In this document: positions 1 to 64,000 of the stretch, piece by piece
Layout: each line of letters begins with the position of its first letter
How positions within the stretch are numbered: position 1 is the stretch's first letter
Origin: Gammaproteobacteria bacterium
Lineage (GTDB): Bacteria > Pseudomonadota > Gammaproteobacteria > Steroidobacterales > Rariloculaceae
DNA: 64,000 nt
Assembly (NCBI GenBank): GCA_050485685.1
Contig: JBJHBW010000007.1
Location: forward strand, 5,950-69,949
Direction: 5' to 3'
Made by a program: the position numbers and the translations under genes
The notes under the pieces: generated by a model
The model's database searches: none
What the model saw: only the letters and a program-made list of their open reading frames with translations
Told to the model about the DNA's origin: nothing

Positions 1-117
1 CTGGTACAGGTCATGGATACCATCCGTGTGCAGCCGCCATCCGCTGCTGATGGGCTGGCTCGCACCGATCTGTTCCCGGTGATCTCCATCGGCGACGCAC
101 CGCATGACGGTGTATAG
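1..117 (+). CDS. ExbD/TolR-family biopolymer transport protein, C-terminal fragment (5' end outside the window)
   Basis: Frame 1 is open from base 1 to TAG 115-117 (LVQVMDTIRVQPP...VISIGDAPHDGV*). The segment resembles an ExbD periplasmic domain and lies directly upstream of a second exbD and a tonB-like gene. Confidence 0.45.
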   Translation: MVQVMDTIRVQPPSAADGLARTDLFPVISIGDAPHDGV

Positions 118-129
118 GGCAGCAACGTC

Positions 130-645
130 ATGCTGAAACTCAATCGTGTTGAACGCATGCGCCGACATCATCGCCGTCACGGCGGCCGCGGCGGCCTGAA
201 TCTGGTGTCACTGATGGACATCTTCACGATTCTGGTGTTCTTCCTTCTCGTGAACTCCGGTGACGTGGACAGGCTGCCTGGTGGACGCGACCTGGCGCTG
301 CCGGAGTCAATCGCCGAAACGCCGGCGCGCGAAACCGTGATCGTGACGGTAACCCACGACGATATCCTGCTGCAGGGCCGGCGAGTTGCCAGCGTCGCCG
401 ACGTGATGGCGTCCGGGCAGACACTGATTCCCGAACTCGTGGATTCGCTGCAGCGGCTCGCCGCGCAGACGCTGAGGCCAGGCGTCAGCGATGACGGGAC
501 TCAGCCGAGCGAAGTCACCATCATGGGTGATCGCGAGCTGCCATACAGTCTGCTGCGACTGGTCATGGCCAGCAGCACCGAAGCCAATTACACGCATGTG
601 TCGCTGGCGGTCGCGCAGCGCACCGCGATGGCGTCCGTGGAGTAG
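130..645 (+). CDS. exbD: biopolymer transporter ExbD/TolR family
   Basis: 171-aa ORF with a basic N-terminus followed by a single TM (LNLVSLMDIFTILVFFLLV), typical of ExbD. It ends 4 nt before the TonB-like gene. The start could also be the Met at 157. Confidence 0.75.
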   Translation: MLKLNRVERMRRHHRRHGGRGGLNLVSLMDIFTILVFFLLVNSGDVDRLPGGRDLALPESIAETPARETVIVTVTHDDILLQGRRVASVADVMASGQTLIPELVDSLQRLAAQTLRPGVSDDGTQPSEVTIMGDRELPYSLLRLVMASSTEANYTHVSLAVAQRTAMASVE

Positions 646-649
646 CGCC

Positions 650-1678
650 ATGAGTGCATCGATGCAGACTCTTCAATGGCGCAGTTTCGATCTGCCATGG
701 ACCGGATCGCCGGAACAGGAACAGCGTTTCTGGCGTCTGCTTCGCAAGGTGATGCTCTGGATGCTGCCTTTGTGCGTGCTGATGCCGCTGCTGCCGGTAC
801 CCGAACGGGCACCGTTCGAGATTGAGCAGCCGCCTGAGCGCATTGCGCGCATGCTTATGGAGGAGCGGCACGCTCCGCCTCCGCCGCCCCCACCGGTGCA
901 GGAGATTCCGCGCGAGGAGGCACCAGCTCAGCCTCTGCCCGAGCCCGTGGTCCAGACCCCCCCGGTACCGATGCCGGTGCCTGATCCTGTACCCGCACCC
1001 GTGCCGGTGCCCGAATCCGCGCCGGCTCCTGTCGCCGAGACACCGCCGCCACAGCCTGCCGTGGCCGAAGCGCGTGAACGCGCCGCCAGCGCCGGACTGC
1101 TGCCGCTGGCAGATGCACTGGCGGATCTGCGCACCAGTTCAGCCGCCGCCAGCGTGACGTCAGCAGCGGTGAGATCGGAGACAGCGGACACCGCGGTGGC
1201 AGTGGAACGCGCAATGGTTACTTCGCGCGCAGGACAGGCCAGCGGTGGTGTTGTGACTGCAGAACTCAGTCGCGACACCGGAGGCTCCGGACTCGCCGGG
1301 CGCGAGAGCACGCGCGTTGACGCTCCGGTGGCTGGCGCAACGGGTGATGCCGAAGCCGCGCAAACCACCGCTGCAGCCGCGCGCGGCGCCTCACGCAGCC
1401 GCGAGGAAATCGAGCAGGTTTTCGACCGCAACCGCGGCGCGATCTATGCCATCTACAACCGTGCGCTGCGCGAGGACCCCACGCTGCAGGGCAAGCTGCT
1501 GCTGCGCCTGACCATCGCGCCGGACGGCTCAGTGACTGACTGCGAAGTGCTGGAAAGCGAACTGAACGATCCGGAGCTGGAACGACGCCTGGTGCAGCGC
1601 ATACTGCTGTTTCAGTTCGAAGCGAAGGACGTGGCGCCGGTAACGACGACAAAGCCTATTGAGTTCTTTCCTGCCTGA
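650..1678 (+). CDS. TonB-family energy-transducer-like protein (Pro-rich linker, AgmX/PglI-type C-terminal domain)
   Basis: Within ORF 491..1678 I start at ATG 650, 4 nt after the exbD stop; the upstream part overlaps exbD. It has one TM (VMLWMLPLCVLMPLLPV), a Pro-rich spacer (PPPPPPPVQEIP...PVPDPVPAPVPVP) and a C-terminal domain (IYAIYNRALREDPTLQGKLLLRLTIAPDGSV). Confidence 0.65.
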   Translation: MSASMQTLQWRSFDLPWTGSPEQEQRFWRLLRKVMLWMLPLCVLMPLLPVPERAPFEIEQPPERIARMLMEERHAPPPPPPPVQEIPREEAPAQPLPEPVVQTPPVPMPVPDPVPAPVPVPESAPAPVAETPPPQPAVAEARERAASAGLLPLADALADLRTSSAAASVTSAAVRSETADTAVAVERAMVTSRAGQASGGVVTAELSRDTGGSGLAGRESTRVDAPVAGATGDAEAAQTTAAAARGASRSREEIEQVFDRNRGAIYAIYNRALREDPTLQGKLLLRLTIAPDGSVTDCEVLESELNDPELERRLVQRILLFQFEAKDVAPVTTTKPIEFFPA

Positions 1679-1692
1679 GGCGGATACAGACG

Positions 1693-2370
1693 CTACCAGG
1701 GCAACACCGTCCCGTTCGCATGCCAGAACGTGCCGGTAGTCTCGAGATCCAGCGCGTCGATGCGTTCGATCAGATTCGCGGCGGCCTGCTCCGGTTCGAC
1801 GTCACCGTGCCGCGAGGTCATTTCGGTGCGTACGTAGCCGGGGTGCAGGACCGCGACAGCCACACCGCGGGGTTTCAGATCCACAGCCAGTGACTGCGCT
1901 GCCGCGTTGAGCGCGGCCTTGGACATGCGGTAGCCGTAGCGACCGCCTGACGTATTGTCGGCAATGGAGCCCATGCGGCTGGTCATGATCGCGACCCTGG
2001 CCCCGCGTTCGAGCCGGTTGCTGAACGCGTGCACGGTCAGCAACGCGCCCAGCGCGTTGACTTCGAACTGACGGCGGATGCGATCCGCTGCGGCCGGCTC
2101 GCTCAGGGACTCGAACGGCTCATCGGTCAGCAGGCCGGCATTGGCGATGAGCACGTCCACGGGCGTGCCGACTTTTTCGGCAGCGGCCCTCAGCGAATCA
2201 GGGGAAGTGACGTCCACACCTTCAAGCACCTGCGCGCCGGTGGCTTCCAGCTCCAGGCTGGGATGCCGGCATAGCGCGGTGACATGCGCGCCGCGGGCGC
2301 GATAGTGCTGCGTGAACGCAAGGCCTATGCCGCGATTGGCGCCGGTGATTACGATGGCAGGCGTCTTCAT
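1693..2370 (-). CDS. short-chain dehydrogenase/reductase (SDR) family oxidoreductase
   Basis: Within ORF 1693..2613 I start at Met 2370 (MKTPAIVITGANRGIGLAF, the TGxxxGIG cofactor motif). The catalytic YxxxK is present (YRMSKAAL). The longer N-terminal extension is Arg/Cys-rich and overlaps the divergent gene. Confidence 0.85.
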   Translation of the reverse strand: MKTPAIVITGANRGIGLAFTQHYRARGAHVTALCRHPSLELEATGAQVLEGVDVTSPDSLRAAAEKVGTPVDVLIANAGLLTDEPFESLSEPAAADRIRRQFEVNALGALLTVHAFSNRLERGARVAIMTSRMGSIADNTSGGRYGYRMSKAALNAAAQSLAVDLKPRGVAVAVLHPGYVRTEMTSRHGDVEPEQAAANLIERIDALDLETTGTFWHANGTVLPW

Positions 2371-2394
2371 AATTCTCGGATCCACATATGCATC

Positions 2395-3282
2395 ATGAGA
2401 GATAACTCTACATCGAAGCGTGCCCTGCTTCGAACCCAGCGCCGATGGGCGATGGCTCACGGCCTTGATCCGGATGCGCGCGGATACCTTGATAAGGTGG
2501 ACGACAATCTGCGGCAGACGCTTTCCGCCAGGGCACTGGCGGCGTTCGAAGCCGGCGGCGGAGCAGAACTGCACGACAGGCCTGGGCTTCCCGCGAAGAT
2601 GAAGGCATTGCACTCCTCCGCGGCGCTGGTAGTGAATGTCTTCGATTATTGGTCAGAGTGCGATCAGGACGGAGATGGCAGCGGCGAATTCGCACAGCGT
2701 CCCCGCTGCGAAGCGTTGCTGCGAGCACTGCATATGGACGCAGATCTTCGATTGCCTTTGCGATTCGAAGCACAGTTACCCACCGGCCTGCCTGGCAATC
2801 CACCGAATCTCGACGTGCTTCTGGAACTCACGAGTGGCGTGTCAGTCGGCATCGAGAGCAAGTTCACCGAATGGCTGACGGCAAAACGTACGAACCGGCC
2901 ACAGTTCAGGCCGAAATATTTCGACAAGGGCGCGAAGCCATGGACGCGGAGCGGCATGCCTCACTGCCAGGCACTGGTGTCGGAAATGTTGAGCGGGTCA
3001 GAACGATTCCGCATGCTGGATGCCGCGCAGCTGCTGAAACATGCGCTGGGGCTAGCGGCGCACAACCCGGGTCGGTTTTCGCTGATCTATCTGTACTTCG
3101 ACTGGCCCTGCCCGGCTGCACAGACGCACCAGGATGAGCTGGCCAGGTTCGGTGAGCGGATCGGGGCAGAGATCGGGTTTCGAGCACTGACGTATCAGGA
3201 TCTGTTCGGTCGGCTGGCAGGGAGCGGCGCGGTGGATGCGGGGTATCTGGAATACCTTGAGCGTCGGTATTTCCCCGGGTAG
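2395..3282 (+). CDS. hypothetical protein, possible PD-(D/E)XK nuclease-fold protein
   Basis: Within ORF 2284..3282 I start at ATG 2395 (MRDNSTSKRALL...). It has a candidate D...E-x-K signature (PPNLDVLLELTSGVSVGIESKFTEW) preceded by KALHSSAALVVNVFDYW. I recognise no family with certainty. Confidence 0.5.
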   Translation: MRDNSTSKRALLRTQRRWAMAHGLDPDARGYLDKVDDNLRQTLSARALAAFEAGGGAELHDRPGLPAKMKALHSSAALVVNVFDYWSECDQDGDGSGEFAQRPRCEALLRALHMDADLRLPLRFEAQLPTGLPGNPPNLDVLLELTSGVSVGIESKFTEWLTAKRTNRPQFRPKYFDKGAKPWTRSGMPHCQALVSEMLSGSERFRMLDAAQLLKHALGLAAHNPGRFSLIYLYFDWPCPAAQTHQDELARFGERIGAEIGFRALTYQDLFGRLAGSGAVDAGYLEYLERRYFPG

Positions 3283-3539
3283 CTGCGGGACTCTCATGTC
3301 TTATCCGGCTCCGGACGCTGGCAATGCTCCCTGTACGCGGCATCGATCCCCCCTGACGAAGAAACGTATGTCACGTCAGAGTGCCTCGACTTCGCAACCT
3401 GACTGGACTTATCCCGTTTGCTGATCTGGTACTACTGCATTTACAGACCCACTGATAATTTCCAGCATCAGCACCCGTTCCTGCGGCTTGGGGGGGGCAG
3501 CGGGTCGGGTCCGAGACTAAAGAAAAGGGGAGGACCACG

Positions 3540-5645
3540 ATGAAAAAACGTCATTCAGATATCGGATCTGCAGCACGCCTGCTACCGATTGCCGCTGCAC
3601 TGCTACCCATCACTTCTGGCATCGCATTCGCTCAAGGCGGAGGCCGGTACCAGACGCCGGAGGCGTGGACTTTCGGCATCACTGCCGATACGCAATGGAC
3701 CATCACCCACAGCCTGGACTGGGACCCGGGCGATCCGTATTACGCGCATGTCAACCCGAACTACCGCGAGGAAAACCCGGATTACGTGAGTGTATCGACG
3801 CTACTCAAGCTCAACGAGCAGTTCATCGAGCACAACGTGAACTTCGTTGTGCAGTTGGGTGATCTGACCGACAGGGCGGGCAATGCCGCCATGTTTACCC
3901 ATGCCGCAGCCCGTCAGCCGCTGTATGACGCCGGTATCGGTTTCTTTCCGGTGCGCGGTAACCATGAAACGTATGGCAACCTCTACGGTCTGGATCCGGA
4001 TCCGGCCGATCCCGACCAGGTGTGGCCCGACATGAACATTCCCGCCTGGCACGCGGCGTTCCCGCAGACTCGCGGGCTGGGGCCGAATCTGGTCGGCGCC
4101 TACAACTTCCACGGCCCGGACATCGAGGCTCTTGAAGGGCTCAGCTACTCATTCGACTACGGTCCCGCAGGAAGCGATGCCCGATTCGTCTTCATGGACA
4201 TCGAACCCACGTCGTACTGGCTGCAGACACCGGATGTCCACCCGATCTACGGCCAGGGGTACATCTTCACGAACTTCTTCGCCTGGACAGTCTACAAGCA
4301 CGACGAAGACGTGATCGCCGGCAACGGGAATGTCATTCCGGCAGGGACGTGGTTTCGCGTGGACTCCAGCGGCAATCCGGCCACCAGCTGGGTGGATACC
4401 GCGACGGACGACACCGTGGAAGAAGGGAGCTTCACTTATGACGGTACTCAGTTCCGTCCCGGCGACCAGCAGGATTGGATCAATGACCGGCTGGAAGACC
4501 TACAGCGCCCTGCACACGCGTTTGTGCTCTCGCACAGAAATCTGATGGGCCAGAACCACATCAACACGGTATGGGGAAGCAATCCCGGCGTGTCGGCCGA
4601 CGATCAGAATGTGTTCTTCAGAAGTCTGCAGGAGAACAACGTCGGGTACATGCTCTCCGCCCACGATCACATGCACAACCGCTCAATCGTACGCAGCCCG
4701 GATGGCGAGTGGGCAGTCGAGCAGCTCATCGCTTCCTCATCCGATCCGAAGTTCTACACGCCGGCAAGCGGAGACCAGGCAGGGCAGCGATGGCGTGAGA
4801 CGCCGATTTCGCAGGAACTGGCGAATATCGGCTATTACGTTGTCACAGTGGACGGCGCACGACTGACGGTCGATTACTTTTCCGACAGCGTGGGACAGTT
4901 CGGCACGGACTACTGCTGGCCACAAGGTTTCGCAGGAGAGGACGGAAGCTGTGGCGATCCGCGATTCGACTCGGGTCCCGAGCAGATGGGCTCGCTATAC
5001 GTACCCGAGTTCGACTTCGTCTGGAAGGATCAGTGGGGATACGGCCTGAACGGACGGCGCTTCGTGGTGCCGCAGGGCGTCTCTTACGCCGGGGAAATCG
5101 TCGCTAATGGCGATGATGTCATCGAATATCCACGCGTACAGGACGAGTTCAACGGCACCCGTGCCGAAATTCTGTCCGGATTCAATGGCAGCGTGTCCAC
5201 AGATAATGTTCCTGATCAGCCCCGCCCGTTCGCGAAGGCAGTCAACACCGGATGGATGGCGAATCCGGAACCGCAGACGCTCAAGAGTGATGTCTTCTCC
5301 TTGTGGGGCATGGCGGAACTCGGAACTGCGGAGACAGACGTCTACGTGCTGTCCATGTCTTTCGTGTTCGATACCATGGTGCAACTCGGCGCCGGCGGCA
5401 TCGGGATTGCCACATATGTCGATGGCGAGTGGGTCAATGCCGTCAGCCAGAACTTCGGCGGAGAGAAAAACTTCGTCGTCGGCCCTTACGTGGAAGGCGT
5501 GCACGAGCTTGGCACGTATGGCGTCGATCCCGGCACACAGACTGCATGGGCTGTGCTGAACTACAACGCCGACTTCGCCGTGGCCCAAGGCATAGAGGCA
5601 GTACCTGGTCAACAGCGACGTAGTACCGGTAATCCGGGCAGGTAG
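3540..5645 (+). CDS. secreted calcineurin-like metallophosphoesterase, 701 aa with a large C-terminal extension
   Basis: Strong RBS (AAGGGGAGG) and a signal peptide (LLPIAAALLPITSGIAFAQG). Metallophosphoesterase motifs are present: VVQLGDLTDRAGN, VRGNHETYG and SAHDHMHNR. Confidence 0.8.
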   Translation: MKKRHSDIGSAARLLPIAAALLPITSGIAFAQGGGRYQTPEAWTFGITADTQWTITHSLDWDPGDPYYAHVNPNYREENPDYVSVSTLLKLNEQFIEHNVNFVVQLGDLTDRAGNAAMFTHAAARQPLYDAGIGFFPVRGNHETYGNLYGLDPDPADPDQVWPDMNIPAWHAAFPQTRGLGPNLVGAYNFHGPDIEALEGLSYSFDYGPAGSDARFVFMDIEPTSYWLQTPDVHPIYGQGYIFTNFFAWTVYKHDEDVIAGNGNVIPAGTWFRVDSSGNPATSWVDTATDDTVEEGSFTYDGTQFRPGDQQDWINDRLEDLQRPAHAFVLSHRNLMGQNHINTVWGSNPGVSADDQNVFFRSLQENNVGYMLSAHDHMHNRSIVRSPDGEWAVEQLIASSSDPKFYTPASGDQAGQRWRETPISQELANIGYYVVTVDGARLTVDYFSDSVGQFGTDYCWPQGFAGEDGSCGDPRFDSGPEQMGSLYVPEFDFVWKDQWGYGLNGRRFVVPQGVSYAGEIVANGDDVIEYPRVQDEFNGTRAEILSGFNGSVSTDNVPDQPRPFAKAVNTGWMANPEPQTLKSDVFSLWGMAELGTAETDVYVLSMSFVFDTMVQLGAGGIGIATYVDGEWVNAVSQNFGGEKNFVVGPYVEGVHELGTYGVDPGTQTAWAVLNYNADFAVAQGIEAVPGQQRRSTGNPGR

Positions 5646-5676
5646 CTCCGCAGGGCCTGCAAACAAGGCAGATGCA

Positions 5677-5721
5677 GCCCTGTAGAACGAAGTGAGCTTG
5701 CTGATTTTCGTTCTACAGGGC
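5677..5721 (+). terminator. perfect 15-bp stem hairpin (terminator-like or REP-like) downstream of the phosphoesterase gene
   Basis: GCCCTGTAGAACGAA (5677-5691) pairs perfectly with TTCGTTCTACAGGGC (5707-5721) around a 15-nt loop. It lies 32 nt after the stop at 5645 and is followed by CCTTTGCCGATTTT. The U-tract is not contiguous with the stem. Confidence 0.5.
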
Positions 5722-5809
5722 CCTTTGCCGATTTTAGAATGTGTACGGTCATTTCACACGCTACGGACCGTCAGAGGCGTACGGCGTGAATGAATCAGCG
5801 AGAAGAAAT

Positions 5810-6517
5810 ATGAAATCGACAGGATTACGCGTGACGTGCGCTGCTCTCCTTGGAGCCGTGCTTGCCGGCACTCAGGTCGCTGCTGACGTGGCTTCACCGA
5901 GCAATGCGACGGCCGCTCAAGCATCCCACGGCGCTGAATCAGCTTCATCAGGAGGGCACTCAGGCCACGTCCACCACGGCATGCATTCCGAGGTCGAGGC
6001 GCTGAGGGAGGCGATCTGGTATGCGTCGGCCGAAGGCAACCTCGCGCTCCTCGGGCGCCTGCTCAGGGACGAGTCGGTCGACGTGGACGATCTGGCGGTA
6101 GGACACTTCACCACCGGATTATGGATGGCATCGCAGCAGGGGCACGCCGACGTAGTCCATCTGCTGCTCGTGCGCGGCGCCAATGTCAATGCGACTGACT
6201 CCATCGATCGCCGTACGCCGCTGTTCCAGGCTGCACAGGCCGGCCACGCAGAGGTAGTTGGAATCCTGCTGGAGCACGGTGCAGACGTGGAGGCCCGCAG
6301 TGCCAGCACGGGTGCGACACCGCTTTTCGTGGCTTCGGCCCGAGGCCACGTTGAGGTGGTCCGGCTGTTGCTGGCGGCGGGCGCCGACGTCAATGTGAAG
6401 GCAGCGGCAGGCGACAGTGAGGATACGCCTCTGAGCATTGCGAGGGACAGAGGCCATGAGGATGTTGCGGAGCTTCTCGCAAGCTCGATCGCAGCAGCGG
6501 GTAGCCGTAGCCGCTGA
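5810..6517 (+). CDS. secreted ankyrin-repeat protein
   Basis: I start at ATG 5810 (MKSTGLRVTCAALLGAVLAGTQVAA signal peptide). At least four ANK repeats are visible (TGLWMASQQGHADVVHLLLVRGANVN; TPLFQAAQAGHAEVVGILLEHGADVE; TPLFVASARGHVEVVRLLLAAGADVN; TPLSIARDRGHEDVAELL). A His-rich stretch (SGGHSGHVHHGMHSE) follows the signal peptide. Confidence 0.8.
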   Translation: MKSTGLRVTCAALLGAVLAGTQVAADVASPSNATAAQASHGAESASSGGHSGHVHHGMHSEVEALREAIWYASAEGNLALLGRLLRDESVDVDDLAVGHFTTGLWMASQQGHADVVHLLLVRGANVNATDSIDRRTPLFQAAQAGHAEVVGILLEHGADVEARSASTGATPLFVASARGHVEVVRLLLAAGADVNVKAAAGDSEDTPLSIARDRGHEDVAELLASSIAAAGSRSR

Positions 6518-6654
6518 CCCACGCAGCGGCATTCGGGGCTTGCCGCACTTCCGAACCGCCAGCAAGCCTGCGACAACGCGTGCGGGTGAACGGCAGCGCG
6601 GGTACGCTATCGATGGCAACCGGCATGATGAGTATCTGGCATCATTAGCCTGTA

Positions 6655-7194
6655 ATGAAATGTGTCAAATCTGTTTCAGCATTGATCTTCAGCGCCTGCG
6701 CGGCGGTCGCGACACCTGACCTGGCCCTCGCGTCATGCACACCACCGCCTGCGGACTTCGCACCGGTGATCCCCGATGGGGCCGTCGCGTCCGAACTGGA
6801 ACTGGCCATCGCTGCCGAACAGGTCGAAAGCTACGTCAGGGTTCTCACCTCGTTCATCGATTGCACGGACGGGGAGATCCGTCGCGTTCTGGATGATCCG
6901 GAACCTGACGTGGATCGGGCTGATTTCGTTGCCATGATCGACCATCGGGAAGAAGCGGTCAGCCGGCGCAACGCAGTGCTGAGGGACTTTGAGTATCAAC
7001 TGCATCTGCTCGAGGCACGTGCCGAGCAGGCAGGTGAATTCGCGGCCGGGACCGATGCCGCGCGCATCGTGGCCGAGGAGGTTGCCGAACTGCTTGAGGC
7101 GCTGCGAGCGCTTGAGCAGGCTCTGGGCGACGAGGCGACAGAACCATTGTGGCGACAGGAAGAGTCGCCGGACATCGAAGTCTCCGATGACTGA
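6655..7194 (+). CDS. hypothetical secreted protein or lipoprotein with an acidic helical C-terminus
   Basis: 179-aa ORF with an N-terminal signal-like segment (MKCVKSVSALIFSACAAVA; FSAC is a possible lipobox). The remainder is Glu/Ala/Leu-rich. No family recognised. Confidence 0.5.
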   Translation: MKCVKSVSALIFSACAAVATPDLALASCTPPPADFAPVIPDGAVASELELAIAAEQVESYVRVLTSFIDCTDGEIRRVLDDPEPDVDRADFVAMIDHREEAVSRRNAVLRDFEYQLHLLEARAEQAGEFAAGTDAARIVAEEVAELLEALRALEQALGDEATEPLWRQEESPDIEVSDD

Positions 7195-7352
7195 TCTGGC
7201 TGTCATCTCCCCGGCCTGATTCACCAAATTGTGACATCGGCCGCCAGCCAATTGGTGAGTTTCGTCACCAGCTCATCCTGCTTCTCCAAAATAATATCTG
7301 GATTCAACAGGTTAAGAAGCACAGACGCTGGCACGCGGGTTGCAATGGTTGA

Positions 7353-7763
7353 ATGAAACAACAACCGCGTTTCGCAACAGGATCTGAAGGAACCCACATG
7401 CGCAGTTCAGCACACTACTACTACGACGAGTACCGTTACCCGCGTGTTACCGACGGCGCGGAACGTATGCTTGTGCTCATCACTTATGTGCTGCACCTGA
7501 TCGGCGCAGTGGCGGGTGTGACCAGCATCATTGCGGTGGTCGTCAACTACCTGAAACGCAATCAGTGCGGCACCCTTCTGGACAGTCATCACCGCTGGAT
7601 GATCCGCTCCTTCTGGTGGGCGCTGCTCTGGATGGTTGTCGGTCTCATCACGTCGGTCATCCTGATTGGCTGGATTATCATGGGCATTGCCTGGTTGTGG
7701 TTCATCTACCGGCAGGTACGCGGCCTGCTGAGACTCGCCAGCGGATTGGCTATGCCAGGCTGA
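7353..7763 (+). CDS. small integral membrane protein (DUF4870-like, Trp-rich)
   Basis: Three predicted TM segments (MLVLITYVLHLIGAVAGVTSIIAVVV; SFWWALLWMVVGLITSVILIGWIIMGIAWLWFIY). An alternative start at ATG 7398 has a better RBS (GAAGGA at 7386-7391). Confidence 0.6.
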   Translation: MKQQPRFATGSEGTHMRSSAHYYYDEYRYPRVTDGAERMLVLITYVLHLIGAVAGVTSIIAVVVNYLKRNQCGTLLDSHHRWMIRSFWWALLWMVVGLITSVILIGWIIMGIAWLWFIYRQVRGLLRLASGLAMPG

Positions 7764-7883
7764 ACGTACAGACAATCTGGCTGCATGACGACATGCATTA
7801 TGTCTAAAGGCCAGAATTCGGTCTGAAAATCGCCTGTAAGAGTCGAATCCGGTGCCAATCGGTACCTGCAGCCCCTGAATTGC

Positions 7884-7947
7884 TTGACTTGCATCGGGTC
7901 CGACCCCAGACTTCGCAACCCCAGAAAACGGACGGACGGGTCCGTCC
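7884..7947 (+). promoter_or_regulatory. candidate promoter and operator region of the tetR-RND operon
   Basis: -35 TTGACT (7884-7889), a 17-nt spacer, and a weak -10 CAGACT (7907-7912). An 11-bp palindrome GGGTCcGACCC (7896-7906) sits in the spacer. A second inverted repeat, GGACGGAC-GG-GTCCGTCC (7930-7947), lies 7 nt before the tetR ATG. Both share the core CGGGTCCG. Confidence 0.4.
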
Positions 7948-7954
7948 TTTGTTT

Positions 7955-8635
7955 ATGGCTGTTCAGATCAAGCGTACCCACAAGAGCGCGGAGCTGCGGC
8001 GTGAGGAGATTCTCGCGGCGGCGTCGCGGGTTTTCGCCGAAGCCGGCTATCGCACCGCCGATGTTCAGCAGATCGCAGAGCTGGCCGGTGTGGGCAAGGG
8101 TACGGTGTATCGGCATTTCCAGACCAAGGAGGATCTGTTCCTGGCAGCGCTGGATGCAAATCTGCGCCAGCTGATCGAGCGCATGCACGACGTGCGCACG
8201 CAGAACAGCGACCCCCTTGAGCAGATGTACGCAGCCGCGCATGCCTACCTGCAGTACTTCGATGAGCACCCCGAAACCGTGGAGCTTTTCATACACGAAC
8301 GGGCCGAGTTTCGTGACCGCGCCAAACCGCTGTACTTCGCCTACTCCGACAAACACCGCGACGAGTGGCTGGCGCTGTTCGAGACTCTTCAGGCGCAGGG
8401 TCGCCTGCGTGTGACCAACATCGATGCAGCCATGCAGGCCATCGCCGAACTGCTGTACGGCGCGGTACTTGCCAATCATGTCTCCACGCGGCATCGCCCG
8501 CTGGCATCGCGTCATCGTGAACTGCTGGACATCTGCCTGCACGGCATTATCGCCGACCCCGAGGACGCCCCGGTGGTCAACGGCGACACGGCTGTCGGTC
8601 GCAAAAGGGACAGTTCGCACCACGAACACGATTGA
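7955..8635 (+). CDS. TetR/AcrR-family transcriptional regulator
   Basis: I start at ATG 7955 (MAVQIKRTHKSAELRREEILAAASRVF). HTH: ADVQQIAELAGVGKGTVYRHFQTKEDLF. It lies directly upstream of the MFP and RND genes. Confidence 0.9.
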   Translation: MAVQIKRTHKSAELRREEILAAASRVFAEAGYRTADVQQIAELAGVGKGTVYRHFQTKEDLFLAALDANLRQLIERMHDVRTQNSDPLEQMYAAAHAYLQYFDEHPETVELFIHERAEFRDRAKPLYFAYSDKHRDEWLALFETLQAQGRLRVTNIDAAMQAIAELLYGAVLANHVSTRHRPLASRHRELLDICLHGIIADPEDAPVVNGDTAVGRKRDSSHHEHD

Positions 8636-8668
8636 CAGCACCCCGGACAACACACCGCACATACCACC

Positions 8669-9883
8669 ATGGAACGGATACACGACGTGCCCGAGCTTCT
8701 ACGCCACCGTCAGGAAAGACGCCGATACACCGGATTGACGCTCACCTTGCTGTCAGGCCTTGCCGTGCTCCTCGCCGCCTGCGGCAGAGCGGGCGATGAC
8801 GCCGCTGCAGCGGCACAGCAGCAGGCCATGCCGCCCATGCCGGTGACGGTCACAACGATCACGCCACGCGACATCGACGTCATCGGCGAGTATGCCGGCC
8901 GGGTTCACGCGGTACGCGAGGTCGAGGTGCGGGCCCGTGTCGGCGGCATACTCGAGCAACGCCTGTATACGGAAGGCAGCGCCGTGAATACCGGCGATGC
9001 CCTGTTTCGCATCGACGCCGAGCCCTACCGCATCGCGTTGCAGCGCGCGCAGGCAGAACTCGCCGACGCACGCGCCACCCTTGCCCGTGCCGAGCGCGAA
9101 CGCCGGCGTATGGAGGAACTCTTTGAACGGCGCTCGGTGAGCGAGCGCGACCGCGACGATGCCGTCAGCCAGCAGGAGCTGGCCGAGGCAAGGCTGGCCT
9201 TGTCCGAAGCCGTGGTAGCCGATGCGGAACGCAACCTGCGCTACACGCAGGTACGCGCACCGGTAGGCGGCTTCACCGGACTTGAAAGCCTGTCCGAAGG
9301 CAGTCTGGTGGACGTCGGTACACTGTTGACCACGATTACGCAGGTGGATCCTGTCTACGTGCGCTTCGCACTGCCCGAAGTCGATGCACGCCGCCAGCGT
9401 GCAGCCACCGGGAATAGTGGCGCCGGCGTGACACTGACGCTGTCCGATGGCAGCACTTTCGAATATGAAGGTGCGCTGGATTTCACTGACAGCCGCGTGG
9501 ACATGCGCACCGGCACCATCACGGCCCGCGCCGAGTTCCCGAATCCGGACGCAGCCCTGATTCCCGGTCAGTTCGTGCGCATACAGGTGCCACTGGAACA
9601 TCTGGGGCAGGCCGTGGTCATCCCGTCCGCCGCGATCGGCCAGGGGCCGGAAGGACCGCGCGTGTTCGTGATCGATGACAGCGACGTTGCCCGTTCCCGC
9701 GCCGTGACCATCGGCCCGGTCGTCGAAGGCGGGCAATTGATCCGCGCCGGGCTCGAGGCCGGCGATCGCGTTGTCATCAACGGTCAGGTGGCACTTGCCG
9801 ACGGCGCGCCCGTCATGGTGCGTTCGCAGGGCGATTCCCGCTCAGCAGCGATGCCGGATGCGGCCGCAGAACCGGCGGAGTAA
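8669..9883 (+). CDS. RND efflux membrane-fusion (periplasmic adaptor) protein
   Basis: Lipoprotein-type signal (LAVLLAACG), a coiled-coil hairpin region (RIALQRAQAELADARATLARAERERRRMEELF) and a beta-barrel/MP domain. It ends 3 nt before the RND pump gene. Confidence 0.9.
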   Translation: MERIHDVPELLRHRQERRRYTGLTLTLLSGLAVLLAACGRAGDDAAAAAQQQAMPPMPVTVTTITPRDIDVIGEYAGRVHAVREVEVRARVGGILEQRLYTEGSAVNTGDALFRIDAEPYRIALQRAQAELADARATLARAERERRRMEELFERRSVSERDRDDAVSQQELAEARLALSEAVVADAERNLRYTQVRAPVGGFTGLESLSEGSLVDVGTLLTTITQVDPVYVRFALPEVDARRQRAATGNSGAGVTLTLSDGSTFEYEGALDFTDSRVDMRTGTITARAEFPNPDAALIPGQFVRIQVPLEHLGQAVVIPSAAIGQGPEGPRVFVIDDSDVARSRAVTIGPVVEGGQLIRAGLEAGDRVVINGQVALADGAPVMVRSQGDSRSAAMPDAAAEPAE

Positions 9884-9886
9884 GCC

Positions 9887-12800
9887 ATGCTGAGATTCTT
9901 CATCGACCGGCCGATCTTCGCGTCGGTGGTCTCCTTCATCATCGTACTCGCCGGTGTCATGGCACTGCGCGCGCTGCCGGTAGAGCAGTACCCGGACGTA
10001 GTGCCGCCTCAGATCGTCGTCGAGGCCACCTATCCCGGCGCCAGCGCGGTCGTGATCGCCGAATCCGTAGCCGCGCCGCTGGAACAGGAGATCAACGGCG
10101 TCGAGGACATGATCTACATGGAGTCGGCGACGACTGACTTCGGCTCTCTGCAGATCACGGTCACGTTCGAGCTCGGCACAGATCCTGATCAGGCCGCGAT
10201 CAACGTCAATAACCGCGTGCAGGCCGCCCTGCCCCGCCTGCCGCAGCGCGTGCGTGATCTGGGCGTGCGCGTACAGTCGCGCTCTACCAACATCCTTCTG
10301 CTGCCGGTACTCGTCTCGCCCGACGGTCGCTATGACGAGATTTTCATCAGCAACTATGCGCTACTGAATGTCATCGACGAACTGGTGCGGCTGCCGGGTG
10401 TAGGGTCGGCGTCGCTGTTCGCGCCACAGGATTACTCGATGCGCGTATGGCTGAGTCCGGACAAGCTCGCCGAGTTCGATCTCACGCCGTCCGAGGTCGC
10501 CACTGCCCTGCGCACGCAGAGTGCCCAGTTCGCGGCGGGTCAGATAGGCGCGCAGCCGGCACCCGCCGATCAGGCCTTCACCTTCGCGGTGACGACCGAC
10601 GGCCAGCTCTCCACACCGGAAGAGTTCGGTCGCGTGATCCTGAGGTCCGACCCTGACGGCGCAACACTGCGCCTTGCCGACATTGCGCGCATAGAACTCG
10701 GTTCCCAGAGCTACGACTTTTCCGCCACCTACAATGGCCAGCCGGCAGTACCGATAGGCGTGTTCCTCCAGCCCGGGGCGAACGCGCTGGACACTGCCGC
10801 CGCCGTGCGCGCGACGCTGGACAGTGTCTCGTCGCGATTCCCGCCGGGCCTTGAGTATGCAATCCCTTACGACACCACGGAATTTGTCGCGATCTCGATA
10901 CGCGAGGTGATCTTCACGCTGTTGATTGCGGTCGCGCTGGTCGTGCTGGTCACGTTCACGTTTCTGCAGCATCTGCGCGCGACGCTGATCCCGGTGCTGG
11001 CAATCCCGGTTTCGCTGATCGGCACCTTCGCCGCCATGCAGGCTTTCGGCTTCTCGGTGAACCTGCTGACGCTGTTCGGGCTGGTGCTGGCGATCGGCAT
11101 CGTCGTCGACAACGCAATCATCGTCATGGAGAACGTGGAACGGCTGATGACCGAGAAGGGCCTCAAGGCACGTGAGGCGTCGATCGAGACCATGCAGCAG
11201 GTGGCAGGTGCAGTCGTTGCGTCCACGCTGGTGCTGGTTGCCGTTTTCGCACCGGTAACATTTCTCGGCGGCCTGAGCGGCGAGTTGTATCGCCAGTTCG
11301 CAGTCACCATCGCCGCCTCGGTGGTGATCTCGGGCGTCGTCGCGCTGACGTTGACCCCGGCGATGTGCGCGCTACTGCTGGACCGCCAGAAGCACACGGT
11401 CACAAAGCCGTTTCAGATTTTCAACAAAGGGTTCGATCTGGTCACGCGCGGCTTTGTCGCGACCACCGGCGTGCTGGTGCGGCACGTCGTGATCGCGACG
11501 CTGCTGTTCGGCGTGTTTCTCGCGGCGGCCGTATGGTTGCTTACGCGTATGCCATCGGGCCTGGTGCCGCAGGAGGATCAGGGCATCGCTGTCGTCGCCG
11601 GCGCGCTGCCGCCGGCCTCTGCATTGGGGCGCACGATAGGCGTTCGCGATACGCTGTCCGAGCAGCTGCTGGGCATGGATGAAGTCGACGACTTCATCGC
11701 CTTCGCCGGTTTCGACATTGTCGCCGGTGCGCTGCGCTCAAACGGACTGGTCGGCTTCGTCAACCTTGCCGACTGGCGCGACCGCGCAGCGCCGGAACAG
11801 CATGCCGGCGCCGTCGTGCAGAACATCATGGGACTGGGTTTCGACATCGAGGAAGCCAACGTGTTCGGCTTTCTGCTGCCGCCCATACAGGGTATGTCGC
11901 TGACCGGCGGCGTCGAGGGTTTCCTGCAGGTACGCGGCGACACGTCCATCGACAATCTGGGTGCGGTCGGCAACCGCATCGTCGCGGCCGCTAACCAGCG
12001 ACCGGAACTCGCCAGCGCCCGCATGACCCTGGACACCGGTATCCCGCGCTATCGGGCCGCTGTGGATCGCGACAACGCGAGCGCGCTGGGTGTGCCGCTG
12101 AACGCAATCTTCGACGCCATGCAAAGCACATTCGGCTCGCTGTATGTGAACGACTTTCTGTATCAGGGCCGGCTGTGGCGGGTGAACATGCAGGCCGAGG
12201 GAGAGTATCGCAGCGATCCCGACGACCTGCGGCGGGTGTTCGTGCGCGCGGACAACGGCACCATGGTGCCGCTGACCTCCCTGGTCAAACTGGCCCGCGA
12301 AAGCGGGCCGGACATCGTCAACCGCTTCAACCTGTTCCCGGCTGCGCAGCTGCTGGCCGAACCCGCGCCCGGATACACCAGCGGCCAGGCGATGGCGGCT
12401 CTGCAGGAAGTCGTGAATGAAGTCGGTCGCGATGATGATGCCGTGCTGGGATGGATAGGCGAGGCCTATCAGCTGGATGTGGCGGCCGGTGCCGGCGGAC
12501 TCGCTTTCGTGCTGGGTCTCCTGATGGTGTTTCTGATCCTGGCCGCCCAGTACGAGCGCCTGACGCTGCCGCTGGCGGTCGCGGTCGCGGTGCCATTCGG
12601 CGTGCTCGGCGCGACCGGCGCAGCCATCCTGCGCTTGCTGCCGAACGACATCTACTTTCAGGTCGGCCTGCTGGTGCTGATCGGGCTCGCTGCGAAAAAC
12701 GCGATCCTGATCGTCGAGTTCGCAGCACAGAACCGGCGGGCCGGGATGAGCCCGGACGAGGCGGCGATCACCGCCGCGCGGCAGCGTTTTCGCGCGATCG

Positions 12801-13012
12801 TGATGACCGCGATGACATTCATCATCGGTACGCTGCCGCTGGTGTTCGCAACCGGCGCCGGCGCCGCGAGTCGTCAGGCCATAGGCACGGTCGTGGTCGG
12901 CGGCATGATCGGCGCGAGCACGCTGGCATTGCTGTTCGTGCCTCCTGCCTACAAAGTGCTGGAGACGCTGTCATCGAGACGGGCAAGGAGCCGGCAGTCT
13001 GCCCAAGCATGA
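9887..13012 (+). CDS. RND multidrug efflux permease (AcrB/MexB family)
   Basis: 1041 aa with the canonical N-terminus [23 protein letters not shown], two large periplasmic loops and 12 TM segments. Confidence 0.95.
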
Positions 13013-13026
13013 ATCAGGATCAACGA

Positions 13027-13815
13027 ATGAACATATCAATACGAAAACTTCCCTTTCTGACCACGCTGATCGCGTACTGCGCCGCTTTTTTGCCCGGCCA
13101 TGCGCTCGGACAGACGGATGGCAGCGAGAACACAACCAGCGGTCTCCACCTTGAGCTTGAAACCGGCGCCGTTGCCTATGCACGCAACGATGTGCGCATC
13201 CCGAATGACGGCGGAACGCGGTTTGATCTGCGTGACCTTACCGGATCCGGACCCGAGGTTTTCGGCCGGCTGGCGCTGACATGGCGGCTCGATGACAGAC
13301 ATGCGCTGCGCTTTACCATCGCGCCGCTGCGAATCACCGGCAGCGGCGTACTCGACAGCGACGTAATGTTCGAGAATTCGGTCTTTCCGGCCGGCACGCC
13401 CACACAGGGCGTCTATCAGTTCAGCAACTACCGCGTCACCTACCGGCGCATGTTTGCGCCCGGCGAACACTGGCACTGGGGCATCGGTGGCGCGCTGTTC
13501 GTGCGAGATGCGGAAATCTCGCTGCGGCAGGGCGGACTTCGCGAGACCAACGACGATATCGGCCTGGTGCCGTTGCTGCATGTGTACGGTGAACGCCGCA
13601 TCGGCGACCGCACGGCACTGATTGTTGACATCGAAGGCGCCGGGGCCTCGCAGGGCCGCGCCGTGGACGCGTCGATTCGCGTGCAGCGCACGCTTGCCAA
13701 CGGCATGACCGTCAGCGCCGGCTACCGCGGCCTGGAAGGTGGCGCCGACAACGATGAACTCTATACATTCGCGTGGCTGAACTATGCGACCTTTGCGGTG
13801 GGTTGGCGGTTCTGA
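13027..13815 (+). CDS. small outer-membrane beta-barrel protein of unknown function (last gene of the RND operon)
   Basis: Within ORF 12451..13815 only the distal part looks real. ATG 13027 has an AGGA 8 nt upstream; the alternative ATG 13009 overlaps the RND stop as ATGA. It has a signal peptide (MNISIRKLPFLTTLIAYCAAFLPGHALG), alternating hydrophobic beta-strand patterns and a C-terminal aromatic residue (...FAVGWRF). Confidence 0.7.
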   Translation: MNISIRKLPFLTTLIAYCAAFLPGHALGQTDGSENTTSGLHLELETGAVAYARNDVRIPNDGGTRFDLRDLTGSGPEVFGRLALTWRLDDRHALRFTIAPLRITGSGVLDSDVMFENSVFPAGTPTQGVYQFSNYRVTYRRMFAPGEHWHWGIGGALFVRDAEISLRQGGLRETNDDIGLVPLLHVYGERRIGDRTALIVDIEGAGASQGRAVDASIRVQRTLANGMTVSAGYRGLEGGADNDELYTFAWLNYATFAVGWRF

Positions 13816-13858
13816 TGGACTGATCCGGGCCGTCAGGCCCCGAGATTGCGGGCACACA

Positions 13859-14239
13859 CTACCAGCGAACCAGATCCCCGTTGCCGAACACACCGCCGGA
13901 GTGCGCCCGGCGATGGTTCACGAAGATATTGCGGATATTCACAGACGTCCGTGCCGCGATGACCGCCGCGGCCGCCCTCACCATCGTTTCGACCCGGGTC
14001 GGCGAGTGAAAGTCGGGCGTGAGCAGGTCCACGAGTACGGGATGGGAGTCGGGTGGCTGCTGACGTTCCGCCCTGCCGGCCACCGCGTAATGGCCCGGCG
14101 GCAGGAACTCCCAGGTGAAGGTGACATACTCGATGCCTATCCCGGTCGCCGTCGAGAAGTCGCGACACAGGTCCTCCAGTGTGGCGGACATGTCGAACCC
14201 GCTCGCGAGCGGCAGGGATTTAACGTGTATCAGCGGCAT
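13859..14239 (-). CDS. tautomerase-superfamily protein (N-terminal Pro-1)
   Basis: Within ORF 13859..14446 I start at Met 14239, giving MPLIHVKSLP..., the Met-Pro-hydrophobic N-terminus typical of the 4-OT/MSAD-type tautomerase superfamily. About 126 aa; the upstream extension is Arg-rich. Confidence 0.5.
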   Translation of the reverse strand: MPLIHVKSLPLASGFDMSATLEDLCRDFSTATGIGIEYVTFTWEFLPPGHYAVAGRAERQQPPDSHPVLVDLLTPDFHSPTRVETMVRAAAAVIAARTSVNIRNIFVNHRRAHSGGVFGNGDLVRW

Positions 14240-14253
14240 ATCTGCAGAGCGGC

Positions 14254-14943
14254 TCAGTACTCCGACTTCGGCTTCTTTTCCTTGTAGCCGATGCGATGGA
14301 AGGGGTTGACGATACCGCTGACCAGATTGCGGGCGTGGGCGGAGATGCGCTTCAGGTAACGGATGTAAAGCACCAGCGCAGCAGTATCGCCGGGCGACAG
14401 GTCGTTGATCTCGCCGCCGACGATGCGCATGACCAGCCGCTCGCACTCCGCCGATATGTGTTCCTTGTATTCGAGCATGATGGTGCGTGCCTTCTCGACA
14501 TCACTGGCCTTGAAGGCCTCCACCATGAGGCGGAACAGATTCCCGACCCGCGTCTCAATGTCAGAGACTTCCGCTTCCAGGGATCCGGCATCGAGTCGGC
14601 GCGGGTGCCAGCGCGCCAGGTCGTAAATGTTCTTTGCGTAATCACCAATGCGTTCGATGTCGATGACGACGCTGACCAGCACCAGCCCGGACGACAGATC
14701 AGCCGGCCCGCTTACCGTCAGATGGGTCATGACCTTGCGCCGGACGTCGCGCTCGAAGCGATTGACCTGCTTGTCCATCGCGTAGACGTCCACCGGCAGC
14801 GTTCCGTCGTCGAAGCGGCGCAGTGACTCTACCGAGGCCTCGAACATCTTCAGGCCGATGTCCAGCATCTCGTGGGACTCATCCAGCGCCTGAGTGTAAA
14901 GGTCATCCTTGTTGAACAGTGACAGCACGCTTTTCCAGGACAT
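14254..14943 (-). CDS. PhoU-domain protein (separate regulatory partner of the Na/Pi cotransporter)
   Basis: 229 aa with two PhoU-like helical repeats (VVIDIERIGDYAKNIYDL; LYIRYLKRISAHARNL). It begins 6 nt downstream of the Na/Pi cotransporter gene. Confidence 0.8.
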   Translation of the reverse strand: MSWKSVLSLFNKDDLYTQALDESHEMLDIGLKMFEASVESLRRFDDGTLPVDVYAMDKQVNRFERDVRRKVMTHLTVSGPADLSSGLVLVSVVIDIERIGDYAKNIYDLARWHPRRLDAGSLEAEVSDIETRVGNLFRLMVEAFKASDVEKARTIMLEYKEHISAECERLVMRIVGGEINDLSPGDTAALVLYIRYLKRISAHARNLVSGIVNPFHRIGYKEKKPKSEY

Positions 14944-14949
14944 CTCGGC

Positions 14950-16116
14950 CTACCCCATCAGATGAACGACAGTCACGACGACCGCCGGAATGGCGAAATA
15001 CAGCAGCCCGACAAACAGTGGCGCGAAATAGCGCCGCCTGTAGGCAAGGTCGCCCATGTGCGTAGCGATCTTCAGCGGAATCCTCCGTATGTACGAAATC
15101 GGCCATATGATCAGAATACCAAGCACGTTGAACATCAGGTGCGCGAATGCGACGGTGATCGCAGTCGGGTTCGCGGTCGCCAGGGCCGCCAGAATCGCTG
15201 TCAGCGTGGTCCCCAGATTCGCGCCCAGGCTGTATGGATAGATCTGCGTCAGTCGTATGAGACCGGCGGCGGCCAGCGGAATCGCCAGCGCGGTGGGCAC
15301 GGAGCTGGTCTGCACCGCGAACGTGAGCAGCAGCCCGAAGAACATTGCCCGACCCGACGTGCGGAACAGATGTGTATCAAAAAAGTGTTCCAGTCGCGTC
15401 AGCATCAGGCTGCGCAGCAGCTTGACGATTACGATCAGCGAGCCGTACGTCAGTACCAGCGCGAAAATCAGCAGCGCCACCGGATTCTGGAACACCAGAC
15501 GTGCCAGCAGCAGTACCGTAGGCTCCGTCGCGGCTTTCAGCGGATTGGCCAGCCTCATGCCACCGATATCCTGGAAGGCGGCGCCGAGAAAAACGGCGAG
15601 TGAGGAAACCGCACCGGTCAACAGCTCGATGGGCAGCAGTATCAGCACACCGATGACGTTGAATGCGCAGTGCACCGACGCCGCGGCGAAGCCGCGCTGC
15701 AGTTCCAGAGGCCGGCGCAGATGACCCAGCGACACCAGCATGCTGGTGATTGTCGTGCCGATATTCGCGCCCATGATCATCGGAATGGCGCCTTCCACGG
15801 AAATGGCACCGCCGGCGACCATGCCGACGATGATGGACGTGGAAGTGGAGGAACTCTGCACCAGCGAGGTCGCGAGCACACCCAGGAACAGGCCGAGCAC
15901 CGCGTTCTCGGTCGTCTTCAGCACCGCTTCGGCGAATTCGCGTCCGAACAGCCCGAACGCATGCCCCAGCGCACCGATGGCAACGATGAACAGATACAGG
16001 CTCGCAATGATGCCGAGCACCCTGGCATACGCGAGCCAGCGGTCCCGGTGCGTGACGACAGCGGACACAATCAACCCGTGGCAGAACCCCCGCACGCATT
16101 GTCGATGAGATCGCAT
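14950..16116 (-). CDS. Na+/phosphate cotransporter family protein (NptA-like)
   Basis: Duplicated Na/Pi-cotransporter signature (LVQSSSTSTSIIVGMV and AVQTSSVPTALAIPL) in a polytopic membrane protein. The start is uncertain: I use Met 16116, and the ORF-track start at 16380 adds an Arg/Cys-rich extension that does not look coding. Confidence 0.8.
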   Translation of the reverse strand: MRSHRQCVRGFCHGLIVSAVVTHRDRWLAYARVLGIIASLYLFIVAIGALGHAFGLFGREFAEAVLKTTENAVLGLFLGVLATSLVQSSSTSTSIIVGMVAGGAISVEGAIPMIMGANIGTTITSMLVSLGHLRRPLELQRGFAAASVHCAFNVIGVLILLPIELLTGAVSSLAVFLGAAFQDIGGMRLANPLKAATEPTVLLLARLVFQNPVALLIFALVLTYGSLIVIVKLLRSLMLTRLEHFFDTHLFRTSGRAMFFGLLLTFAVQTSSVPTALAIPLAAAGLIRLTQIYPYSLGANLGTTLTAILAALATANPTAITVAFAHLMFNVLGILIIWPISYIRRIPLKIATHMGDLAYRRRYFAPLFVGLLYFAIPAVVVTVVHLMG

Positions 16117-16294
16117 CCCGCCGCAACGCGGCCTGTTGCAACGCAACGCATCAACGCAACGCTCAGCCAGGCGGCCACTGGCACCGTGCACGGATGAACT
16201 GTCACGAAAAATACGTAGAATCGACAATGTACTCACGCGGCACCATCGCTCAGAGTGGTACCGGCAGCGTTCGCAGCGGGACAAGGGGACATGA

Positions 16295-17275
16295 ATGCGC
16301 GAAAGAGTCGCGGCCCGGGGATTTCCCGGCACTCGGTGGATTTTCGGCGCAGTGCTGCTCCTTGCTGTGTCCCTGTTCAATCCGTTTGCAGTGTCCGCTC
16401 TTGCGCAGAACCCCGGCGATGAGCACGCGGCTGCCTACGCCGGCATTGGCACCCAGGGCTGCCTGATCTGCCACGGTGCGACGGCCGGGCGCCCGGCCAC
16501 CGGGATCCTTCAGAGTCCTCACGCCGTCAGCGCCGCCGCCGGCTCGCCTTTTGCCGATGGACGTCATCAGTGCGAGGACTGTCACGGGCCAAGCGAAGCG
16601 CATCTGAGTGTTATCGACGGGGTCAGGCCCCCGCCGTCAGTGGCATTCAGTGCGCACGAGAGTGCAGCAGTGAAGGATCAGATGTGTCTTGGCTGCCATC
16701 AGCGCGAGGCCGGCGTGCACTGGAGCATCAGCGCCCACAGCTTCGGCGAGGTAGCATGTACCGATTGTCACGTATCTCATGTCGCGCAGGATCCGGTGCT
16801 GACGGCTGCCGGCGAGGCCAACGTCTGCTTCGCATGCCATGAACGTGAACGCGCTGAATTCTTCCGGCGCTCCGCGCATCCTGTCAGCGCCGGAATGATG
16901 CAGTGCACCGACTGTCATACCCCGCACGGCAGCGATGCGCCGGGCATGCTGAGTCGCGCCACCGTCAACGAGACCTGCTACGACTGCCATGCCGAGAAGC
17001 GCGGACCGTTTCTCTGGGAACACCAGCCGGTTCGCGAGGATTGCACGGCCTGTCATGTGCCGCATGGTTCAAATCATGGCGACCTGCTGGTCGCGCGTAC
17101 GCCGTTCCTCTGTCAGCAATGCCATCTTGCCGCCTTTCATCCCAGCACGGCCCTGAGCGGCCAGAACGTGCCGCCACAGGGTGCCTCACACCTGCTGCTG
17201 TCGCAGAACTGCACGAACTGCCACAGCCAGGTGCATGGCTCCAATCATCCGTCCGGTCCGGGGCTGACGCGATGA
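16295..17275 (+). CDS. periplasmic decahaem c-type cytochrome (MtrA/DmsE/MtoA/PioA family)
   Basis: RBS AAGGGGA, a signal peptide (IFGAVLLLAVSLFNPFAVSALA) and exactly ten CXXCH motifs (CLICH, CEDCH, CLGCH, CTDCH, CFACH, CTDCH, CYDCH, CTACH, CQQCH, CTNCH) in 326 aa. Confidence 0.9.
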   Translation: MRERVAARGFPGTRWIFGAVLLLAVSLFNPFAVSALAQNPGDEHAAAYAGIGTQGCLICHGATAGRPATGILQSPHAVSAAAGSPFADGRHQCEDCHGPSEAHLSVIDGVRPPPSVAFSAHESAAVKDQMCLGCHQREAGVHWSISAHSFGEVACTDCHVSHVAQDPVLTAAGEANVCFACHERERAEFFRRSAHPVSAGMMQCTDCHTPHGSDAPGMLSRATVNETCYDCHAEKRGPFLWEHQPVREDCTACHVPHGSNHGDLLVARTPFLCQQCHLAAFHPSTALSGQNVPPQGASHLLLSQNCTNCHSQVHGSNHPSGPGLTR

Positions 17276-19554
17276 CAGGCGCCGGAATACCCAGCCCCGC
17301 GAGCGCGACACCAGCGACGCCGCCGATACCACGCGCCCGGAGGCTGGCACCGCTTGCCGGTGCGATAGCACTGACGCTCACAGCCATCACGACCGCGCAG
17401 GCTCAATCCGGCAACGATCGTGAGACGCAGCGTGAGGTCACGGTGGGCCTGGGCTGGCTGGATGAGGGTGCTTTCCGATACGGACGCTATACGGGACTCG
17501 TCAGCGCCGGATTACAGCCAAGGCTCGAATTCCGCATGCGCTCCATGCCGACCTGGGACGGAGACGACACGTTCTACTGGTCGGCGCAGGGCACACGTCT
17601 GGGGCAGGACTCGCGCCGCCTCAACCTCGAGGTCGGCGACGTCGGCAGGCAGCGCCTAACGCTGGAGCTGAGGCAGATTCCGCGTTACACCAGCGACAGC
17701 TCGCGTACGCCGTTTCAGGATGTGAACAGCGCATTCCTGAGCCTGCCTGCGGACTGGGAGACCACCGGCAATACGACCGCAAACCTGCCGTCACTCGGCA
17801 CGGCCCTGGATGACGTGAATCTGCGCGAGCGGCGCACGCGCTTCACACTGGGTTACCAGCGCGAACTCGACGCCCGGTGGCATTTCAACGTGAACTACCG
17901 GCACGAGCAGAAAGATGGCCGCCGACTGCTTGGCGGCACAACCGGCAGCACCGGCGGCAACGCCCGCGCAGCACAGCTGCCGGTACCGATAGACTTCACG
18001 ACCGAAGTCCTGGACCTGGGCATCACACGCACAACCGACCGCAGCAGCGCCGGTTTTTCCTATACAGGCTCTTTTTTCCGCAACGCGCATTCATCCGTGA
18101 GCTGGCAGGTACCTTTCGGACCGCATCCTCAGTGGGCCGATGGCGTGGGCTACCCGAACGGAATCGGCCGCCTGTCGCTGGAGCCGGATAACAGTTTCCA
18201 TCAGCTCGGTTTCGCCGCCGGTCATGCATTCAGCAGCACGCTGCGAATGAACCTGGGCCTGTCGTACGGGCGCATGATCCAGGATCAGGCCCTGCTGCCG
18301 TATACCGTGAATCCTGCGCTCGATGTGTCGACAGCACTGCCGCGCAGTTCACTGGACGGCCGCGTAGACCTGACGCGGTTCAATGTCGGCATCAGCGCAC
18401 GGCCGAGCCCGCGCCTGCAGGTCAATGCCACATACCGGTTCGATGACCGCAACGACCAGACTCCGCGTGAGGCCTGGCAGCTGATTCGCAGCGACTCCGA
18501 AGACCAGCGGGTCGTGGAACTGGCGCGCCTTAACCGGCCCTACAGCCTGCGCGAGCACAGCCTGCGTGCCGACGTCGGCTATCGGGTCAGTCGCGGCATT
18601 CGCCTGCAGGGCGGCTATCGCTACACCGATCAGAGTCGCGACTACTCTGAAGTCGACAGCGTTGAAGAACACCGCTACAGCATGGGCGTGCGTTTCAGTA
18701 CGCTGGATATCCTCGCACTGTCGCTGGACCTGCTGCACGCACGCCGCAGCATCGGTGACTACGTGGGTAACCGGCCACTGATCGAGACCCGTGTGCCGGG
18801 GACAGTGGGAGAGGATGACTTCGAGAATCATCCGTTGCTGCGCAAGTACTATCTCGCCGATCGCGATCGCGACGGCGCGCGGGTGCGCGCGGACATCCCG
18901 CTGGGCAGCGGTGCCAGTATCGGCATGTCGGCTGCTTACCATCGTGATGACTATCGCAACTCCGTGTTCGGCCTCACACGCGCCAGCATGCGTACCGCGA
19001 CACTGGATGGCAGCGTTTATCCGGCTGCCGACCTGCGCCTGACGGCGTTCGTCACGCTGGACCGCTACACGAACGAACAGGCCGGCCGGTCCTTCAACGC
19101 AACACCGGCGCAGCAGCAGGACCCGGAGCGCGACTGGTGGGTCAGCGGCCGTGACCGCTTCACGACCACCGGGCTGTCGGTGGGCATGGACAGCCTTGAG
19201 CAGCGCTGGGCCTGGCTGGGCGAACGTGCCGAAGGCCGCTCCGTGGCAGCAGGGCTTGATGTGGTCCACGCCGACTCGCGCGGCGCACTGAAAGTGCGCT
19301 CAGGTCCCGCGCTGACTACGTCCGATCTGCCGCCGCTGCGCACCCGCCTGAATTTCTACCGGCTGCACGCGAGCTACCCGCTGCGCAATGATGCACAGCT
19401 TCGGTTCGCACTCGAGCACGAGCGATATCGCAGCCGCGATTTCGGCTACGACAGCGTGGCCCCGGATACGATCCCTAACGTCCTGTCGTCGGGACATGAA
19501 AGCCCGCGATACCGCGTAAACTGGGTGGTCGTGTCCTACGCGGCACGTTTCTGA
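17272..19554 (+). CDS. MtrB/PioB-family decahaem-associated outer-membrane beta-barrel protein
   Basis: Within ORF 16903..19554 I start at ATG 17272, which overlaps the cytochrome stop (ATGA). It has a signal peptide (LAPLAGAIALTLTAITTAQA), about 730 aa of beta-strand-patterned sequence and ends ...VVSYAARF. The gene order, cytochrome then porin, is typical of MtrAB/PioAB/MtoAB. Confidence 0.85.
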   Translation: MTGAGIPSPASATPATPPIPRARRLAPLAGAIALTLTAITTAQAQSGNDRETQREVTVGLGWLDEGAFRYGRYTGLVSAGLQPRLEFRMRSMPTWDGDDTFYWSAQGTRLGQDSRRLNLEVGDVGRQRLTLELRQIPRYTSDSSRTPFQDVNSAFLSLPADWETTGNTTANLPSLGTALDDVNLRERRTRFTLGYQRELDARWHFNVNYRHEQKDGRRLLGGTTGSTGGNARAAQLPVPIDFTTEVLDLGITRTTDRSSAGFSYTGSFFRNAHSSVSWQVPFGPHPQWADGVGYPNGIGRLSLEPDNSFHQLGFAAGHAFSSTLRMNLGLSYGRMIQDQALLPYTVNPALDVSTALPRSSLDGRVDLTRFNVGISARPSPRLQVNATYRFDDRNDQTPREAWQLIRSDSEDQRVVELARLNRPYSLREHSLRADVGYRVSRGIRLQGGYRYTDQSRDYSEVDSVEEHRYSMGVRFSTLDILALSLDLLHARRSIGDYVGNRPLIETRVPGTVGEDDFENHPLLRKYYLADRDRDGARVRADIPLGSGASIGMSAAYHRDDYRNSVFGLTRASMRTATLDGSVYPAADLRLTAFVTLDRYTNEQAGRSFNATPAQQQDPERDWWVSGRDRFTTTGLSVGMDSLEQRWAWLGERAEGRSVAAGLDVVHADSRGALKVRSGPALTTSDLPPLRTRLNFYRLHASYPLRNDAQLRFALEHERYRSRDFGYDSVAPDTIPNVLSSGHESPRYRVNWVVVSYAARF

Positions 19555-19628
19555 GGAAGAAAACGAGCCGCCGGGCCGACCGACGCACTTTCGCGCCACG
19601 CAGGATCCCGAGGAGGCAATAACAGAAA

Positions 19629-20966
19629 ATGGTTCGACATCGGGCAACAATGCTGCTCTGGCTGATCGCGGTTGTGCCGGGAGCAATCGCGATCGCGTAT
19701 CTGCGTGGCCCAGACCTGCAAAGCCCGGGCGCCATGCTGAATTTCGCGGGAAGGGTGACCGGTATCGCGGGCCTCGCTTTCCTGCTCGTGGCCGCGATAC
19801 TGAGCTGCCGGGTGCCGGGATTTGACCGGCCTTTCGGCGGGCTGACCAAGCTCTGGCAGTCCCACCACAAACTCGGCGGCGTCGCGTTCCTGTTTCTGCT
19901 CGCGCACCCTCTCCTGCTGGCGATCGGCGCCGCAGAAGCCTCGCTGACGGCAGCTTCGCAGACGCTGATTCCGACCACGCTGAACTGGCCCGTGATCATG
20001 GGCTGGATCGCGCTGCTCGCGATGATGGTGTTCCTCGCACCCAGCTTCAAATTCTTCGGCGAACCCGACTACCAGCGATGGCGTAATGTCCATCGACTGG
20101 CAGCACTGGCAGTGGTCACCGGTCTCGCGCATACGTTTTATCTCGCGCGCACGATACCGGATCCGCTGAACACACTGATCTGGCTGCTGCTGGCGCTGGC
20201 TGCGGTGGCCGCAGTCTCATATCGGCTTGTGTTCTCACGACGCATCGGTCGACTTCGCTATACCGTTGCCGAAGTTGCCAGACCCGCCAACAACGTCGTT
20301 GAACTTGCCCTTGCACCGCAGGGCGCGGCACTGCGCCACGAGGCCGGGCAGTTTGTCTATCTCACGCCGTTCGATCGCACCCTGAAAGCGGGGTATGCAG
20401 AAGAACACCCCTACACCCTGTCATCCGCGCCCGGCGAAGTTCATCTGCGCATTGCGATCAAGGATCTCGGCGATGCCAGCCGCGCCATTCAGCAGATCGC
20501 CACGGGCAGCGAAGTGGGCGTGGAAGGTCCGTATGGCTATTTCTTCAAGTCCCCGGAACCACGCACGCCGGAGCTGTGGATTGCGGGCGGCATAGGCATT
20601 ACACCGTTCCTCGGCCGCGCCCGGCACCTGGCAGCGCTGGCTGAGGAGCGCGGAAGCATCGGCCGGACTGCAGCCGAAGCCGACATCATTCTCGTCTACT
20701 GCGTACAGGATGAAGGTCGCCAGCTGTTCGACGACGAATTCCTGGAGTTGACTCGCGTCGTTCCGGGATTCAGGCTGGTCATGCACTATTTCTATCGCGA
20801 AGGGCCACTGTCGCACGCATTCCTGAACGAACACTGTCCGCGACTGTCCGAACGGGAAACCTACATATGCGGCCCGCAACCGCTGGTTGATGCGGCACGA
20901 GGCGCGTTGCTTGCCGGTGGTACGGGCCGCGAACGTATTCATACTGAGGAATTCAATCTCCTGTGA
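19629..20966 (+). CDS. NOX/FRE-type transmembrane ferric-reductase-domain flavocytochrome b with FAD/NAD(P)H-binding domain
   Basis: RBS GAGGAGG. Two His pairs at 13-residue spacing sit in TM helices (HHKLGGVAFLFLLAH; HRLAALAVVTGLAH). It has the FAD motif HPYTLSS and the NAD(P)H motif IAGGIGITPFLG. Confidence 0.85.
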   Translation: MVRHRATMLLWLIAVVPGAIAIAYLRGPDLQSPGAMLNFAGRVTGIAGLAFLLVAAILSCRVPGFDRPFGGLTKLWQSHHKLGGVAFLFLLAHPLLLAIGAAEASLTAASQTLIPTTLNWPVIMGWIALLAMMVFLAPSFKFFGEPDYQRWRNVHRLAALAVVTGLAHTFYLARTIPDPLNTLIWLLLALAAVAAVSYRLVFSRRIGRLRYTVAEVARPANNVVELALAPQGAALRHEAGQFVYLTPFDRTLKAGYAEEHPYTLSSAPGEVHLRIAIKDLGDASRAIQQIATGSEVGVEGPYGYFFKSPEPRTPELWIAGGIGITPFLGRARHLAALAEERGSIGRTAAEADIILVYCVQDEGRQLFDDEFLELTRVVPGFRLVMHYFYREGPLSHAFLNEHCPRLSERETYICGPQPLVDAARGALLAGGTGRERIHTEEFNLL

Positions 20967-20990
20967 GGGGATTGCTGCAGAGAGGCTGAC

Positions 20991-21350
20991 ATGAAGAAAG
21001 TGACTTTTGCGGCGTTTGTCGCGTTCTGGGCCGGTATTGTCGTCATTGTCGGCGTTGCGCAGCTTGCATCGGACCGGGCTGCTGCCGATGAGGACGCCCT
21101 TCCGGTCATCACACTGGAACAACTCGCCGAACACGATCATGACGAGTCGTGCTGGATGGCCATCGAGGGCCGGGTCTACGACTTCACCGATTACGTTCCG
21201 CAACATCCGACGCCGCCGGCGATCATGCTGGCATGGTGCGGTCGTGAAGCGACCGAAGGTATGCGCACCAAAGGCTACGGTCGCGATCACAGCCCCGCCG
21301 CCTGGGCCATGATGGACGACTACGTGGTCGGCATCCTTGCCGGAGACTGA
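20991..21350 (+). CDS. membrane-anchored cytochrome b5-like haem-binding domain protein
   Basis: N-terminal MKK plus a TM (VTFAAFVAFWAGIVVIVGVAQLA), then a b5-like domain (LEQLAEHDHDESCWMAIEGRVYDFTDYVPQHP...). It starts 24 nt after the FRE-like gene. Confidence 0.75.
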   Translation: MKKVTFAAFVAFWAGIVVIVGVAQLASDRAAADEDALPVITLEQLAEHDHDESCWMAIEGRVYDFTDYVPQHPTPPAIMLAWCGREATEGMRTKGYGRDHSPAAWAMMDDYVVGILAGD

Positions 21351-21353
21351 GCC

Positions 21354-21992
21354 CTGCCGCGAAACCCTCGCGACGCGGACGCCATCCGGGAGGATTACGC
21401 GCGCCTGGCCGCCGACTACGAACGGCGCTGGGCCGCTTTCAATTCGGCCACCCGCCACTGGGTTTACGCGCACTGGCCAGTGCTGCCCAACGACGCCACT
21501 GTGCTCGATATCGCCTGCGGCACCGGGGCCTGGCTTCAGTCCCTTGCCGCTCACTCGCCGGGATTGCGCCTGGTTGGCCTGGACCTGAGTCCCGCCCAAC
21601 TCGCACAAGCCAGGCGCAGGTTGCCCGACGCTACGCTGATCGAGGCCGATGCCGACCTGCCACCGTTCGTTGCTGACGCCTTCGATGTGATCTGTTCGCT
21701 TAACGTGCTGCATCACCTGACCGACCCCCGGGCGCACCTGCGCATGCTGGTGACCCTGGCACGACCCGGAGCCAGCGTGTTTGTCGTCACCTTTTCACGC
21801 GACCGCACACCGGCGACACGAGTCGCCAGCCGCTGGTTGCTGAGACGGCAACCGACCTGGCGACAGGTGCTGTCCATCGCCGCGTTACGTGACATGATCA
21901 GCGCGGAACCAGGCCTTGAAGTCACAGACGAGGCGGAGTTCCCCGCCGGGCGTTTCTGGTATCTGCAGGCCTGGCAGCTCAACGTGACATAA
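21354..21992 (+). CDS. class I SAM-dependent methyltransferase (start codon unresolved)
   Basis: SAM motif I is VLDIACGTGAW, followed by LVGLDLSPAQL and DVICSLNVLHHL. The first canonical start is GTG 21480. However, the same frame reads DAIREDYARLAADYERRWAAFNSATRHWVYAHWP from 21351, immediately after the b5 TGA. That looks like a genuine methyltransferase N-terminus, and only CTG 21354 is available there as a start. Confidence 0.7.
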   Translation: MPRNPRDADAIREDYARLAADYERRWAAFNSATRHWVYAHWPVLPNDATVLDIACGTGAWLQSLAAHSPGLRLVGLDLSPAQLAQARRRLPDATLIEADADLPPFVADAFDVICSLNVLHHLTDPRAHLRMLVTLARPGASVFVVTFSRDRTPATRVASRWLLRRQPTWRQVLSIAALRDMISAEPGLEVTDEAEFPAGRFWYLQAWQLNVT

Positions 21993-22006
21993 GGAGCAGG
22001 CAACAC

Positions 22007-22384
22007 ATGCACGAACTGCTTGAAGCCTGGGTGGCATGGATAGTCCCCGCGATCCAGGCCGTGGGCGTGGTCATCGTCCTGTGGGGCGTCATCGAAGCGC
22101 TGTTGGCACTGGCACGTCGTGCACTTCAGCGCTTGACGGGCACCCACCCGCGCACCGGGCTTGGCGCCATACGCATCTCGATTGGCCGCAAGATGGTGCT
22201 TTCACTGGAGTTTTTCATTGCCAGCGATATCATTCAGACGGTCGTGATCCCGACCTGGGAGTCGCTGGGCATGCTGGCCGGCATTGTCGCGATCCGCACC
22301 GTGATCGCCTATTTCATCGAGTACGAGATGCGCCAGGGCAGCCCGGATAGGGATGGCGAGGGCGGCGAAAGATCCGGGAAATAG
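22007..22384 (+). CDS. DUF1622-like small membrane protein
   Basis: RBS AAGGAG. 125 aa with TM segments (IVPAIQAVGVVIVLWGVIEALLALA; MVLSLEFFIASDIIQTVV). It starts 14 nt after the methyltransferase gene. Confidence 0.65.
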   Translation: MHELLEAWVAWIVPAIQAVGVVIVLWGVIEALLALARRALQRLTGTHPRTGLGAIRISIGRKMVLSLEFFIASDIIQTVVIPTWESLGMLAGIVAIRTVIAYFIEYEMRQGSPDRDGEGGERSGK

Positions 22385-22441
22385 CCCCGGCTGTGATTGC
22401 CCGACTTGGCCACCGTGCCGCAATGTGGTATCTATAGCGCC

Positions 22442-22525
22442 ATGATTGCGTCCCATACCCGTTTTTACTTTTGGTACTACGGTTTTCCGATGCCGCTGGC
22501 GGAGGAAGGGATGCGGTCGGCCTGA
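22442..22525 (+). CDS. candidate aromatic-amino-acid attenuation leader peptide (27 aa: MIASHTRFYFWYYGFPMPLAEEGMRSA)
   Basis: A short ORF whose codons 8-15 read F-Y-F-W-Y-Y-G-F (22463-22486). It lies upstream of a terminator/antiterminator pair and the DAHP synthase gene. I see no clear Shine-Dalgarno sequence before ATG 22442. Confidence 0.55.
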   Translation: MIASHTRFYFWYYGFPMPLAEEGMRSA

Positions 22526-22551
22526 CAGGAACCGAACGAGCATTTCGAAAA

Positions 22552-22580
22552 AGCCGCCAGCGTCCCTGGCGGCTTTTTTT
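22552..22580 (+). terminator. intrinsic terminator (attenuator) in the DAHP synthase 5' leader
   Basis: AGCCGCCAG (22552-22560) pairs with CTGGCGGCT (22566-22574) around the loop CGTCC, followed by a T7 run (22574-22580). It lies 46 nt upstream of the aro gene ATG. The upstream CGCTGGCGG (22494-22502) can pair with the left arm (22554-22562) as an antiterminator. Confidence 0.75.
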
Positions 22581-22626
22581 ATGTCGCAGGGATTCCCGGG
22601 GCCGATCGACAACAGGAGACTGACCA

Positions 22627-23703
22627 ATGCCCCCGCATACTGATGATCTGAGGATCAGCGAATTCGAGCCGCTGGATCCGCCAGCCGTCGTGATCGACGA
22701 GCTGCCCTGCGAGGAGCAGGTGTCCGCGACTGTCGCCGACGCTCGGCGCACGCTGCATCACATTCTGCATGGCGAGGACGATCGCGTCGCTGTCGTGATC
22801 GGTCCGTGTTCCATACATGATCCGAAGGCGGCGATGGAATACGCCCGCAGGCTGCTGCCGCTGCGCGAAGAGCTCAGTGACGCGCTTGAGATCGTGATGC
22901 GCGTGTATTTCGAGAAGCCGCGCACCACGGTGGGCTGGAAAGGCCTGATCAACGATCCGGATCTGGATGGAAGCTACCGTATCAACAAGGGTCTGCGCCT
23001 GGCGCGAAGGCTCCTGCGGGATATCAACGCGATGGGCCTGCCCGCCGGTTGTGAATATCTCGATGTTATCTCGCCGCAGTACGTTTCCGATCTCGTCGCC
23101 TGGGGCGCAATCGGTGCGCGTACCACCGAGAGCCAGGTGCACCGCGAAATGGCATCGGGTCTGTCCTGTCCGGTAGGCTTCAAGAACGGTACCGGCGGAA
23201 CGATTCGCATCGCGGTGGATGCGATCCGTGCCGCTTCACAACCACATCATTTCCTGGCCGTGATGAAGGACGGCCGATGTGCGGTCGCATCCACGACCGG
23301 CAATCCCGACGTGCATGTGATCCTGCGCGGCGGGCGCAAGCCGAACTACGACGCCGCCAGCGTTGCGGAAACCTGCCATCTGCTGGAGGAAGCCGGCATG
23401 CCAGCGCGCGTGATGATCGATGCCAGCCATGCGAATAGCGGCAAGAAGCCGGAAAACCAGCCGGCGGTAATCGACGATATCGCCCGCCAGATCGAGAACG
23501 GCGAACAGCGAATCGTGGGCGTCATGATCGAGAGCCACCTGGTCGGTGGTCGTCAGGATCTGAGCCCCGGCAAACCGCTGGTATACGGCCAGAGCATTAC
23601 CGACGGGTGTCTGGGATGGGATGACTCGGTTGCGACTCTGCACAGACTGGCGTCCGCGGTGCGCAGCAGACGTGAGGGTGTCGCGAAAGACGCCGCCGCC
23701 TGA
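22627..23703 (+). CDS. aroG: 3-deoxy-7-phosphoheptulonate (DAHP) synthase, class I (AroF/G/H type)
   Basis: RBS AGGAG. 358 aa with the conserved block YFEKPRTTVGWKGLINDPDLDGS and typical length and termini. Isoenzyme specificity cannot be assigned. Confidence 0.9.
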   Translation: MPPHTDDLRISEFEPLDPPAVVIDELPCEEQVSATVADARRTLHHILHGEDDRVAVVIGPCSIHDPKAAMEYARRLLPLREELSDALEIVMRVYFEKPRTTVGWKGLINDPDLDGSYRINKGLRLARRLLRDINAMGLPAGCEYLDVISPQYVSDLVAWGAIGARTTESQVHREMASGLSCPVGFKNGTGGTIRIAVDAIRAASQPHHFLAVMKDGRCAVASTTGNPDVHVILRGGRKPNYDAASVAETCHLLEEAGMPARVMIDASHANSGKKPENQPAVIDDIARQIENGEQRIVGVMIESHLVGGRQDLSPGKPLVYGQSITDGCLGWDDSVATLHRLASAVRSRREGVAKDAAA

Positions 23704-23706
23704 TTC

Positions 23707-24384
23707 GTGACACGCCGCACCGCCGCGACTGACATCATCCTCGCAGTCGCGCTGCTGCTGGGGCTGAGCGCGCTGGCTGGTCCGCTGATCTCATCGCTGC
23801 CGGAGGATCTGCTGCCGCCTTTGCTCCTGATCGCCATCGTGCAGGGTGCGATCGTGCTCACGGTGGTCGCAGTGCTGCTGCATCGCCGCGAACAGACGCT
23901 GCGTTCCATTGGATTGCTGCGCCCTGCCACGCAAGACCTGCGGCGCGGGTTCTTCGCCGTGATGATGGCGATAGGCCTGTCGTTTGTGTTCAACCTGATG
24001 GTGCTGGCCGTTGCGCCTGATGCATTCGATACCCACAGCGAAAGGCTGACACAGGTCGCCGGCGCGCTGGCTTCCGATGCATCACTGCCTGCGCTGTTGC
24101 TGGCAGTCATGCTGATCGGCTTCTACGAGGAAGTGCTTGCACGCGGGCTGCTGCTGCATCGCAGCCGAACGGTGTTTCAGGGCCACTGGCCGCCAGTGCT
24201 CGCATCCTCGCTGCTGTTCGGTCTGGGGCATGTCTATCAGGGCTGGACTGGCGTGGTGCAGACCATGCTGATAGGCATGCTGTTTGCCCACCTGACGATA
24301 CGCTGGGGAACGCTGTGGCCGGTCATCATCGCGCACGCGGCGCTGAACGGTTTCTCTATCGCCGCGCTGAATGCAATGAGCTGA
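23707..24384 (+). CDS. CPBP-family intramembrane glutamic endopeptidase (CAAX protease-like)
   Basis: GTG start 3 nt after the aro stop. Motifs EEVLARGLL (EExxxR), FGLGHVY (FxxxH) and HAALN, in a polytopic membrane protein. Confidence 0.8.
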   Translation: MTRRTAATDIILAVALLLGLSALAGPLISSLPEDLLPPLLLIAIVQGAIVLTVVAVLLHRREQTLRSIGLLRPATQDLRRGFFAVMMAIGLSFVFNLMVLAVAPDAFDTHSERLTQVAGALASDASLPALLLAVMLIGFYEEVLARGLLLHRSRTVFQGHWPPVLASSLLFGLGHVYQGWTGVVQTMLIGMLFAHLTIRWGTLWPVIIAHAALNGFSIAALNAMS

Positions 24385-24460
24385 ACCGGACGCCGATCTC
24401 GCGCCTGCGGTGAGCCACGGGTATCATCGCATCAGAACTTTCCGGATCGGGGCTGAGCAG

Positions 24461-24826
24461 GTGAAGAAAGCAAAACTGTGGATCGCGCTCGCGCTGCTGG
24501 TACTGGTCATCACGCTGGTGTTGCAGAACCGGGCCCCCGTCAGCACCAATTTTCTGTTCTTCACGTTCACGATGCCGCGCGCAACCCTGCTGGCGCTGAC
24601 GCTGCTGGTCGGCATTGCGGTCGGCATCCTGATGTCCCTGGCACTGGCAGCGCGGCGAAACAGATCCGAACCTGCTTCTGAGAGTAACAAACGCAATAAT
24701 GCGACCGCCAGCAGCCACGGCGAAACGGGCCGTATCGAGACCACCCATGGCGATCCCGACCGACCTGAGAGCGACGATGGTACAGGCGGCCTGGGCGCGC
24801 CCGGATCAGGACGCGGTGGTGAGTGA
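24461..24826 (+). CDS. LapA/DUF1049-like inner-membrane protein with a disordered C-terminal tail
   Basis: I prefer GTG 24461 (VKKAKLWIALALLVLVITLVLQNRAPVSTNFLFFTFTMPRATLLALTLLVGIAVGILMSLA) within ORF 24410..24826. Its 3' end overlaps the convergent trpS by 21 nt. Confidence 0.6.
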   Translation: MKKAKLWIALALLVLVITLVLQNRAPVSTNFLFFTFTMPRATLLALTLLVGIAVGILMSLALAARRNRSEPASESNKRNNATASSHGETGRIETTHGDPDRPESDDGTGGLGAPGSGRGGE

Positions 24827-25819
24827 GCGTATGCCGATGCGATCGCGAATCTCGTCCAGGAACGGCTGACTGACTGCTCGAGCCTTTGCAGCGCCCGCCT
24901 TGAGTACCGCTTCCACATGATCGGGCGCCGCGAGCAGGCGCTGATACTCCGCGCGAGCATCTCGCAGATGCTCATTCACATACTCGAACAGCACCTGTTT
25001 CATCTCGCCCCAGCCTATGCCTTCAGCGTAACGTGCTCGCAGGAGCGTGGCTTCCTGTTCGGTTGCAAACGCACGATAGATCGCGAAAAGCGCACTTGAG
25101 TCCGGATCTTTTGGTTCTCCCGGCTCCTGGGAGTTGGTCTTGATGCGCATGATCAACTTGCGCAGCTTCTTTTCCGGCACGAACAGCGGAATCGTATTGT
25201 CATACGACTTGGACATCTTGCGCCCGTCCAGACCCGGCAGCACGGCCACACTCTCACCAATCACGGCCTCGGGCAGAACGAAGGTTTCTCCGTAATGGTG
25301 ATTGAAGCGCTGTGCAATGTCGCGGGCCATTTCCACGTGCTGCTTCTGGTCGCGACCGACCGGCACCTTGTGGGCCTTGAACATCAGGATATCGGCGGCC
25401 ATGAGGATGGGATAACTGAACAGACCCATGGTAATGCCCCTGTCGGGGTCGGCATTGCCCGCAGTCTCGTTGTCGGCCACAGCCGCCTTGTAGGCGTGCG
25501 CACGGTTCATCAGGCCTTTGGCGGTCATGCAGGTCAGAATCCACGACAGCTCCATGATCTCAGGCACATCAGACTGTCGATAAAAGACGACCTTGTCGGG
25601 ATCAAGGCCCGAAGCCAGCCAGCTCGCGGCAATGTGCAGTGTGGAGCGTGCACGGGCATCCGGATCCGTGCCCTTCACCAGCGAGTGATAGTCAGCCAGG
25701 AAGAAATACGAGTTCGTCGCAGCGCTGGTGCTGGCATCCACAGCCGGGCGTATCGCACCCACGTAGTTGCCGATATGGGGTTCACCGGTAGTCGTGATAC
25801 CGGTCAGTACCGTTTCCAT
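24806..25819 (-). CDS. trpS: tryptophan--tRNA ligase
   Basis: 337 aa with a class I HIGH-type motif (GEPHIGNYVGA) and KMSKS. Confidence 0.95.
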   Translation of the reverse strand: METVLTGITTTGEPHIGNYVGAIRPAVDASTSAATNSYFFLADYHSLVKGTDPDARARSTLHIAASWLASGLDPDKVVFYRQSDVPEIMELSWILTCMTAKGLMNRAHAYKAAVADNETAGNADPDRGITMGLFSYPILMAADILMFKAHKVPVGRDQKQHVEMARDIAQRFNHHYGETFVLPEAVIGESVAVLPGLDGRKMSKSYDNTIPLFVPEKKLRKLIMRIKTNSQEPGEPKDPDSSALFAIYRAFATEQEATLLRARYAEGIGWGEMKQVLFEYVNEHLRDARAEYQRLLAAPDHVEAVLKAGAAKARAVSQPFLDEIRDRIGIRSLTTAS

Positions 25820-25867
25820 ACTAGTCCTCTTTGCGAATTGCGGCCCGCCAGCCTGGTCGACGCCTGC

Positions 25868-27505
25868 TCAATAACCTGCAGCCTGACCGTCCTTGCGCGA
25901 CTCGGAAGCACCAAAGTACACGCCGCGCCGGCCGTCGCGCAGTATTGCCTGATAACCGCCGAAGCCGTAGCCGTTGTCGGCCTCCACCTGATGGCCCATT
26001 GCGCTCAGGCCTTTGGCCACCTGCGGCGGAAATCCGGCTTCCAGATGCACACTGCCGGTGCCAGTGGCCGTCTCGCCGGTGGGCGCTGACGAACCGTCGT
26101 GACGCAGGCGCGGTGCATCGCCCGCTTCCTGCACGTTCAATCCGAAATCGATGATGTTCTGCAGCACCTGCACCTGGCCCTGCGGCTGCATGTCGGCACC
26201 CATCACACCGAAGCTCAGCGCGAACTCAACGCCTCTGGTGACAAAGCCGGGAATGATGGTATTGAAAGGTCGCTTGCCGGGCGCGTAGGCGTTCGCATGG
26301 CCTGCATCCATCGCAAACAGTTCACCGCGATTCTGCAGCATGAACCCGAACTCGGGCACGACCACACCCGATCCCATTCCGCGAAAATTGCTTTGTATCA
26401 GTGACACCATCATTCCGTTCTCGTCAGCAGTGGTCAGATACACCGTATCGCCCGACTGCAGCACGCGCGGATCACCCGGCGGCACGATGGACGCTGCGCG
26501 CTTGAGATCGATCCGATCGCGCTGCCGCTGCACATACGACGGGGACAACAGTTCAGCTGCGGGAACGTCGTAGAAATCCGGATCGGCATAGTGGCGGGCA
26601 CGATCCTCGAACGCAAGTTTCTTGGCTTCGGTCAGCAGGTGAAGATAGCTCGGAGACTCCCGCCCCATTGCAGCCACGTCCCACCCCTCCAGAATCCTCA
26701 GCATCTGCAGGACTGCCAGCCCCTGGGTATTGGGCGGCAACTGCCAGACGGTGTAGCCGCGGTATTCGCATTGCAGCGGCGTGACCCACTGCGAACGGTG
26801 GGAAGCGAGGTCGTCCCGATCGAGAAAACCGTCCATTAATCTCATCTGGCGGTCTATTGCAGCGGCAATAGCGCCGTCATGGAATGCCCTTCTGCCGTGG
26901 ACAGCGATCAATTCGTAGGCGTCAGCGAGGCGCGGGTTGACGAATACGTCACCGCCGGCCGGCGCATGACCGCCGGGCATGTAGATATCGGCGACGCCGG
27001 GGAAGTGGCGAAGCCGGCGTGCATTGAGCGTCCAGTATCCGGCAATGATGTCGCTGACCGGAAACCCCTCACGGGCATAGCGGATCACCGGCGCCAGAAT
27101 ATCGCCAACCGGCAGACGTCCGAATCGGGCGTGCAGTTCGAACCAGGCGTCGACCGTGCCCGGCACGCTCACTGACAACGGGCCGTACGCGGGCATGCGA
27201 TCATGGCCTGCGGCTGCAATGTGCGCACGCGTGAGGCGACGTGGCGAGCGGCCGCTGCCATTGATCGCGCTGATTTTACCGTCGACGTAGACGAGCGCAA
27301 ACAGATCGCCACCAATGCCACAGCCGGTTGGCTCCATCAGACCCAACGCGGCATTGACCCCGATCGCGGCATCCACGGCACTGCCACCGCGCGCAAGGAC
27401 AGCAAGTCCGATCTGTGTGGCCAGCGCCTGGCTGGAAGCCACCATCGCGCGGCGCGCGGCCACCGGCGATCGTGTGGCGAAGTGTGCTCCGAACGGTCGT
27501 TCCAT
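25868..27505 (-). CDS. ggt: gamma-glutamyltransferase-family protein (no obvious signal peptide)
   Basis: 545 aa. The autoprocessing/nucleophile region is GDTVYLTTADENGMMVSLIQSNF. The N-terminus (MERPFGAHFATRSPVAARRAMVASS) lacks a hydrophobic signal sequence. Confidence 0.85.
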   Translation of the reverse strand: MERPFGAHFATRSPVAARRAMVASSQALATQIGLAVLARGGSAVDAAIGVNAALGLMEPTGCGIGGDLFALVYVDGKISAINGSGRSPRRLTRAHIAAAGHDRMPAYGPLSVSVPGTVDAWFELHARFGRLPVGDILAPVIRYAREGFPVSDIIAGYWTLNARRLRHFPGVADIYMPGGHAPAGGDVFVNPRLADAYELIAVHGRRAFHDGAIAAAIDRQMRLMDGFLDRDDLASHRSQWVTPLQCEYRGYTVWQLPPNTQGLAVLQMLRILEGWDVAAMGRESPSYLHLLTEAKKLAFEDRARHYADPDFYDVPAAELLSPSYVQRQRDRIDLKRAASIVPPGDPRVLQSGDTVYLTTADENGMMVSLIQSNFRGMGSGVVVPEFGFMLQNRGELFAMDAGHANAYAPGKRPFNTIIPGFVTRGVEFALSFGVMGADMQPQGQVQVLQNIIDFGLNVQEAGDAPRLRHDGSSAPTGETATGTGSVHLEAGFPPQVAKGLSAMGHQVEADNGYGFGGYQAILRDGRRGVYFGASESRKDGQAAGY

Positions 27506-27609
27506 ACTCAGTCCCGAGTCTGCGATTGCCGACAGCGCGTCGAAGAACGCGTGCTTCTGGCAGAATTGGCAGTCTCATCCGTCATTCGATCATCCGGGAA
27601 TTCAAGTCA

Positions 27610-28200
27610 ATGTCTCACCGTACGCATCACCTTCCGCCGCTGCCCGGGCCGCTGGGCGCACTGCGCGAACTGCGATATCACGAATCGTCGCGCCAGGGGC
27701 TGGGCATACTGCTGGTGCTACTTTATACGATTACCGCGCAACCGATGGCGACACTCGCGACACTGGGCCTGATACTGGCTGCCGTCGGCACCCTGTTTCG
27801 CTTCTGGGCCAGCGGTTACATCATCAAGAACCGGGAACTGGCCACACTGGGTCCCTACGCGATGGTCCGTCACCCGCTTTACACGGGTAACATCCTGATT
27901 GTGGCAGGTTTCGCGCTGGCCAATGCGCAATGGTGGGCGATACCGCTGGCACTGCTCTTCTTCTGGTTCTATTACCCGCCGGCTATCGACTACGAGGATC
28001 GCAAGCTGCGTGAGATTTTTGAAGAGAAATGGGACCACTGGGCAAACGGCACACCGGCACTCATTCCGACCTTCCGTAAGCTCGGTGATGCCACCCGCGG
28101 CTCATGGTCGATGCGCACGAGCACGAAGGCGAACGGCGAGATACTCATCGTCATCTACCTGTTCGTCTGCATGGGCGTGATCATCTGGCGGCTGGGCTGA
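27610..28200 (+). CDS. isoprenylcysteine carboxyl methyltransferase (ICMT)/phospholipid methyltransferase-family membrane protein
   Basis: Within ORF 27415..28200 I start at ATG 27610 (MSHRTHHLPPL...). Several TM segments and the family motif GPYAMVRHPLYTGNILI. Confidence 0.7.
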   Translation: MSHRTHHLPPLPGPLGALRELRYHESSRQGLGILLVLLYTITAQPMATLATLGLILAAVGTLFRFWASGYIIKNRELATLGPYAMVRHPLYTGNILIVAGFALANAQWWAIPLALLFFWFYYPPAIDYEDRKLREIFEEKWDHWANGTPALIPTFRKLGDATRGSWSMRTSTKANGEILIVIYLFVCMGVIIWRLG

Positions 28201-28226
28201 CGGCCGCCCGCCTGACTGGACCTGCA

Positions 28227-28931
28227 GTGACAGCGTCCACAGAAAACATCCGGACCTGGCTCAATGCGCGCAGTGATGCGGAGGGCCAGGTCCTCGGCAT
28301 GGGCTATCAGTCACGGGTGTATCTGTTCGACACGCCGTGGGGCAAGGTCGTGGTCAAACGAGCTCACCCCGCGCCGTTGATGCGCTGGCTGGGCAAGCTG
28401 GCGATACGTCACGAGCAACGTGTCTATGAGCGCCTGTCGAATGTCCCGGGCGTACCCAGGTCTTTCGGGCTTCTGGACCCGGAACGCCTCGCGCTGGAAC
28501 ATATTGACGGCGAGTCACTGCACCACGTGCAGAACAGACTCTCCAATCCCGACGTGTTCTACGCGAGGCTGCGCGAGACCATCGACGCCATGCATGCCGC
28601 GGGCATCGCGCATGGCGATCTGAAGCGCAAGTACAACATCCTCGTGAGCAAGGACGAACGCCCGTTCGTCATTGACTTTGGCGTCGCGCGCATCCTCGAA
28701 CCGCAGCAGTCGAGGTTCGCGCGCTGGCTATACGAATGGTGCCGGCAGACCGACTACAACGCCTGGATCAAGCTGAAATACCAGAGACAGCTCGAGCAGC
28801 TCTCGGAAGACGACCGTGCACTTTTTCGCCCTCTGCTGCTGGAACGCCTGGCGCGGGCGATACGCATTCCGCTGCGCGCCGTCACGCTGCGCAAGCTGCG
28901 AAAACAATGGAAACGCGAACGCCAGTCCTGA
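28227..28931 (+). CDS. atypical protein-kinase-fold protein (RIO/Kdo-lipopolysaccharide-kinase-like)
   Basis: VVVKR (Lys), catalytic loop HGDLKRKYNILV and VIDFGVA (DFG). The start is uncertain: I use GTG 28227, and the ORF-track start at 28104 overlaps the preceding gene. Confidence 0.65.
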   Translation: MTASTENIRTWLNARSDAEGQVLGMGYQSRVYLFDTPWGKVVVKRAHPAPLMRWLGKLAIRHEQRVYERLSNVPGVPRSFGLLDPERLALEHIDGESLHHVQNRLSNPDVFYARLRETIDAMHAAGIAHGDLKRKYNILVSKDERPFVIDFGVARILEPQQSRFARWLYEWCRQTDYNAWIKLKYQRQLEQLSEDDRALFRPLLLERLARAIRIPLRAVTLRKLRKQWKRERQS

Positions 28932-28947
28932 TGAAGGCCGGCTGTGA

Positions 28948-29331
28948 TTATTCGCTGGCGGCCTGCTGCTCTTCGGGCTGGTCCAGCAACTGCACCAGCG
29001 CCATTGGCGCGGAATCACCGGGGCGAAAGCCCATCTTGAGAATGCGCAGGTAGCCACCCGGTCGATCCTTGAAGCGCGGACCGAGCTCTCCGAACAACTT
29101 GCCGACCGCCGCCTCGTCGCGCAGGCGGTCGAAGGCCAGGCGGCGGCGGCTGACGCCATCTTCCTTGGCCAGCGTAATCAGCGGTTCGATCACACGCCGC
29201 AGCTCCTTGGCCTTGGGCAGAGTCGTGCGAATCGTTTCATGGCGCACAAGCGATGCGGCCATATTCCGGTACATCGCCTTGCGATGAGCGGAGTTTCTGC
29301 CGAGCTTGCGGCCGGACTTTCTGTGACGCAC
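28948..29331 (-). CDS. rplQ: 50S ribosomal protein L17
   Basis: [20 protein letters not shown]... Last gene of the alpha operon after rpoA. Confidence 0.97.
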
Positions 29332-29455
29332 TTTACTTATCCTCGATCAATTCTGCCCGATCAATACGGCTCTGTACCGCCTGTGACGGGCCGGTACGGC
29401 TCTGTATTTCCCGCGACCTGCAAATACCTGCCTGACTTTCCGCCTTCCGTGTCGC

Positions 29456-30469
29456 TCAATAAGCGACCGAACGCGGCTCTTCCTCGCTGCTGCGCAGACT
29501 GGCCGGGGGCCAGTTATCCAGCCGCATGCCCAGCGCAAGTCCGTGCTGTTCGAGCACTTCCTTGATCTCGGTCAGCGACTTCTTGCCCAGATTCGGCGTC
29601 CTGAGCAACTCAACCTCGGTGCGCTGGACCAGATCACCGATGTAGTTGATGTTCTCGGCCTTCAGGCAGTTTGCAGAGCGCACGGTCAGTTCCAGCTCGT
29701 CCACCGGACGCAGCAGTATGGGATCCACCTGCGTTTCGGCGCTACCGTAACCGACTTCGTCCTCACCCTGCAGATCGACGAACACGTCGAGCTGGTTCTT
29801 CAGGATGCTGCCGGCACGGCGGATCGCCTCTTCAGCATCTATGGTGCCGTTGGTCTCGATATCAATGATGAGCTTGTCGAGATCGGTACGCTGTTCAACC
29901 CGCGCGCTTTCCACGTTGTACGTGACACGGCGCACGGGGCTGAACGATGCGTCCAGCTGCAGCCGACCGATAGGACGGGTCTGCTCTTCGAACGCCGGTG
30001 CCTGCGTAGCGGGACGATAACCGCGACCTCGGGCAACCTTCAGGAACGCACGCAGTTCACCAGCCTGGGTCAGGTTGGCAATGACCAGATCGGGATTGAC
30101 GATTTCTATGTCATGGTCCGTCTGGATATCACCGGCCGTGACCGGACCGGGGCCCTTCTTGGTCAGCGTGAGCTCGGCCTCGTCGCGTGAATGCATCCTG
30201 ATCGCCACCGCTTTCAGGTTCAGCAGAATGTCGACGACATCCTCCTGCACGCCCTCGATGCTGGTGTACTCATGCAGCACACCTTCGATTTCGACTTCCA
30301 CGACGGCCGCGCCCGGCATGGACGACAGCAGCACACGCCGCAGCGCGTTGCCAAGCGTGTGCCCAAAGCCGCGCTCGAACGGTTCCACCGTCACGCGTGC
30401 GCGATTGTTCGCCAGCGGCTGTACTTTGACGGCTCGCGGCTTCAAGAATTCCGTTGCTGATACCTGCAT
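29456..30469 (-). CDS. rpoA: DNA-directed RNA polymerase subunit alpha
   Basis: 337 aa. [12 protein letters not shown]...[15 protein letters not shown]; C-terminal domain ...[16 protein letters not shown]. Confidence 0.98.
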
Positions 30470-30513
30470 CTGCGCTAGTCCTCGTGATTGTGAGGCTCCT
30501 GCCGGGAGGAGGA

Positions 30514-31134
30514 TTACTTGGAGTACAACTCCACGACCAGATTCTCGTTGATATCCGGAAGAATCTCGTCCCGCTCCGGAAGGGCTTTCAGTACCCCTTC
30601 CATCTTCTTGTCATCGACTTCCACCCACTCCGGGAATCCGACCTGACCGGCAATGTCCAGCGCGGACTTTATGCGGGTCTGGGAACGCGCACGTTCGCGC
30701 ACGCTGATACGATCACCGGCCTTGAGCTGGAATGAAGGTACATTCACGACCTTCTCGTTCACCTGAATGCCGCGATGGCTGACAAGCTGACGCGCCTCGG
30801 CACGCGTGGAAGCAAAGCCCATGCGATAGACAACGTTGTCCAGCCGTGATTCAAGCATTCGCAGCAGGTTCTCACCGGTCGAACCCTTAACGCGCGACGC
30901 TTTTTTGTAGTAGTTGCGGAACTGCCGCTCCAGCACACCATACATGCGACGCAGCTTCTGCTTTTCGCGCAGCTGAATGCCGTAGTCGGAGAGTCGGGTA
31001 CGGCGTTGGGCCTGTCCACCGGGCGGCACTTCAAGCTTGCACTTGGATTCAAGTGGCTTGACTCCGCTTTTCAGGAACAGGTCGGTGCCCTCACGCCGGG
31101 CCAGTTTGCAAGTCGGTCCTGTGTATCTCGCCAT
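30514..31134 (-). CDS. rpsD: 30S ribosomal protein S4
   Basis: [24 protein letters not shown]..., 206 aa. Confidence 0.97.
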
Positions 31135-31146
31135 GATTGCTTCTGC

Positions 31147-31539
31147 CTACACTCGACGACGCTTTGGCGGTCTGCAGCCGTTGTGGGGAATCGGTGTCAC
31201 GTCTTCTATCTCCGTGATTCTGAAACCGACCGCATTCAACGCGCGTACCGCGGACTCACGTCCAGGGCCGGGTCCCTTGACCCGGACTTCCAGGTTCTTC
31301 ACACCGTAGTCCTTGGCGGCGGTGCCGGCTTTCTCGGCTGCCACCTGGGCCGCGAACGGCGTGCTCTTGCGCGAACCCTTGAATCCACAACCACCGGCGG
31401 TAGCCCACGACAGGGCATTACCCTGCCTGTCGGTAATCGTGATGATGGTGTTGTTGAACGAGGCGTGTACATGGGCCACCGCGTCGAGTATCTGACGCTT
31501 GACCTTCTTACGCGTTGTCTTGGTCGGCTGCTGTGCCAT
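31147..31539 (-). CDS. rpsK: 30S ribosomal protein S11
   Basis: I start at Met 31539 ([37 protein letters not shown]); the ORF-track extension overlaps rpsM. Confidence 0.95.
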
Positions 31540-31550
31540 AGTCGTACCTG

Positions 31551-31907
31551 TTATTTCCTGATCGGCCTGCGCGGGCCCTTGCGTGTGCGCGCATTGGTCC
31601 GCGTACGCTGGCCGTGTGCCGGCAACCCGCGCCGGTGACGAATCCCCCGGTAGCAACCGAGGTCCATCAATCGCTTGATGTTCATTGCCACTTCACGACG
31701 CAGATCGCCCTCTACCGGGAACTTCGCAACAAACTCCCTGAGCTTTGCCACCTCGGGTTCGGTCAGATCCTTCACCGGTGTGGTCGGATCGACGCCGGCG
31801 GCCTCACATACGGCCACCGCACGGCTGCGTCCGATGCCGTGGATGTGAGTCAAGGCAATCGACACATGTTTGCCGATTGGAATATTTATGCCGGCGATAC
31901 GCGCCAT
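31551..31907 (-). CDS. rpsM: 30S ribosomal protein S13
   Basis: [26 protein letters not shown]..., 118 aa. Confidence 0.97.
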
Positions 31908-31925
31908 TCTGATAGGCCTCCGCTT

Positions 31926-32039
31926 TTAACCCTGTCGCTGCTTGTGGCGCGGATCCGAGCAGATAACCCGGACTACGCCGCCGCGGCGAATAATCTTGCA
32001 GTTGCGGCAAATCTTCCGCACCGATGCCCTGACTTTCAT
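31926..32039 (-). CDS. rpmJ: 50S ribosomal protein L36
   Basis: Not in the ORF track because it is under 60 aa. The reverse complement reads [37 protein letters not shown], between secY and rpsM. Confidence 0.93.
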
Positions 32040-32079
32040 CTCCGAACTCCTACCCGGTCACGTCTCGCCACGGGGCCCG

Positions 32080-33411
32080 TCACGAGCGGGTGTACCCGCG
32101 CAAATTGGCCTTTTTCATCAGACCCTCATATTGATGGGTCATCATGTGTGCCTGTAGCTGCGACATGAAATCGATGGTTACGACCACGATAATCAGCAGC
32201 GACGTACCACCAAAATAAAACGGTACGTTGAACTGCAGCAGCATGAATTCCGGCAACAGGCAGACGCCGGTGATGTACATGGCACCCCAGAACGTAAGCC
32301 TGGTGAGCACCTTGTCTATGTAATCCGCGGTTTGCGCGCCGGGCCTGATACCCGGAATGAAAGCGCCGGAACGCTTCAGGTTATCCGCAGTCTCGCGCGA
32401 GTTGAACACCAGCGCGGTATAGAAAAAGCAGAAGAATATGATCAGCGTGGCGTACAGAGCGATATAGACCGGCTGCCCCGGACCCATGCTCGCGGCGATG
32501 CGCTGCAGCCAGGCCACCGATTCACCGGTACCGAACCAGCTGGCCATCGTCGCCGGGAACAGAATCAGACTGGACGCGAAGATCGGCGGAATCACGCCGG
32601 CCATATTGATCTTGAACGGCAGATGGCTGGTCTGACCCGCGTACATGCGCCGACCTTGCTGGCGCTTGGCGTAGTTCACGGCGATGCGACGCTGGGCACG
32701 CTCCATGAACACGACAAAGCCGATGGCGCCAAGCATCAGGAACCCGAGAATGAACGGCAGGGCGGGATTCATGGCACCGGTATTTACAAGCTCCAGAGTG
32801 CCGCCGATCGCCGAGGGCAGACCTGCGACGATGCTGGCCAGAATCAGCAGCGAGATGCCGTTGCCTATGCCGCGCTCGGTGATCTGCTCACCCAGCCACA
32901 TCAGAAACATGGTACCGGTGACCAGAGTGACGGCGGTCGTGAGCACAAAGACCGGACCCGGATTGATCACGACGTCCAGATTCTGCATCGCAGTGGCAGC
33001 CGCCAGTGCCTGGAACGAGCTCAGCAGCAGCGTACCCTGACGGGTGTACTGAGTGATCTTGCGACGGCCTGACTCACCTTCCTTACGCAGCTGCTGCAGC
33101 GAAGGCACGATGTGTGTGGCCATCTGCATGATGATGGCGGCGGAAATGTACGGCATGATGCCGAGCGCAAAAATAGACAGCCTCTCCAGCGCACCGCCGG
33201 AGAACATGTTGAAGACCGCCAGAATCGTGCCGGACTGGTCGTCAAAGAACTGCTGCAGTGCGATCGGATCGATACCGGGCACCGGGATGAAAGTGCCTAT
33301 GCGCCAGACGACTAGCGCTCCGATGACAAAAAACAGGCGCTGGCGAATCTCGGAGAAACGCGTTGCGTCTCCGAGCATCGCTGCCGCGTTGGCTGCGCCT
33401 GGTTTGGCCAC
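32080..33411 (-). CDS. secY: preprotein translocase subunit SecY
   Basis: 443 aa polytopic protein in the conserved spc-operon position (...[16 protein letters not shown]...). Confidence 0.97.
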
Positions 33412-33461
33412 TGGTAGTGCTCCGTTATCCTTGAGGTTTCACCCGTGTCTGCGGGTGCGAC

Positions 33462-33896
33462 CTATTCCGTAATGCTGCCGCCGGCAGCTTCAATGATCTT
33501 GCGTGCGCCGGCCGTTACCTTCACACCGACAACTTTCACTGCTTTGTCTAGTGTGCCCGACGCGATGACCTTGACCTTCTCGGCCTGAGCCGGGACCAGC
33601 CCGGCCGCCTTCAGTGCCGCCAGATCCGCGGTGCCATCGGCGAACTTCGCCAGTTCATGCACGCGCACTTCAGCACTCAGTCTTGCCATACGCGAGCGGA
33701 AGCCGACCTTGGGCAGCCTGCGCTGTATGGGCATCTGGCCGCCTTCGAAACCGACCTTGTGGAAGCCACCGGCTCGGGCATGCTGACCCTTGACACCACG
33801 ACCACCGGTCTTACCCTGGCCGGCACTGTGTCCGCGACCCAGGCGCTTGCCTTCCTTGCGGCTGCCGGTGGCAGGTTTCAATGTGTTCAGGCGCAT
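33462..33896 (-). CDS. rplO: 50S ribosomal protein L15
   Basis: MRLNTLKPATGSRKEGKRLGRGHSAGQGKTGGRG... Confidence 0.97.
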   Translation of the reverse strand: MRLNTLKPATGSRKEGKRLGRGHSAGQGKTGGRGVKGQHARAGGFHKVGFEGGQMPIQRRLPKVGFRSRMARLSAEVRVHELAKFADGTADLAALKAAGLVPAQAEKVKVIASGTLDKAVKVVGVKVTAGARKIIEAAGGSITE

Positions 33897-33897
33897 G

Positions 33898-34089
33898 TCA
33901 GGCCTCCTCGACGTGCAGCATGTAGGCCACCTTGCGAATCATGCCGAGATTCTCCGGCGTACCATCGACAACGACCGTCTGGTGCCGATTGCGCAGACCA
34001 AGGCCCGCCAGACATTCGGCATGACCTGGCTTGCGGCCGAACCGGCTGCGAACCAGCGTGAGCTTCAGCTTGTTTGAGTCCTTGGCCAC
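33898..34089 (-). CDS. rpmD: 50S ribosomal protein L30
   Basis: I start at GTG 34089 ((M)[31 protein letters not shown]...), 8 nt after the rpsE stop. The ORF-track ATG at 34128 overlaps rpsE. Confidence 0.9.
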
Positions 34090-34096
34090 AGCAACC

Positions 34097-34585
34097 TCAA
34101 CCGAGTATGTCTTCGACTGAACGGCCACGCTTGGCCGCGATTTCCTGCGGCGAACGCATCTTGGTCAATGCATTCAGCGTCGCCCGCACCACGTTGATCG
34201 GGTTGCGCGAACCGTAGCTCTTCGCGAGCACGTTGCGCACGCCTGCACACTCGAACACCGCGCGCATGGCACCCCCGGCGATGATGCCGGTACCGTCCGA
34301 TGCCGGCTGCATGAACACCCGGGTCGCACCGTGACGGCCCTGCAGTTCGTATTGCAGCGTGTCTTTCTTCAGGCGCAGCGTGCGCAGGTTCTTACGCGCT
34401 GCCTGCATGGCCTTCTGGATCGCCAGCGGCAGTTCGCGCGCCTTGCCGTAGCCGTAGCCGACACGCCCGGCGCCATCGCCGACCACGGTCAGGGCCGTGA
34501 AACCGAACTGGCGGCCGCCCTTGACGACCTTTGCAACGCGATTGACCGCGACCAGCTTTTCCTGGAGTTCTTCCGTTGTCGCCAT
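34097..34585 (-). CDS. rpsE: 30S ribosomal protein S5
   Basis: ...[32 protein letters not shown]... Confidence 0.97.
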
Positions 34586-34586
34586 T

Positions 34587-34940
34587 TCAGATCCTCAAAC
34601 CGGCTTCGCGCGCGCTGTCGGCCAGTGCCTTCACCCGCCCGTGGTAACGAAAACCGGAACGGTCAAACGCCACCTGCTCAATACCTTTTTCCCGGGCCTT
34701 TTCGGCCAGGCGCTTGCCAACCGCTGCTGCGGCGGCGGTATTACCCGTGCCTTTCAGCGTTTCGCGCAGCTGTTTGTCGACCGTCGATGCGCTGCACACC
34801 ACCGTCCCGCCATCGGGCGCGATCACCTGCGCATAGATGTGTCGCGGCGTGCGATGAATGCACAGCCTGTAGGCGCCTGTCAGCGCGATTCGAGCTCTTG
34901 CCTTGCGCGCACGGCGCTGGCGTTTTTCCCGCTTCTGCAT
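34587..34940 (-). CDS. rplR: 50S ribosomal protein L18
   Basis: 117 aa; ...[15 protein letters not shown]... and a C-terminal [24 protein letters not shown]. Confidence 0.97.
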
Positions 34941-34949
34941 ATCCCGGCC

Positions 34950-35483
34950 CTACTTCTTCTTCGCTTCCTTCAGCACGATGCGCTCGTCGGAATACCTTAC
35001 GCCCTTGCCCTTGTAAGGCTCCGGCGGACGGTAACGGCGCACCTCGGCGGCCACCTGGCCGACGCGCTGCTTGTCAATACCCTTGATCAGAATTTCCGAC
35101 TGGCTGGGGGTCTCGATGCTGATACCTTCCGGCACCGGATACTGCACCGGATGAGAAAAGCCCAGCGACAGATTCAGCGTGGCTCCCTGCGCCTGCGCGC
35201 GGTAACCAACTCCGACCAGTTCCAGCTTGCGCTGGAAGCCCTCACTGACGCCGGTGACCATATTCTGTACCAGCGCTCGCGTCGTGCCCGCTATCGCATT
35301 CGCGAAACGGCTGCCCGAGCGCGCGGCGACCGTCAGCTGGCCGTCCTCGACCTTGACCTCAACCTCGGGATTCAGCTCGATAGCGAGGCTTCCCTTCGGA
35401 CCCTTGACCGTCAGTTCCGCGCCCTTCACCTCGGCGGACACGCCGCTGGCGATGACTACGGGACGTTTCGCAACTCTGGACAT
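34950..35483 (-). CDS. rplF: 50S ribosomal protein L6
   Basis: [31 protein letters not shown]..., 177 aa. Confidence 0.97.
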
Positions 35484-35522
35484 AGTCTTAACTCGTTATT
35501 ACGACGGGTGCGAACGGCGTCA

Positions 35523-35918
35523 TTACGACACTACGCACAACACCTCACCGCCATGACCTTCGGCCCGCGCGCGACGATCGGTCATCACGCCCCGGGACGT
35601 GGACACGACCGCGATCCCGAGACCGCCCTGTACTTTCGGCAACTCGTCAACGCTGCGATAGATACGCAGGCCCGGACGACTCACCCGCTCTATGCGCTCA
35701 ATGACCGGCTGATCGCGGTGGTATTTCAGCTCGATCGTCAATGTCTGCTTGCCTTCGACTTCCTTGGTGCTGACACCGGCCACATAGCCTTCTTCCTCAA
35801 GCACTTTCGCAATGGCCTCTTTCTGCTTCGATGCCGGCATCGTCACTGACGCCTTGCGGGCCTGCTGGCCATTACGGATACGCGTAAGCAGGTCGGCGAT
35901 TGGATCGGTCATACTCAT
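35523..35918 (-). CDS. rpsH: 30S ribosomal protein S8
   Basis: [20 protein letters not shown]..., 131 aa. Confidence 0.97.
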
Positions 35919-35935
35919 CGCTGTGTCTCCCTGAC

Positions 35936-36241
35936 TTACCAGCTCGCCTTGGTCAGGCCCGGAATGTCGCCACGCATGGCAGCTTCCCGCAGCTTGTTAC
36001 GACCGAGACCAAATTTGCGATAAAAACCGTGCGGGCGGCCGGATATGGAGCACCTGTTACGAAGGCGCACCGGGCTCGCGTCACGCGGCAGCGACTGCAG
36101 CGACTGCTGAGCGGCCAGGCGTTCTTCATCGGTAGCCGTCGGGCTGCTGATAATGCGCTTGTACTCGGCCCGCTTCGCGGCGTATTTCAGCACGGTGCGC
36201 TCGCGGCGCGCCTGCTTGGCGAGTGTAGATTTCTTCGCCAT
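35936..36241 (-). CDS. rpsN: 30S ribosomal protein S14
   Basis: [17 protein letters not shown]...; C-terminal ...[18 protein letters not shown]. Its start overlaps the rplE stop (TGATG). Confidence 0.97.
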
Positions 36242-36792
36242 CAGGACCTCTCTTTTGTCCGCAACGGAAAGTTGAAAGCTTCAAGCAGCGCGCGACCTTC
36301 CTCGTCATTTCGCGCCGTTGTCGTAATCGAAATATCCAGCCCGCGAATCGCATCGACCTGATCGTAATTGATCTCAGGAAAGATGATTTGCTCGCGCACG
36401 CCCATGTTGTAGTTGCCGCGCCCATCGAAGGACCGGGGCGGCAGTCCGCGAAAATCGCGGATACGCGGGATTGCGACGTTGATCAGCCGGTCCAGGAACT
36501 CATACATGCGCTCACGTCGCAGCGTGACCATGCAGCCAATCGGGAAGCCGGCGCGAATCTTGAAACTCGCAACGGAAACCCGGGCCTTGCAGGGCACCGG
36601 CTTCTGGCCGGAAATCTTCGCCAGATCGCCCATCGCATGCTCCAGTGTCTTGCGATCGGACAGGGCTTCGCCCACGCCCATGTTCAGCGTGATCTTGCTG
36701 ATCCGCGGCACCGACATGCGGTTGGAAAGCTTGAGCCGCTCCATCAGCTGCGGCACAACCTCTGCTCTGTAAAATTCTTGCAGCCTGCTCAT
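36241..36792 (-). CDS. rplE: 50S ribosomal protein L5
   Basis: [20 protein letters not shown]...[10 protein letters not shown]... Confidence 0.97.
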
Positions 36793-36797
36793 ATCCG

Positions 36798-37115
36798 TCA
36801 GCTATCCAGCACTTCGCCGTTCGACTTGAAAAAGCGGACCCTGCGGCCGTCGGCGAGCTGGCGTATGCCCACACGATCGCCACGATTGGTCGCCGGGTTA
36901 AACAGCATCACATTCGATGCATGAATCGGCTTGTCGATCTCGATGATCCCGCCCGGCTTGCCGGCATTGGGATTGCCACGCTGGTGCTTCTTCACCACGT
37001 TGACGTTCTCGACTACGACGTGGTCATCGCCCTGCACACGCGTGACGATGCCTCGTCGGCCCTTGTCCTTGCCGGCGATGACGATGACTTCATCGCCTTT
37101 CCTGATCCGTCTCAT
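36798..37115 (-). CDS. rplX: 50S ribosomal protein L24
   Basis: [22 protein letters not shown]..., 105 aa. Confidence 0.97.
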
Positions 37116-37138
37116 CGCAACCTCTCTCGCCCGTCGCC

Positions 37139-37507
37139 CTACAGCACTTCAGGGGCGAGTGAAATGATCTTCATGAACTTGCTGGTACGCAGCTCGCGCG
37201 TGACCGGCCCGAAAATACGGGTGCCGATCGGCTCCAGCTTGTTGTTCAGCAGCACCGCGGCATTACCGTCAAAACGGATTGCCGACCCATCCGGCCGACG
37301 CAGGCCCTTGCGGGTACGGACGACCACTGCGTGGTACATCTCGCCCTTCTTGACCCTGCCACGAGGTATTGCGTCCTTGACCGACACCTTGATGATGTCG
37401 CCCACACCGGCATATCGACGCTTGGAACCGCCCAGCACCTTGATGCACATCAGCCGACGGGCACCGCTGTTATCGGCCGCGTTCAGCACTGTCTGTGTCT
37501 GTATCAT
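37139..37507 (-). CDS. rplN: 50S ribosomal protein L14
   Basis: [28 protein letters not shown]..., 122 aa. Confidence 0.98.
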
Positions 37508-37517
37508 CGGCCGCTCC

Positions 37518-37817
37518 TCAACCCTGAACTGCCGCTTCAGCAGCGGCTGCAGGCGAATTCAACACTTCAACCACCCGCCAGGATTTACGCCTGGAAATCG
37601 GACGGCACTCGACAATGGCCACCGTATCGCCTTCGCGACAGGTGTTGTCTTCGTCATGAGCAACCAGCTTGGTGGTGCGCCGGATGTACTTGCCGTACAC
37701 CGGGTGCTTGACCAGACGTTCGATCGCAACCGTAACGCTCTTGTCCATCTTGTTGCTGACGACGCGGCCGACCGCGCGGCGTTCCGGCTTCTCGCCCTGA
37801 GCCTGTGCAGCGCTCAT
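37518..37817 (-). CDS. rpsQ: 30S ribosomal protein S17
   Basis: ...[36 protein letters not shown]... Confidence 0.96.
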
Positions 37818-38008
37818 TGCTCGGCACTCCTTTCACGCAAAATCGTCTTCACGCGAGCGATGGTGCGGCGCACCTTGCCATGCTGATCGGGTCGGGCGGC
37901 CCTGCCGGTCGCACTTTGCATGCGCAGATTGAACTGCTCCCGCCGCAGCTTCGTCAGCTCCTCGGCCAGCGCCTCGTCCGTCATCGCTCTCAATTCCTTG
38001 ATCTTCAT
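37814..38008 (-). CDS. rpmC: 50S ribosomal protein L29
   Basis: [31 protein letters not shown]..., 64 aa. It overlaps rpsQ by 4 nt. Confidence 0.96.
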
Positions 38009-38421
38009 CAGCCCGCCTGCCGTTCGACAAACTCCGTGGGAACCGGCAGCTTCGCTGCCGCCAGCCTGAACGCTTCACGCGCGATGTCCTCGCTCACGCC
38101 GGTCATTTCATAAAGCATGCGACCGGGCTGGATCTGAGCGACCCAGTACTCCACGTTGCCCTTGCCCTTGCCCTGACGCACTTCCAGCGGCTTCTTTGTG
38201 ATCGGCTTGTCCGGGAATACGCGGATCCAGATCTTGCCGCCGCGCTTCACGTGCCTGGTCATGGCGCGACGCGCCGCCTCTATCTGGCGTGCAGTGAGCT
38301 GCCCGCGTCCGACGGCCTTCAGACCGAAGTCGCCGAAGCTCACGGCATTGCCGCGCTGAGCGAGGCCCCGATTACGGCCCTTGTGCTGCTTGCGGTACTT
38401 CGTGCGTTTCGGTTGAAGCAT
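38008..38421 (-). CDS. rplP: 50S ribosomal protein L16
   Basis: [21 protein letters not shown]..., 137 aa. Confidence 0.98.
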
Positions 38422-38486
38422 GGCTGAATTCTCAAATCTGTCCTGTAGTCACGATGCCGGACATCCCGACACCCGTCATTGCTGTG

Positions 38487-39167
38487 TCAGGCGCGCTGCG
38501 TCTCGGCGGGTTCCGATGCGGCTTCGGCACTGTCGAACACCTCGCCACGGAACACCCAGACCTTCACGCCGATCACGCCATAAGTGGTACGCGCTTCGGC
38601 CAGGCCGTAATCAATATCGGCACGGAAGGTATGCAGCGGCACTCGGCCCTCGCGATACCATTCCGAACGCGCAATCTCGGCACCGTTCAGCCGGCCCGAC
38701 ACCTTCACCTTGATGCCACCCGCGCCGATGCGCATGGTGTTGGTCACCGCACGACGCATCGCACGACGGAACTGTACGCGGCGTTCCAGCTGCTGCGCGA
38801 TACCCTCGGCAACCAGCTGCGCATCCAGCTCGGGCTTGCGGATCTCGGAAATGTTCAGACGCACATCCTGCATCGGCATTTCCATCAGCTTTGCCACGTC
38901 GCCACGCAGCTTCTCTATGTCCTCGCCCTTCTTGCCGATCACGATGCCCGGCCTTGCCGTATGAATCGTGATGTTGGCGCGCTTGGCGGGACGCTCGATC
39001 TGAATACGACTGACGGAAGCATCCTTCAGCCTGGTTTTCAGGAACTCGCGAATACGATGGTCCTGCTCTATGTAGGACGGGAAGGTGCGCGAGTCCGCGT
39101 ACCACTTGGAACCCCACTCCTTGGTGATGCCAAGGCGTATTCCGACCGGATTGACCTTTTGACCCAT
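38487..39167 (-). CDS. rpsC: 30S ribosomal protein S3
   Basis: [24 protein letters not shown]..., 226 aa. Confidence 0.98.
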
Positions 39168-39170
39168 AAC

Positions 39171-39503
39171 TTACTCGTCGCCTACGCGCACAGTGATATG
39201 GCTGTTGCGCTTCAAAATCTGGTTGCCGCGACCCTTGGCCCTTGCCCGGTAGCGGGTGAAGAAGGGCGCGCCGTCCACCTGAACGACCGCAACCTTCAGT
39301 TCATCGATATCGGCGCCGTGGTTGTGCTCGGCGTTGGCAATCGCCGACTCCAGAACCTTGTGCACGATACGCGCAGCTTTCTTGCGGCTGAACGCGAGCA
39401 CCTGCAATGCCTGACCAACCGGCTTGCCGCGAATCTGATCGGCCACCAGTCTGCACTTCTGTGGCGATACCCGCGCATAGCGCAACGTTGCTGCAACTTC
39501 CAT
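39171..39503 (-). CDS. rplV: 50S ribosomal protein L22
   Basis: [27 protein letters not shown]..., 110 aa. Confidence 0.97.
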
Positions 39504-39551
39504 TCGCTTGAACTCCAGTAACCTGCTACCCGACCGTGACCGTCAACCGCG

Positions 39552-39827
39552 TCACTTGCCGGACTTGCGGTCGCCCGAGTGACCGCGAAAAGTGCGTGTC
39601 ACGGCGAACTCGCCAAGCTTGTGACCCACCATGTTCTCCGATATGAGCACCGGCACATGCTGGCGCCCGTTATGCACGGCGATCGTCAGACCGACCATGT
39701 CAGGTATCACCATGGAACGCCGCGACCAGGTCTTGATCGGACGCCTGTCGTTTGCAGCTGCAGCCTTCGCGACTTTGTTCACCAGGTGAGTGTCGACGAA
39801 CGGGCCTTTCTTAATCGATCGCGGCAT
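39552..39827 (-). CDS. rpsS: 30S ribosomal protein S19
   Basis: [19 protein letters not shown]..., 91 aa. Confidence 0.98.
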
Positions 39828-39869
39828 TGCTTACTCTCAAACCAGTCCAGGATCAGTCAACGCGGTGCG

Positions 39870-40697
39870 TTACTTCTGTTTCCGTGTGCGCACGATCATC
39901 GATTTCGTACGCTTGTTGTGACGCGTCTTCGCGCCCTTGGTGGGACGACCCCACGGCGATACCGGGTGACGGCCGCCTGAAGTACGGCCTTCACCACCAC
40001 CATGCGGATGGTCCACCGGATTCATTGCCACGCCGCGCACCGTCGGGCGCACGCCGCGCCAGCGCTGCGCGCCGGCCTTGCCAAGCTTGCGCAGGTTGTG
40101 CTCGTCGTTGCCGACTTCACCCACGGTCGCACGGCAGTTCACGTGAATCTTGCGCATCTCGCCGGAGCGAAGACGCAGCGTCACGTACTCACCTTCGCGA
40201 GCAACGATCTGCACCGAGGCGCCGGCGCTTCGCGCGAGCTGCGCGCCCTTGCCCGGCTTCATTTCAACGCAATGCACCTGCGTACCAACCGGGATGTTCT
40301 TGAGCGGCATTGCGCTGCCCGGCTTGATCGGTGCGTCTACACCCGAGCTGATCGGATCCCCGACGGAAATCCGCTTCGGCGCGAGGATGTAGCGGCGTTC
40401 ACCATCGGCATACAGGACCAGCGCGATATGTGCGCTGCGGTTCGGATCGTACTCCAGACGCTCAACGCGGCCGGCGATTCCGTCCTTGTTGCGCTTGAAA
40501 TCGATAATGCGATAACGGCGCTTGTGTCCACCGCCCTTGTGACGGGTGGTGATACGGCCGACGTTGTTGCGGCCGCCTGTTCTCGACAGCGGCGCAACCA
40601 GTGCACTGTGGGGTTCGCCCTTGTGCAGACCGGTGTTCGTGGGCCGCACGACAAAGCGCTGGCCCGCGGAAGTTGGTTTGAGCTTTCGTACTGCCAC
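39870..40697 (-). CDS. rplB: 50S ribosomal protein L2
   Basis: [17 protein letters not shown]...[20 protein letters not shown]..., 275 aa. Confidence 0.98.
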
Positions 40698-40718
40698 GAT
40701 CGTTCTCCGCCGCGTCCG

Positions 40719-41027
40719 TTATTCGGCGCCCAGGAAGTCGATATCATGCCCCGGAGCCAGGCGCACATAGGCCTTTTTCCAGGACTGACGCTGACCCCGG
40801 ATCGCGCCGAAACGCTTTGCCTTGCCGGGCACCCTGACCACGGTCACGCCGTCGACCTTGACTTCAAACAGCCATTCAACGGCACGCTTGATCTCGTTCT
40901 TGGTTGCATCCGGACGAACCTTGAATACAACCTGCCGCTTCGCGTCCGCTGCCGCGGTGGACTTCTCTGACACGTGCGGCCCGAGCAGGACCTGCGTCAG
41001 TCTCTCCTGATATGCCGCACCGCTCAT
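40719..41027 (-). CDS. rplW: 50S ribosomal protein L23
   Basis: ...[19 protein letters not shown]...[26 protein letters not shown]... Confidence 0.96.
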
Positions 41028-41629
41028 CCGAGCCGCTCCTCGATAACTTTAGCCGCTGCCGCAGTCATGACCACCTTGTCGGCCCCGGCAAGACTGACCG
41101 GATCCACCTCTGAAGCTTCCAGTACCTGCACACCAGGCAGGTTGCGCGCCGACAGCCAAAGGTTCTCACTGAATCCCTCGACGACGATCAGGGCCTGCTC
41201 CACACCAAAGGCCGCAAGTTTCTGCGCGAGTTCCCTGGTTTTCGGAGCCGGAATCGCGAGCTCATCGACGAGCAGCAACCTGTCCTGGCGCAGCAGCTCC
41301 GAGACGATGGAGCGCATCGCACCACGGTACATCTTGCGATTCACTTTCTGCTCAAAGTTGCGGGGACGGGCCGCAAACGCCCGGCCGCCTCCGACCCAGA
41401 TCGGACTGCGGCTGGTACCGGCACGTGCGCGACCGGTGCCCTTCTGACGCCAGGGCTTTGCACCGCCGCCGCTCACATCGGAGCGCGTCTTCTGCGCCTT
41501 GGTGCCCGACCGACCGCCGGCCAGATAGGCAACCACGACCTGATGAACCAGCGCCTCATTGAAAGGCACGCCGAAAGTCGCATCTGCGAGCTCCAGCTTC
41601 TGGTCGTTACCGTGCAGCTTCACTTCCAT
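41024..41629 (-). CDS. rplD: 50S ribosomal protein L4
   Basis: ...[47 protein letters not shown]..., 201 aa. Confidence 0.97.
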
Positions 41630-41648
41630 GATTCAACAACTATCGAAA

Positions 41649-42305
41649 CTAGACTTTCGCCGCCTTGCCGGTTTTCACCGCCGGACGCACAAACACGCGT
41701 CCGCTGGGAGCACCGGGCACCGCGCCCTTGATCAACAAAAGATTGCGTTCCGGATCCACCCGCACGACCTCGAGATTCAGCGTGGTCGTGCGCGCATTAC
41801 CCATCTGGCCAGACATCTTCTTGCCCTTGAAAACGCGTCCGGGGCTCTGGTTCTGACCTATGGAACCCGGCGCGCGATGCGACAGCGAGTTACCGTGGGT
41901 CGCGTCCTGGGTACGGAAATTGTGTCGCTTGACGGTACCGGCAAAGCCCTTACCGCGCGACGTGCCTGTGACATCGACAATCTGGCCCGGCTCGAACAAC
42001 CCGACATTGAGTTCCGCGCCAACAGCCAGCTCGTCGCCCTCGCCATCAGCGAGGCGAAATTCCCAGAGGCCCTCGCCAGGGGCTGTACCGGCGCGCGCGA
42101 AATGGCCCGCGTCGGCTCTGGTCACCCGGGATGGCTTGACTTCACCAACCGTCACCTGGATCGCGCGATAGCCGTCGCGCTCCAACGTGCGAGCGGTCGT
42201 AATCCTGTTGGGCAGAGCCTCAATCACCGTGACCGGGATGGATTCCCCGGCGTCGGTGAAAATACGGGTCATACCGCATTTGCGGCCCACGAGACCGATA
42301 GACAT
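41649..42305 (-). CDS. rplC: 50S ribosomal protein L3
   Basis: [29 protein letters not shown]..., 218 aa; RBS GAGGA. Confidence 0.98.
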
Positions 42306-42548
42306 TTCAAGTATTCCTCTGCATCCGCGCCGACTACGGTGGCCGGCGCTTCAGCCAGCACGACATCCTGCGTCCTGGCACCCTGCGGCCAAACTCGGGA
42401 CCGCTAAGCGTTCCGGGCTGATTCTTCACGCCAATTCCGCGAAAAATCCGAGACCGCACGTCGGCAGCCACCCGGTGACGGCTTGCGCCGCCCTTCAACA
42501 CAGTGGCCCGGCGGCGGTGAAGCCTCCCGGGCCGGTGAGTAGCCAGCT

Positions 42549-42576
42549 ATTATAGCAATTGCCAGCCCGCTTACAA
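42549..42576 (-). promoter_or_regulatory. candidate sigma70-type promoter inside the rpsJ-rplC spacer
   Basis: The minus strand reads TTGTAA (42576-42571), a 16-nt spacer, then a perfect TATAAT (42554-42549). It lies 26 nt after the rpsJ stop and about 240 nt before the rplC ATG. A perfect -10 hexamer is conspicuous in this GC-rich DNA. Confidence 0.4.
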
Positions 42577-42601
42577 CGGGCAATTCAAATCATTTCATCC
42601 G

Positions 42602-42916
42602 TCAGTTCAGCCGGATCTGCACGTCCACGCCGGCCGGCAGCTCCAGCTTCATCAGTGCGTCGACCGTCTTGTCGGTCGGATCGACGATATCCATCAGCCG
42701 CTTGTGAGTCAGCAGCTCGTACTGATCGCGCGCGTCCTTGTTGACATGCGGCGAAATCAGCACCGTATAGCGCTCGATCTTGGTCGGCAGCGGCACAGGT
42801 CCCCGAACCGTGGCACCGGTCCGCTTCGCCGTCTCGACGATCTCGCGCGCCGACTTGTCGATCAACCGGTGATCGAAAGCCTTGAGCCGGATCCGTATGT
42901 TCTGGTTCGTTGCCAT
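42602..42916 (-). CDS. rpsJ: 30S ribosomal protein S10
   Basis: [35 protein letters not shown]..., 104 aa. Confidence 0.98.
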
Positions 42917-42939
42917 TTCGGCCTTACCTCATCGCAATC

Positions 42940-43055
42940 GTGCTGTAGGCGCACCGGACACTTTCCGAGACACGCCGTGAATACATCCATGTAGGCTCGG
43001 CGCCGGCATCCCTGCCGGCGACGGTCTCGGAAACTGTCCGGTGCACCTACAGCAC
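42940..43055. repeat. 116-nt imperfect palindrome (REP/SMAG-like, GTAG-ended) in the tuf-rpsJ spacer
   Basis: The arm GTGCTGTAGGCGCACCGGACACTTTCCGAGAC (42940-42971) pairs with GTCTCGGAAACTGTCCGGTGCACCTACAGCAC (43024-43055), 30 of 32 positions. It encloses an inner hairpin, GCCGGCA-TCCC-TGCCGGC (43002-43019). In addition, GCTCGGCGC (42995-43003) is complementary to GCGCCGAGC (43063-43071). Confidence 0.7.
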
Positions 43056-43084
43056 TCGTTCAGCGCCGAGCGTTTAGCTTTTTT

Positions 43085-44275
<1,191 letters not shown>

Positions 44276-44294
44276 GATTCTTTACCTCTGATCC

Positions 44295-46388
<2,094 letters not shown>

Positions 46389-46414
46389 GTCGCAGCCTCA
46401 AATCCATTGATTGA

Positions 46415-46894
46415 TCACCACCGGTAATGAGCGAACGCCTTGTTGGCGTCGGCCATCCGGTGGGTGTCTTCGCGCTTCTTGACCGCGGTACCGCGATTTT
46501 CCGCTGCGTCCATGAGCTCGTGCGCCAGGCGCTGCGCCATGGTCTTCTCCGAACGGCGGCGCGCAGCATCGATCACCCAGCGCATCGCCAGTGTTTCACG
46601 ACGGGTCGCCCGCACTTCCACCGGTACCTGGTAAGTCGCACCGCCAACGCGCCGCGACTTCACCTCGACCGCCGGCTTGATGTTATCCAGCGCCTGACCG
46701 AGCAACTCCAGCGCGCGCTGGTCATCGTTGCCGGATCGTTCCGCAATTCGGTCTATCGCACCGTAAACAATGCTCTCCGCGACGGACTTCTTGCCGCTGC
46801 GCATGACCATATTGATGAATTTGGTGAGCATCTCATTGCCATACTTGGGATCCGGCAATATCTGACGTCGGGGGGCTTGGCTTCGTCTGGACAT
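46415..46894 (-). CDS. rpsG: 30S ribosomal protein S7
   Basis: [31 protein letters not shown]..., 159 aa. Confidence 0.97.
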
Positions 46895-46927
46895 AGGTAC
46901 TATTCCGTTCGCTGCATGCGGGCCAGA

Positions 46928-47302
46928 TCAGTTCTTGGGACGCTTCGCGCCATACTTGGACCGGCCCTGGCGACGAGCGCCTACGCCTGCACAGTCCAGC
47001 GTGCCACGAACAGTGTGATAGCGAACACCGGGAAGGTCCTTGACGCGACCGCCGCGGATGAGCACCACCGAATGCTCCTGAAGGTTATGACCCTCACCAC
47101 CAATGTAGCTGGTGACCTCGAAGCCGTTCGTCAGCCGCACGCGCGCGACCTTGCGCATCGCGGAATTCGGCTTCTTCGGTGTCGTCGTGTAGACGCGGGT
47201 ACACACACCGCGCTTCTGCGGGGAAGCACCCAGCGCCGGGACGTTACTCTTTGCCCTGCGCGTACTGCGCGGCTTCCTGACCAGCTGATTCGTTGTCGCC
47301 AT
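46928..47302 (-). CDS. rpsL: 30S ribosomal protein S12
   Basis: I start at Met 47302 ([24 protein letters not shown]...[11 protein letters not shown]...); 124 aa. Confidence 0.97.
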
Positions 47303-47482
47303 CACCTTTCCCAAACGAATAGCGGCCCGCTGCCGGTACGGCATCCGGGCCTTGAGATACTTCGCGCCTTCGAAAATTGCGTGAAGTTTGAATTATACGA
47401 GGGCGTCGTGCCTGCTGGCGCTGACGTCCGGGCAGCGCGCAATTCTAGTGGTTAGCGCTGACCAGCGTCAACATCGATCGCC

Positions 47483-47512
47483 AGCGGGCGCAGCTGGCGA
47501 GCTGCGCCCGCT
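47483..47512 (-). terminator. 13-bp perfect GC-rich hairpin just downstream of rpoC (terminator-like, no U-tract)
   Basis: AGCGGGCGCAGCT (47483-47495) pairs with AGCTGCGCCCGCT (47500-47512) around the loop GGCG. It lies 21 nt after the rpoC stop. On the minus strand no T-run follows, so function as an intrinsic terminator is uncertain. Confidence 0.35.
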
Positions 47513-47533
47513 CACTTCGTATCGGCCGCGACC

Positions 47534-50500
47534 TCAATCGGCCGCTTCAGATCCTCCGTCGCCATCCCCGGCGCCTTCAGATCCGTCAGCAGCGGCATCG
47601 GAGCCGGCATCTGCCTCGATCAATGCTTCATCCGCTTGCGGCCGCCCCGCGTCCAGCTCCTTGAGCTCGGCCGAGAGGATATCTTCCTGGGTACGGCGAC
47701 GTTCCTCGTGATAGGCATAGCCCGTGCCGGCCGGGATCAGCCGACCGACGATCACGTTCTCCTTCAGACCGCGCAGATCGTCGCGCAGTCCGCGCACCGA
47801 AGCCTCGGTCAGCACGCGCGTGGTCTCCTGGAACGAGGCCGCCGAGATGAACGATTCGGTCGCCAGCGACGCCTTGGTGATGCCCAGCAGCACCGGATCG
47901 TACACGGCAGGCCGGCCGTCCTTGCGACGCTCGATTTCGCGATTGAGTTCGATGACCCTGGCCTTGTCAGCCTGTTCGCCGCGCAGGAAGCGCGTATCGC
48001 CCGGATCTACGATCTCGATCTTGCGCAGCATCTGGCGAATGATCACCTCGATGTGCTTGTCATTGATCTTCACGCCCTGCAACCGGTACACGTCCTGGAT
48101 TTCACGGACCAGATAGTCGGCCAGCCGCTCCACACCCTGAAGGCGCAGAATGTCATGCGGGTTGGGCTCACCGTCGGCGATCATCTCGCCCCGGACCACG
48201 GTCTCACCCTCGAACACGTTAAGGTGACGCCACTTCGGAATCAGCTCCTCGTACTGCTCACCGTCCTCGTTGGTGATGATCAGTCGCCGCTTACCCTTGG
48301 TTTCCTTGCCGAAACTCACAGTGCCGGAGAATTCGGCCAGGATGGCCGGATCCTTGGGCCTGCGGGCCTCGAACAGGTCGGCGACACGCGGCAGACCGCC
48401 GGTGATGTCACGGGTCTTGGAGCTTTCCTGCGGCAGACGCGCAATCACGTCACCGACCACGACCCGGGCACCGTTCTCCATGCTGATCACGGCACCACCC
48501 GGCAGCGCGTACGCCGCCGGAATATCGGTGTTCGGGAAGCTGATGGGCTGACCCTTGTCATCGACAAGTTTCGCGGTCGGGCGGTAGTCGGAAGTGCCAC
48601 GCTGCGCGGCATCCAGCACCACGATGCTGGTCAGTCCGGTGATTTCATCGACCTGGGTCGCAACCGTCACACCATCGACGAAATCCTCGAAACGCAGGTA
48701 TCCGCTGACTTCGGTCACCACCGGATGAGTATGCGGGTCCCAGTTTGCGATCAGCTGGCCGGCTTCCACAGCCTCACCGTCCGTCACTGTCAGAACGGCG
48801 CCGTAAGGCACCTTGTAGCGTTCCCGCTCGCGGCCGAATTCGTCCGCCACGGCCAGCTCACCGGAGCGCGACACCGCGACCAGATGACCCTTTTTCTCAT
48901 GCTTGACCGTCTTGAGGTTATGCACGCGAATCGTGCCGGCGCTCTTGACCTCGACGCTGTTGACAGCAGCCGACCGTGACGCGGCACCACCGATGTGGAA
49001 GGTGCGCATGGTCAGCTGCGTGCCCGGCTCGCCGATTGACTGTGCCGCGATCACGCCCACCGCCTCACCGGTGTTGACGCGGTCGCCGCGAGCCAGGTCG
49101 CGGCCGTAGCACTGGGCGCAGACACCCCACTGGGTCTCACAGGTGATGGGCGAACGTACCAGCACCTGGTCGATGGAATACATCTCCAGTGTGCGCACCG
49201 CTTTTTCGTCCAGCAGTTCGCCGGCGGCGACAATGGGCTCGTCCGATCCCGGCGCAAGCACGTCCACGGCCGCCACGCGACCCAGTACGCGCTCCTTCAG
49301 CGGCTCAACGATATCGCCACCCTCGACCAGCGGCTTCATCAGCAGTCCATCGCGTGTGCCACAGTCATCACCGGTTACAACCAGATCCTGTGCCACGTCC
49401 ACCAGACGACGCGTCAGATAACCAGAGTTCGCGGTCTTCAGCGCCGTATCGGCAAGACCCTTGCGGGCGCCGTGGGTGGAGATGAAGTACTGCAGAACGT
49501 CCAGACCCTCGCGGAAGTTCGCGGTGATCGGGGTCTCGATAATGGAACCGTCGGGCTTGGCCATCAGACCACGCATGCCGGCCAGCTGCCGGATCTGGGC
49601 GGCTGAGCCTCGGGCACCGGAGTCGGCCATCATGTAAATGGAGTTGAACGACTCCTGCATCGCGGTCTTTCCTTCGGAGTCGGCGACCGGTTCGACACCG
49701 AGCTTCTCCATCATCGCCTTGGCGACCTGATCATTGGTGCGCGACCAGATATCCACCACTTTGTTGTACCGCTCGCCGTCTGTGACCAGACCCGCCGAAT
49801 ACTGGTCCTGGATGTCTTTGACCTCCTCTTCGGCCAGCTGCAGGATCTGCGCCTTCTCCTCGGGCACGACCATGTCGTCGGCGCCGAAGGACACGCCGGA
49901 GCGGGTCGCGTAATGGAAGCCGGTATACATCAGCTGATCGGCGAACACGACGGTTTCCTTCAGACCCAGCTGGCGATAGCAGGCGTTGATCACGCCGGAA
50001 ATAGCGCGCTTGTTCATTGCCTTGTTGATCAGGTCAAAAGACAGACCCTTTGGCATGACCTCCAGCAGCAGCGCACGGCCGACCGTCGTCTTGACCAGCT
50101 GCGCACGCGGCTTGCCTTCCTCGTCGTGATCATTGACGCGCACGCGGATGCGCGCATGCAGGTCCACCGTTCCGCTTTCGTATGCACGGTGCACTTCGTC
50201 CACGTCGGCGAACAGCATGCCTTCACCGCGCGCATTGATCTTCTCGCGCGTCATGTAGTAGATGCCGAGCACGACGTCCTGCGACGGCACGATGATGGGA
50301 TCACCGTTGGCCGGAGACAGGATGTTGTTACTGGACATCATCAGCGCGCGCGCTTCCAGCTGCGCTTCCAGTGACAACGGCACGTGCACGGCCATCTGGT
50401 CGCCATCGAAGTCAGCGTTGAAAGCCGTGCAGACCAGCGGGTGAAGCTGGATCGCCTTGCCCTCGATCAGTACCGGCTCGAAAGCCTGAATGCCCAGACG

Positions 50501-51790
50501 GTGCAGCGTCGGGGCGCGGTTCAGCATCACCGGATGCTCGCGGATCACCTGTTCCAGGATATCCCAGACTTCAGGCCCCTCGCGCTCGACCAGTCGTTTG
50601 GCCGCCTTGATGGTCGTTGCCAGACCGCGCAATTGAAGCTTTGAAAAGATGAACGGCTTGAACAGCTCCAGCGCCAGCTTCTTCGGCAGACCGCACTGGT
50701 GCAGTTTCAGCGTCGGACCGACCACAATCACGGAGCGGCCGGAGTAGTCCACGCGCTTGCCGAGCAGGTTCTGACGGAACCGGCCCTGTTTGCCCTTGAT
50801 CATGTCGGCCAGCGACTTCAGCGGCCGCTTGTTGGTGCCGGTGATCGCACGGCCACGACGGCCGTTATCGAGCAGCGCATCCACCGACTCCTGCAGCATG
50901 CGCTTCTCATTGCGCACGATGATATCCGGAGCATTCAGCTCCAGCAGGCGACGCAGACGGTTGTTACGGTTGATGACGCGACGGTACAGGTCGTTCAGAT
51001 CCGACGTCGCGAACCTGCCGCCATCCAGCGGCACCAGCGGACGCAGATCCGGCGGCAGCACGGGCAGCACCGTCATGATCATCCACTCGGGACGGTTCGA
51101 CGACTCCTGGAACGACTCCAGCAGCTTCAGACGCTTGGACAGGCGCTTGATCTTGGTTTCGGAGTTGGTGCCCTCGATCTCGCCGCGCACCTTATTGATC
51201 TCGGTGTCCAGATCGAGCGAATTGAGCAGGTCACGAACGGCTTCGGCGCCCATACGCGCGTCGAACTCGTCACCGTACTGCTCGATCGCCTCAAGGTAGC
51301 CTTCGTCGCTCAGCAGCTGACCGCGCTCCAGCGGTGTCATGCCGGGCTCGACGACGACGAACGCCTCGAAGTACAGAATGCGCTCGATTTCGCGCAGCGT
51401 CATGTCCAGCATCAGGCCGATGCGCGACGGCAGCGACTTCAGGAACCAGATGTGCGCGACAGGGCTGGCCAGTTCGATATGGCCCATGCGCTCGCGGCGC
51501 ACCTTGGTCTGCGTCACCTCTACGCCGCACTTCTCACAGACAACGCCGCGGTGTTTGAGACGCTTGTACTTGCCGCAAAGGCATTCGTAGTCCTTGATCG
51601 GGCCGAAGATCTTGGCGCAGAACAACCCATCCCGCTCCGGCTTGAACGTGCGGTAATTGATCGTCTCCGGCTTCTTCACCTCACCGTAGGACCACGACCT
51701 GATCATGTCAGGCGATGCCAGTCCTATGCGAATGAGGTCGAAATCCTCGACGACGTTCTGCTGCTTGAAAAGCTTCAGTAGATCTTTCAT
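47534..51790 (-). CDS. rpoC: DNA-directed RNA polymerase subunit beta'
   Basis: 1418 aa; Zn-finger [20 protein letters not shown]; catalytic NADFDGDQM; acidic low-complexity C-terminal tail (...[24 protein letters not shown]). Confidence 0.99.
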
Positions 51791-51848
51791 TTGGCTACAC
51801 CTGCCACAATGTTGTTCCGTAATGCACCGGTCACGTTCAGCCTGGCGT

Positions 51849-55931
<4,083 letters not shown>

Positions 55932-56040
55932 AGCCTGATACTCCGGACTGGCGTAGGTCAGTCAGTTCGCAACACTGGAAAGCAAAAAGCCGCGCGCACG
56001 GCCACGCGGCCGCGCCTTACGCGACGAAAAACAGGCGCCG

Positions 56041-56066
56041 CAGCCCGTCCGTTCCCGGACGGGCTG
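56041..56066 (-). promoter_or_regulatory. stable hairpin in the rplL-rpoB spacer (possible attenuator or processing site)
   Basis: CAGCCCGTCCG (56041-56051) pairs with CGGACGGGCTG (56056-56066): an 11-bp perfect stem with a 4-nt loop. A T5 run follows 11 nt later on the minus strand. A second, weaker GC hairpin plus T5 lies at 55984-56010. In E. coli this spacer is the known site of a partial terminator. Confidence 0.35.
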
Positions 56067-56094
56067 ACGACGCGATTGGATGAAAGGCGTCCCG

Positions 56095-56475
56095 TCACTT
56101 GATCTGGACGCTGGCTCCCGCCTCTTCGAGCTGCTTCTTGAAGTCTTCAGCTTCACCCTTGCTGACGCCTTCCTTGACCGTGCTCGGCACGCCCTCGACG
56201 AGGTCCTTGGCTTCCTTGAGGCCAAGCCCCGTAATGGCGCGCACGACCTTGATGACAGCGACCTTGTTTTCGCCGAAGGTGCTCATGACCACGTCGAACT
56301 CGGTCTGCTCTTCAGCAGCGGCGGCCTCGGCGCCGCCACCGGCTGCCGCAGCTACCGCCACCGGCGCCGCTGCCGACACGCCCCACTTCTCTTCCAGCGC
56401 CTTGACGAGATCAACGATCTCGATGATCGGCTTGGCGCTCAGCGCCTCGATCAGCTCTTCATTGGACAATGCCAT
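56095..56475 (-). CDS. rplL: 50S ribosomal protein L7/L12
   Basis: [33 protein letters not shown]..., Ala-rich hinge, 126 aa. Confidence 0.98.
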
Positions 56476-56532
56476 GATGGATCTCCTGAAAAAATATCGT
56501 TACCTGTTGGGAAAGTGCTATCAAAACCGTCT

Positions 56533-57054
56533 CTAGGCAGCCTGCTCCGAACGCGCCTGCAGCGTACGTGCCACCATCGCGCCGGGTTCGGCCAGCGTGC
56601 GCACCAGCTGGCTCATCGGTGCCATCAGTGTTCCGAGCAGCATTGCACGGGCCTCTTCCAGCGTTGGCAGCGAAGCAAGTCGGTCGAGTTCACGTGCCTC
56701 GTAGACTTCACCACCTATGGAAAGGGCTACCGTAACCAGCTTGTCATTCTCTTTCGCAAAGGCCTTGACCACGCGTGCCGCGGCACCGGGGTCTTCGCGA
56801 GAGAAAGCCAGAACCAAGGGTCCAACGAGCCTGTCCGTCATGCACTCGAAGTCGGTTCCCTCCACCGCCCGACGCGCGAGGGTGTTACGAACGACTCTGA
56901 GGTAGACGCCAGCGTTGCGGGCCGCAACCCGAAGCTCGGTCATCTGCGCAACGGTCAGTCCGCGGTATTCCGCTGCCACGACCGACAATGCGGTCTGGGC
57001 GACGGAATTGACCTCGGCGACCAGCGCTTTTTTCGCTTCCAAGTTCAGCGCCAT
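56533..57054 (-). CDS. rplJ: 50S ribosomal protein L10
   Basis: [42 protein letters not shown]..., 173 aa. Confidence 0.97.
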
Positions 57055-57346
57055 GCTCTATCTCCTGGTAGAGACAACGGCCTGCCCCTCGCGGAACAGA
57101 CCACCTGCCGCAATCCGGTCCATTTCGGATCGTGGCCTGATTGACAGTGCGACCTCCACCAGGCAGGGGCCAAGTCAGGTAACACCATCTGCGCAGGCGG
57201 TCATGCCATTAACCCCTGACGGGGGCCTGCGGTCTTCGATGCGGAACGACTATCTGCCGTCCCGTTTGCCCTGCCCATCCATGGGCGGAGCAGTCAAAAA
57301 GTCGGGCGCCGCGCGATCAGCCGCTTAGGCCGAACGGCGGGCCACG
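57055..57346 (-). promoter_or_regulatory. 292-nt rplA-rplJ spacer, the expected location of the L10 (rplJ) autoregulatory leader
   Basis: A long untranslated GC-rich spacer at the position where proteobacteria carry the L10(L12)4-binding leader and the rplJ promoter. I did not fold it or match it to a covariance model. Confidence 0.3.
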
Positions 57347-58048
57347 TCAGGCCGCGGACTCTATGCTCGTCTGATCGACGATCAGCCCGGGACCCATGGT
57401 TGTCGAAATCGACACCTTCTTCAGATATACGCCCTTGGCCGCGCTGGGCTTGGCCTTGTTCAGGTCGGCGATCAGCGTGGCCAGATTCTGCTTCAGGGCC
57501 GGCACCTCGAAACTGACGTCACCGATGCGGCAATGCACGGTGCCGGCGCGGTCGGTGCGATAGCGCACCTGGCCCGCCTTGGCGTTGCGTACGGCGCCTG
57601 CGACGTCCGGGGTGACCGTGCCGACCTTCGGGTTCGGCATCAGACCACGGGGGCCGAGAATCTGCCCCAGCTTGCCGACCACGCGCATTGCGTCAGGACT
57701 CGCGATCACGACATCAAAGTCGAGCTGCCCGCCCTGAATGCTTTCGGCGAGATCGTCCATACCAACGATTTCCGCACCGGCTTCCTTCGCGGCATCGGCG
57801 TTAGCGCCCTGCGCGAACACCGCGACGCGCACCTTCTTGCCTGTACCGTGGGGCAATACCGTGGAGCCGCGAACCACCTGGTCGGACTTCTTCGGGTCCA
57901 CACCCAGATTCACGGCCACATCCACAGCCTCAGTGAACTTCGCACGAGCGAGATCCTTCAGCAGCGCAAAAGCCTCTTCGGCCGAATAGACCTTGCCCTG
58001 CTCGATACGTTCCAGTATTGCCTTGCGGGCTTTGCTGACGCGTGCCAC
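57347..58048 (-). CDS. rplA: 50S ribosomal protein L1
   Basis: [27 protein letters not shown]..., 233 aa. Confidence 0.97.
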
Positions 58049-58049
58049 T

Positions 58050-58481
58050 TCAAAGACCCTCCACTTCCAGACCCATGCTGCGCGCGCTGCCGGCGATGGT
58101 ACGCACGGCGGCTTCCAGATCCGCGGCGTTGAGATCGGGCTCTTTCAGCTTTGCGATCTCCTCGATCTGCTCGCGGGTCACCTTGCCAACCTTCTTTGTG
58201 TTCGGCGTGCCGCTGCCGGATTTGATACCGGCGGCCTTCTTCAGCAGCACCGCTGCCGGCGGCGTCTTGGTCACGAACGTGAAGCTGCGGTCGCTGTAGA
58301 CCGAGATCACGACCGGGATCGGCATGCCCTGTTCCATGTTCTGCGTGGCCGCATTGAAGGCCTTGCAGAACTCCATAATGTTCACACCGTGCTGACCCAG
58401 CGCAGGCCCGACCGGCGGGCTGGGATTGGCCTGCCCTGCGGCCACCTGCAGCTTGATATAGGTTTCGATCTTTCTTGCCAT
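58050..58481 (-). CDS. rplK: 50S ribosomal protein L11
   Basis: [43 protein letters not shown]..., 143 aa. Confidence 0.98.
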
Positions 58482-58498
58482 TGCCTAATCCCGCGCGC

Positions 58499-59032
58499 TC
58501 ACGCCTTTTCCACTTGACTGAAATCGAGTTCTACCGGGGTTGCACGCCCAAGAATCTGGACCGCAACCCGCACCTTGCTCTTGTCGTAATTGACCTGTTC
58601 GACAACGCCGTTGAAATCGTTGAACGGTCCATCGGTGACCCGAACGACCTCACCCGGCTCGAACAGCACCTTGGGCCGCGGCTTGTCCGCACCTTCCTGA
58701 ACCCGATTCAGGATGGCATTGGCCTCGGCATCGCTGATCGGTGTCGGCCGGTCGCTGCTTCCGCCGATGAAGCCCAGCACTTTCGGCACTTCCTTGACCA
58801 GATGCCAGGTCTCGTCGTCCATCTCCATCTGCACGAGCACGTAACCGGGAAAGAACTTGCGTTCGCTCCGGCGCCGCTGCCCCTCGCGCATCTCGACGAC
58901 TTCCTCTGTGGGCACCAGAATCTCGCCGAACTTGTCCTCCAGGCCGTAGCGCTTGATGCGCTCCTGCAAGGAGGTTTTCACCTTCTGCTCGAAGTTCGAG
59001 TAGGCATGCACGACATACCACTGCAATGCCAT
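58499..59032 (-). CDS. nusG: transcription termination/antitermination factor NusG
   Basis: I start at Met 59032 ([26 protein letters not shown]...), 177 aa; C-terminal KOW ([24 protein letters not shown]). Confidence 0.96.
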
Positions 59033-59037
59033 GAGTG

Positions 59038-59415
59038 TCAGGCCCCCTGCCCGGTAACAAGTCGCGTGAACCAAAGCAGGAACAGGTCGAGCAGCCAGAA
59101 GAACACGCCCATCAGGGCCGCGAATATCAGTACCGCGACCGTGGTCTGTATCGTGTCTTCGCGCGTCGGCCATACCACCTTGCGCATTTCGATGCGTGAC
59201 GCCTGAATGAAACGCCACAATGTCTGACCCTGCGCCGCCTGAAGCGCGACCCAGGCTGCCAGCCCGAACGAGGCCAGAAGTCCCAGCGCCCGCAATACCA
59301 CCGGAACTTCCGGAAACGAGGTATAGCCATAGACGCCGGCGAATACGATGCCGCCGGCGAGCACGAGCTTCACCGTATCCAGTACAGTGGGTTCTGTTTC
59401 TGCCTTGGTATCCAT
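59038..59415 (-). CDS. secE: preprotein translocase subunit SecE
   Basis: I start at Met 59415 ([22 protein letters not shown]...). The C-terminal conserved part is [30 protein letters not shown]. The ORF-track extension runs into tRNA-Trp. Confidence 0.93.
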
Positions 59416-59484
59416 AATTACCTGGACCCGGTCCAATCGGCGGACGCCGGAAGCCTTAAAGGCTCCGGCGTCCGCCTTCCGGTG

Positions 59485-59560
<76 letters not shown>

Positions 59561-59576
59561 CTGACTGTATAAAGCG

Positions 59577-60767
<1,191 letters not shown>

Positions 60768-60896
60768 AGGAACTACTCCTGCCGGGACCCGCTACCGGCT
60801 CATCCGGTGCTGCTGGCTGCGCGGGTCGCGCGTTTGTTGCTGTCAATTATTCTGTTTCAATCCAATCCGGCATCAGAATCAACTGACCCGAACAAC

Positions 60897-60972
<76 letters not shown>

Positions 60973-61076
60973 GGGAAGCCGTTGGCCGTGGCTCCGAGCA
61001 CTGCTCCGGGCATAGCGCCAGGAGATCCCCTGTTGAAATCTCGCTGTCATCCTCTGCACGTCAGATTCCAATTGTC

Positions 61077-61150
61077 TGGAGCGGGTGAGCGGAATCGAAC
61101 CGCCATCATCAGCTTGGAAGGCTGAGGTTCTACCGTTGAACTACACCCGC
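61077..61150 (-). tRNA. tRNA-Gly (anticodon TCC), CCA end encoded
   Basis: Reverse complement: GCGGGTG-TA-GTTC-AACGGTA-GAAC-C-TCAGC-CTTCCAA-GCTGA-TGAT-GGCGG-TTCGATT-CCGCT-CACCCGC-T-CCA. Confidence 0.93.
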
Positions 61151-61194
61151 CTTCTTCCAAGCCCCCTGCAGTAAACCCGGAACCCCGTCCTAAG

Positions 61195-61279
61195 TGGTGG
61201 AGGGGGTAGGATTCGAACCTACGAAGGCATAGCCAGCAGATTTACAGTCTGCCCCCGTTGACCGCTTGGGTACCCCTCC
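61195..61279 (-). tRNA. tRNA-Tyr (anticodon GTA), long variable arm, CCA end encoded
   Basis: The reverse complement is GGAGGGGTACCCAAGCGGTCAACGGGGGCAGACTGTAAATCTGCTGGCTATGCCTTCGTAGGTTCGAATCCTACCCCCTCCACCA, 85 nt, with the anticodon loop CTGTAAA. Confidence 0.92.
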
Positions 61280-61296
61280 GCGGACATAAGCGGGCT

Positions 61297-61325
61297 ATTG
61301 TCTGGCCTGACAAAATGGCTGTCAA
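61297..61325 (-). promoter_or_regulatory. candidate promoter of the tRNA-Tyr/Gly/Thr-tuf operon with a GC-rich discriminator
   Basis: The minus strand reads a perfect TTGACA (61325-61320), a 17-nt spacer and GACAAT (61302-61297). A GC-rich AGCCCGC follows before the tRNA-Tyr 5' end at 61279. A GC-rich discriminator is a hallmark of stringently controlled stable-RNA promoters. Confidence 0.5.
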
Positions 61326-61594
61326 CAGCAATTGATCCCGCAGCGGGACGCGATTGTGAGGGCATGGCGCTGCGCGCGCAACATAATCATGCCAAACCCC
61401 CGGATTGCGGCACACGGGTGCACGCGCAGCCCGGATGCGTGCGCGGAGCAACCCCCGGTAACTGGCGGGCGCGATCAGCACGGCGACCCGTACGCACGTC
61501 TGCTGCGCGAACGCAAGCCTTGATTTTGGCGTCCGCACGGGCATGCTTGCCCGTCGTTACAGTTGTCGGATTCACCCGCAAGAGGTGCTGGCAG

Positions 61595-61870
61595 ATGGAC
61601 AGACGTCTGCTGGAGAGAAATAAAGTATCGACCACGGTCTACCTGTCGGTGCCAGGGGGCCGGTTCTTTCGTTGTCGGGCGAGAAATCTGTCGGCCATGG
61701 GCGTGTTTCTCGAAATCAAGGCCCTGGGGCTGCCGGCAGGTACCGTGGTCAATCTCGTGTTCGCAGTGAATCTGGGACAGGTTGTGCGTCTGCACCGGCG
61801 CAGAGCTGTGCTTGCGCACGTGACGGATAACGGCGCAGGGCTGATGATGCAGACACGTTCCGGCGCCTGA
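61595..61870 (+). CDS. stand-alone PilZ-domain protein (putative c-di-GMP receptor), 91 aa
   Basis: Within ORF 61298..61870 I start at ATG 61595 (MDRRLLERNKVST...). It has an RxxxR motif (RLLER) and a (D/N)xSxxG motif (NLSAMG) at PilZ-typical spacing. The upstream ORF part overlaps the tRNA promoter region. Confidence 0.65.
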   Translation: MDRRLLERNKVSTTVYLSVPGGRFFRCRARNLSAMGVFLEIKALGLPAGTVVNLVFAVNLGQVVRLHRRRAVLAHVTDNGAGLMMQTRSGA

Positions 61871-62017
61871 CGGCTCTGCACAAGCAGAAGCCGGACAATT
61901 CCCGACCTGCCCGCGCATCCTGAATGCCGGGCCGTGGGACTTTCCCCCAACTGGCCGTTCGTCGGCATTGGCGTACAATGCGCAGCCTGACGACTCTGAC
62001 CCATCCCGACCACAGAC

Positions 62018-63940
62018 ATGCCCGCAATTACACTTCCCGACGGTTCGACCCGAACCTTTGATGGTCCTGTTGACGGCCTGACGATTGCCCGTGACATAGG
62101 TTCGCGCCTGGAGAAGGCCGCCGTTGCACTCCGGGTCAACGGCAACCTGTGCGACCTCACCGTGCCGCTGTCTGAAGATGCCAGCGTGGAGATCGTCACT
62201 CGGGACTCTGCGGAGGGACTGGAACTGCTGCGTCACGACGCGGCCCATGTCATGGCCGAGGCAGTCAAGGAGCTGTATCCGGAAACCCAGGTCACCATAG
62301 GGCCTGCCATCGAGAACGGGTTCTACTACGACTTTGCGCGCGAGCAGCCGTTTACGCCCGAGGATCTGGAGCTTATAGAGCAGCGCATGCGCGAGATCGT
62401 CTCCCGCGATGAGCCGGTTGTGCGCGAGGTATGGGACCGGGACGCGGCGGTTGCCTTCTTTCGCGATCAGGGCGAGCACTACAAGGCCGAGATCATCGCG
62501 GCCATTCCGGCCGAAGAAGCGATCACGATTTATCGTCAGGGCGAGTTCCTCGATCTGTGCCGGGGACCGCACCTGCCGTCCACCGGCCGGCTCGGTCAGG
62601 CATTCAAGCTCACCAAGCTTGCAGGCGCTTACTGGCGCGGCGACTCGCGCAACCCCATGCTGCAGCGCATATACGGGACCGCGTGGGCCGATAGCAAACA
62701 GCTCAACGCCTATCTGGAACGCCTTGCCGAGGCCGAACGACGCGACCATCGCAAGCTGGGCCGGCAGATGGACCTGTTTCATTTTCAGGACGAGGCGGTG
62801 GGCGCCGCGTTCTGGCATCCGCGCGGATGGACGCTGTTCAACACCCTGGTCAGCTATCTGCGCAAGCGCCAGCAGGCGGCCGGCTACCGGGAAATCAACA
62901 CGCCCGAACTGATGGACCGGTCGCTGTGGGAAGCCTCCGGACACTGGCAGACCTTCGGCGAACATATGTTCACGAGTCGGACCGAGGATGATCGGGTGTT
63001 CGCGATCAAGCCCATGAACTGCCCGGGCCACGTACAGATCTACAACAGTGCGTTGCGCAGCTATCGCGAACTGCCGCTGCGCCTGGCCGAGTTCGGCAAG
63101 GTGCATCGCTACGAGCCGTCCGGCGCGCTGCACGGGCTGATGCGTGTGCGCGCGTTCACTCAGGACGATGCGCATATTTTCTGTACCGAAGCACAGATCA
63201 CCGACGAGACGCGCAAGGTGTGCGATCTGCTGCTGGGCATCTATCGCGATCTGGGCTTCGACGATGTGATCGTGAAGTTCGCCGACAGACCCGAGAAGCG
63301 TATCGGCGACGACGAAGTCTGGGACCGCGCCGAGGGCGCGCTGATCCGGGCCATGGATGCACTGGACCTGGATTACGAACACAACAGGGGCGAAGGTGCG
63401 TTCTACGGCCCGAAGATCGAGTTCGTGCTGCGCGACGCGATAGGTCGCGACTGGCAGTGCGGAACGCTGCAGGTCGACTTCAATCTTCCCGTGCGGCTGG
63501 GCGCAGGCTATATCGGCGAGGATGGCGACAAACACACCCCGGTGCTGCTGCACAGGGCCATCTTCGGTTCCCTGGAGCGGTTCATCGGCATACTGCTGGA
63601 GCACCACGCCGGAGCGCTGCCGTTGTGGCTGGCGCCACTTCAGGTGGTGGTCGCCACGATCACATCGGATGGCGACGAATATGCAGTCAGGGTATGCGAA
63701 CAGCTGAATGCCGCAGGTCTGCGTGCGGAGACCGACCTGCGCAACGAAAAGATCAACTACAAGGTCCGCGAACACAGTCTCGCCAAAGTCCCGGTCATCA
63801 TTGCCGCAGGGAAGCGCGAGGTTGCGGAGCAGACCGTGTCCATCCGCCGCCTGGGTGAACAGGGCCAGCAGCTTCTGTCACTCGACGACGCGATCGCGCA
63901 ACTGGGCGCAGAGGCAGGCGACGCCGGGCGGGCCCCGTGA
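62018..63940 (+). CDS. thrS: threonine--tRNA ligase
   Basis: 640 aa: [18 protein letters not shown]... (TGS domain), an editing domain, and the class II core (...FRHPRGW-like [33 protein letters not shown]). Confidence 0.97.
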
Positions 63941-64000
63941 ATGCGGCTGGTCAGCTTCGAACTTGGCGCTCGGGCAAGCTGGGGGCTGGCCACTGACAAC
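63941..64000 (+). CDS. partial ORF (5' end only), possibly a fumarylacetoacetate-hydrolase-family protein
   Basis: The ATG comes immediately after the thrS TGA and reads MRLVSFELGARASWGLATDN..., which resembles the N-termini of FAH-family hydratases/isomerases. Only 20 codons are visible. It is not IF-3. Confidence 0.3.
   Translation, partial: MRLVSFELGARASWGLATDN

Follow-up and report, generated by a model that had tools for sequence, protein, structure and literature searches.

A gammaproteobacterial gene module joining mtrAB to a NOX-fold flavocytochrome and a periplasmic cytochrome b5, and its possible part in quinone-independent electron export

Described systems with related components

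In Shewanella, the MtrCAB complex (MtrCAB/MtrAB, PDB 6R2Q) receives its electrons from CymA and from STC and FccA, two carriers in the periplasm; the periplasm there is 235 ± 37 Å wide, and MtrAB needs soluble shuttles. The locus considered here lies in a 64-kb stretch of gammaproteobacterial DNA (the window) and encodes clear homologues of the decahaem MtrA and of the MtrB sheath, in the same mtrA-mtrB order and with the same stop/start overlap, and it would likewise require a small periplasmic one-electron carrier. However, the surface cytochrome MtrC/OmcA and the CymA/NapC quinol dehydrogenase of Shewanella are absent both from the window and from the clade of tightly FRE-linked MtrBs; the electron input proposed here is NAD(P)H, by way of a NOX-fold enzyme (FRE), rather than the quinol pool, and a b-type cytochrome b5 takes the place of a multihaem cytochrome c as carrier. 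The MtoAB-MtoD-CymA system of Sideroxydans and PioABC of Rhodopseudomonas also combine an MtrC-less MtrAB-type pair with a small periplasmic carrier, but their flow is inward, to quinone-linked or photosynthetic acceptors via a monohaem cytochrome c or a HiPIP, whereas the NAD(P)H-oxidising partner found here exports electrons by nature.

The pairing of FRE with b5 has a parallel in MsrQ-MsrP (YedZ-YedY), in which a dihaem b membrane protein with a ferric-reductase domain passes electrons to a dedicated periplasmic partner. MsrQ lacks the FAD and NAD(P)H domains, both of which FRE possesses, and receives electrons from quinols or from a separate flavin reductase; its partner is a molybdoenzyme, whereas that of FRE is a b5 that would feed an outer-membrane wire. 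The flavin-based extracellular electron transfer of Listeria, with its dedicated Ndh2, and the eukaryotic Fre1 and FRO2 of reductive iron uptake are similar in concept only, in that a dedicated NAD(P)H-oxidising enzyme serves extracellular acceptors outside the main respiratory chain; no homology to Ndh2, EetAB or PplA is known, Listeria uses a dedicated quinone, and for Fre1 and FRO2 only one membrane has to be crossed, without an outer-membrane wire. The FRD-like proteins that the PCC3/PCC4 porin-cytochrome clusters of Fe(II) oxidisers encode for the inner membrane (He et al. 2017, PMC5566968) carry two HX13H motifs, on TM3 and TM5, and like FRE have genes neighbouring a porin-cytochrome module, but they have no flavin/NAD(P)H domain and have been read as quinone-active cytochromes b, and in their clusters the porin-cytochrome type is not MtrAB and b5 is absent. 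Co-localised ferric-reductase and b5-domain genes, for which a membrane complex has been proposed, occur in the pFre-cytochrome b5(MY) operons of CPR bacteria (bioRxiv 10.1101/2021.11.17.468889), although there the b5 belongs to a MAPR-like clade, the hosts have no outer membrane and MtrAB is lacking. The authors of that paper state that they saw such co-localisation in CPR only, a statement with which the present data are at odds. In the literature we found no description of a system composed of mtrAB, FRE and b5, in keeping with the earlier statement that none was known.

Genes and products of the module

A preliminary description of this DNA had placed six ORFs here, all on the + strand, and their coordinates and strand proved correct (Table 1), as did the ATGA (17272-17275) in which the mtrA stop overlaps the mtrB start, and the gaps of 74 nt between mtrB and FRE and 24 nt between FRE and b5. 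Where relatives share this gene order, the first of these gaps measures -11 to +26 nt at 13 of 18 loci. On the + strand, no sigma-70-like site was found upstream of mtrA (16070..16294), and no terminator-like site in the mtrB-FRE spacer (19555..19628). The best matches in the window to a Fur box and to an FNR box were both at background level, and no Fur box was found.

Table 1. Features of the locus, in positions of the 64-kb window
Feature	Position	Strand	Remarks
mtrA upstream intergenic region, divergent	16070..16294	+	Shine-Dalgarno-like AAGGGGA at 16283-16289; left boundary approximate, the Na/Pi-cotransporter ORF (- strand) being over-extended relative to its 372-aa homologue in L003
mtrA, MtrA/DmsE-family periplasmic decahaem cytochrome c, 326 aa	16295..17275	+	ten CXXCH
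mtrB, MtrB/PioB-family outer-membrane beta-barrel sheath, 760 aa	17272..19554	+	ends VSYAARF, C-terminal Phe
mtrB-FRE spacer, 74 nt	19555..19628	+	GAGGAGG at ~19610-19616
FRE, NOX-fold flavocytochrome b, 445 aa	19629..20966	+	Ferric_reduct, FAD_binding_8 and NAD_binding_1 domains
Periplasmic cytochrome b5, bacterial b558 type, 119 aa	20991..21350	+	Cyt-b5 domain 8e-20
Class I SAM methyltransferase	21351..21992	+	domain confirmed; accessory, lineage-specific
DUF1622 small membrane protein	22007..22384	+	PF07784 1.9e-22; accessory, lineage-specific

The assignment of the first product as a signal-peptide protein of the MtrA/DmsE type was confirmed by the motif count, which gave exactly ten CXXCH and no CX3-4CH variants, by a score of 264 bits on the NCBIfam DmsE-family decahaem model TIGR03508 (cut-off 192) and by the match to chain A (MtrA) of PDB 6R2Q (3.5e-68); the protein also matched Pfam Paired_CXXCH_1 (7.8e-36), and its signal peptide ends SALA/QN. 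The MtrB/PioB-type porin claimed as its partner was upheld by a full-length match to PF11854 MtrB_PioB (1.1e-129), by TIGR03509 (401 bits, cut-off 240) and by chain B of 6R2Q (4.7e-56). No other ORF with more than one CXXCH is present anywhere in the 64-kb window.

FRE has six transmembrane helices, in which His79 and His155 serve the inner haem and His93 and His168 the outer haem, and a cytoplasmic FNR-like domain with HPYTLSS (FAD), GGIGITPF (NAD(P)H), CGP and the C-terminal Phe442. The four motifs first quoted for this protein were found at residues 79, 155, 260 and 320, so that both His pairs and the FAD and NAD(P)H motifs stand, but the spacing of 13 residues in both pairs does not: it is H79-x13-H93 and H155-x12-H168, the NOX-type 13/12 pattern. 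Across 24 FRE homologues there is no variation in the four His, in HPYT, GxGxxP and CGP or in the C-terminal Phe. No NCBIfam model reached its own cut-off for FRE. The NOX of Streptococcus pneumoniae (SpNOX) was matched in sequence at 2e-16 with the haem His ligands aligned, and the AF2 model (pLDDT 90) gave a TM-score of 0.77/0.85 against SpNOX, followed by DUOX1, NOX2 and NOX5. FRE shares with SpNOX and the eukaryotic NOX/DUOX/FRE enzymes the fold, the four His in their 13/12 pattern, the FAD/NADPH motifs and a C-terminal aromatic residue, but identity is only ~20% and the FAD motif is HPYT here and HPFT there. In the AF2 model the periplasmic loops are short, as are the outer loops of SpNOX, which leave its outer haem exposed; SpNOX reduces cytochrome c directly, and O2 may not be its physiological acceptor (PMC11564096, PMC5676040). 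A dedicated, translationally coupled b5 acceptor is found in this FRE family and in no characterised NOX, and O2 reduction is not known for the family.

The 119-aa product had been described as having an MKK-TM anchor and a cytochrome b5-like domain, and its Cyt-b5 domain was confirmed. MKK is followed by a hydrophobic helix that is conserved (residues 4-23), then by a tether, acidic and rich in Ala and Pro (~24-39), and by the b5 domain; all 79 of 79 sequences have the ligands His72 and His100 and the pair Cys54 and Cys83, and the N-terminal helix is more strongly conserved than the tether, resembling a retained anchor. The best match was Ectothiorhodospira vacuolata cytochrome b558 (PDB 1CXY, 1.9e-28), the closest solved relative, which is exported to the periplasm, is ~58% identical by our own count from the alignment and aligns at both His ligands and both Cys; judged by sequence, the b5 of the window is its orthologue. 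The placement of the b5 domain in the periplasm is supported by the classical, cleavable signal peptide with which this orthologue is synthesised and by the invariance of the Cys pair. The signal peptide of the Ectothiorhodospira precursors ends ATA/NETEA, a cleavage that fits the N-terminus of the crystallised 1CXY chain, as judged from the alignment offset, whereas in the FRE-linked b5 proteins a conserved helix, MKKxxFAAF(I/V)AFWAS, is joined to an acidic tether of variable sequence.

Both accessory genes, for the methyltransferase and the DUF1622 protein, had their strand and domains as first described but lie outside the conserved module and are lineage-specific: of the relatives, only the closest, L004 and L005, have the former, and the latter adjoins the module only in L004, L005 and L006. 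Immediately behind the b5 stop, at 21351, begins the open frame of the methyltransferase, with its conserved N-terminal region in frame from that point, and it contains no ATG, GTG or TTG before 21480, the first canonical start; the spacer of 0 nt originally given therefore needs a non-canonical start.

Conservation of the module among relatives

Synteny in relatives had been set as a test beforehand, and it is conserved. FRE and b5 always occur as a pair, which at least 154 species-level genomes contain, and are neighbours in every related locus having flanking sequence, with a 4-nt stop/start overlap at 54 of 78 loci. The mtrAB genes stand beside them at 45 of 80 loci, or at 31 of 46 (67%) where flanks are adequate, in three tight gene orders with intergenic distances mostly between -11 and +26 nt, and many bacteria from marine and soda-lake habitats share the combination. 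The tightly FRE-linked MtrBs and two metagenome cases form one clade, to which the MtrB of the window belongs, and a second deep MtrB clade is likewise entirely FRE-linked. Among MtrB-anchored metagenome loci, used as controls, FRE-b5 was present at one of 25, and extra MtrC-like or CymA-like multihaem cytochromes were present at 30 of 41 control MtrAB loci (73%), compared with one of 41 tight FRE-linked loci. The original statement that the locus has no CymA/NapC or MtrC coupling thus holds for the 64-kb window and extends to the tight MtrB clade.

A putative electron route and its alternatives

On the footing of the domain identities, fold, conserved cofactor ligands, exported b5 family, operon-like coupling and clade-specific synteny, which are established, we infer the electron-transfer steps, the direction of flow and the acceptor from sequence and synteny. 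We consider it fairly probable that mtrA-mtrB-FRE-b5 provides quinone-independent electron export across the whole Gram-negative envelope. FRE, in the inner membrane, would oxidise NAD(P)H at its cytoplasmic FNR-like domain, and electrons would pass from FAD to the inner haem b (His79/His155) and across the membrane to the outer haem b (His93/His168), and then to the co-translated periplasmic b5. From b5 they could reach the periplasmic end of the decahaem MtrA, either directly, once b5 is freed from the membrane, or by a further step, and MtrA, threaded through MtrB, would hand them to an acceptor located on the cell surface or beyond it, the candidates being Fe(III) or Cu(II) chelates, O2 and extracellular redox enzymes. 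FRE-b5 would be the invariant core, also able to act alone on periplasmic acceptors, and MtrAB its commonest add-on, extending its reach through the outer membrane.

The 'complete conduit' of the preliminary description goes beyond what the results show, because the tether, 14-33 residues across the family, makes it geometrically doubtful that b5, while still anchored, could pass electrons straight to MtrA in a periplasm of ~20 nm; unless released, the anchored b5 is probably out of reach of MtrA. In addition, a b5 near 0 mV could donate poorly to the low-potential haems of MtrA. The role in iron or metal mobilisation that had been suggested is without support, since no Fur box was found.

The short tether also fits a reading to which we give a small but real chance, namely that FRE-b5 is an autonomous periplasmic reductase, comparable to MsrQ-MsrP or to the FoxB-type siderophore reductases, and that MtrAB is a co-regulated neighbour fed mainly by an unlinked quinol dehydrogenase, with b5 at most a minor donor to MtrA. 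A third of the well-flanked FRE-b5 loci (15 of 46), among them those of Kineobactrum salinum and Wenzhouxiangella limi, lack mtrAB in the surrounding 10 kb, so that MtrAB is dispensable to the pair, which at such loci must use a different acceptor. In Wenzhouxiangella the pair instead shares one operon with a periplasmic PQQ-dependent glucose/sorbosone dehydrogenase. At L053, L067, L071 and L078 it lies beside a complete mtrCAB cluster or a cluster with an Sdh-like complex (Sdh-like/dihaem modules), where quinone-linked input may exist alongside FRE-b5, and Ectothiorhodospira b558 works without an FRE neighbour, its gene standing alone beside pnp with no FRE within 8-10 kb. What speaks against autonomy is the systematic lack of MtrC-like and CymA-like genes in the tight MtrB clade when most controls have them, the near-zero length of the mtrB-FRE and b5-mtrA junctions, and a linkage kept through three gene orders although mtrAB has repeatedly been gained or lost precisely where FRE-b5 lies, mtrAB being present or absent at the identical chromosomal position in four lineage contexts.

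It seems improbable that the locus encodes a true NADPH oxidase making periplasmic or surface superoxide or peroxide, for signalling, Mn/Fe redox cycling or attack on prey or competitors, with O2 accepting electrons at the outer haem of FRE, at b5 or at an exposed haem of MtrA. The NOX fold and the 13/12 His spacing would suit such an enzyme, SpNOX reduces O2 in vitro, and the hosts, judged by record titles, are mostly aerobic marine or soda-lake heterotrophs; however, a coupled b5 acceptor and a decahaem wire would be superfluous for O2 reduction, and in some relatives FNR-like boxes precede the module, which points to its expression at low O2. In eukaryotic-type NOX, the O2 centre near the outer haem is built from a haem propionate, an arginine and a pair of histidines. 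One of these would lie four residues past His93, where FRE lacks a His, and this would also argue against an oxidase.

Inward flow as in MtoAB and PioAB, with MtrAB oxidising extracellular Fe(II) or another donor and b5 shuttling to the inner membrane, we regard as highly improbable. The Mto and Pio systems, which oxidise Fe(II), typically have MtrC-less MtrAB pairs, and Marinimicrobium is listed as a carrier of pio/mto homologues, but a NOX-type enzyme that reduced NAD(P)+ (-320 mV) with electrons of Fe(II) or b5 would work strongly uphill and against the membrane potential, and the strict FRE-b5 pairing would be left without a role; to our knowledge, NOX-family enzymes have been described only as working outward. 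Fortuitous adjacency, of unrelated neighbours or by hitch-hiking on a mobile island, might be read from the 74-nt mtrB-FRE gap, but is very unlikely given mtrAB beside 31 of 46 well-flanked loci against ~0.5% expected (our own estimate for a random 20-kb neighbourhood in a ~4 Mb genome), several gene orders with a dedicated MtrB clade, a GC content without anomaly and core chromosomal flanks (aroG, trpS and the rpoA region in the syntenic relative).

In NOX-type export the proton stays inside while the negative charge leaves, and electron export by mtrA-mtrB-FRE-b5 would therefore dissipate the proton-motive force rather than build it. If the proposal is true, the pathway would not be energy-conserving and would act as an assimilatory, detoxifying or redox-balancing outlet, not as a respiratory chain. 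The undescribed combination of MtrAB with a NOX-type enzyme and a b5 suggests a route by which electrons of cytoplasmic NAD(P)H could arrive at the cell surface while bypassing quinones.

Proteins encoded by the module

The product of mtrA is a DmsE-family decahaem cytochrome by NCBIfam (TIGR03508, 264.3 bits against a cut-off of 192.2); Pfam recognizes Paired_CXXCH_1 in it, and residues 47-324 match chain A of the Shewanella baltica MtrCAB structure (PDB 6R2Q) at 3.5e-68. Its stop codon overlaps the start of the MtrB/PioB porin gene immediately downstream in the sequence ATGA (17272-17275), and the porin itself matches PF11854 (MtrB_PioB) over the full length of the model (positions 6-635 of 635, 1.1e-129), NCBIfam TIGR03509 (401 bits, cut-off 240) and chain B of 6R2Q (4.7e-56). 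The ORF list and motif count reproduce the reading frames, overlaps, gaps and motifs given in the preliminary description, with corrections to the His spacing and the methyltransferase start, and the Pfam, NCBIfam and PDB matches agree with its family assignments for all six ORFs. Its statement that the locus encodes neither a CymA/NapC nor an MtrC/OmcA protein also stands, mtrA being the sole multihaem ORF: no second ORF with more than one CXXCH was found in the 64-kb window. No CymA/NapC tetrahaem quinol dehydrogenase is present in the window or in its annotated syntenic relative (L003), and a surface decahaem MtrC/OmcA is absent from the window and from 40 of 41 tightly FRE-linked loci. Shewanella MtrCAB, in contrast, has both a surface MtrC/OmcA and a CymA/NapC input. 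The GC content is unremarkable.

Positions of the features discussed, in the window and in loci compared with it (L-numbers)
Locus	Feature	Position	Strand	Description
Window	ORF	12979-13815	+	278 aa, directly after RND transporter gene; signal-peptide-like start; C-terminus ...GWRF, outer-membrane beta-barrel-like; no Pfam match
Window	mtrA	16295-17275	+	326 aa, exactly ten CXXCH (motif count)
Window	mtrB	17272-19554	+	760 aa, C-terminus VSYAARF (aromatic last residue)
Window	FRE	19629-20966	+	445 aa, 74 nt after mtrB; PF01794, PF08022 and PF00175, each above cut-off, in a single chain
Window	b5	20991-21350	+	119 aa, 24 nt after FRE; begins MKKVTFAAFVAFWAG; PF00173 (Cyt-b5), 8e-20
Window	Methyltransferase	21351-21992	+	Class I (Pfam)
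Window	DUF1622 protein	22007-22384	+	DUF1622 (Pfam)
Window	Four tRNAs	59488-61279	-	Only Rfam matches in the window
L099	4-haem gene	5224-5850		~209 aa, upstream of mtrA
L128	Reductase fragment	6614-7153	-	FNR-like; cut by contig end; 29% identity to FRE residues 257-444
L164	Ectothiorhodospira b558 gene	1126-1485		Adjoins pnp/rpsO and a glutathione peroxidase gene
L165/L166	Ectothiorhodospira b558 gene	10001-10399		Adjoins pnp/rpsO
L067, L071, L078, L082	Interval between FRE-b5 and convergent mtrBA	~12-18 kb (locus coordinates)		Two dihaem c-type cytochromes; three-gene Sdh/Frd-like complex (Fer2_3/Fer4, FAD_binding_2 + Succ_DH_flav_C, Sdh_cyt)

The third gene encodes a flavocytochrome, FRE, with Ferric_reduct, FAD_binding_8 and NAD_binding_1 domains, and carries the motifs HHKLGGVAFLFLLAH at residue 79, HRLAALAVVTGLAH at 155, HPYTLSS at 260 and GGIGITPF at 320; neither FRE nor b5 has an NCBIfam model. 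Both bis-haem His pairs are present as previously described, on TM3 and TM5, but the 13-residue spacing claimed for both holds only for the first (H79-x13-H93), the second being H155-x12-H168; this 13/12 spacing is the NOX pattern. The four His, H80, HPYT, GGxGxTPF, CGP and the C-terminal Phe442 are invariant across 24 homologues of 53-78% identity. The best solved relative by sequence is the NOX of Streptococcus pneumoniae, SpNOX (2e-16), with H79 and H93 aligning to H69 and H83, which are haem ligands in the numbering of the SpNOX structure paper; from this alignment and that structure, the inner haem would be held by H79/H155 and the outer one by H93/H168. An AlphaFold2 model of FRE (pLDDT 90.1, pTM 0.85) predicts six transmembrane helices, cytoplasmic N- and C-termini and short periplasmic loops at residues 24-32, 102-119 and 173-179, and its best PDB match is again SpNOX (8QTA, TM-score 0.77/0.85), followed by DUOX1, NOX2 and NOX5. 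In SpNOX, short loops expose the outer haem, cytochrome c is reduced directly, and O2 was considered by the authors as possibly not the physiological acceptor (PMC11564096, PMC5676040). Inspection of the FRE sequence found no His four residues past His93, and the canonical O2-reducing site near the outer haem is lacking in SpNOX itself, according to its structure paper. FRE differs from MsrQ/YedZ, which consists of the ferric-reductase domain alone and works with the molybdoenzyme MsrP, in having its own FAD/NAD(P)H domain, and no MsrP-like gene adjoins the module among the ORFs of the window or of the annotated relative. Close homologues number in the hundreds, in Marinimicrobium, Kineobactrum, Haliea, Halioglobus, Wenzhouxiangella and other Gammaproteobacteria; no FRE-b5 fusion occurs among the homologues listed, FRE having 414-460 residues and b5 115-134.

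All 79 FRE-linked b5 proteins retain the axial ligands, in His72-Pro73 and His100-Ser101 (Ser101 being Thr in five), and H48, C54, W55, H72, P73, C83, G84 and H100 are invariant in the same set. Its best solved relative is cytochrome b558 of Ectothiorhodospira vacuolata (PDB 1CXY, 1.9e-28); both haem His and both Cys line up, and the counterparts of Cys54 and Cys83 in 1CXY presumably form a disulfide. Ectothiorhodospira b558 precursors, one of which shares 96% identity with the 1CXY query fragment, carry a signal peptide of the classical kind, with cleavage at ...TPATA/NETEA, and, from the alignment offset, the ATA/N site fits the first residues of the crystallized chain. The signal peptide and its cleavage site indicate that this b5 domain family is exported, with which the layout of the window protein, MKK inside and an acidic linker outside, agrees. 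Whereas the Ectothiorhodospira b558 has a cleavable signal peptide, FRE-linked b5 proteins have a conserved hydrophobic helix (consensus MKKxxFAAF(I/V)AFWAS) and a linker; this N-terminal segment is unlike the Ectothiorhodospira signal peptides, being longer and having no conserved AXA site. Mean column conservation is 0.62 in the N-terminal segment, 0.35 in the linker, which comprises 14-33 residues rich in Ala, Pro, Glu and Asp, and 0.76 in the domain. As a pattern of conservation, the helix appears to fit a retained anchor, possibly one that docks on FRE, better than a disposable signal peptide, although cleavage is possible; in both cases the domain would lie outside the inner membrane. 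We also considered an FRE partner for the E. vacuolata b558 and rejected it, the gene being solitary in two Ectothiorhodospira contexts, with no ferric-reductase gene within the 8-10 kb examined around it.

Linkage of FRE-b5 to mtrAB

Synteny in relatives, which had been proposed as a check on the module, was found, with mtrAB and FRE-b5 in three tight gene orders. Three annotated contexts range from the same six genes with their flanks, in a MAG with 77% FRE identity, through mtrA-mtrB-FRE-b5 alone in Marinimicrobium alkaliphilum, to FRE-b5 alone in Kineobactrum salinum. Scanning with FRE at one genome per species gave at least 154 relatives, of which 80 loci were kept and analysed by tblastn and clustering of all ORFs. 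The b5 gene follows FRE in all loci with downstream sequence, and in 54 of 78 the two reading frames share 4 nt, the b5 start lying over the FRE stop. The mtrAB pair occurs in 45 of the 80 loci, and in 31 of the 46 whose flanks are no shorter than 3.5 kb (upstream) and 4.5 kb (downstream). Its arrangement is that of the window, mtrAB>FRE>b5, in 18 loci, FRE>b5>mtrAB in 16 and FRE>b5><mtrBA in 11, the last figure taking in four looser cases 0.8-6.8 kb apart. Spacers are short: mtrB and FRE are -11 to +26 nt apart in 13 of the 18, b5 and mtrA -8 to +123 nt, and the convergent stops 1-48 nt. In four lineage contexts, mtrAB is present or absent at one and the same chromosomal site, directly beside FRE-b5. 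Cultured carriers provide natural pairs with and without it, namely Marinimicrobium agarilyticum vs Marinimicrobium sp. C2-29 and Wenzhouxiangella sediminis vs W. limi. Record titles of the carriers point mostly to saline, soda-lake and marine sediment sources. The methyltransferase and DUF1622 genes lie beside the module in the closest relatives only.

Present/absent contexts of mtrAB (variable genes in square brackets) and loci with recurrent neighbours of FRE-b5
Group	Arrangement or loci
Context 1, Wenzhouxiangella group A	GSDH>FRE>b5>[mtrBA<]ADI<
Context 2, Wenzhouxiangella group B	lysS<prfB<FRE>b5>[mtrAB> or mtrBA<]ADI<
Context 3, Marinimicrobium and relatives	beta-CASP>[mtrAB>]FRE>b5; L054 without mtrAB
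Context 4	L081 vs L018
GSDH upstream of FRE	L009, L020, L023, L028, L030-L033, L036, L037, L039, L042, L046, L047, L063
P1B-type ATPase	L012, L016, L027, L054, L057, L058, L067, L071, L078, L082
P2A-type ATPase	L017, L060, L073, L070, L081

The reverse comparison used a control set of 80 loci from a metagenome scan anchored on the MtrB alignment (25-36% identity to the window MtrB), which by their identifiers are mostly soil, rhizosphere and sediment contigs. Similar genes were confined to three of these: L085, with FRE-b5 convergent; L105, where part of a b5 gene precedes mtrA at the contig edge; and L128. The distant reductase fragment of L128 converges on the gene for an MtrB of another clade, some 50 nt away, with no b5 between, and may represent an independent association of a reductase with MtrAB. 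FRE-b5 occurs in one of the 25 control loci with at least 2 kb on both sides. Extra cytochromes with three or more haems are encoded by 30 of the 41 control loci of at least 7 kb, including 10-haem proteins of 750-1000 residues upstream of mtrA and 4-haem proteins of about 209 residues; one of the 41 tightly FRE-linked loci has an extra multihaem cytochrome, a 4-haem protein in L065.

In a neighbour-joining tree of 120 MtrBs, all tightly FRE-linked sequences, from all three gene orders, form one clade with L085 and L105, and a second deep MtrB clade (L017, L021, L034, L060 and L073) is entirely FRE-linked. The loosely linked L053, which has a genuine MtrC (PF22113), L067, L071 and L078 fall among ordinary clusters. 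The sole member of the FRE-linked clade lacking FRE-b5 is L099 (none within 8 kb), near the base of one subclade. L099 carries a 4-haem gene upstream of mtrA, as would be expected if the other members had exchanged a CymA-like input for FRE-b5. As read from gene content and tree, the pattern is one of replacement, in which one MtrAB lineage is without its usual cytochrome partners and has FRE-b5 instead.

Other neighbours and regulation

In Wenzhouxiangella, FRE is immediately preceded, on its own strand, by a PQQ-dependent glucose/sorbosone dehydrogenase gene (GSDH; PF07995, 4.6e-125); the two usually overlap or are 0-6 nt apart, and the operon there is likely to be GSDH-FRE-b5, judging by these spacings. 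This arrangement suggests that b5 may take electrons from a periplasmic dehydrogenase besides FRE. An apparently recurrent 'copper ATPase' neighbour was rejected, single-linkage clustering having lumped P1B Cu-type with P2A cation-type ATPases. The P1B copper type, with HMA domains, lies beside FRE-b5 in Marinimicrobium and Wenzhouxiangellaceae/Lysobacterales, and the P2A-like (Ca2+) cation type, of about 910 residues, in Cellvibrionales and Porticoccaceae; just 3 nt separate the P2A gene from FRE, which follows it in the same orientation, in L060 and L073. The dihaem cytochromes and Sdh/Frd-like complex encoded between FRE-b5 and mtrBA in four loci represent a different, possibly quinone-linked, input to MtrAB beside FRE-b5.

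Among nine regulator consensuses, the only one enriched upstream of the module is the FNR/CRP-type box TTGAT-N4-ATCAA, which scores at least 9/10 in 11 of 81 module upstream regions vs 6 of the 175 upstream regions that served as controls in these loci (Fisher p=0.005, uncorrected for nine motifs and with non-independent loci). The box occurs in seven of the 18 mtrAB>FRE loci; it is perfect in Marinimicrobium locisalis L016 (-115 from mtrA) and the Wenzhouxiangella MAG L050 (-169 from FRE), and others include L010, L012, L014, L022, L035 and L081. The best match upstream in the window is 7/10. These boxes hint that certain lineages express the module when O2 is limiting, a reading that we do not extend to the window locus. 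Fur-box scores in the 81 upstream regions equal background (the highest 15/19, in L010, and nothing in the window), so that the scan gives no support for iron regulation, and CRP, PhoB, Zur, LexA, OxyR half-site, CueR, IscR and NsrR consensus sites are not enriched upstream of the module. No notable promoter-like or terminator-like site was found on the + strand between 15900 and 22800, and the Rfam scan found no riboswitch or known RNA near the module, the tRNAs lying far downstream. Immediately past the b5 stop codon the methyltransferase frame is already open, with no ATG, GTG or TTG until 21480; the conserved N-terminal region DYARLAADYE (IREDYARLAADYERRW) is encoded within 21351-21480, and the closest relatives start at the equivalent place with TTG (L005) or GTG (L004). 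A CTG or ATC start codon, read-through of the b5 stop or a recently damaged start are all possible.

Proposed electron route and its significance

Electrons would pass from NAD(P)H to FAD and through the inner to the outer haem of FRE, and from there to b5, to MtrA inside MtrB and to an external acceptor. The analysis shows the identities of the proteins, their fold and cofactor ligands, that the b5 family is exported, that the genes are coupled as in an operon and that their synteny is specific to a clade; each transfer step, and the acceptor, we infer. Outward flow is the best-supported reading, its direction following from NOX-family chemistry and thermodynamics; NAD(P)+ could not credibly be reduced by b5 or Fe(II) against the membrane potential. 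That FRE-b5 feeds MtrAB we consider rather probable. Since electron export leaves H+ in the cytoplasm, proton-motive force would be consumed, not built, and the route resembles assimilatory or overflow reduction rather than respiration. Geometry is a real weakness of the scheme: the periplasm of Shewanella is 235 ± 37 Å wide and MtrAB needs diffusible shuttles there; without its release or a local narrowing of the envelope, a b5 tethered by 14-33 residues is unlikely to make contact with MtrA. The occurrence of FRE-b5 without mtrAB in a third of loci indicates that the pair has a separate function in the periplasm as well.

To our knowledge, every characterized MtrAB, MtoAB or PioAB conduit exchanges electrons with the quinone pool or with carriers of photosynthesis or respiration. 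All parts of the present module come from known families and the porin-cytochrome principle is known; it is the wiring, a NOX-fold NAD(P)H enzyme and a b558-type b5 in place of CymA/MtrC, that appears new, and comparative genomics argues strongly for it. A full-text literature search combining Mtr/Mto/Pio with ferric reductase, NOX, NADPH oxidase and cytochrome b5 found no description of the arrangement. The broad mtrCAB survey of Baker et al. required mtrC and mentions neither ferric reductase nor NADH; another survey lists Marinimicrobium simply as having pio/mto homologues; and the FRD-like dihaem membrane proteins in the PCC3/PCC4 clusters of He et al. have no flavin domain and were read as quinone-active (PMC5566968). 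A preprint on CPR bacteria describes pFre-cytb5 operons and states that such co-localization is unobserved outside CPR (bioRxiv 10.1101/2021.11.17.468889), whereas we find FRE-b5 co-localized in at least 154 gammaproteobacterial species. Which acceptor bacterial NOX homologues use physiologically is a question raised explicitly in the SpNOX literature (PMC5676040, PMC11564096), and the genetically coupled candidate, b5, makes it directly testable in the FRE family.

We know of no role assigned to the bacterial cytochrome b5/b558 fold, for which the module provides a functional context. We see about an even chance that it is the first NAD(P)H-driven, quinone-independent conduit across both Gram-negative membranes, with b5 as the first natural protein acceptor of a bacterial NOX homologue and a dedicated MtrAB clade that exchanged CymA/MtrC for FRE-b5. 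FeGenie-type tools and several surveys score mtrAB as iron oxidation or reduction; the reading of mtrAB matches in genomes and metagenomes would change if this were true, an NAD(P)H-fed MtrAB having a different bioenergetic logic of electron disposal or assimilatory reduction. A compact four-gene, quinone-independent wire from NAD(P)H to the surface would also be attractive for bioelectrochemical engineering. At least 150 gammaproteobacterial species from marine, saline and soda-lake habitats have the FRE-b5 system, and these mostly aerobic heterotrophs would then reduce extracellular substrates straight from the cytoplasmic nucleotide pool, candidates being Fe(III) or Cu(II) that is to be taken up, electron sinks on exhaustion of O2, or secreted redox enzymes.

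Follow-up and report, generated by a model that had tools for sequence, protein, structure and literature searches.

The genes mtrA, mtrB, a NOX/FRE-type reductase gene and a cytochrome b5 gene, which follow one another on the forward strand of the window (the whole stretch of 64,000 nucleotides analysed here), probably encode a single chain that exports electrons without passing through the quinone pool, a reading to which we assign a probability of about 0.6. It is based on a NOX-type protein that is predicted to lie in the inner membrane, with two stacked haems b and with its NAD(P)H and FAD sites on the cytoplasmic side; on a b558-type b5 that is predicted to be exported and is always encoded right after the reductase; and on the finding that MtrA and the MtrB porin were the only recurrent functional neighbours of this gene pair. 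In such a chain, NAD(P)H would reduce the FAD of the reductase, and electrons would cross the membrane via the haems bound at H79/H155 and then at H93/H168. The outer haem would reduce the periplasmic b5, which would carry electrons or hand them over to MtrA inside MtrB. MtrA would in turn reduce an acceptor outside the cell, which could be a metal such as Fe(III), a soluble shuttle or O2.

The reductase gene (19629..20966, + strand) is preceded by a GAGGAGG ribosome-binding site (19610..19616, + strand), read from the sequence 12 nt 5′ of the start codon, and encodes a 445-aa protein that was assigned to the NOX/FRE-type flavocytochromes b by Pfam profiles, alignment of homologues, hydropathy and an AF2 model. 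The profile search suggested by the initial annotation gave scores exceeding the cut-offs for Ferric_reduct (PF01794; E 3.5e-13, 50.1 bits, cut-off 28), FAD_binding_8 (PF08022; E 6.5e-9, 36.3 bits) and NAD_binding_1 (PF00175; E 5.5e-9, 37.1 bits). The same annotation had described this open reading frame as carrying four haem-ligating histidines and the motifs HPYTLSS and GGIGITPF, and both its coordinates and its motifs proved accurate: the histidines form the pairs H79/H93 (Hx13H, TM3) and H155/H168 (Hx12H, TM5), all invariant among 28 homologues, and the motifs occupy residues 260-266 and 320-327, being invariant or nearly so in the same homologues, as is C414-G415-P416. Six TM helices were observed both in the AF2 model (pLDDT 90.7) and in the hydropathy profile, and the topology was read from hydropathy and the positive-inside rule. 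Sequence and model together identify the protein as a long-form member of the NOX/FRE superfamily, in which FAD and NAD(P)H domains follow a four-His ferric-reductase domain, with H79/H155 as the predicted ligands of the inner haem, H93/H168 as those of the outer haem, and the FAD and NAD(P)H domains predicted to face the cytoplasm.

The closest structural relative found was SpNOX of S. pneumoniae (8QQ7, 8QT6). Foldseek returned 8QT6 as the top PDB match of the reductase model (E 2e-21, TM 0.76/0.84), followed by DUOX1, NOX5 and NOX2, and a phmmer comparison of the reductase with SpNOX gave an E-value of 2e-16. The six-TM di-haem layout followed by FAD and NAD(P)H domains is that of SpNOX and other long-form bacterial FRD/NOX proteins; SpNOX and the reductase share the four His, HPxT(L)S, GGxGxTPF and the C-terminal Phe (F442), and both are devoid of regulatory subunits, although their identity is only ~20%. 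Moreover, SpNOX comes from a Gram-positive host and has no known partner, whereas here the genes for a dedicated exported cytochrome and an outer-membrane conduit are linked to the reductase.

This cytochrome gene (20991-21350, 119 aa) lies 24 nt downstream of the reductase gene, with an AGAGAGG ribosome-binding site (20979..20985, + strand; read from the sequence) 5 nt 5′ of its ATG at 20991, and the open reading frames, the gap and this site are all as described earlier. Its haem domain (21069..21350, + strand) was recognised from Pfam, a profile match to 1CXY, invariant columns and an AF2 model. Cyt-b5 (PF00173; cut-off 23.7) scored 71.1 bits (E 8e-20), in agreement with the b5 fold first proposed for this protein. 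The predicted haem ligands are H72 (QHP) and H100 (DHS, within GRDHS), which are invariant among 26 homologues and coincide in the alignment with the haem-binding histidines of 1CXY, rat b5 and bovine b5; the His of GRDHSP, initially put forward as a candidate for the second ligand, was thus rightly chosen, since H100 falls on the GHS/PHS ligand position of solved b5 structures. A cysteine pair (C54/C83) is invariant in the same 26 homologues and also found in 1CXY, where, according to the 1999 paper on that structure, it reportedly forms a disulfide. In the alignment, a four-residue insertion absent from eukaryotic b5 precedes H100. The family profile matched 1CXY, the E. vacuolata b558 known as 'prokaryotic cytochrome b5', with an E-value of 1.7e-33, at 54-60% identity over the haem domain, and 1CXY was the top PDB match of the AF2 model (pLDDT 84). 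The 119-aa protein is therefore best predicted to be a b558-type cytochrome b5 like that of Ectothiorhodospira (PDB 1CXY), with which it belongs to one subfamily and has both His ligands, the two cysteines and the four-residue insertion in common. That the protein might instead bind or deliver haem in the periplasm without carrying electrons is scarcely credible: some b5-fold MAPR proteins do bind haem without a simple carrier role (10.1101/2021.11.17.468889), but both bis-His ligands are invariant here, and the identity noted above is to a solved haem-containing cytochrome.

The N-terminus of the b5 (MKK and a hydrophobic segment, aa 1-26; 20991..21068, + strand) was delimited from the 1CXY alignment, the table published for Wenzhouxiangella AB-CW3, and conservation. 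The mature 1CXY chain has 90 residues and begins at the equivalent of b5 residue ~32, which indicates a cleaved signal peptide in the b5, whereas conservation over residues 4-16 comes close to that of the haem domain (mean pairwise identity of 0.58, against 0.18 for the linker). The AB-CW3 entry for the orthologue gives signal peptide = 1 and TM = 1. The segment may thus be a Sec signal peptide or else a signal-anchor that is not cleaved, and the earlier description of the b5 as membrane-anchored becomes doubtful, with the start of 1CXY speaking against it and the conservation of residues 4-16 for it.

The association between the two genes extends far beyond this genome. A total of 355 b5 homologues were found, and the pair was confirmed in 193 genomic stretches of Gammaproteobacteria, being widespread in marine, saline and soda-lake members of the class. 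The neighbourhood survey proposed at the outset revealed that the reductase gene lies directly 5′ of b5 in 78/80 related loci, the remaining two being interrupted by contig ends, and that the reductase stop and the b5 start overlap by 4 nt (ATGA/GTGA) in 61/79 loci, a pairing far beyond chance. The idea of a b5 dedicated to this reductase is supported by gene pairing, translational coupling, the export signal and the conserved Cys pair, and this b5 would be the putative recipient of electrons from the reductase. A single long match of 549 aa (P0123), which could have been taken for a Rosetta-stone fusion of reductase and b5, was rejected: its alignment to the reductase ends at residue 302 and picks up again at the MKK with which the b5 itself begins, and it lacks a NAD domain, so that it was read as a frameshift artefact.

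Upstream of the pair, mtrA (16295..17275, + strand) encodes a putative periplasmic decahaem cytochrome c of 326 aa with 10 CXXCH motifs and a signal peptide, which scored 264 bits with NCBIfam TIGR03508 (DmsE family decahaem; cut-off 192) and also matched Pfam Paired_CXXCH_1; the 3.2-Mb genome contains no other decahaem ORF. It is followed by a gene for an mtrB/pioB-like outer-membrane porin (17272..19554, + strand), whose true start, ATG 17272, and signal peptide were read from the sequence, and which matched Pfam MtrB_PioB with 433 bits and TIGR03509 with 400 bits, exceeding the cut-off. The mtrA stop and mtrB start overlap as ATGA. A decahaem cytochrome of the MtrA/DmsE family adjoining an MtrB/PioB barrel is predicted to form a conduit of the MtrAB/MtoAB/PioAB type. 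The four genes are tightly packed, and no + strand terminator-like site was found between them, the mtrB-reductase intergenic region included. A methyltransferase and a DUF1622 gene located 3′ of b5 in the window recur in two other loci only (L001 and L002).

The pair had initially been described as independent of the upstream decahaem genes, a view contradicted by both gene order and genome content. It was observed that mtrAB adjoins the pair in 49/60 informative loci, in four arrangements: mtrAB>FRD>b5 (19), FRD>b5>mtrAB (21), convergent (8) and divergent (1). These orders are scattered on the FRD+b5 tree, where the two commonest need at least seven and at least five changes, but form clades on the MtrA tree, including one very divergent MtrAB lineage, which indicates that the pair joined several MtrAB lineages, at least three of which are linked with it. 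All-against-all clustering of the ORFs around the pair revealed no conserved functional neighbours besides mtrAB, the remaining recurrent ones being lineage-specific housekeeping genes (arginine deiminase, Cu-ATPase, SLT transglycosylase, ABC1 kinase and the like), and no MtrC was found near the pair except in one locus (L056). Since an even, class-wide sample of 400 genomes contained only 1-3 carriers, too few for this purpose, co-occurrence was surveyed in one family, the Wenzhouxiangellaceae, to which W. limi belongs. Among its 93 genomes, 50 encoded both b5 and MtrB, three b5 only, 11 MtrB only, and 29 neither, so that MtrB was present in 50/53 b5-positive against 11/40 b5-negative genomes, counts that are inflated by kinship among the genomes. 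The pair thus usually sits beside mtrAB and is not independent of the decahaem genes.

The same survey bears on a less probable, though by no means negligible, explanation, in which reductase and b5 are self-contained, MtrAB is not the acceptor, and the b5 reduces O2, a periplasmic chelate or metal ion, or an enzyme, the adjacency of mtrAB reflecting shared regulation or co-transfer rather than direct hand-over. The pair is indeed the invariant unit, standing away from mtrAB in 11/60 informative loci, and distant pairs (FRD 33-35%, b5 38-44% identity) occur in two genomes devoid of any MtrB, with no other neighbour common to them; the pair is thus the older unit, and the b5 must have another acceptor in those genomes. 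A previous study also demonstrated that SpNOX-type enzymes reduce O2 and, directly and unaided, cytochrome c, its authors proposing acceptors other than O2 for bacterial NOX (PMC5676040). Against this explanation stand an adjacency that persists through all four arrangements and in no fewer than three MtrAB lineages, the co-occurrence with MtrB, the packing of the window's four genes, and an operon-linked MtrAB that has no other candidate inner-membrane donor in the genome. In favour of the electron-export chain, MtrB is encoded elsewhere in all seven genomes whose pair lies away from mtrAB, five of them seen with long flanks and two on short contigs. Points against that chain are the loci where mtrAB is not adjacent, the distant pairs in genomes devoid of MtrB, the 11/40 b5-less genomes that encode MtrB, and the finding that in the four inspected genomes of the non-adjacent kind the separate MtrB is part of a full mtrCAB cluster, which has a tetrahaem cytochrome of its own.

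Regarding the donor, the sole NapC/NirT protein (PF03264) of the window's genome sits in a napA-napB-napC operon and no NapC/NirT tetrahaem is encoded in the mtrAB-reductase-b5 operon, which would place the latter outside the CymA/NapC/NirT-fed class; this was counted in favour of MtrAB being fed by the reductase and b5. Furthermore, UbiA was found in this genome while MenA and MqnA were not, and the host appears to make only ubiquinone, although a genome that is 96% complete makes such absences probable rather than proven. By textbook potentials, a decahaem cytochrome of low potential could not be fed by ubiquinol, which is too oxidising, and this provides a rationale for a bypass of the quinone pool. 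The membrane potential would also push electrons outward, so that the chain would cost energy instead of conserving it, and an assimilatory or redox-disposal role therefore fits better than respiration. Haems of the b5 type usually lie at ~0 mV and many MtrA haems lower; if the haem potentials are typical, electrons leaving b5 for MtrA might have to move uphill along a portion of the chain.

The opposite direction, in which an MtoAB/PioAB-like conduit would take electrons from Fe(II) and pass them via b5 and the reductase to NAD(P)+, is very unlikely. Such a flow would be uphill at marine pH and would oppose the membrane potential, and we know of no coupling device in a NOX-type protein that would drive it. 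Besides, RuBisCO is absent from the window's genome, the named carriers of the module are aerobic heterotrophs, and its proteins are expressed in aerobic peptone cultures. These points stand against the fact that an MtrAB architecture without MtrC is known from the Fe(II)-oxidising systems PioAB and MtoAB (PMC5566968, PMC10654088) and that Marinimicrobium is among the genera listed with pio/mto homologues (PMC10654088).

The expression data come from Wenzhouxiangella AB-CW3, in which the same four genes are contiguous and all four proteins were detected by proteomics in aerobic cultures, with the highest levels on peptone for three of the four and the lowest on casein for all four (Sorokin et al. 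2020, PMC7691419, Table S1). Iron control through Fur was considered and found to be unsupported: when the 300 nt 5′ of the cluster were scanned with a 19-bp Fur consensus, the best matches averaged 10.5/19 over the window and 68 loci against 10.1/19 in random windows, with no enrichment, and the window's own upstream region held no match within 3 mismatches. Neither FeoB above the cut-off nor FTR1 was found in the window's genome, so the iron-uptake idea of Sorokin et al. gains nothing here.

Among known systems, CymA-MtrCAB of Shewanella, MtoAB with CymA/MtoCD of Sideroxydans and PioABC of Rhodopseudomonas share with this locus the MtrA-type decahaem cytochrome in an MtrB/PioB porin, and MtrC is lacking here as in Mto and Pio. 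In those systems, the conduit is connected to the inner membrane by a NapC/NirT tetrahaem that depends on quinol, or by some other carrier of the c-type or iron-sulfur kind, whereas here the operon encodes a putative flavocytochrome b that would use NAD(P)H, together with a periplasmic carrier of the b type. MsrQ-MsrP (YedZ-YedY) likewise joins a di-haem membrane protein of the FRD family to a dedicated periplasmic partner (PMC5676040), but MsrQ is a short form that lacks the dehydrogenase domain and is partnered by a molybdoenzyme, while this reductase is a long form whose neighbours are MtrB and b5, with no molybdoenzyme. Operons of CPR bacteria also colocalise a ferric-reductase-domain gene (pFre) with b5-domain genes, unlike here of other classes (cytb5MY, CBLA/B) and accompanied by a two-component system, and the colocalisation was stated as not seen outside CPR (10.1101/2021.11.17.468889); the 193 gammaproteobacterial stretches reveal that it does occur elsewhere. 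A literature search returned no paper describing the reductase-b5-MtrAB module, and the nearest records were the supplementary-table annotation in PMC7691419 and the preprint on CPR pFre and b5.

The eukaryotic FRE/FRO ferric reductases, which belong to the same family, offer the same proposed chemistry, with NADPH inside and metal reduced outside (PMC3591440), but in them the outer haem itself passes electrons to the metal, while a Gram-negative cell would need a relay across the periplasm and the outer membrane. b5 and MtrAB could be this relay. It is conceivable, although rather improbable, that reductase, b5 and MtrAB constitute an NADPH oxidase built for the Gram-negative envelope, which would send electrons from cytoplasmic NAD(P)H across the outer membrane with a boost from the membrane potential, making extracellular superoxide or reducing metals directly. 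Extracellular superoxide and reductive metal cycling have been reported for aerobic marine heterotrophs, and such an oxidase, if real, could be one enzymatic source of both and would be the first natural EET pathway wholly bypassing quinones.

The b558 of E. vacuolata was characterised as an isolated soluble protein, whereas the gene context described here offers a candidate reductase and a candidate acceptor for its family; we know of no physiological partner reported for b558, nor of any function assigned to this bacterial cytochrome b5 since it was solved in 1999 (1CXY). The context of the b558 gene itself was sought in the GTDB family around one of the loci (L059), with 3/53 matches, none close to 1CXY. 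To our knowledge, bacterial NOX homologues have likewise had no known physiological acceptor since 2017, and the reductase-b5 pair gives them a concrete candidate partner. When these homologues were described in 2017, the authors already questioned O2 as the real acceptor (PMC5676040).

Returning to the electron-export chain, a link fed by NAD(P)H through a b-type periplasmic carrier would be a new input design for MtrAB, given that every characterised MtrAB, MtoAB or PioAB conduit known to us is fed via quinol-linked, c-type or iron-sulfur carriers. A short, quinone-independent chain of four genes would suit the wiring of cells to electrodes, and such a link could explain why MtrAB is retained in aerobic bacteria that apparently have only ubiquinone.

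The reductase gene (19629-20966, + strand; 445 aa) and the cytochrome b5 gene (20991-21350, + strand; 119 aa) have the extents proposed in the initial annotation, with a 24-nt gap between them and an AGAGAGG ribosome-binding site 5 nt ahead of the b5 ATG. Profile-HMM searches, suggested there as a check, assigned Ferric_reduct (residues 44-165), FAD_binding_8 (212-303) and NAD_binding_1 (318-424) to the reductase, all above the curated Pfam cut-offs, and Cyt-b5 to its partner (71 bits; cut-off 23.7). Six transmembrane helices are apparent in the reductase from its hydropathy profile and from an AlphaFold model (pLDDT 90.7, pTM 0.84), and both termini fall on the positively charged, cytoplasmic side. 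The haem-ligating histidines previously pointed out, H79/H93 (Hx13H) and H155/H168 (Hx12H), were invariant across 28 homologues, as were H260-P261 in the HPYTLSS motif, six of eight positions in GGIGITPF, C414-G415-P416 and F442; from helix position, the inner haem is predicted to be held by H79 and H155 and the outer haem by H93 and H168. The nearest solved structure was that of SpNOX, the NADPH oxidase of Streptococcus pneumoniae (phmmer E 2e-16; Foldseek E 2e-21, TM 0.76/0.84), followed by DUOX1, NOX5 and NOX2. A second full-length protein with the same three domains is encoded in this genome (C10:44853-46205, corresponding to 3853-5205, + strand, of locus L082), with 27% identity to the first and no adjoining b5 gene; its divergent neighbour encodes a UPF0093/HemJ-like membrane protein (L082:3263-3982, - strand).

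A profile built from 26 b5 homologues retrieved PDB 1CXY (E 1.7e-33), the soluble cytochrome b558 of Ectothiorhodospira vacuolata described as a "prokaryotic cytochrome b5", and eukaryotic b5 proteins came next at about 1e-16. The haem domain is 54-60% identical to 1CXY, with which the family shares a conserved cysteine pair (C54 and C83) and a four-residue insertion ahead of the second histidine, whereas eukaryotic b5 lacks both. Alignment with solved b5 structures identified H72 (QHP) as the first haem ligand, and the His of GRDHS, tentatively proposed earlier as the second, is H100, an invariant residue at the alignment position of the second axial histidine of every solved b5. The N-terminus consists of MKK and a hydrophobic segment, with neither a twin-arginine motif nor a lipobox, which together with the cysteine pair argues for export. 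Whether the protein remains membrane-anchored, as first described, is less certain: residues 4-16 are conserved (0.58, against 0.65 in the haem domain and 0.18 in the linker), but the 1CXY chain begins at a position matching about residue 32, and a signal peptide was predicted on the orthologue of Wenzhouxiangella AB-CW3 (PMC7691419), so that cleavage is slightly favoured over retention as an anchor.

Homologues of b5 of similar length numbered 355, their named carriers being marine, saline and soda-lake Gammaproteobacteria (Wenzhouxiangella, Marinimicrobium, Halioglobus, Kineobactrum, Porticoccaceae, Pseudohongiellaceae), to which the fetched loci added Haliea and Woeseiaceae. A scan with one genome per species yielded 193 confirmed stretches, and in 78 of the best 80, which were examined as the neighbourhood survey proposed in the initial annotation, a reductase gene lay immediately 5′ of b5 on the same strand; the remaining two ended at a contig edge. 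The reductase stop overlapped the b5 start as ATGA or GTGA in 61/79 cases, the 24-nt spacer of the window being a minority form. Such overlap is a classic sign of translational coupling. This constant arrangement thus indicates that the two genes are a fixed unit, and the predicted role of b5 as the dedicated periplasmic acceptor of the reductase is well supported by comparative evidence. One apparent reductase-b5 fusion protein in a large database proved to be a frameshift artefact. Three pairs from MAGs labelled Spirochaetaceae or Verrucomicrobiaceae (L049, L054, L055) nest within gammaproteobacterial clades, which mis-binning or recent transfer could explain.

The pair had been regarded as independent of the decahaem genes, which is wrong for this b5 subfamily. 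In the window, the pair is preceded by a gene for a decahaem cytochrome of the DmsE/MtrA family (mtrA, 16295-17275) and by one for an MtrB/PioB porin (mtrB); the latter truly starts at ATG 17272, overlapping the stop codon of mtrA. No + strand terminator-like site was found between the four genes. Counting the window and 78 loci, mtrAB preceded the pair in 19, followed it in 21, was convergent with it in 8 and divergent in 1; in 11, no mtrAB lay in the flanks, of at least 4 kb each, and in 19 the contig was too short to tell. Hence mtrAB adjoined the pair in 49 of 60 informative loci. On the tree of reductase plus b5, the two commonest orders required at least seven and at least five changes, while on the MtrA tree the same orders formed clades, including a very divergent Porticoccaceae-type MtrAB; at least three different MtrAB lineages have therefore become linked to the pair, and such repeated joining would be hard to explain without a functional link. 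MtrA was the sole multihaem cytochrome near the pair, apart from an MtrC-like gene in one locus (L056), and other recurrent neighbours were only lineage-specific housekeeping genes. A heavy-metal P-type ATPase gene (YHS and HMBD domains) a few kb 5′ of the pair in 13 Haliea-type loci (e.g., L072:3885-6206) may reflect plain synteny within one genus. The methyltransferase gene 3′ of b5 (21348-21992), which recurs only in L001 and L002, has ~43 conserved codons at its N-terminal end that precede the first ATG/GTG/TTG (GTG 21480) and lie in frame with b5 across TGA 21348-21350; the simplest reading is that CTG 21354, preceded by GGAGA, would be its start. In L001, a putative GTG start overlaps the b5 stop in another frame, and the same triplet is ATG in L002.

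In each of seven genomes with the pair apart from mtrAB (five with long flanks, two with short contigs), MtrB is encoded elsewhere, and in the four inspected it belongs to a full mtrCAB cluster with an adjoining tetrahaem cytochrome of 208-234 aa (L087-L090: W. limi, Haliea sp., Marinimicrobium sp. C2-29 and a Halioglobus MAG), so that two possible feeders for one conduit would exist. In the family that includes Wenzhouxiangella limi, represented by 93 species genomes, 50 had both b5 and MtrB, 3 b5 only, 11 MtrB only and 29 neither, counts inflated by relatedness and blurred by incomplete MAGs, for which reason no P-value is attached. Across the class, even sampling of 400 genomes recovered the b5 family in only one to three. 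A more distant pair (reductase 33-35%, b5 38-44% identity) was found in two gammaproteobacterial genomes of 6.2-6.3 Mb (L091, G531:C15; L092, G209:C37) that encode MtrB nowhere, with no multihaem cytochrome within 8-9 kb and no further neighbour in common. The pair is therefore older than its joining to MtrAB, and b5 in those two genomes must have another acceptor.

In the proposed route, NAD(P)H would be oxidized at the cytoplasmic dehydrogenase domain of the reductase, and electrons would pass through FAD, the inner haem and the outer haem to periplasmic b5, then to MtrA within the MtrB barrel and to an acceptor outside the cell. Bioenergetics favours this outward direction, since it is downhill from NAD(P)H and aided by the membrane potential, whereas electrons flowing inward to NAD(P)+ would have to move uphill in redox terms and against that potential. 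Such a chain would therefore dissipate energy, and would suit a role in acquiring metals, in redox chemistry outside the cell or in shedding reducing power better than one in respiration. The chain is consistent with the gene content of the window's 3.2-Mb genome (96% complete): MtrA is its only decahaem cytochrome, its only NapC/NirT protein sits inside napABC, UbiA is present, MtrC and RuBisCO are absent, and MenA and MqnA were not found. A ubiquinone-only organism lacks a low-potential quinol that could reduce an MtrA-type cytochrome, which would be a reason for an NAD(P)H-fed route. Iron uptake, by analogy with eukaryotic FRE/FRO, is a plausible purpose, but Fur boxes were not enriched, and searches of the window's genome gave no FeoB match above the cut-off and no FTR1.

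For Wenzhouxiangella strain AB-CW3, the genome and proteome data tabulated in the supplement to Sorokin et al. (2020) include all four proteins, each of them detected in aerobic cultures (PMC7691419). On Staphylococcus cells, peptone and casein, respectively, levels were 0.00098, 0.0080 and 0 for the reductase, 0.032, 0.065 and 0.009 for b5, 0.0042, 0.0039 and 0.0011 for MtrA, and 0.014, 0.026 and 0.004 for MtrB. Casein gave the lowest level for all four and peptone the highest for three, MtrA being about level between Staphylococcus cells and peptone.

Reviews describe b-type cytochromes as generally residing in the cytoplasm or bound to membranes and c-type cytochromes as acting outside the cytoplasm (PMC7096707). 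The feeders of MtrAB-type conduits known so far are CymA, MtoC/MtoD, PioC and cytochrome b/c fusions (PMC5566968, PMC10654088). In their survey of mtrCAB across the same clades, Baker et al. (2022) do not mention a ferric reductase or a b5. A 2021 preprint (10.1101/2021.11.17.468889) reported pFre beside b5-domain genes in CPR bacteria and not outside them; the gammaproteobacterial pairs show that such colocalization extends beyond CPR. Hajjar et al. (2017) had proposed acceptors other than O2 for bacterial NOX (PMC5676040), and literature searches found no paper on a reductase-b5-MtrAB module. Two things would be new here, namely a protein acceptor for a NOX-type enzyme and this way of feeding an MtrAB conduit; the module is widespread, expressed and open to direct test.

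What the first reader, a model, noticed from the sequence alone, without database searches (positions are those of the whole stretch)
22397..22626. Mixed Phe/Tyr/Trp leader peptide with terminator and antiterminator upstream of DAHP synthase
Seen in sequence. A 27-codon ORF (22442-22525, MIASHTRFYFWYYGFPMPLAEEGMRSA*) has seven aromatic codons within eight positions (TTT TAC TTT TGG TAC TAC GGT TTT). A canonical intrinsic terminator (9-bp GC stem at 22552-22574 plus T7) lies 46 nt before the aro ATG. A 9-nt segment inside the leader ORF (CGCTGGCGG, 22494-22502) has the same core sequence (CTGGCGG) as the terminator's right arm. It can therefore pair with the left arm (22554-22562) as an antiterminator. 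Established knowledge. This is the architecture of ribosome-mediated attenuation (trpL, pheL). In E. coli, however, the aroF/G/H genes are controlled by TyrR/TrpR and feedback inhibition, not by attenuation. Inference. The first enzyme of the common aromatic pathway may be controlled here by charged tRNA-Phe, tRNA-Tyr and tRNA-Trp simultaneously, through one leader that mixes all three codon types. Caveat: I see no convincing Shine-Dalgarno sequence before ATG 22442, and I cannot exclude that such aro attenuators were already predicted in comparative studies.
Basis: partly seen in the sequence, partly recalled or inferred. Interest (0 to 1): 0.62.

Follow-up and report, generated by a model that had tools for sequence, protein, structure and literature searches.

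The report
Aromatic leader-peptide attenuator before DAHP synthase
A 27-codon mini-gene packed with Phe, Tyr and Trp codons, followed by a switchable transcription stop signal, sits in front of the first enzyme of aromatic amino-acid synthesis and is conserved in dozens of related bacteria; the mechanism is the textbook one, but I found no catalogue entry or paper for this family.

Summary
The leader ORF (22442-22525) holds the only 8-codon stretch with at least 7 aromatic triplets in all six frames of the 64-kb window (0.0014 expected by chance). An 8-bp G+C-rich terminator with a T7 tail precedes a class-I DAHP synthase gene.

All 78 related loci that include upstream DNA carry an aromatic-rich short ORF plus terminator about 180 nt before the gene. 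One type occurs in Xanthomonadales (..FYFWYYGFPxPxAEEG..) and another in Oxalobacteraceae (..FFFTGYFYFS..PKAVE). A covariance model built from the first type finds every tested locus of the second. Flanking genes are not conserved. All alignment gaps in the ORF are multiples of 3.

Only its 5-bp core (GGCGG:CCGCC) is conserved. That core closes a three-tier hairpin whose top carries the stop codon. Two protector helices compete with it, and one pairs the start-codon region with the end of the ORF and shows covariation.

The missing Shine-Dalgarno has an explanation. An extended -10 box lies 6-9 nt before the start codon in 42 of 43 sequences, so the leader is probably leaderless.

This is a new member of a known kind. 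The closest precedent is aroR-aroF in Corynebacterium glutamicum. No experimental data exist for this family.

The parts
22406..22411 (+). -35-like hexamer TTGGCC, 17-nt spacer to the -10
   Evidence: Read from the sequence. A TTGGC-like block stands at the same place in the closest relatives. The consensus scan did not call it.
22426..22434 (+). Extended -10 element TGgTATCTA; its 3' end lies 7 nt before the leader ATG
   Evidence: TGnTATC(A/T)A lies 6-9 nt before the leader start codon in 42 of 43 distinct Xanthomonadales-type sequences. The transcription start at or next to A22442 is inferred, not measured.
22442..22525 (+). Leader ORF, 27 codons plus TGA: MIASHTRFYFWYYGFPMPLAEEGMRSA
   Evidence: All 58 gap runs in the ORF part of alignment A3 are 3, 6 or 9 nt long. 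No Pfam or NCBIfam family matches.
22463..22486 (+). Sensor codons F8 Y9 F10 W11 Y12 Y13 (G14) F15; all three Phe codons are the rare TTT
   Evidence: Chance expectation is 0.0014 per window. Phe codons in the leaders are TTT 89 and TTC 26; in the adjacent aroG genes they are 15 and 214.
22444..22454 (+). 5' arm of protector helix P0 (start-codon region); pairs with 22508-22518
   Evidence: Seen in the minimum-energy folds. On A3, 72.9% of cells are paired, against 28-39% when the partner is slid. There are 30 double-change cells, reached by 1 of 500 shuffles.
22485..22507 (+). Local protector hairpin P1 (regions 1:2): UUCC/GGAA plus UGCC/GGCG. It sequesters the GGCGG core of the antiterminator.
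   Evidence: 83.6% of cells are paired, against 38-66% when slid, with no compensatory changes.
22494..22502 (+). 5' arm of the outer antiterminator stem, CGCUGGCGG (conserved core GGCGG, 22498-22502)
   Evidence: Core pairs are present in 33-34 of 34 sequences; the outer four pairs in 12-24 of 34. The U:A to C:G change occurs in 3 sequences. In two of these (L006, L033) the terminator's right arm changes as well.
22508..22514 (+). 5' arm of the middle antiterminator stem, GGGAUGC (pairs with 22540-22546). The same bases form the 3' arm of P0, so the two structures exclude each other.
   Evidence: 68% of cells are paired, against 33-47% when slid. One column pair reads AU 12, GC 11, GU 7.
22517..22535 (+). 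Apical hairpin of the antiterminator; the stop codon UGA (22523-25) sits at its top
   Evidence: Per-sequence folds give an equivalent hairpin with a different sequence in each lineage, for example CUGAAG/CUUCAG in Xanthomonas.
22540..22546 (+). 3' arm of the middle antiterminator stem, GCAUUUC
22553..22580 (+). Intrinsic terminator: GCCGCCAG, loop CGUCC, CUGGCGGC, then U7. The left arm overlaps 22554-22562, which is the 3' arm of the antiterminator.
   Evidence: 98.5% of cells are paired, with 5 double-change cells reached by 0 of 500 shuffles.
22614..22618 (+). Shine-Dalgarno sequence AGGAG of aroG, 8 nt before its ATG
   Evidence: Read from the sequence.
22627..23703 (+). Regulated gene: class I-alpha DAHP synthase (AroF/G/H family), 358 aa
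   Evidence: PF00793, 316 bits. TIGR00034 aroFGH, 529 bits. The AroG equivalog scores 547 bits, below its cut-off of 568, so allosteric specificity cannot be assigned.

Best explanation
This is a ribosome-mediated (leader-peptide) transcription attenuator of the DAHP synthase gene.

Transcription probably starts at or next to A22442, so the leader mRNA begins with its AUG and is translated without a Shine-Dalgarno sequence.

When charged tRNA-Phe, tRNA-Tyr and tRNA-Trp are plentiful, the ribosome runs through codons 8-15 to the stop codon at 22523. There it occupies the inner part of the antiterminator. Behind it, the GGCGG core (22498-22502) is captured by the local hairpin P1. On untranslated RNA, helix P0 (22444-54 with 22508-18) also forms. 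The left terminator arm therefore stays free, pairs with 22566-73, and RNA polymerase stops at the U7 tract.

When an aromatic aminoacyl-tRNA is scarce, the ribosome stalls in 22463-22486. It covers or breaks the protector helices, and the three-tier antiterminator forms: 22494-502 with 22554-62, 22508-14 with 22540-46, plus the apical hairpin. This holds the left terminator arm, and transcription continues into aroG.

Shown here: the sequence features, their conservation, the mutually exclusive pairings, and covariation for the terminator and P0. Inferred: the transcription start, translation of the leader, stalling, the kinetic order of folding, and which amino acids are actually sensed.
For: - **Not chance.** The aromatic codon run is unique in the window, with 0.0014 expected.
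- **Conserved with aroG.** An aromatic-rich short ORF plus terminator lies about 180 nt before aroG in 78 of 78 loci that include upstream DNA, from Xanthomonadales, Oxalobacteraceae and others. The flanking genes of the window are absent from all 80 loci.
- **Translated.** All 58 alignment gaps in the ORF are multiples of 3. Phe, Tyr and Trp replace each other while the nucleotides vary.
- **Terminator.** 98.5% of cells are paired and compensatory changes are reached by 0 of 500 shuffles.
- **Antiterminator core.** It is invariant. In L006 and L033, region 2, the left arm and the right arm change together.
- **Antiterminator energy.** With the right arm removed, every one of 34 sequences folds into the same three-tier hairpin. 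The mean is -27.6 kcal/mol, against -14.8 for the terminator stem.
- **Protector P0.** 72.9% of cells are paired, against 28-39% when slid; 30 double changes are reached by 1 of 500 shuffles. In all 43 sequences the GGCGG core is paired within the ORF-only RNA, with probability 0.6-1.0.
- **Leaderless start.** An extended -10 box lies 6-9 nt before the start codon in 42 of 43 sequences.
- **Rare codons.** TTT makes up 77% of Phe codons in the leaders and 6.5% in aroG.
- **One family.** Model R1, built from the Xanthomonadales type only, hits the expected site in all 34 other loci (E from 5e-12 to 4e-4) and only this site on the + strand of the window (137 bits).
- **Precedent.** C. glutamicum aroR-aroF (PMC11802643; PMC4046766).
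Against: - No transcript, ribosome or reporter data exist for this organism or, as far as I could find, for any member. The window comes from a mine-tailings metagenome with no RNA runs. Logan contigs of Xanthomonas RNA runs showed nothing about transcript ends.
- Equilibrium folding does not separate the states. On the full RNA the terminator always wins. On RNA lacking the right arm the antiterminator always wins, even with a ribosome placed at the stop codon. The switch therefore has to be kinetic or steric, and that was not tested.
- With a ribosome at the stop codon, the outer 5' arm (22494-502) is already free behind it. Termination under sufficiency then depends on P1 forming first, and P1 shows conservation but no covariation.
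- Support for the outer and middle antiterminator stems is moderate.
- Stalls at codons 8-10 would not cover P1.
- In C. glutamicum only Phe, not Tyr, limitation had an effect.
Confidence: 0.87

Rival explanations
1. The attenuator is real but is effectively a Phe sensor (or Phe plus one other). The Tyr and Trp codons add little, so the 'three amino acids at once' reading is wrong.
For: In C. glutamicum aroR (F-Y-F), Phe limitation but not Tyr availability changed transcription (PMC11802643). The related Oxalobacteraceae leaders are Phe-dominated (mean 5 Phe, 1.7 Tyr) and only 9 of 33 have Trp. The rare-codon bias is stronger for Phe (TTT 77%) than for Tyr (TAT 38%).
Against: All 43 Xanthomonadales-type leaders keep 1-2 Trp codons, and 42 of 43 have Phe, Tyr and Trp together. 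The TGG column is at least 90% conserved. Any stalled ribosome within codons 8-15 should act alike in the model.
Confidence: 0.3
2. The short ORF is not translated. The RNA is a riboswitch or a protein-binding or tRNA-binding leader, and the aromatic codons are a by-product of a U-rich RNA motif.
For: There is no Shine-Dalgarno sequence. Parts of the 'peptide' (P-x-A-E-E-G) are conserved at the nucleotide level, including third positions.
Against: Gaps occur only in multiples of 3. Aromatic residues are exchanged for one another while the nucleotides differ. The stop codon keeps its place at the top of the apical hairpin. The -10 box keeps a fixed distance to the start codon. No Rfam family reaches its gathering score in the window or in 18 relatives.
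Confidence: 0.04
3. The ORF encodes a functional aromatic-rich micropeptide with its own terminator, or a small RNA, that is merely linked to aroG and does not regulate it.
For: The peptide's C-terminal half is well conserved. Attenuator-derived transcripts and peptides can have functions in trans in other bacteria (abstract of PMC7968998, listed).
Against: The conserved C-terminal codons coincide with RNA pairing partners. The element always lies directly before aroG on the same strand, whatever the neighbouring genes. The leader shares its GGCGG segment with the terminator arm in both lineages.
Confidence: 0.05
4. Chance ORF next to the terminator of the upstream gene (DUF1622, 22007-22384).
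For: The terminator lies downstream of a gene on the same strand.
Against: The chance expectation for the codon run is 0.0014. The whole unit is conserved with aroG, whereas DUF1622 and the downstream Rce1-like gene are absent from all 80 loci. A conserved promoter lies between DUF1622 and the leader.
Confidence: 0.01

Closest known systems
aroR-aroF leader-peptide attenuator of Corynebacterium glutamicum (Neshat et al. 2014, as summarised in PMC11802643; first seen by Mentz et al. 2013, PMC4046766)
   Same: A short leader ORF with aromatic codons (Phe-Tyr-Phe) lies upstream of a DAHP synthase gene. Ribosome stalling raises transcription of the downstream gene. It is the only experimentally supported DAHP synthase attenuator that I found.
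   Different: It is from a different phylum. Its sensor is much shorter (3 aromatic codons, against 7 of 8, and no Trp). Homology could not be tested because I did not have its sequence. Only a Phe effect was reported there.
pheL-pheA and trpL-trpEDCBA attenuators of Enterobacteria (Rfam Phe_leader RF01859, Trp_leader)
   Same: The logic is the same: sensor codons, a protector (1:2), an antiterminator (2:3), and a terminator (3:4) with a U tract. Phe_leader is the best Rfam match.
   Different: The match scores only 21.6 bits against a gathering score of 55 and is driven by the terminator. Those leaders control terminal-branch genes with a single codon type and have a Shine-Dalgarno-led ORF. 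Here the common-pathway entry enzyme is controlled by mixed Phe, Tyr and Trp codons. The start is probably leaderless, there is a second long-range protector helix, and the stop codon lies inside the antiterminator.
Computationally predicted attenuator before aroF(aroA-I-alpha-Y)-tyrA in Vibrio (Merino's attenuator database, cited in PMC1173090, Table 7)
   Same: A predicted terminator/antiterminator lies in front of a class-I DAHP synthase gene in a gammaproteobacterium.
   Different: It is known to me only as a table entry. No leader peptide is described there, the operon differs (aroF-tyrA) and so does the lineage. In E. coli these genes are controlled by TyrR and TrpR (PMC5343134).
Leaderless sensor ORFs in attenuators of Actinobacteria (C. 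glutamicum ilvB leader 'without a ribosome binding site', cited in PMC4046766; mycobacterial polycysteine leaderless ORFs, bioRxiv 10.1101/834739)
   Same: A leader peptide translated from a 5'-terminal start codon serves as the amino-acid sensor.
   Different: Those are in Actinobacteria and sense other amino acids. Here the leaderless start is inferred from promoter spacing only, in a gammaproteobacterial lineage in which 14% of Xanthomonas mRNAs are leaderless (PMC3300014).

Membership tests
Ribosome-mediated (leader-peptide) transcription attenuators | Short ORF with a cluster of codons for the end-product amino acid(s) of the regulated pathway | tested here: met
   7 of 8 consecutive codons are Phe, Tyr or Trp, in front of DAHP synthase. 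The run is unique in the window and conserved in 78 of 78 loci.
Ribosome-mediated (leader-peptide) transcription attenuators | Intrinsic terminator (G+C-rich hairpin plus U tract) between the leader ORF and the structural gene | tested here: met
   22553-22580. 98.5% of cells are paired across 34 sequences, with compensatory changes.
Ribosome-mediated (leader-peptide) transcription attenuators | Antiterminator that uses the 5' arm of the terminator and excludes it | tested here: met
   22494-502 pairs with 22554-62. The core is invariant and changes together with both terminator arms in L006 and L033. A three-tier hairpin forms in all 34 folds. Covariation of the outer and middle stems is only moderate.
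Ribosome-mediated (leader-peptide) transcription attenuators | Protector (anti-antiterminator) pairing that a stalled ribosome would disrupt | tested here: met
   P0 (22444-54 with 22508-18) shows covariation. P1 (22485-22507) is conserved. The GGCGG core is paired in the ORF-only RNA of all 43 sequences.
Ribosome-mediated (leader-peptide) transcription attenuators | The leader is translated, and read-through responds to charged tRNA supply | not testable with these tools
   Support is indirect only: frame-preserving gaps, rare-codon bias, and the spacing between promoter and start codon. No RNA data were usable.
Rfam Phe_leader (RF01859) / Thr_leader (RF00506) | Covariance-model score at or above the family's gathering score (55 bits) | tested here: not met
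   21.6 and 21.3 bits. No family reaches its gathering score in 18 related loci.
Family of aro leaders before class-I DAHP synthase in Beta- and Gammaproteobacteria, defined here by model R1 | Significant full-length match to a model built from other members, at the same place relative to aroG | tested here: met
   The window scores 137 bits, but it is part of the seed. All 34 non-seed loci match at about 40-190 nt before aroG, with E from 5e-12 to 4e-4. Part of the score comes from the terminator, since terminator-only hits reach 30 bits.

The most novel reading that the evidence does not exclude
The Xanthomonadales-type aro leader may be a one-shot sensor. The mRNA starts with its AUG, so only a 70S ribosome that loads while the RNA is still being made can read it. 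Once about 77 nt have been made, helix P0 pairs the 5'-terminal start-codon region with the 5' arm of the antiterminator's middle stem. P0 would then block further initiation and act as anti-antiterminator at once. A single leader enriched in slowly decoded TTT and TAT codons would then report Phe, Tyr and Trp charging together, once per transcript, for the entry enzyme of the common pathway.
Probability: 0.3. Interest if true: 0.6.

Novelty: new member of a known kind. Interest (0 to 1): 0.45.

Why it matters
DAHP synthase sets the carbon flow into the shikimate pathway. Textbook knowledge of its control rests on E. coli, where TyrR and TrpR repress it and feedback inhibition acts on the enzyme.

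The data here indicate that a large group of Beta- and Gammaproteobacteria gates this gene with a leader-peptide attenuator instead. The group includes Xanthomonas, Stenotrophomonas, Pseudoxanthomonas, Rhodanobacter and Oxalobacteraceae.

The element is missing from Rfam, Pfam and NCBIfam, and its peptide is not called by gene finders. Annotating it would:
- correct regulon reconstructions;
- explain a roughly 180-nt 5' region before aroG and a possible short terminated transcript of about 139 nt;
- give metabolic engineers a simple target, since removing the attenuator should deregulate aromatic production;
- offer a compact natural sensor of aromatic amino-acid charging.

The probable leaderless start and the start-codon-sequestering helix would add a variation to the classical model.

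Tried and rejected
- **RNA evidence.** The window is held only by a mine-tailings metagenome DNA run. RNA runs that hold the Xanthomonas version are available only as Logan contigs, and laying them on L013 gave no information on transcript starts or ends.
- **Equilibrium folding with a ribosome footprint masked**. It does not discriminate the states, so I do not use it as support.
- **RNAalifold on MAFFT alignments**. It recovers only the terminator and the GGCGG:CCGCC core, because the interior is too variable to align. I used per-sequence folds and explicit pair counts instead.
- **Consensus scan for promoters and terminators**. It missed both the promoter and the terminator.
- **Weak Rfam hits** (Phe_leader, Thr_leader, BcKCsr2 and others). 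They are far below threshold and mostly driven by the terminator.
- **Exact look-up of ten leader peptides** in the 15-billion-protein collection. None is on record.
- **Supplementary TSS tables** of the Xanthomonas dRNA-seq paper are not held.
- **Panina et al. 2001 and Vitreschak et al. 2004**, the comparative studies most likely to have predicted such attenuators, are not held. Prior prediction cannot be excluded.
I could not ask whether this genome has other DAHP synthases.
- **Second aromatic-rich stretch at 27952.** It lies inside a 261-aa ORF and is not a leader.

Full report
**1. The observation**

- ATG 22442 opens a 27-codon frame, MIASHTRFYFWYYGFPMPLAEEGMRSA, which ends at TGA 22523-25.
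- Codons 8-15 (22463-22486) read TTT TAC TTT TGG TAC TAC GGT TTT.
- The terminator pairs G22553-G22560 with C22566-C22573 around the loop CGUCC. Seven T follow (22574-22580), 46 nt before ATG 22627.
- That ATG opens a 358-aa class-I DAHP synthase (PF00793, 316 bits; TIGR00034 aroFGH, 529 bits).
- CGCTGGCGG (22494-22502) is the exact complement of CCGCCAGCG (22554-22562).

The codon run is not chance. In all six frames of the 64-kb window (62% G+C, aromatic triplet frequency 0.055) it is the only 8-codon stretch with at least 7 aromatic triplets, and 0.0014 are expected. The only other stretch with 6 of 8 lies inside a 261-aa ORF.

**2. Conservation**

A search with the DAHP synthase returned 80 loci at 68-79% protein identity. 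They come from Xanthomonas, Pseudoxanthomonas, Luteimonas, Stenotrophomonas, Rhodanobacter and Fulvimonas, from many Oxalobacteraceae (Duganella, Massilia, Pseudoduganella, Rugamonas, Herbaspirillum), from a Steroidobacter and from several MAGs.

Two loci lack upstream DNA. The other 78 all carry an aromatic-rich short ORF followed by a terminator about 180 nt before the gene.
- The Xanthomonadales type reads ..FYFWYYGFP(M/K)PxAEEGxRSx, and the window belongs to it.
- The Oxalobacteraceae type reads M..FFFTGYFYFSNSNPKAVE.
- Both types share the design in which a GGCGG inside the end of the ORF repeats the GGCGG of the terminator's right arm.

A covariance model built only from the 43 distinct Xanthomonadales-type sequences (R1) finds the expected site in all 34 other loci. 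The matches are full-length, with E from 5e-12 to 4e-4. On the + strand of the window it finds only 22442-22580, at 137 bits. Part of that score is owed to the terminator, since terminator-only hits reach about 30 bits.

The window's neighbouring genes, DUF1622 upstream and an Rce1-like protease downstream, are found in none of the 80 loci. The element therefore travels with aroG and is not the terminator of the upstream gene.

**3. Signs of translation**
- In the MAFFT alignment of the 43 leaders (A3), all 58 gap runs within the ORF are 3, 6 or 9 nt long.
- Phe, Tyr and Trp replace one another between lineages.
- Phe codons in the leaders are TTT 89 times and TTC 26 times. In the adjacent aroG genes they are TTT 15 and TTC 214. 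For Tyr, the TAT:TAC counts are 44:73 in the leaders and 23:197 in aroG.
- The sensor therefore prefers the rare codons. These are read by wobble (established knowledge), which would sharpen stalling. These counts are not phylogenetically independent.

**4. The missing Shine-Dalgarno sequence**

In 42 of 43 sequences an extended -10 element (TGnTATCAA or TGnTATCTA) ends 6-9 nt before the leader start codon, mostly 7-8 nt.

In the window the layout is TTGGCC (22406-11), a 17-nt spacer, TGgTATCTA (22426-34), 7 nt, then ATG. Transcription from such a promoter should begin at or next to the A of the AUG, so the leader ORF is probably leaderless.

This is inferred from spacing alone. Leaderless mRNAs are common in Xanthomonas, at 14% of mRNAs (PMC3300014). 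The Oxalobacteraceae type has an ordinary 5' untranslated region.

**5. The RNA switch**

*Terminator.* It is paired in 98.5% of cells, and its compensatory changes are reached by none of 500 shuffles.

Across the family only the core is kept: GGCGG with CCGCC, in 33-34 of 34 sequences. The outer four pairs hold in 12-24 of 34. In L006 and L033 the U:A pair next to the core has become C:G, and the right terminator arm has changed to match. This is a three-way covariation.

*Full antiterminator.* When the right terminator arm is removed, every one of 34 sequences folds into the same three-tier hairpin. In the window it consists of:
- the outer stem, 22494-502 with 22554-62;
- a purine-rich internal loop;
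- the middle stem, 22508-14 with 22540-46;
- an apical hairpin, 22517-35, that carries the stop codon.

The energy is -33 kcal/mol in the window. The family mean is -27.6, against -14.8 for the bare terminator stem.

*Middle stem.* It is paired in 68% of cells, against 33-47% when the partner is slid. One column pair reads AU 12, GC 11, GU 7. This support is moderate.

*Protector P1.* This local hairpin (22485-22507) pairs the F-P-x-P codons with GGCGGAGGAA. It is conserved (83.6% paired, against 38-66% slid) but shows no compensatory change.

*Protector P0.* This long-range helix pairs the start-codon region (22444-54) with 22508-18. It is paired in 72.9% of cells, against 28-39% slid, with 30 double-change cells reached by 1 of 500 shuffles. 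Its 3' arm is the same stretch that forms the 5' arm of the antiterminator's middle stem, so the two exclude each other.

In the RNA of the ORF alone, the GGCGG core is paired with an upstream partner in all 43 sequences.

**6. Mechanism (inference)**

With sufficient charged tRNA, the ribosome reaches the stop codon and covers roughly 22508-22536, which is the inner part of the antiterminator. Behind it P1 forms. The left terminator arm stays free and transcription ends at the U tract. Untranslated RNA folds into P0 and P1 and also terminates.

With a ribosome stalled at codons 8-15, the protectors are covered or broken. The antiterminator forms as soon as 22540-62 emerges, and RNA polymerase reads into aroG.

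Equilibrium folds cannot test this. The terminator always wins on the full RNA, and the antiterminator always wins on RNA lacking the right arm, even with a ribosome placed at the stop codon. As in the classical systems, the decision must be kinetic and steric.

Weak points of the model:
- The outer 5' arm is already free behind a terminating ribosome.
- P1 lacks covariation.
- Stalls at codons 8-10 would not reach P1.

**7. What is sensed**

All 43 Xanthomonadales-type leaders have 1-2 Trp codons, and 42 have Phe, Tyr and Trp together. The Oxalobacteraceae leaders are Phe-rich and have Trp in only 9 of 33. Joint sensing of the three amino acids is therefore plausible for the window's type, but it is not shown. 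In C. glutamicum aroR only Phe limitation had an effect.

**8. Comparison with what is known**

No Rfam 15 family reaches its gathering score in the window or in 18 relatives. The best match is Phe_leader at 21.6 bits, against 55 required. The peptides match nothing in Pfam or NCBIfam, and ten variants are absent from the protein collection.

In the searchable literature I found:
- the experimental precedent aroR-aroF of C. glutamicum (PMC11802643, PMC4046766);
- a database prediction of an attenuator before aroF-tyrA in Vibrio (PMC1173090);
- regulon reconstructions in Proteobacteria that mention attenuation only for trp and pheA (PMC5343134).

Searches for an aroG leader in Xanthomonas or Betaproteobacteria found nothing. 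The two comparative papers most likely to contain such a prediction are not held.

Earlier notes of this scan describe the same kind of element before aroG in many other genomes. They agree with this reading, but they are not independent evidence.

**9. Verdict**

This is a real, conserved, classical leader-peptide attenuator on a gene where the E. coli paradigm does not have one. It is apparently uncatalogued, has a precedent in Actinobacteria, and is widespread. It is a new member of a known kind.

Its distinctive details are the probable leaderless start, the start-codon-sequestering protector helix, the stop codon inside the antiterminator, and the strong bias towards the rare TTT codon.

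Noticed in passing
L013:1257-1279 (and the same place in other Xanthomonas/Pseudoxanthomonas loci); absent from the window: A conserved inverted repeat, GTTGCC-GATGAAACA-GTGGCAAC (in Pseudoxanthomonas GTTGCAGATGAAACATTCGC), overlaps the -35 region of the leader promoter. It may be an operator for a transcription factor acting on top of the attenuator. The window and its closest MAG relatives have TTGGCG/TTGGCC there instead.
   Followed up: no
window 23707-24384 (+): A 225-aa Rce1-like CAAX protease ORF (PF02517) starts at a GTG 4 nt after the aroG stop codon, so it may be co-transcribed and fall under the same attenuator. It is not linked to aroG in any of the 80 related loci.
   Followed up: partly
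window 19629-20966 (+): A 445-aa ORF has Ferric_reduct, FAD_binding_8 and NAD_binding_1 domains, which is a NOX/FRE-type flavocytochrome.
   Followed up: no
window 22423-22437 (+): A 4-codon mini-frame, ATG TGG TAT CTA TAG, overlaps the -10 box of the leader promoter. It is not conserved in relatives, so it is probably chance.
   Followed up: partly
window 27952-27990 (+): This is the second most aromatic stretch of the window (LFFWFYYP, 6 of 8 codons). It lies inside a 261-aa ORF (27415-28200), and the surrounding residues are hydrophobic. It is not a leader.
   Followed up: yes
L051:2552-2643, L042:2495-2593, L063:2505-2592 (3' end of aroG in Oxalobacteraceae loci): Model R1 gives 26-30-bit hits just after the aroG coding region. 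These are probably terminators of the same CCGCC...GGCGG type as the attenuator's terminator.
   Followed up: no
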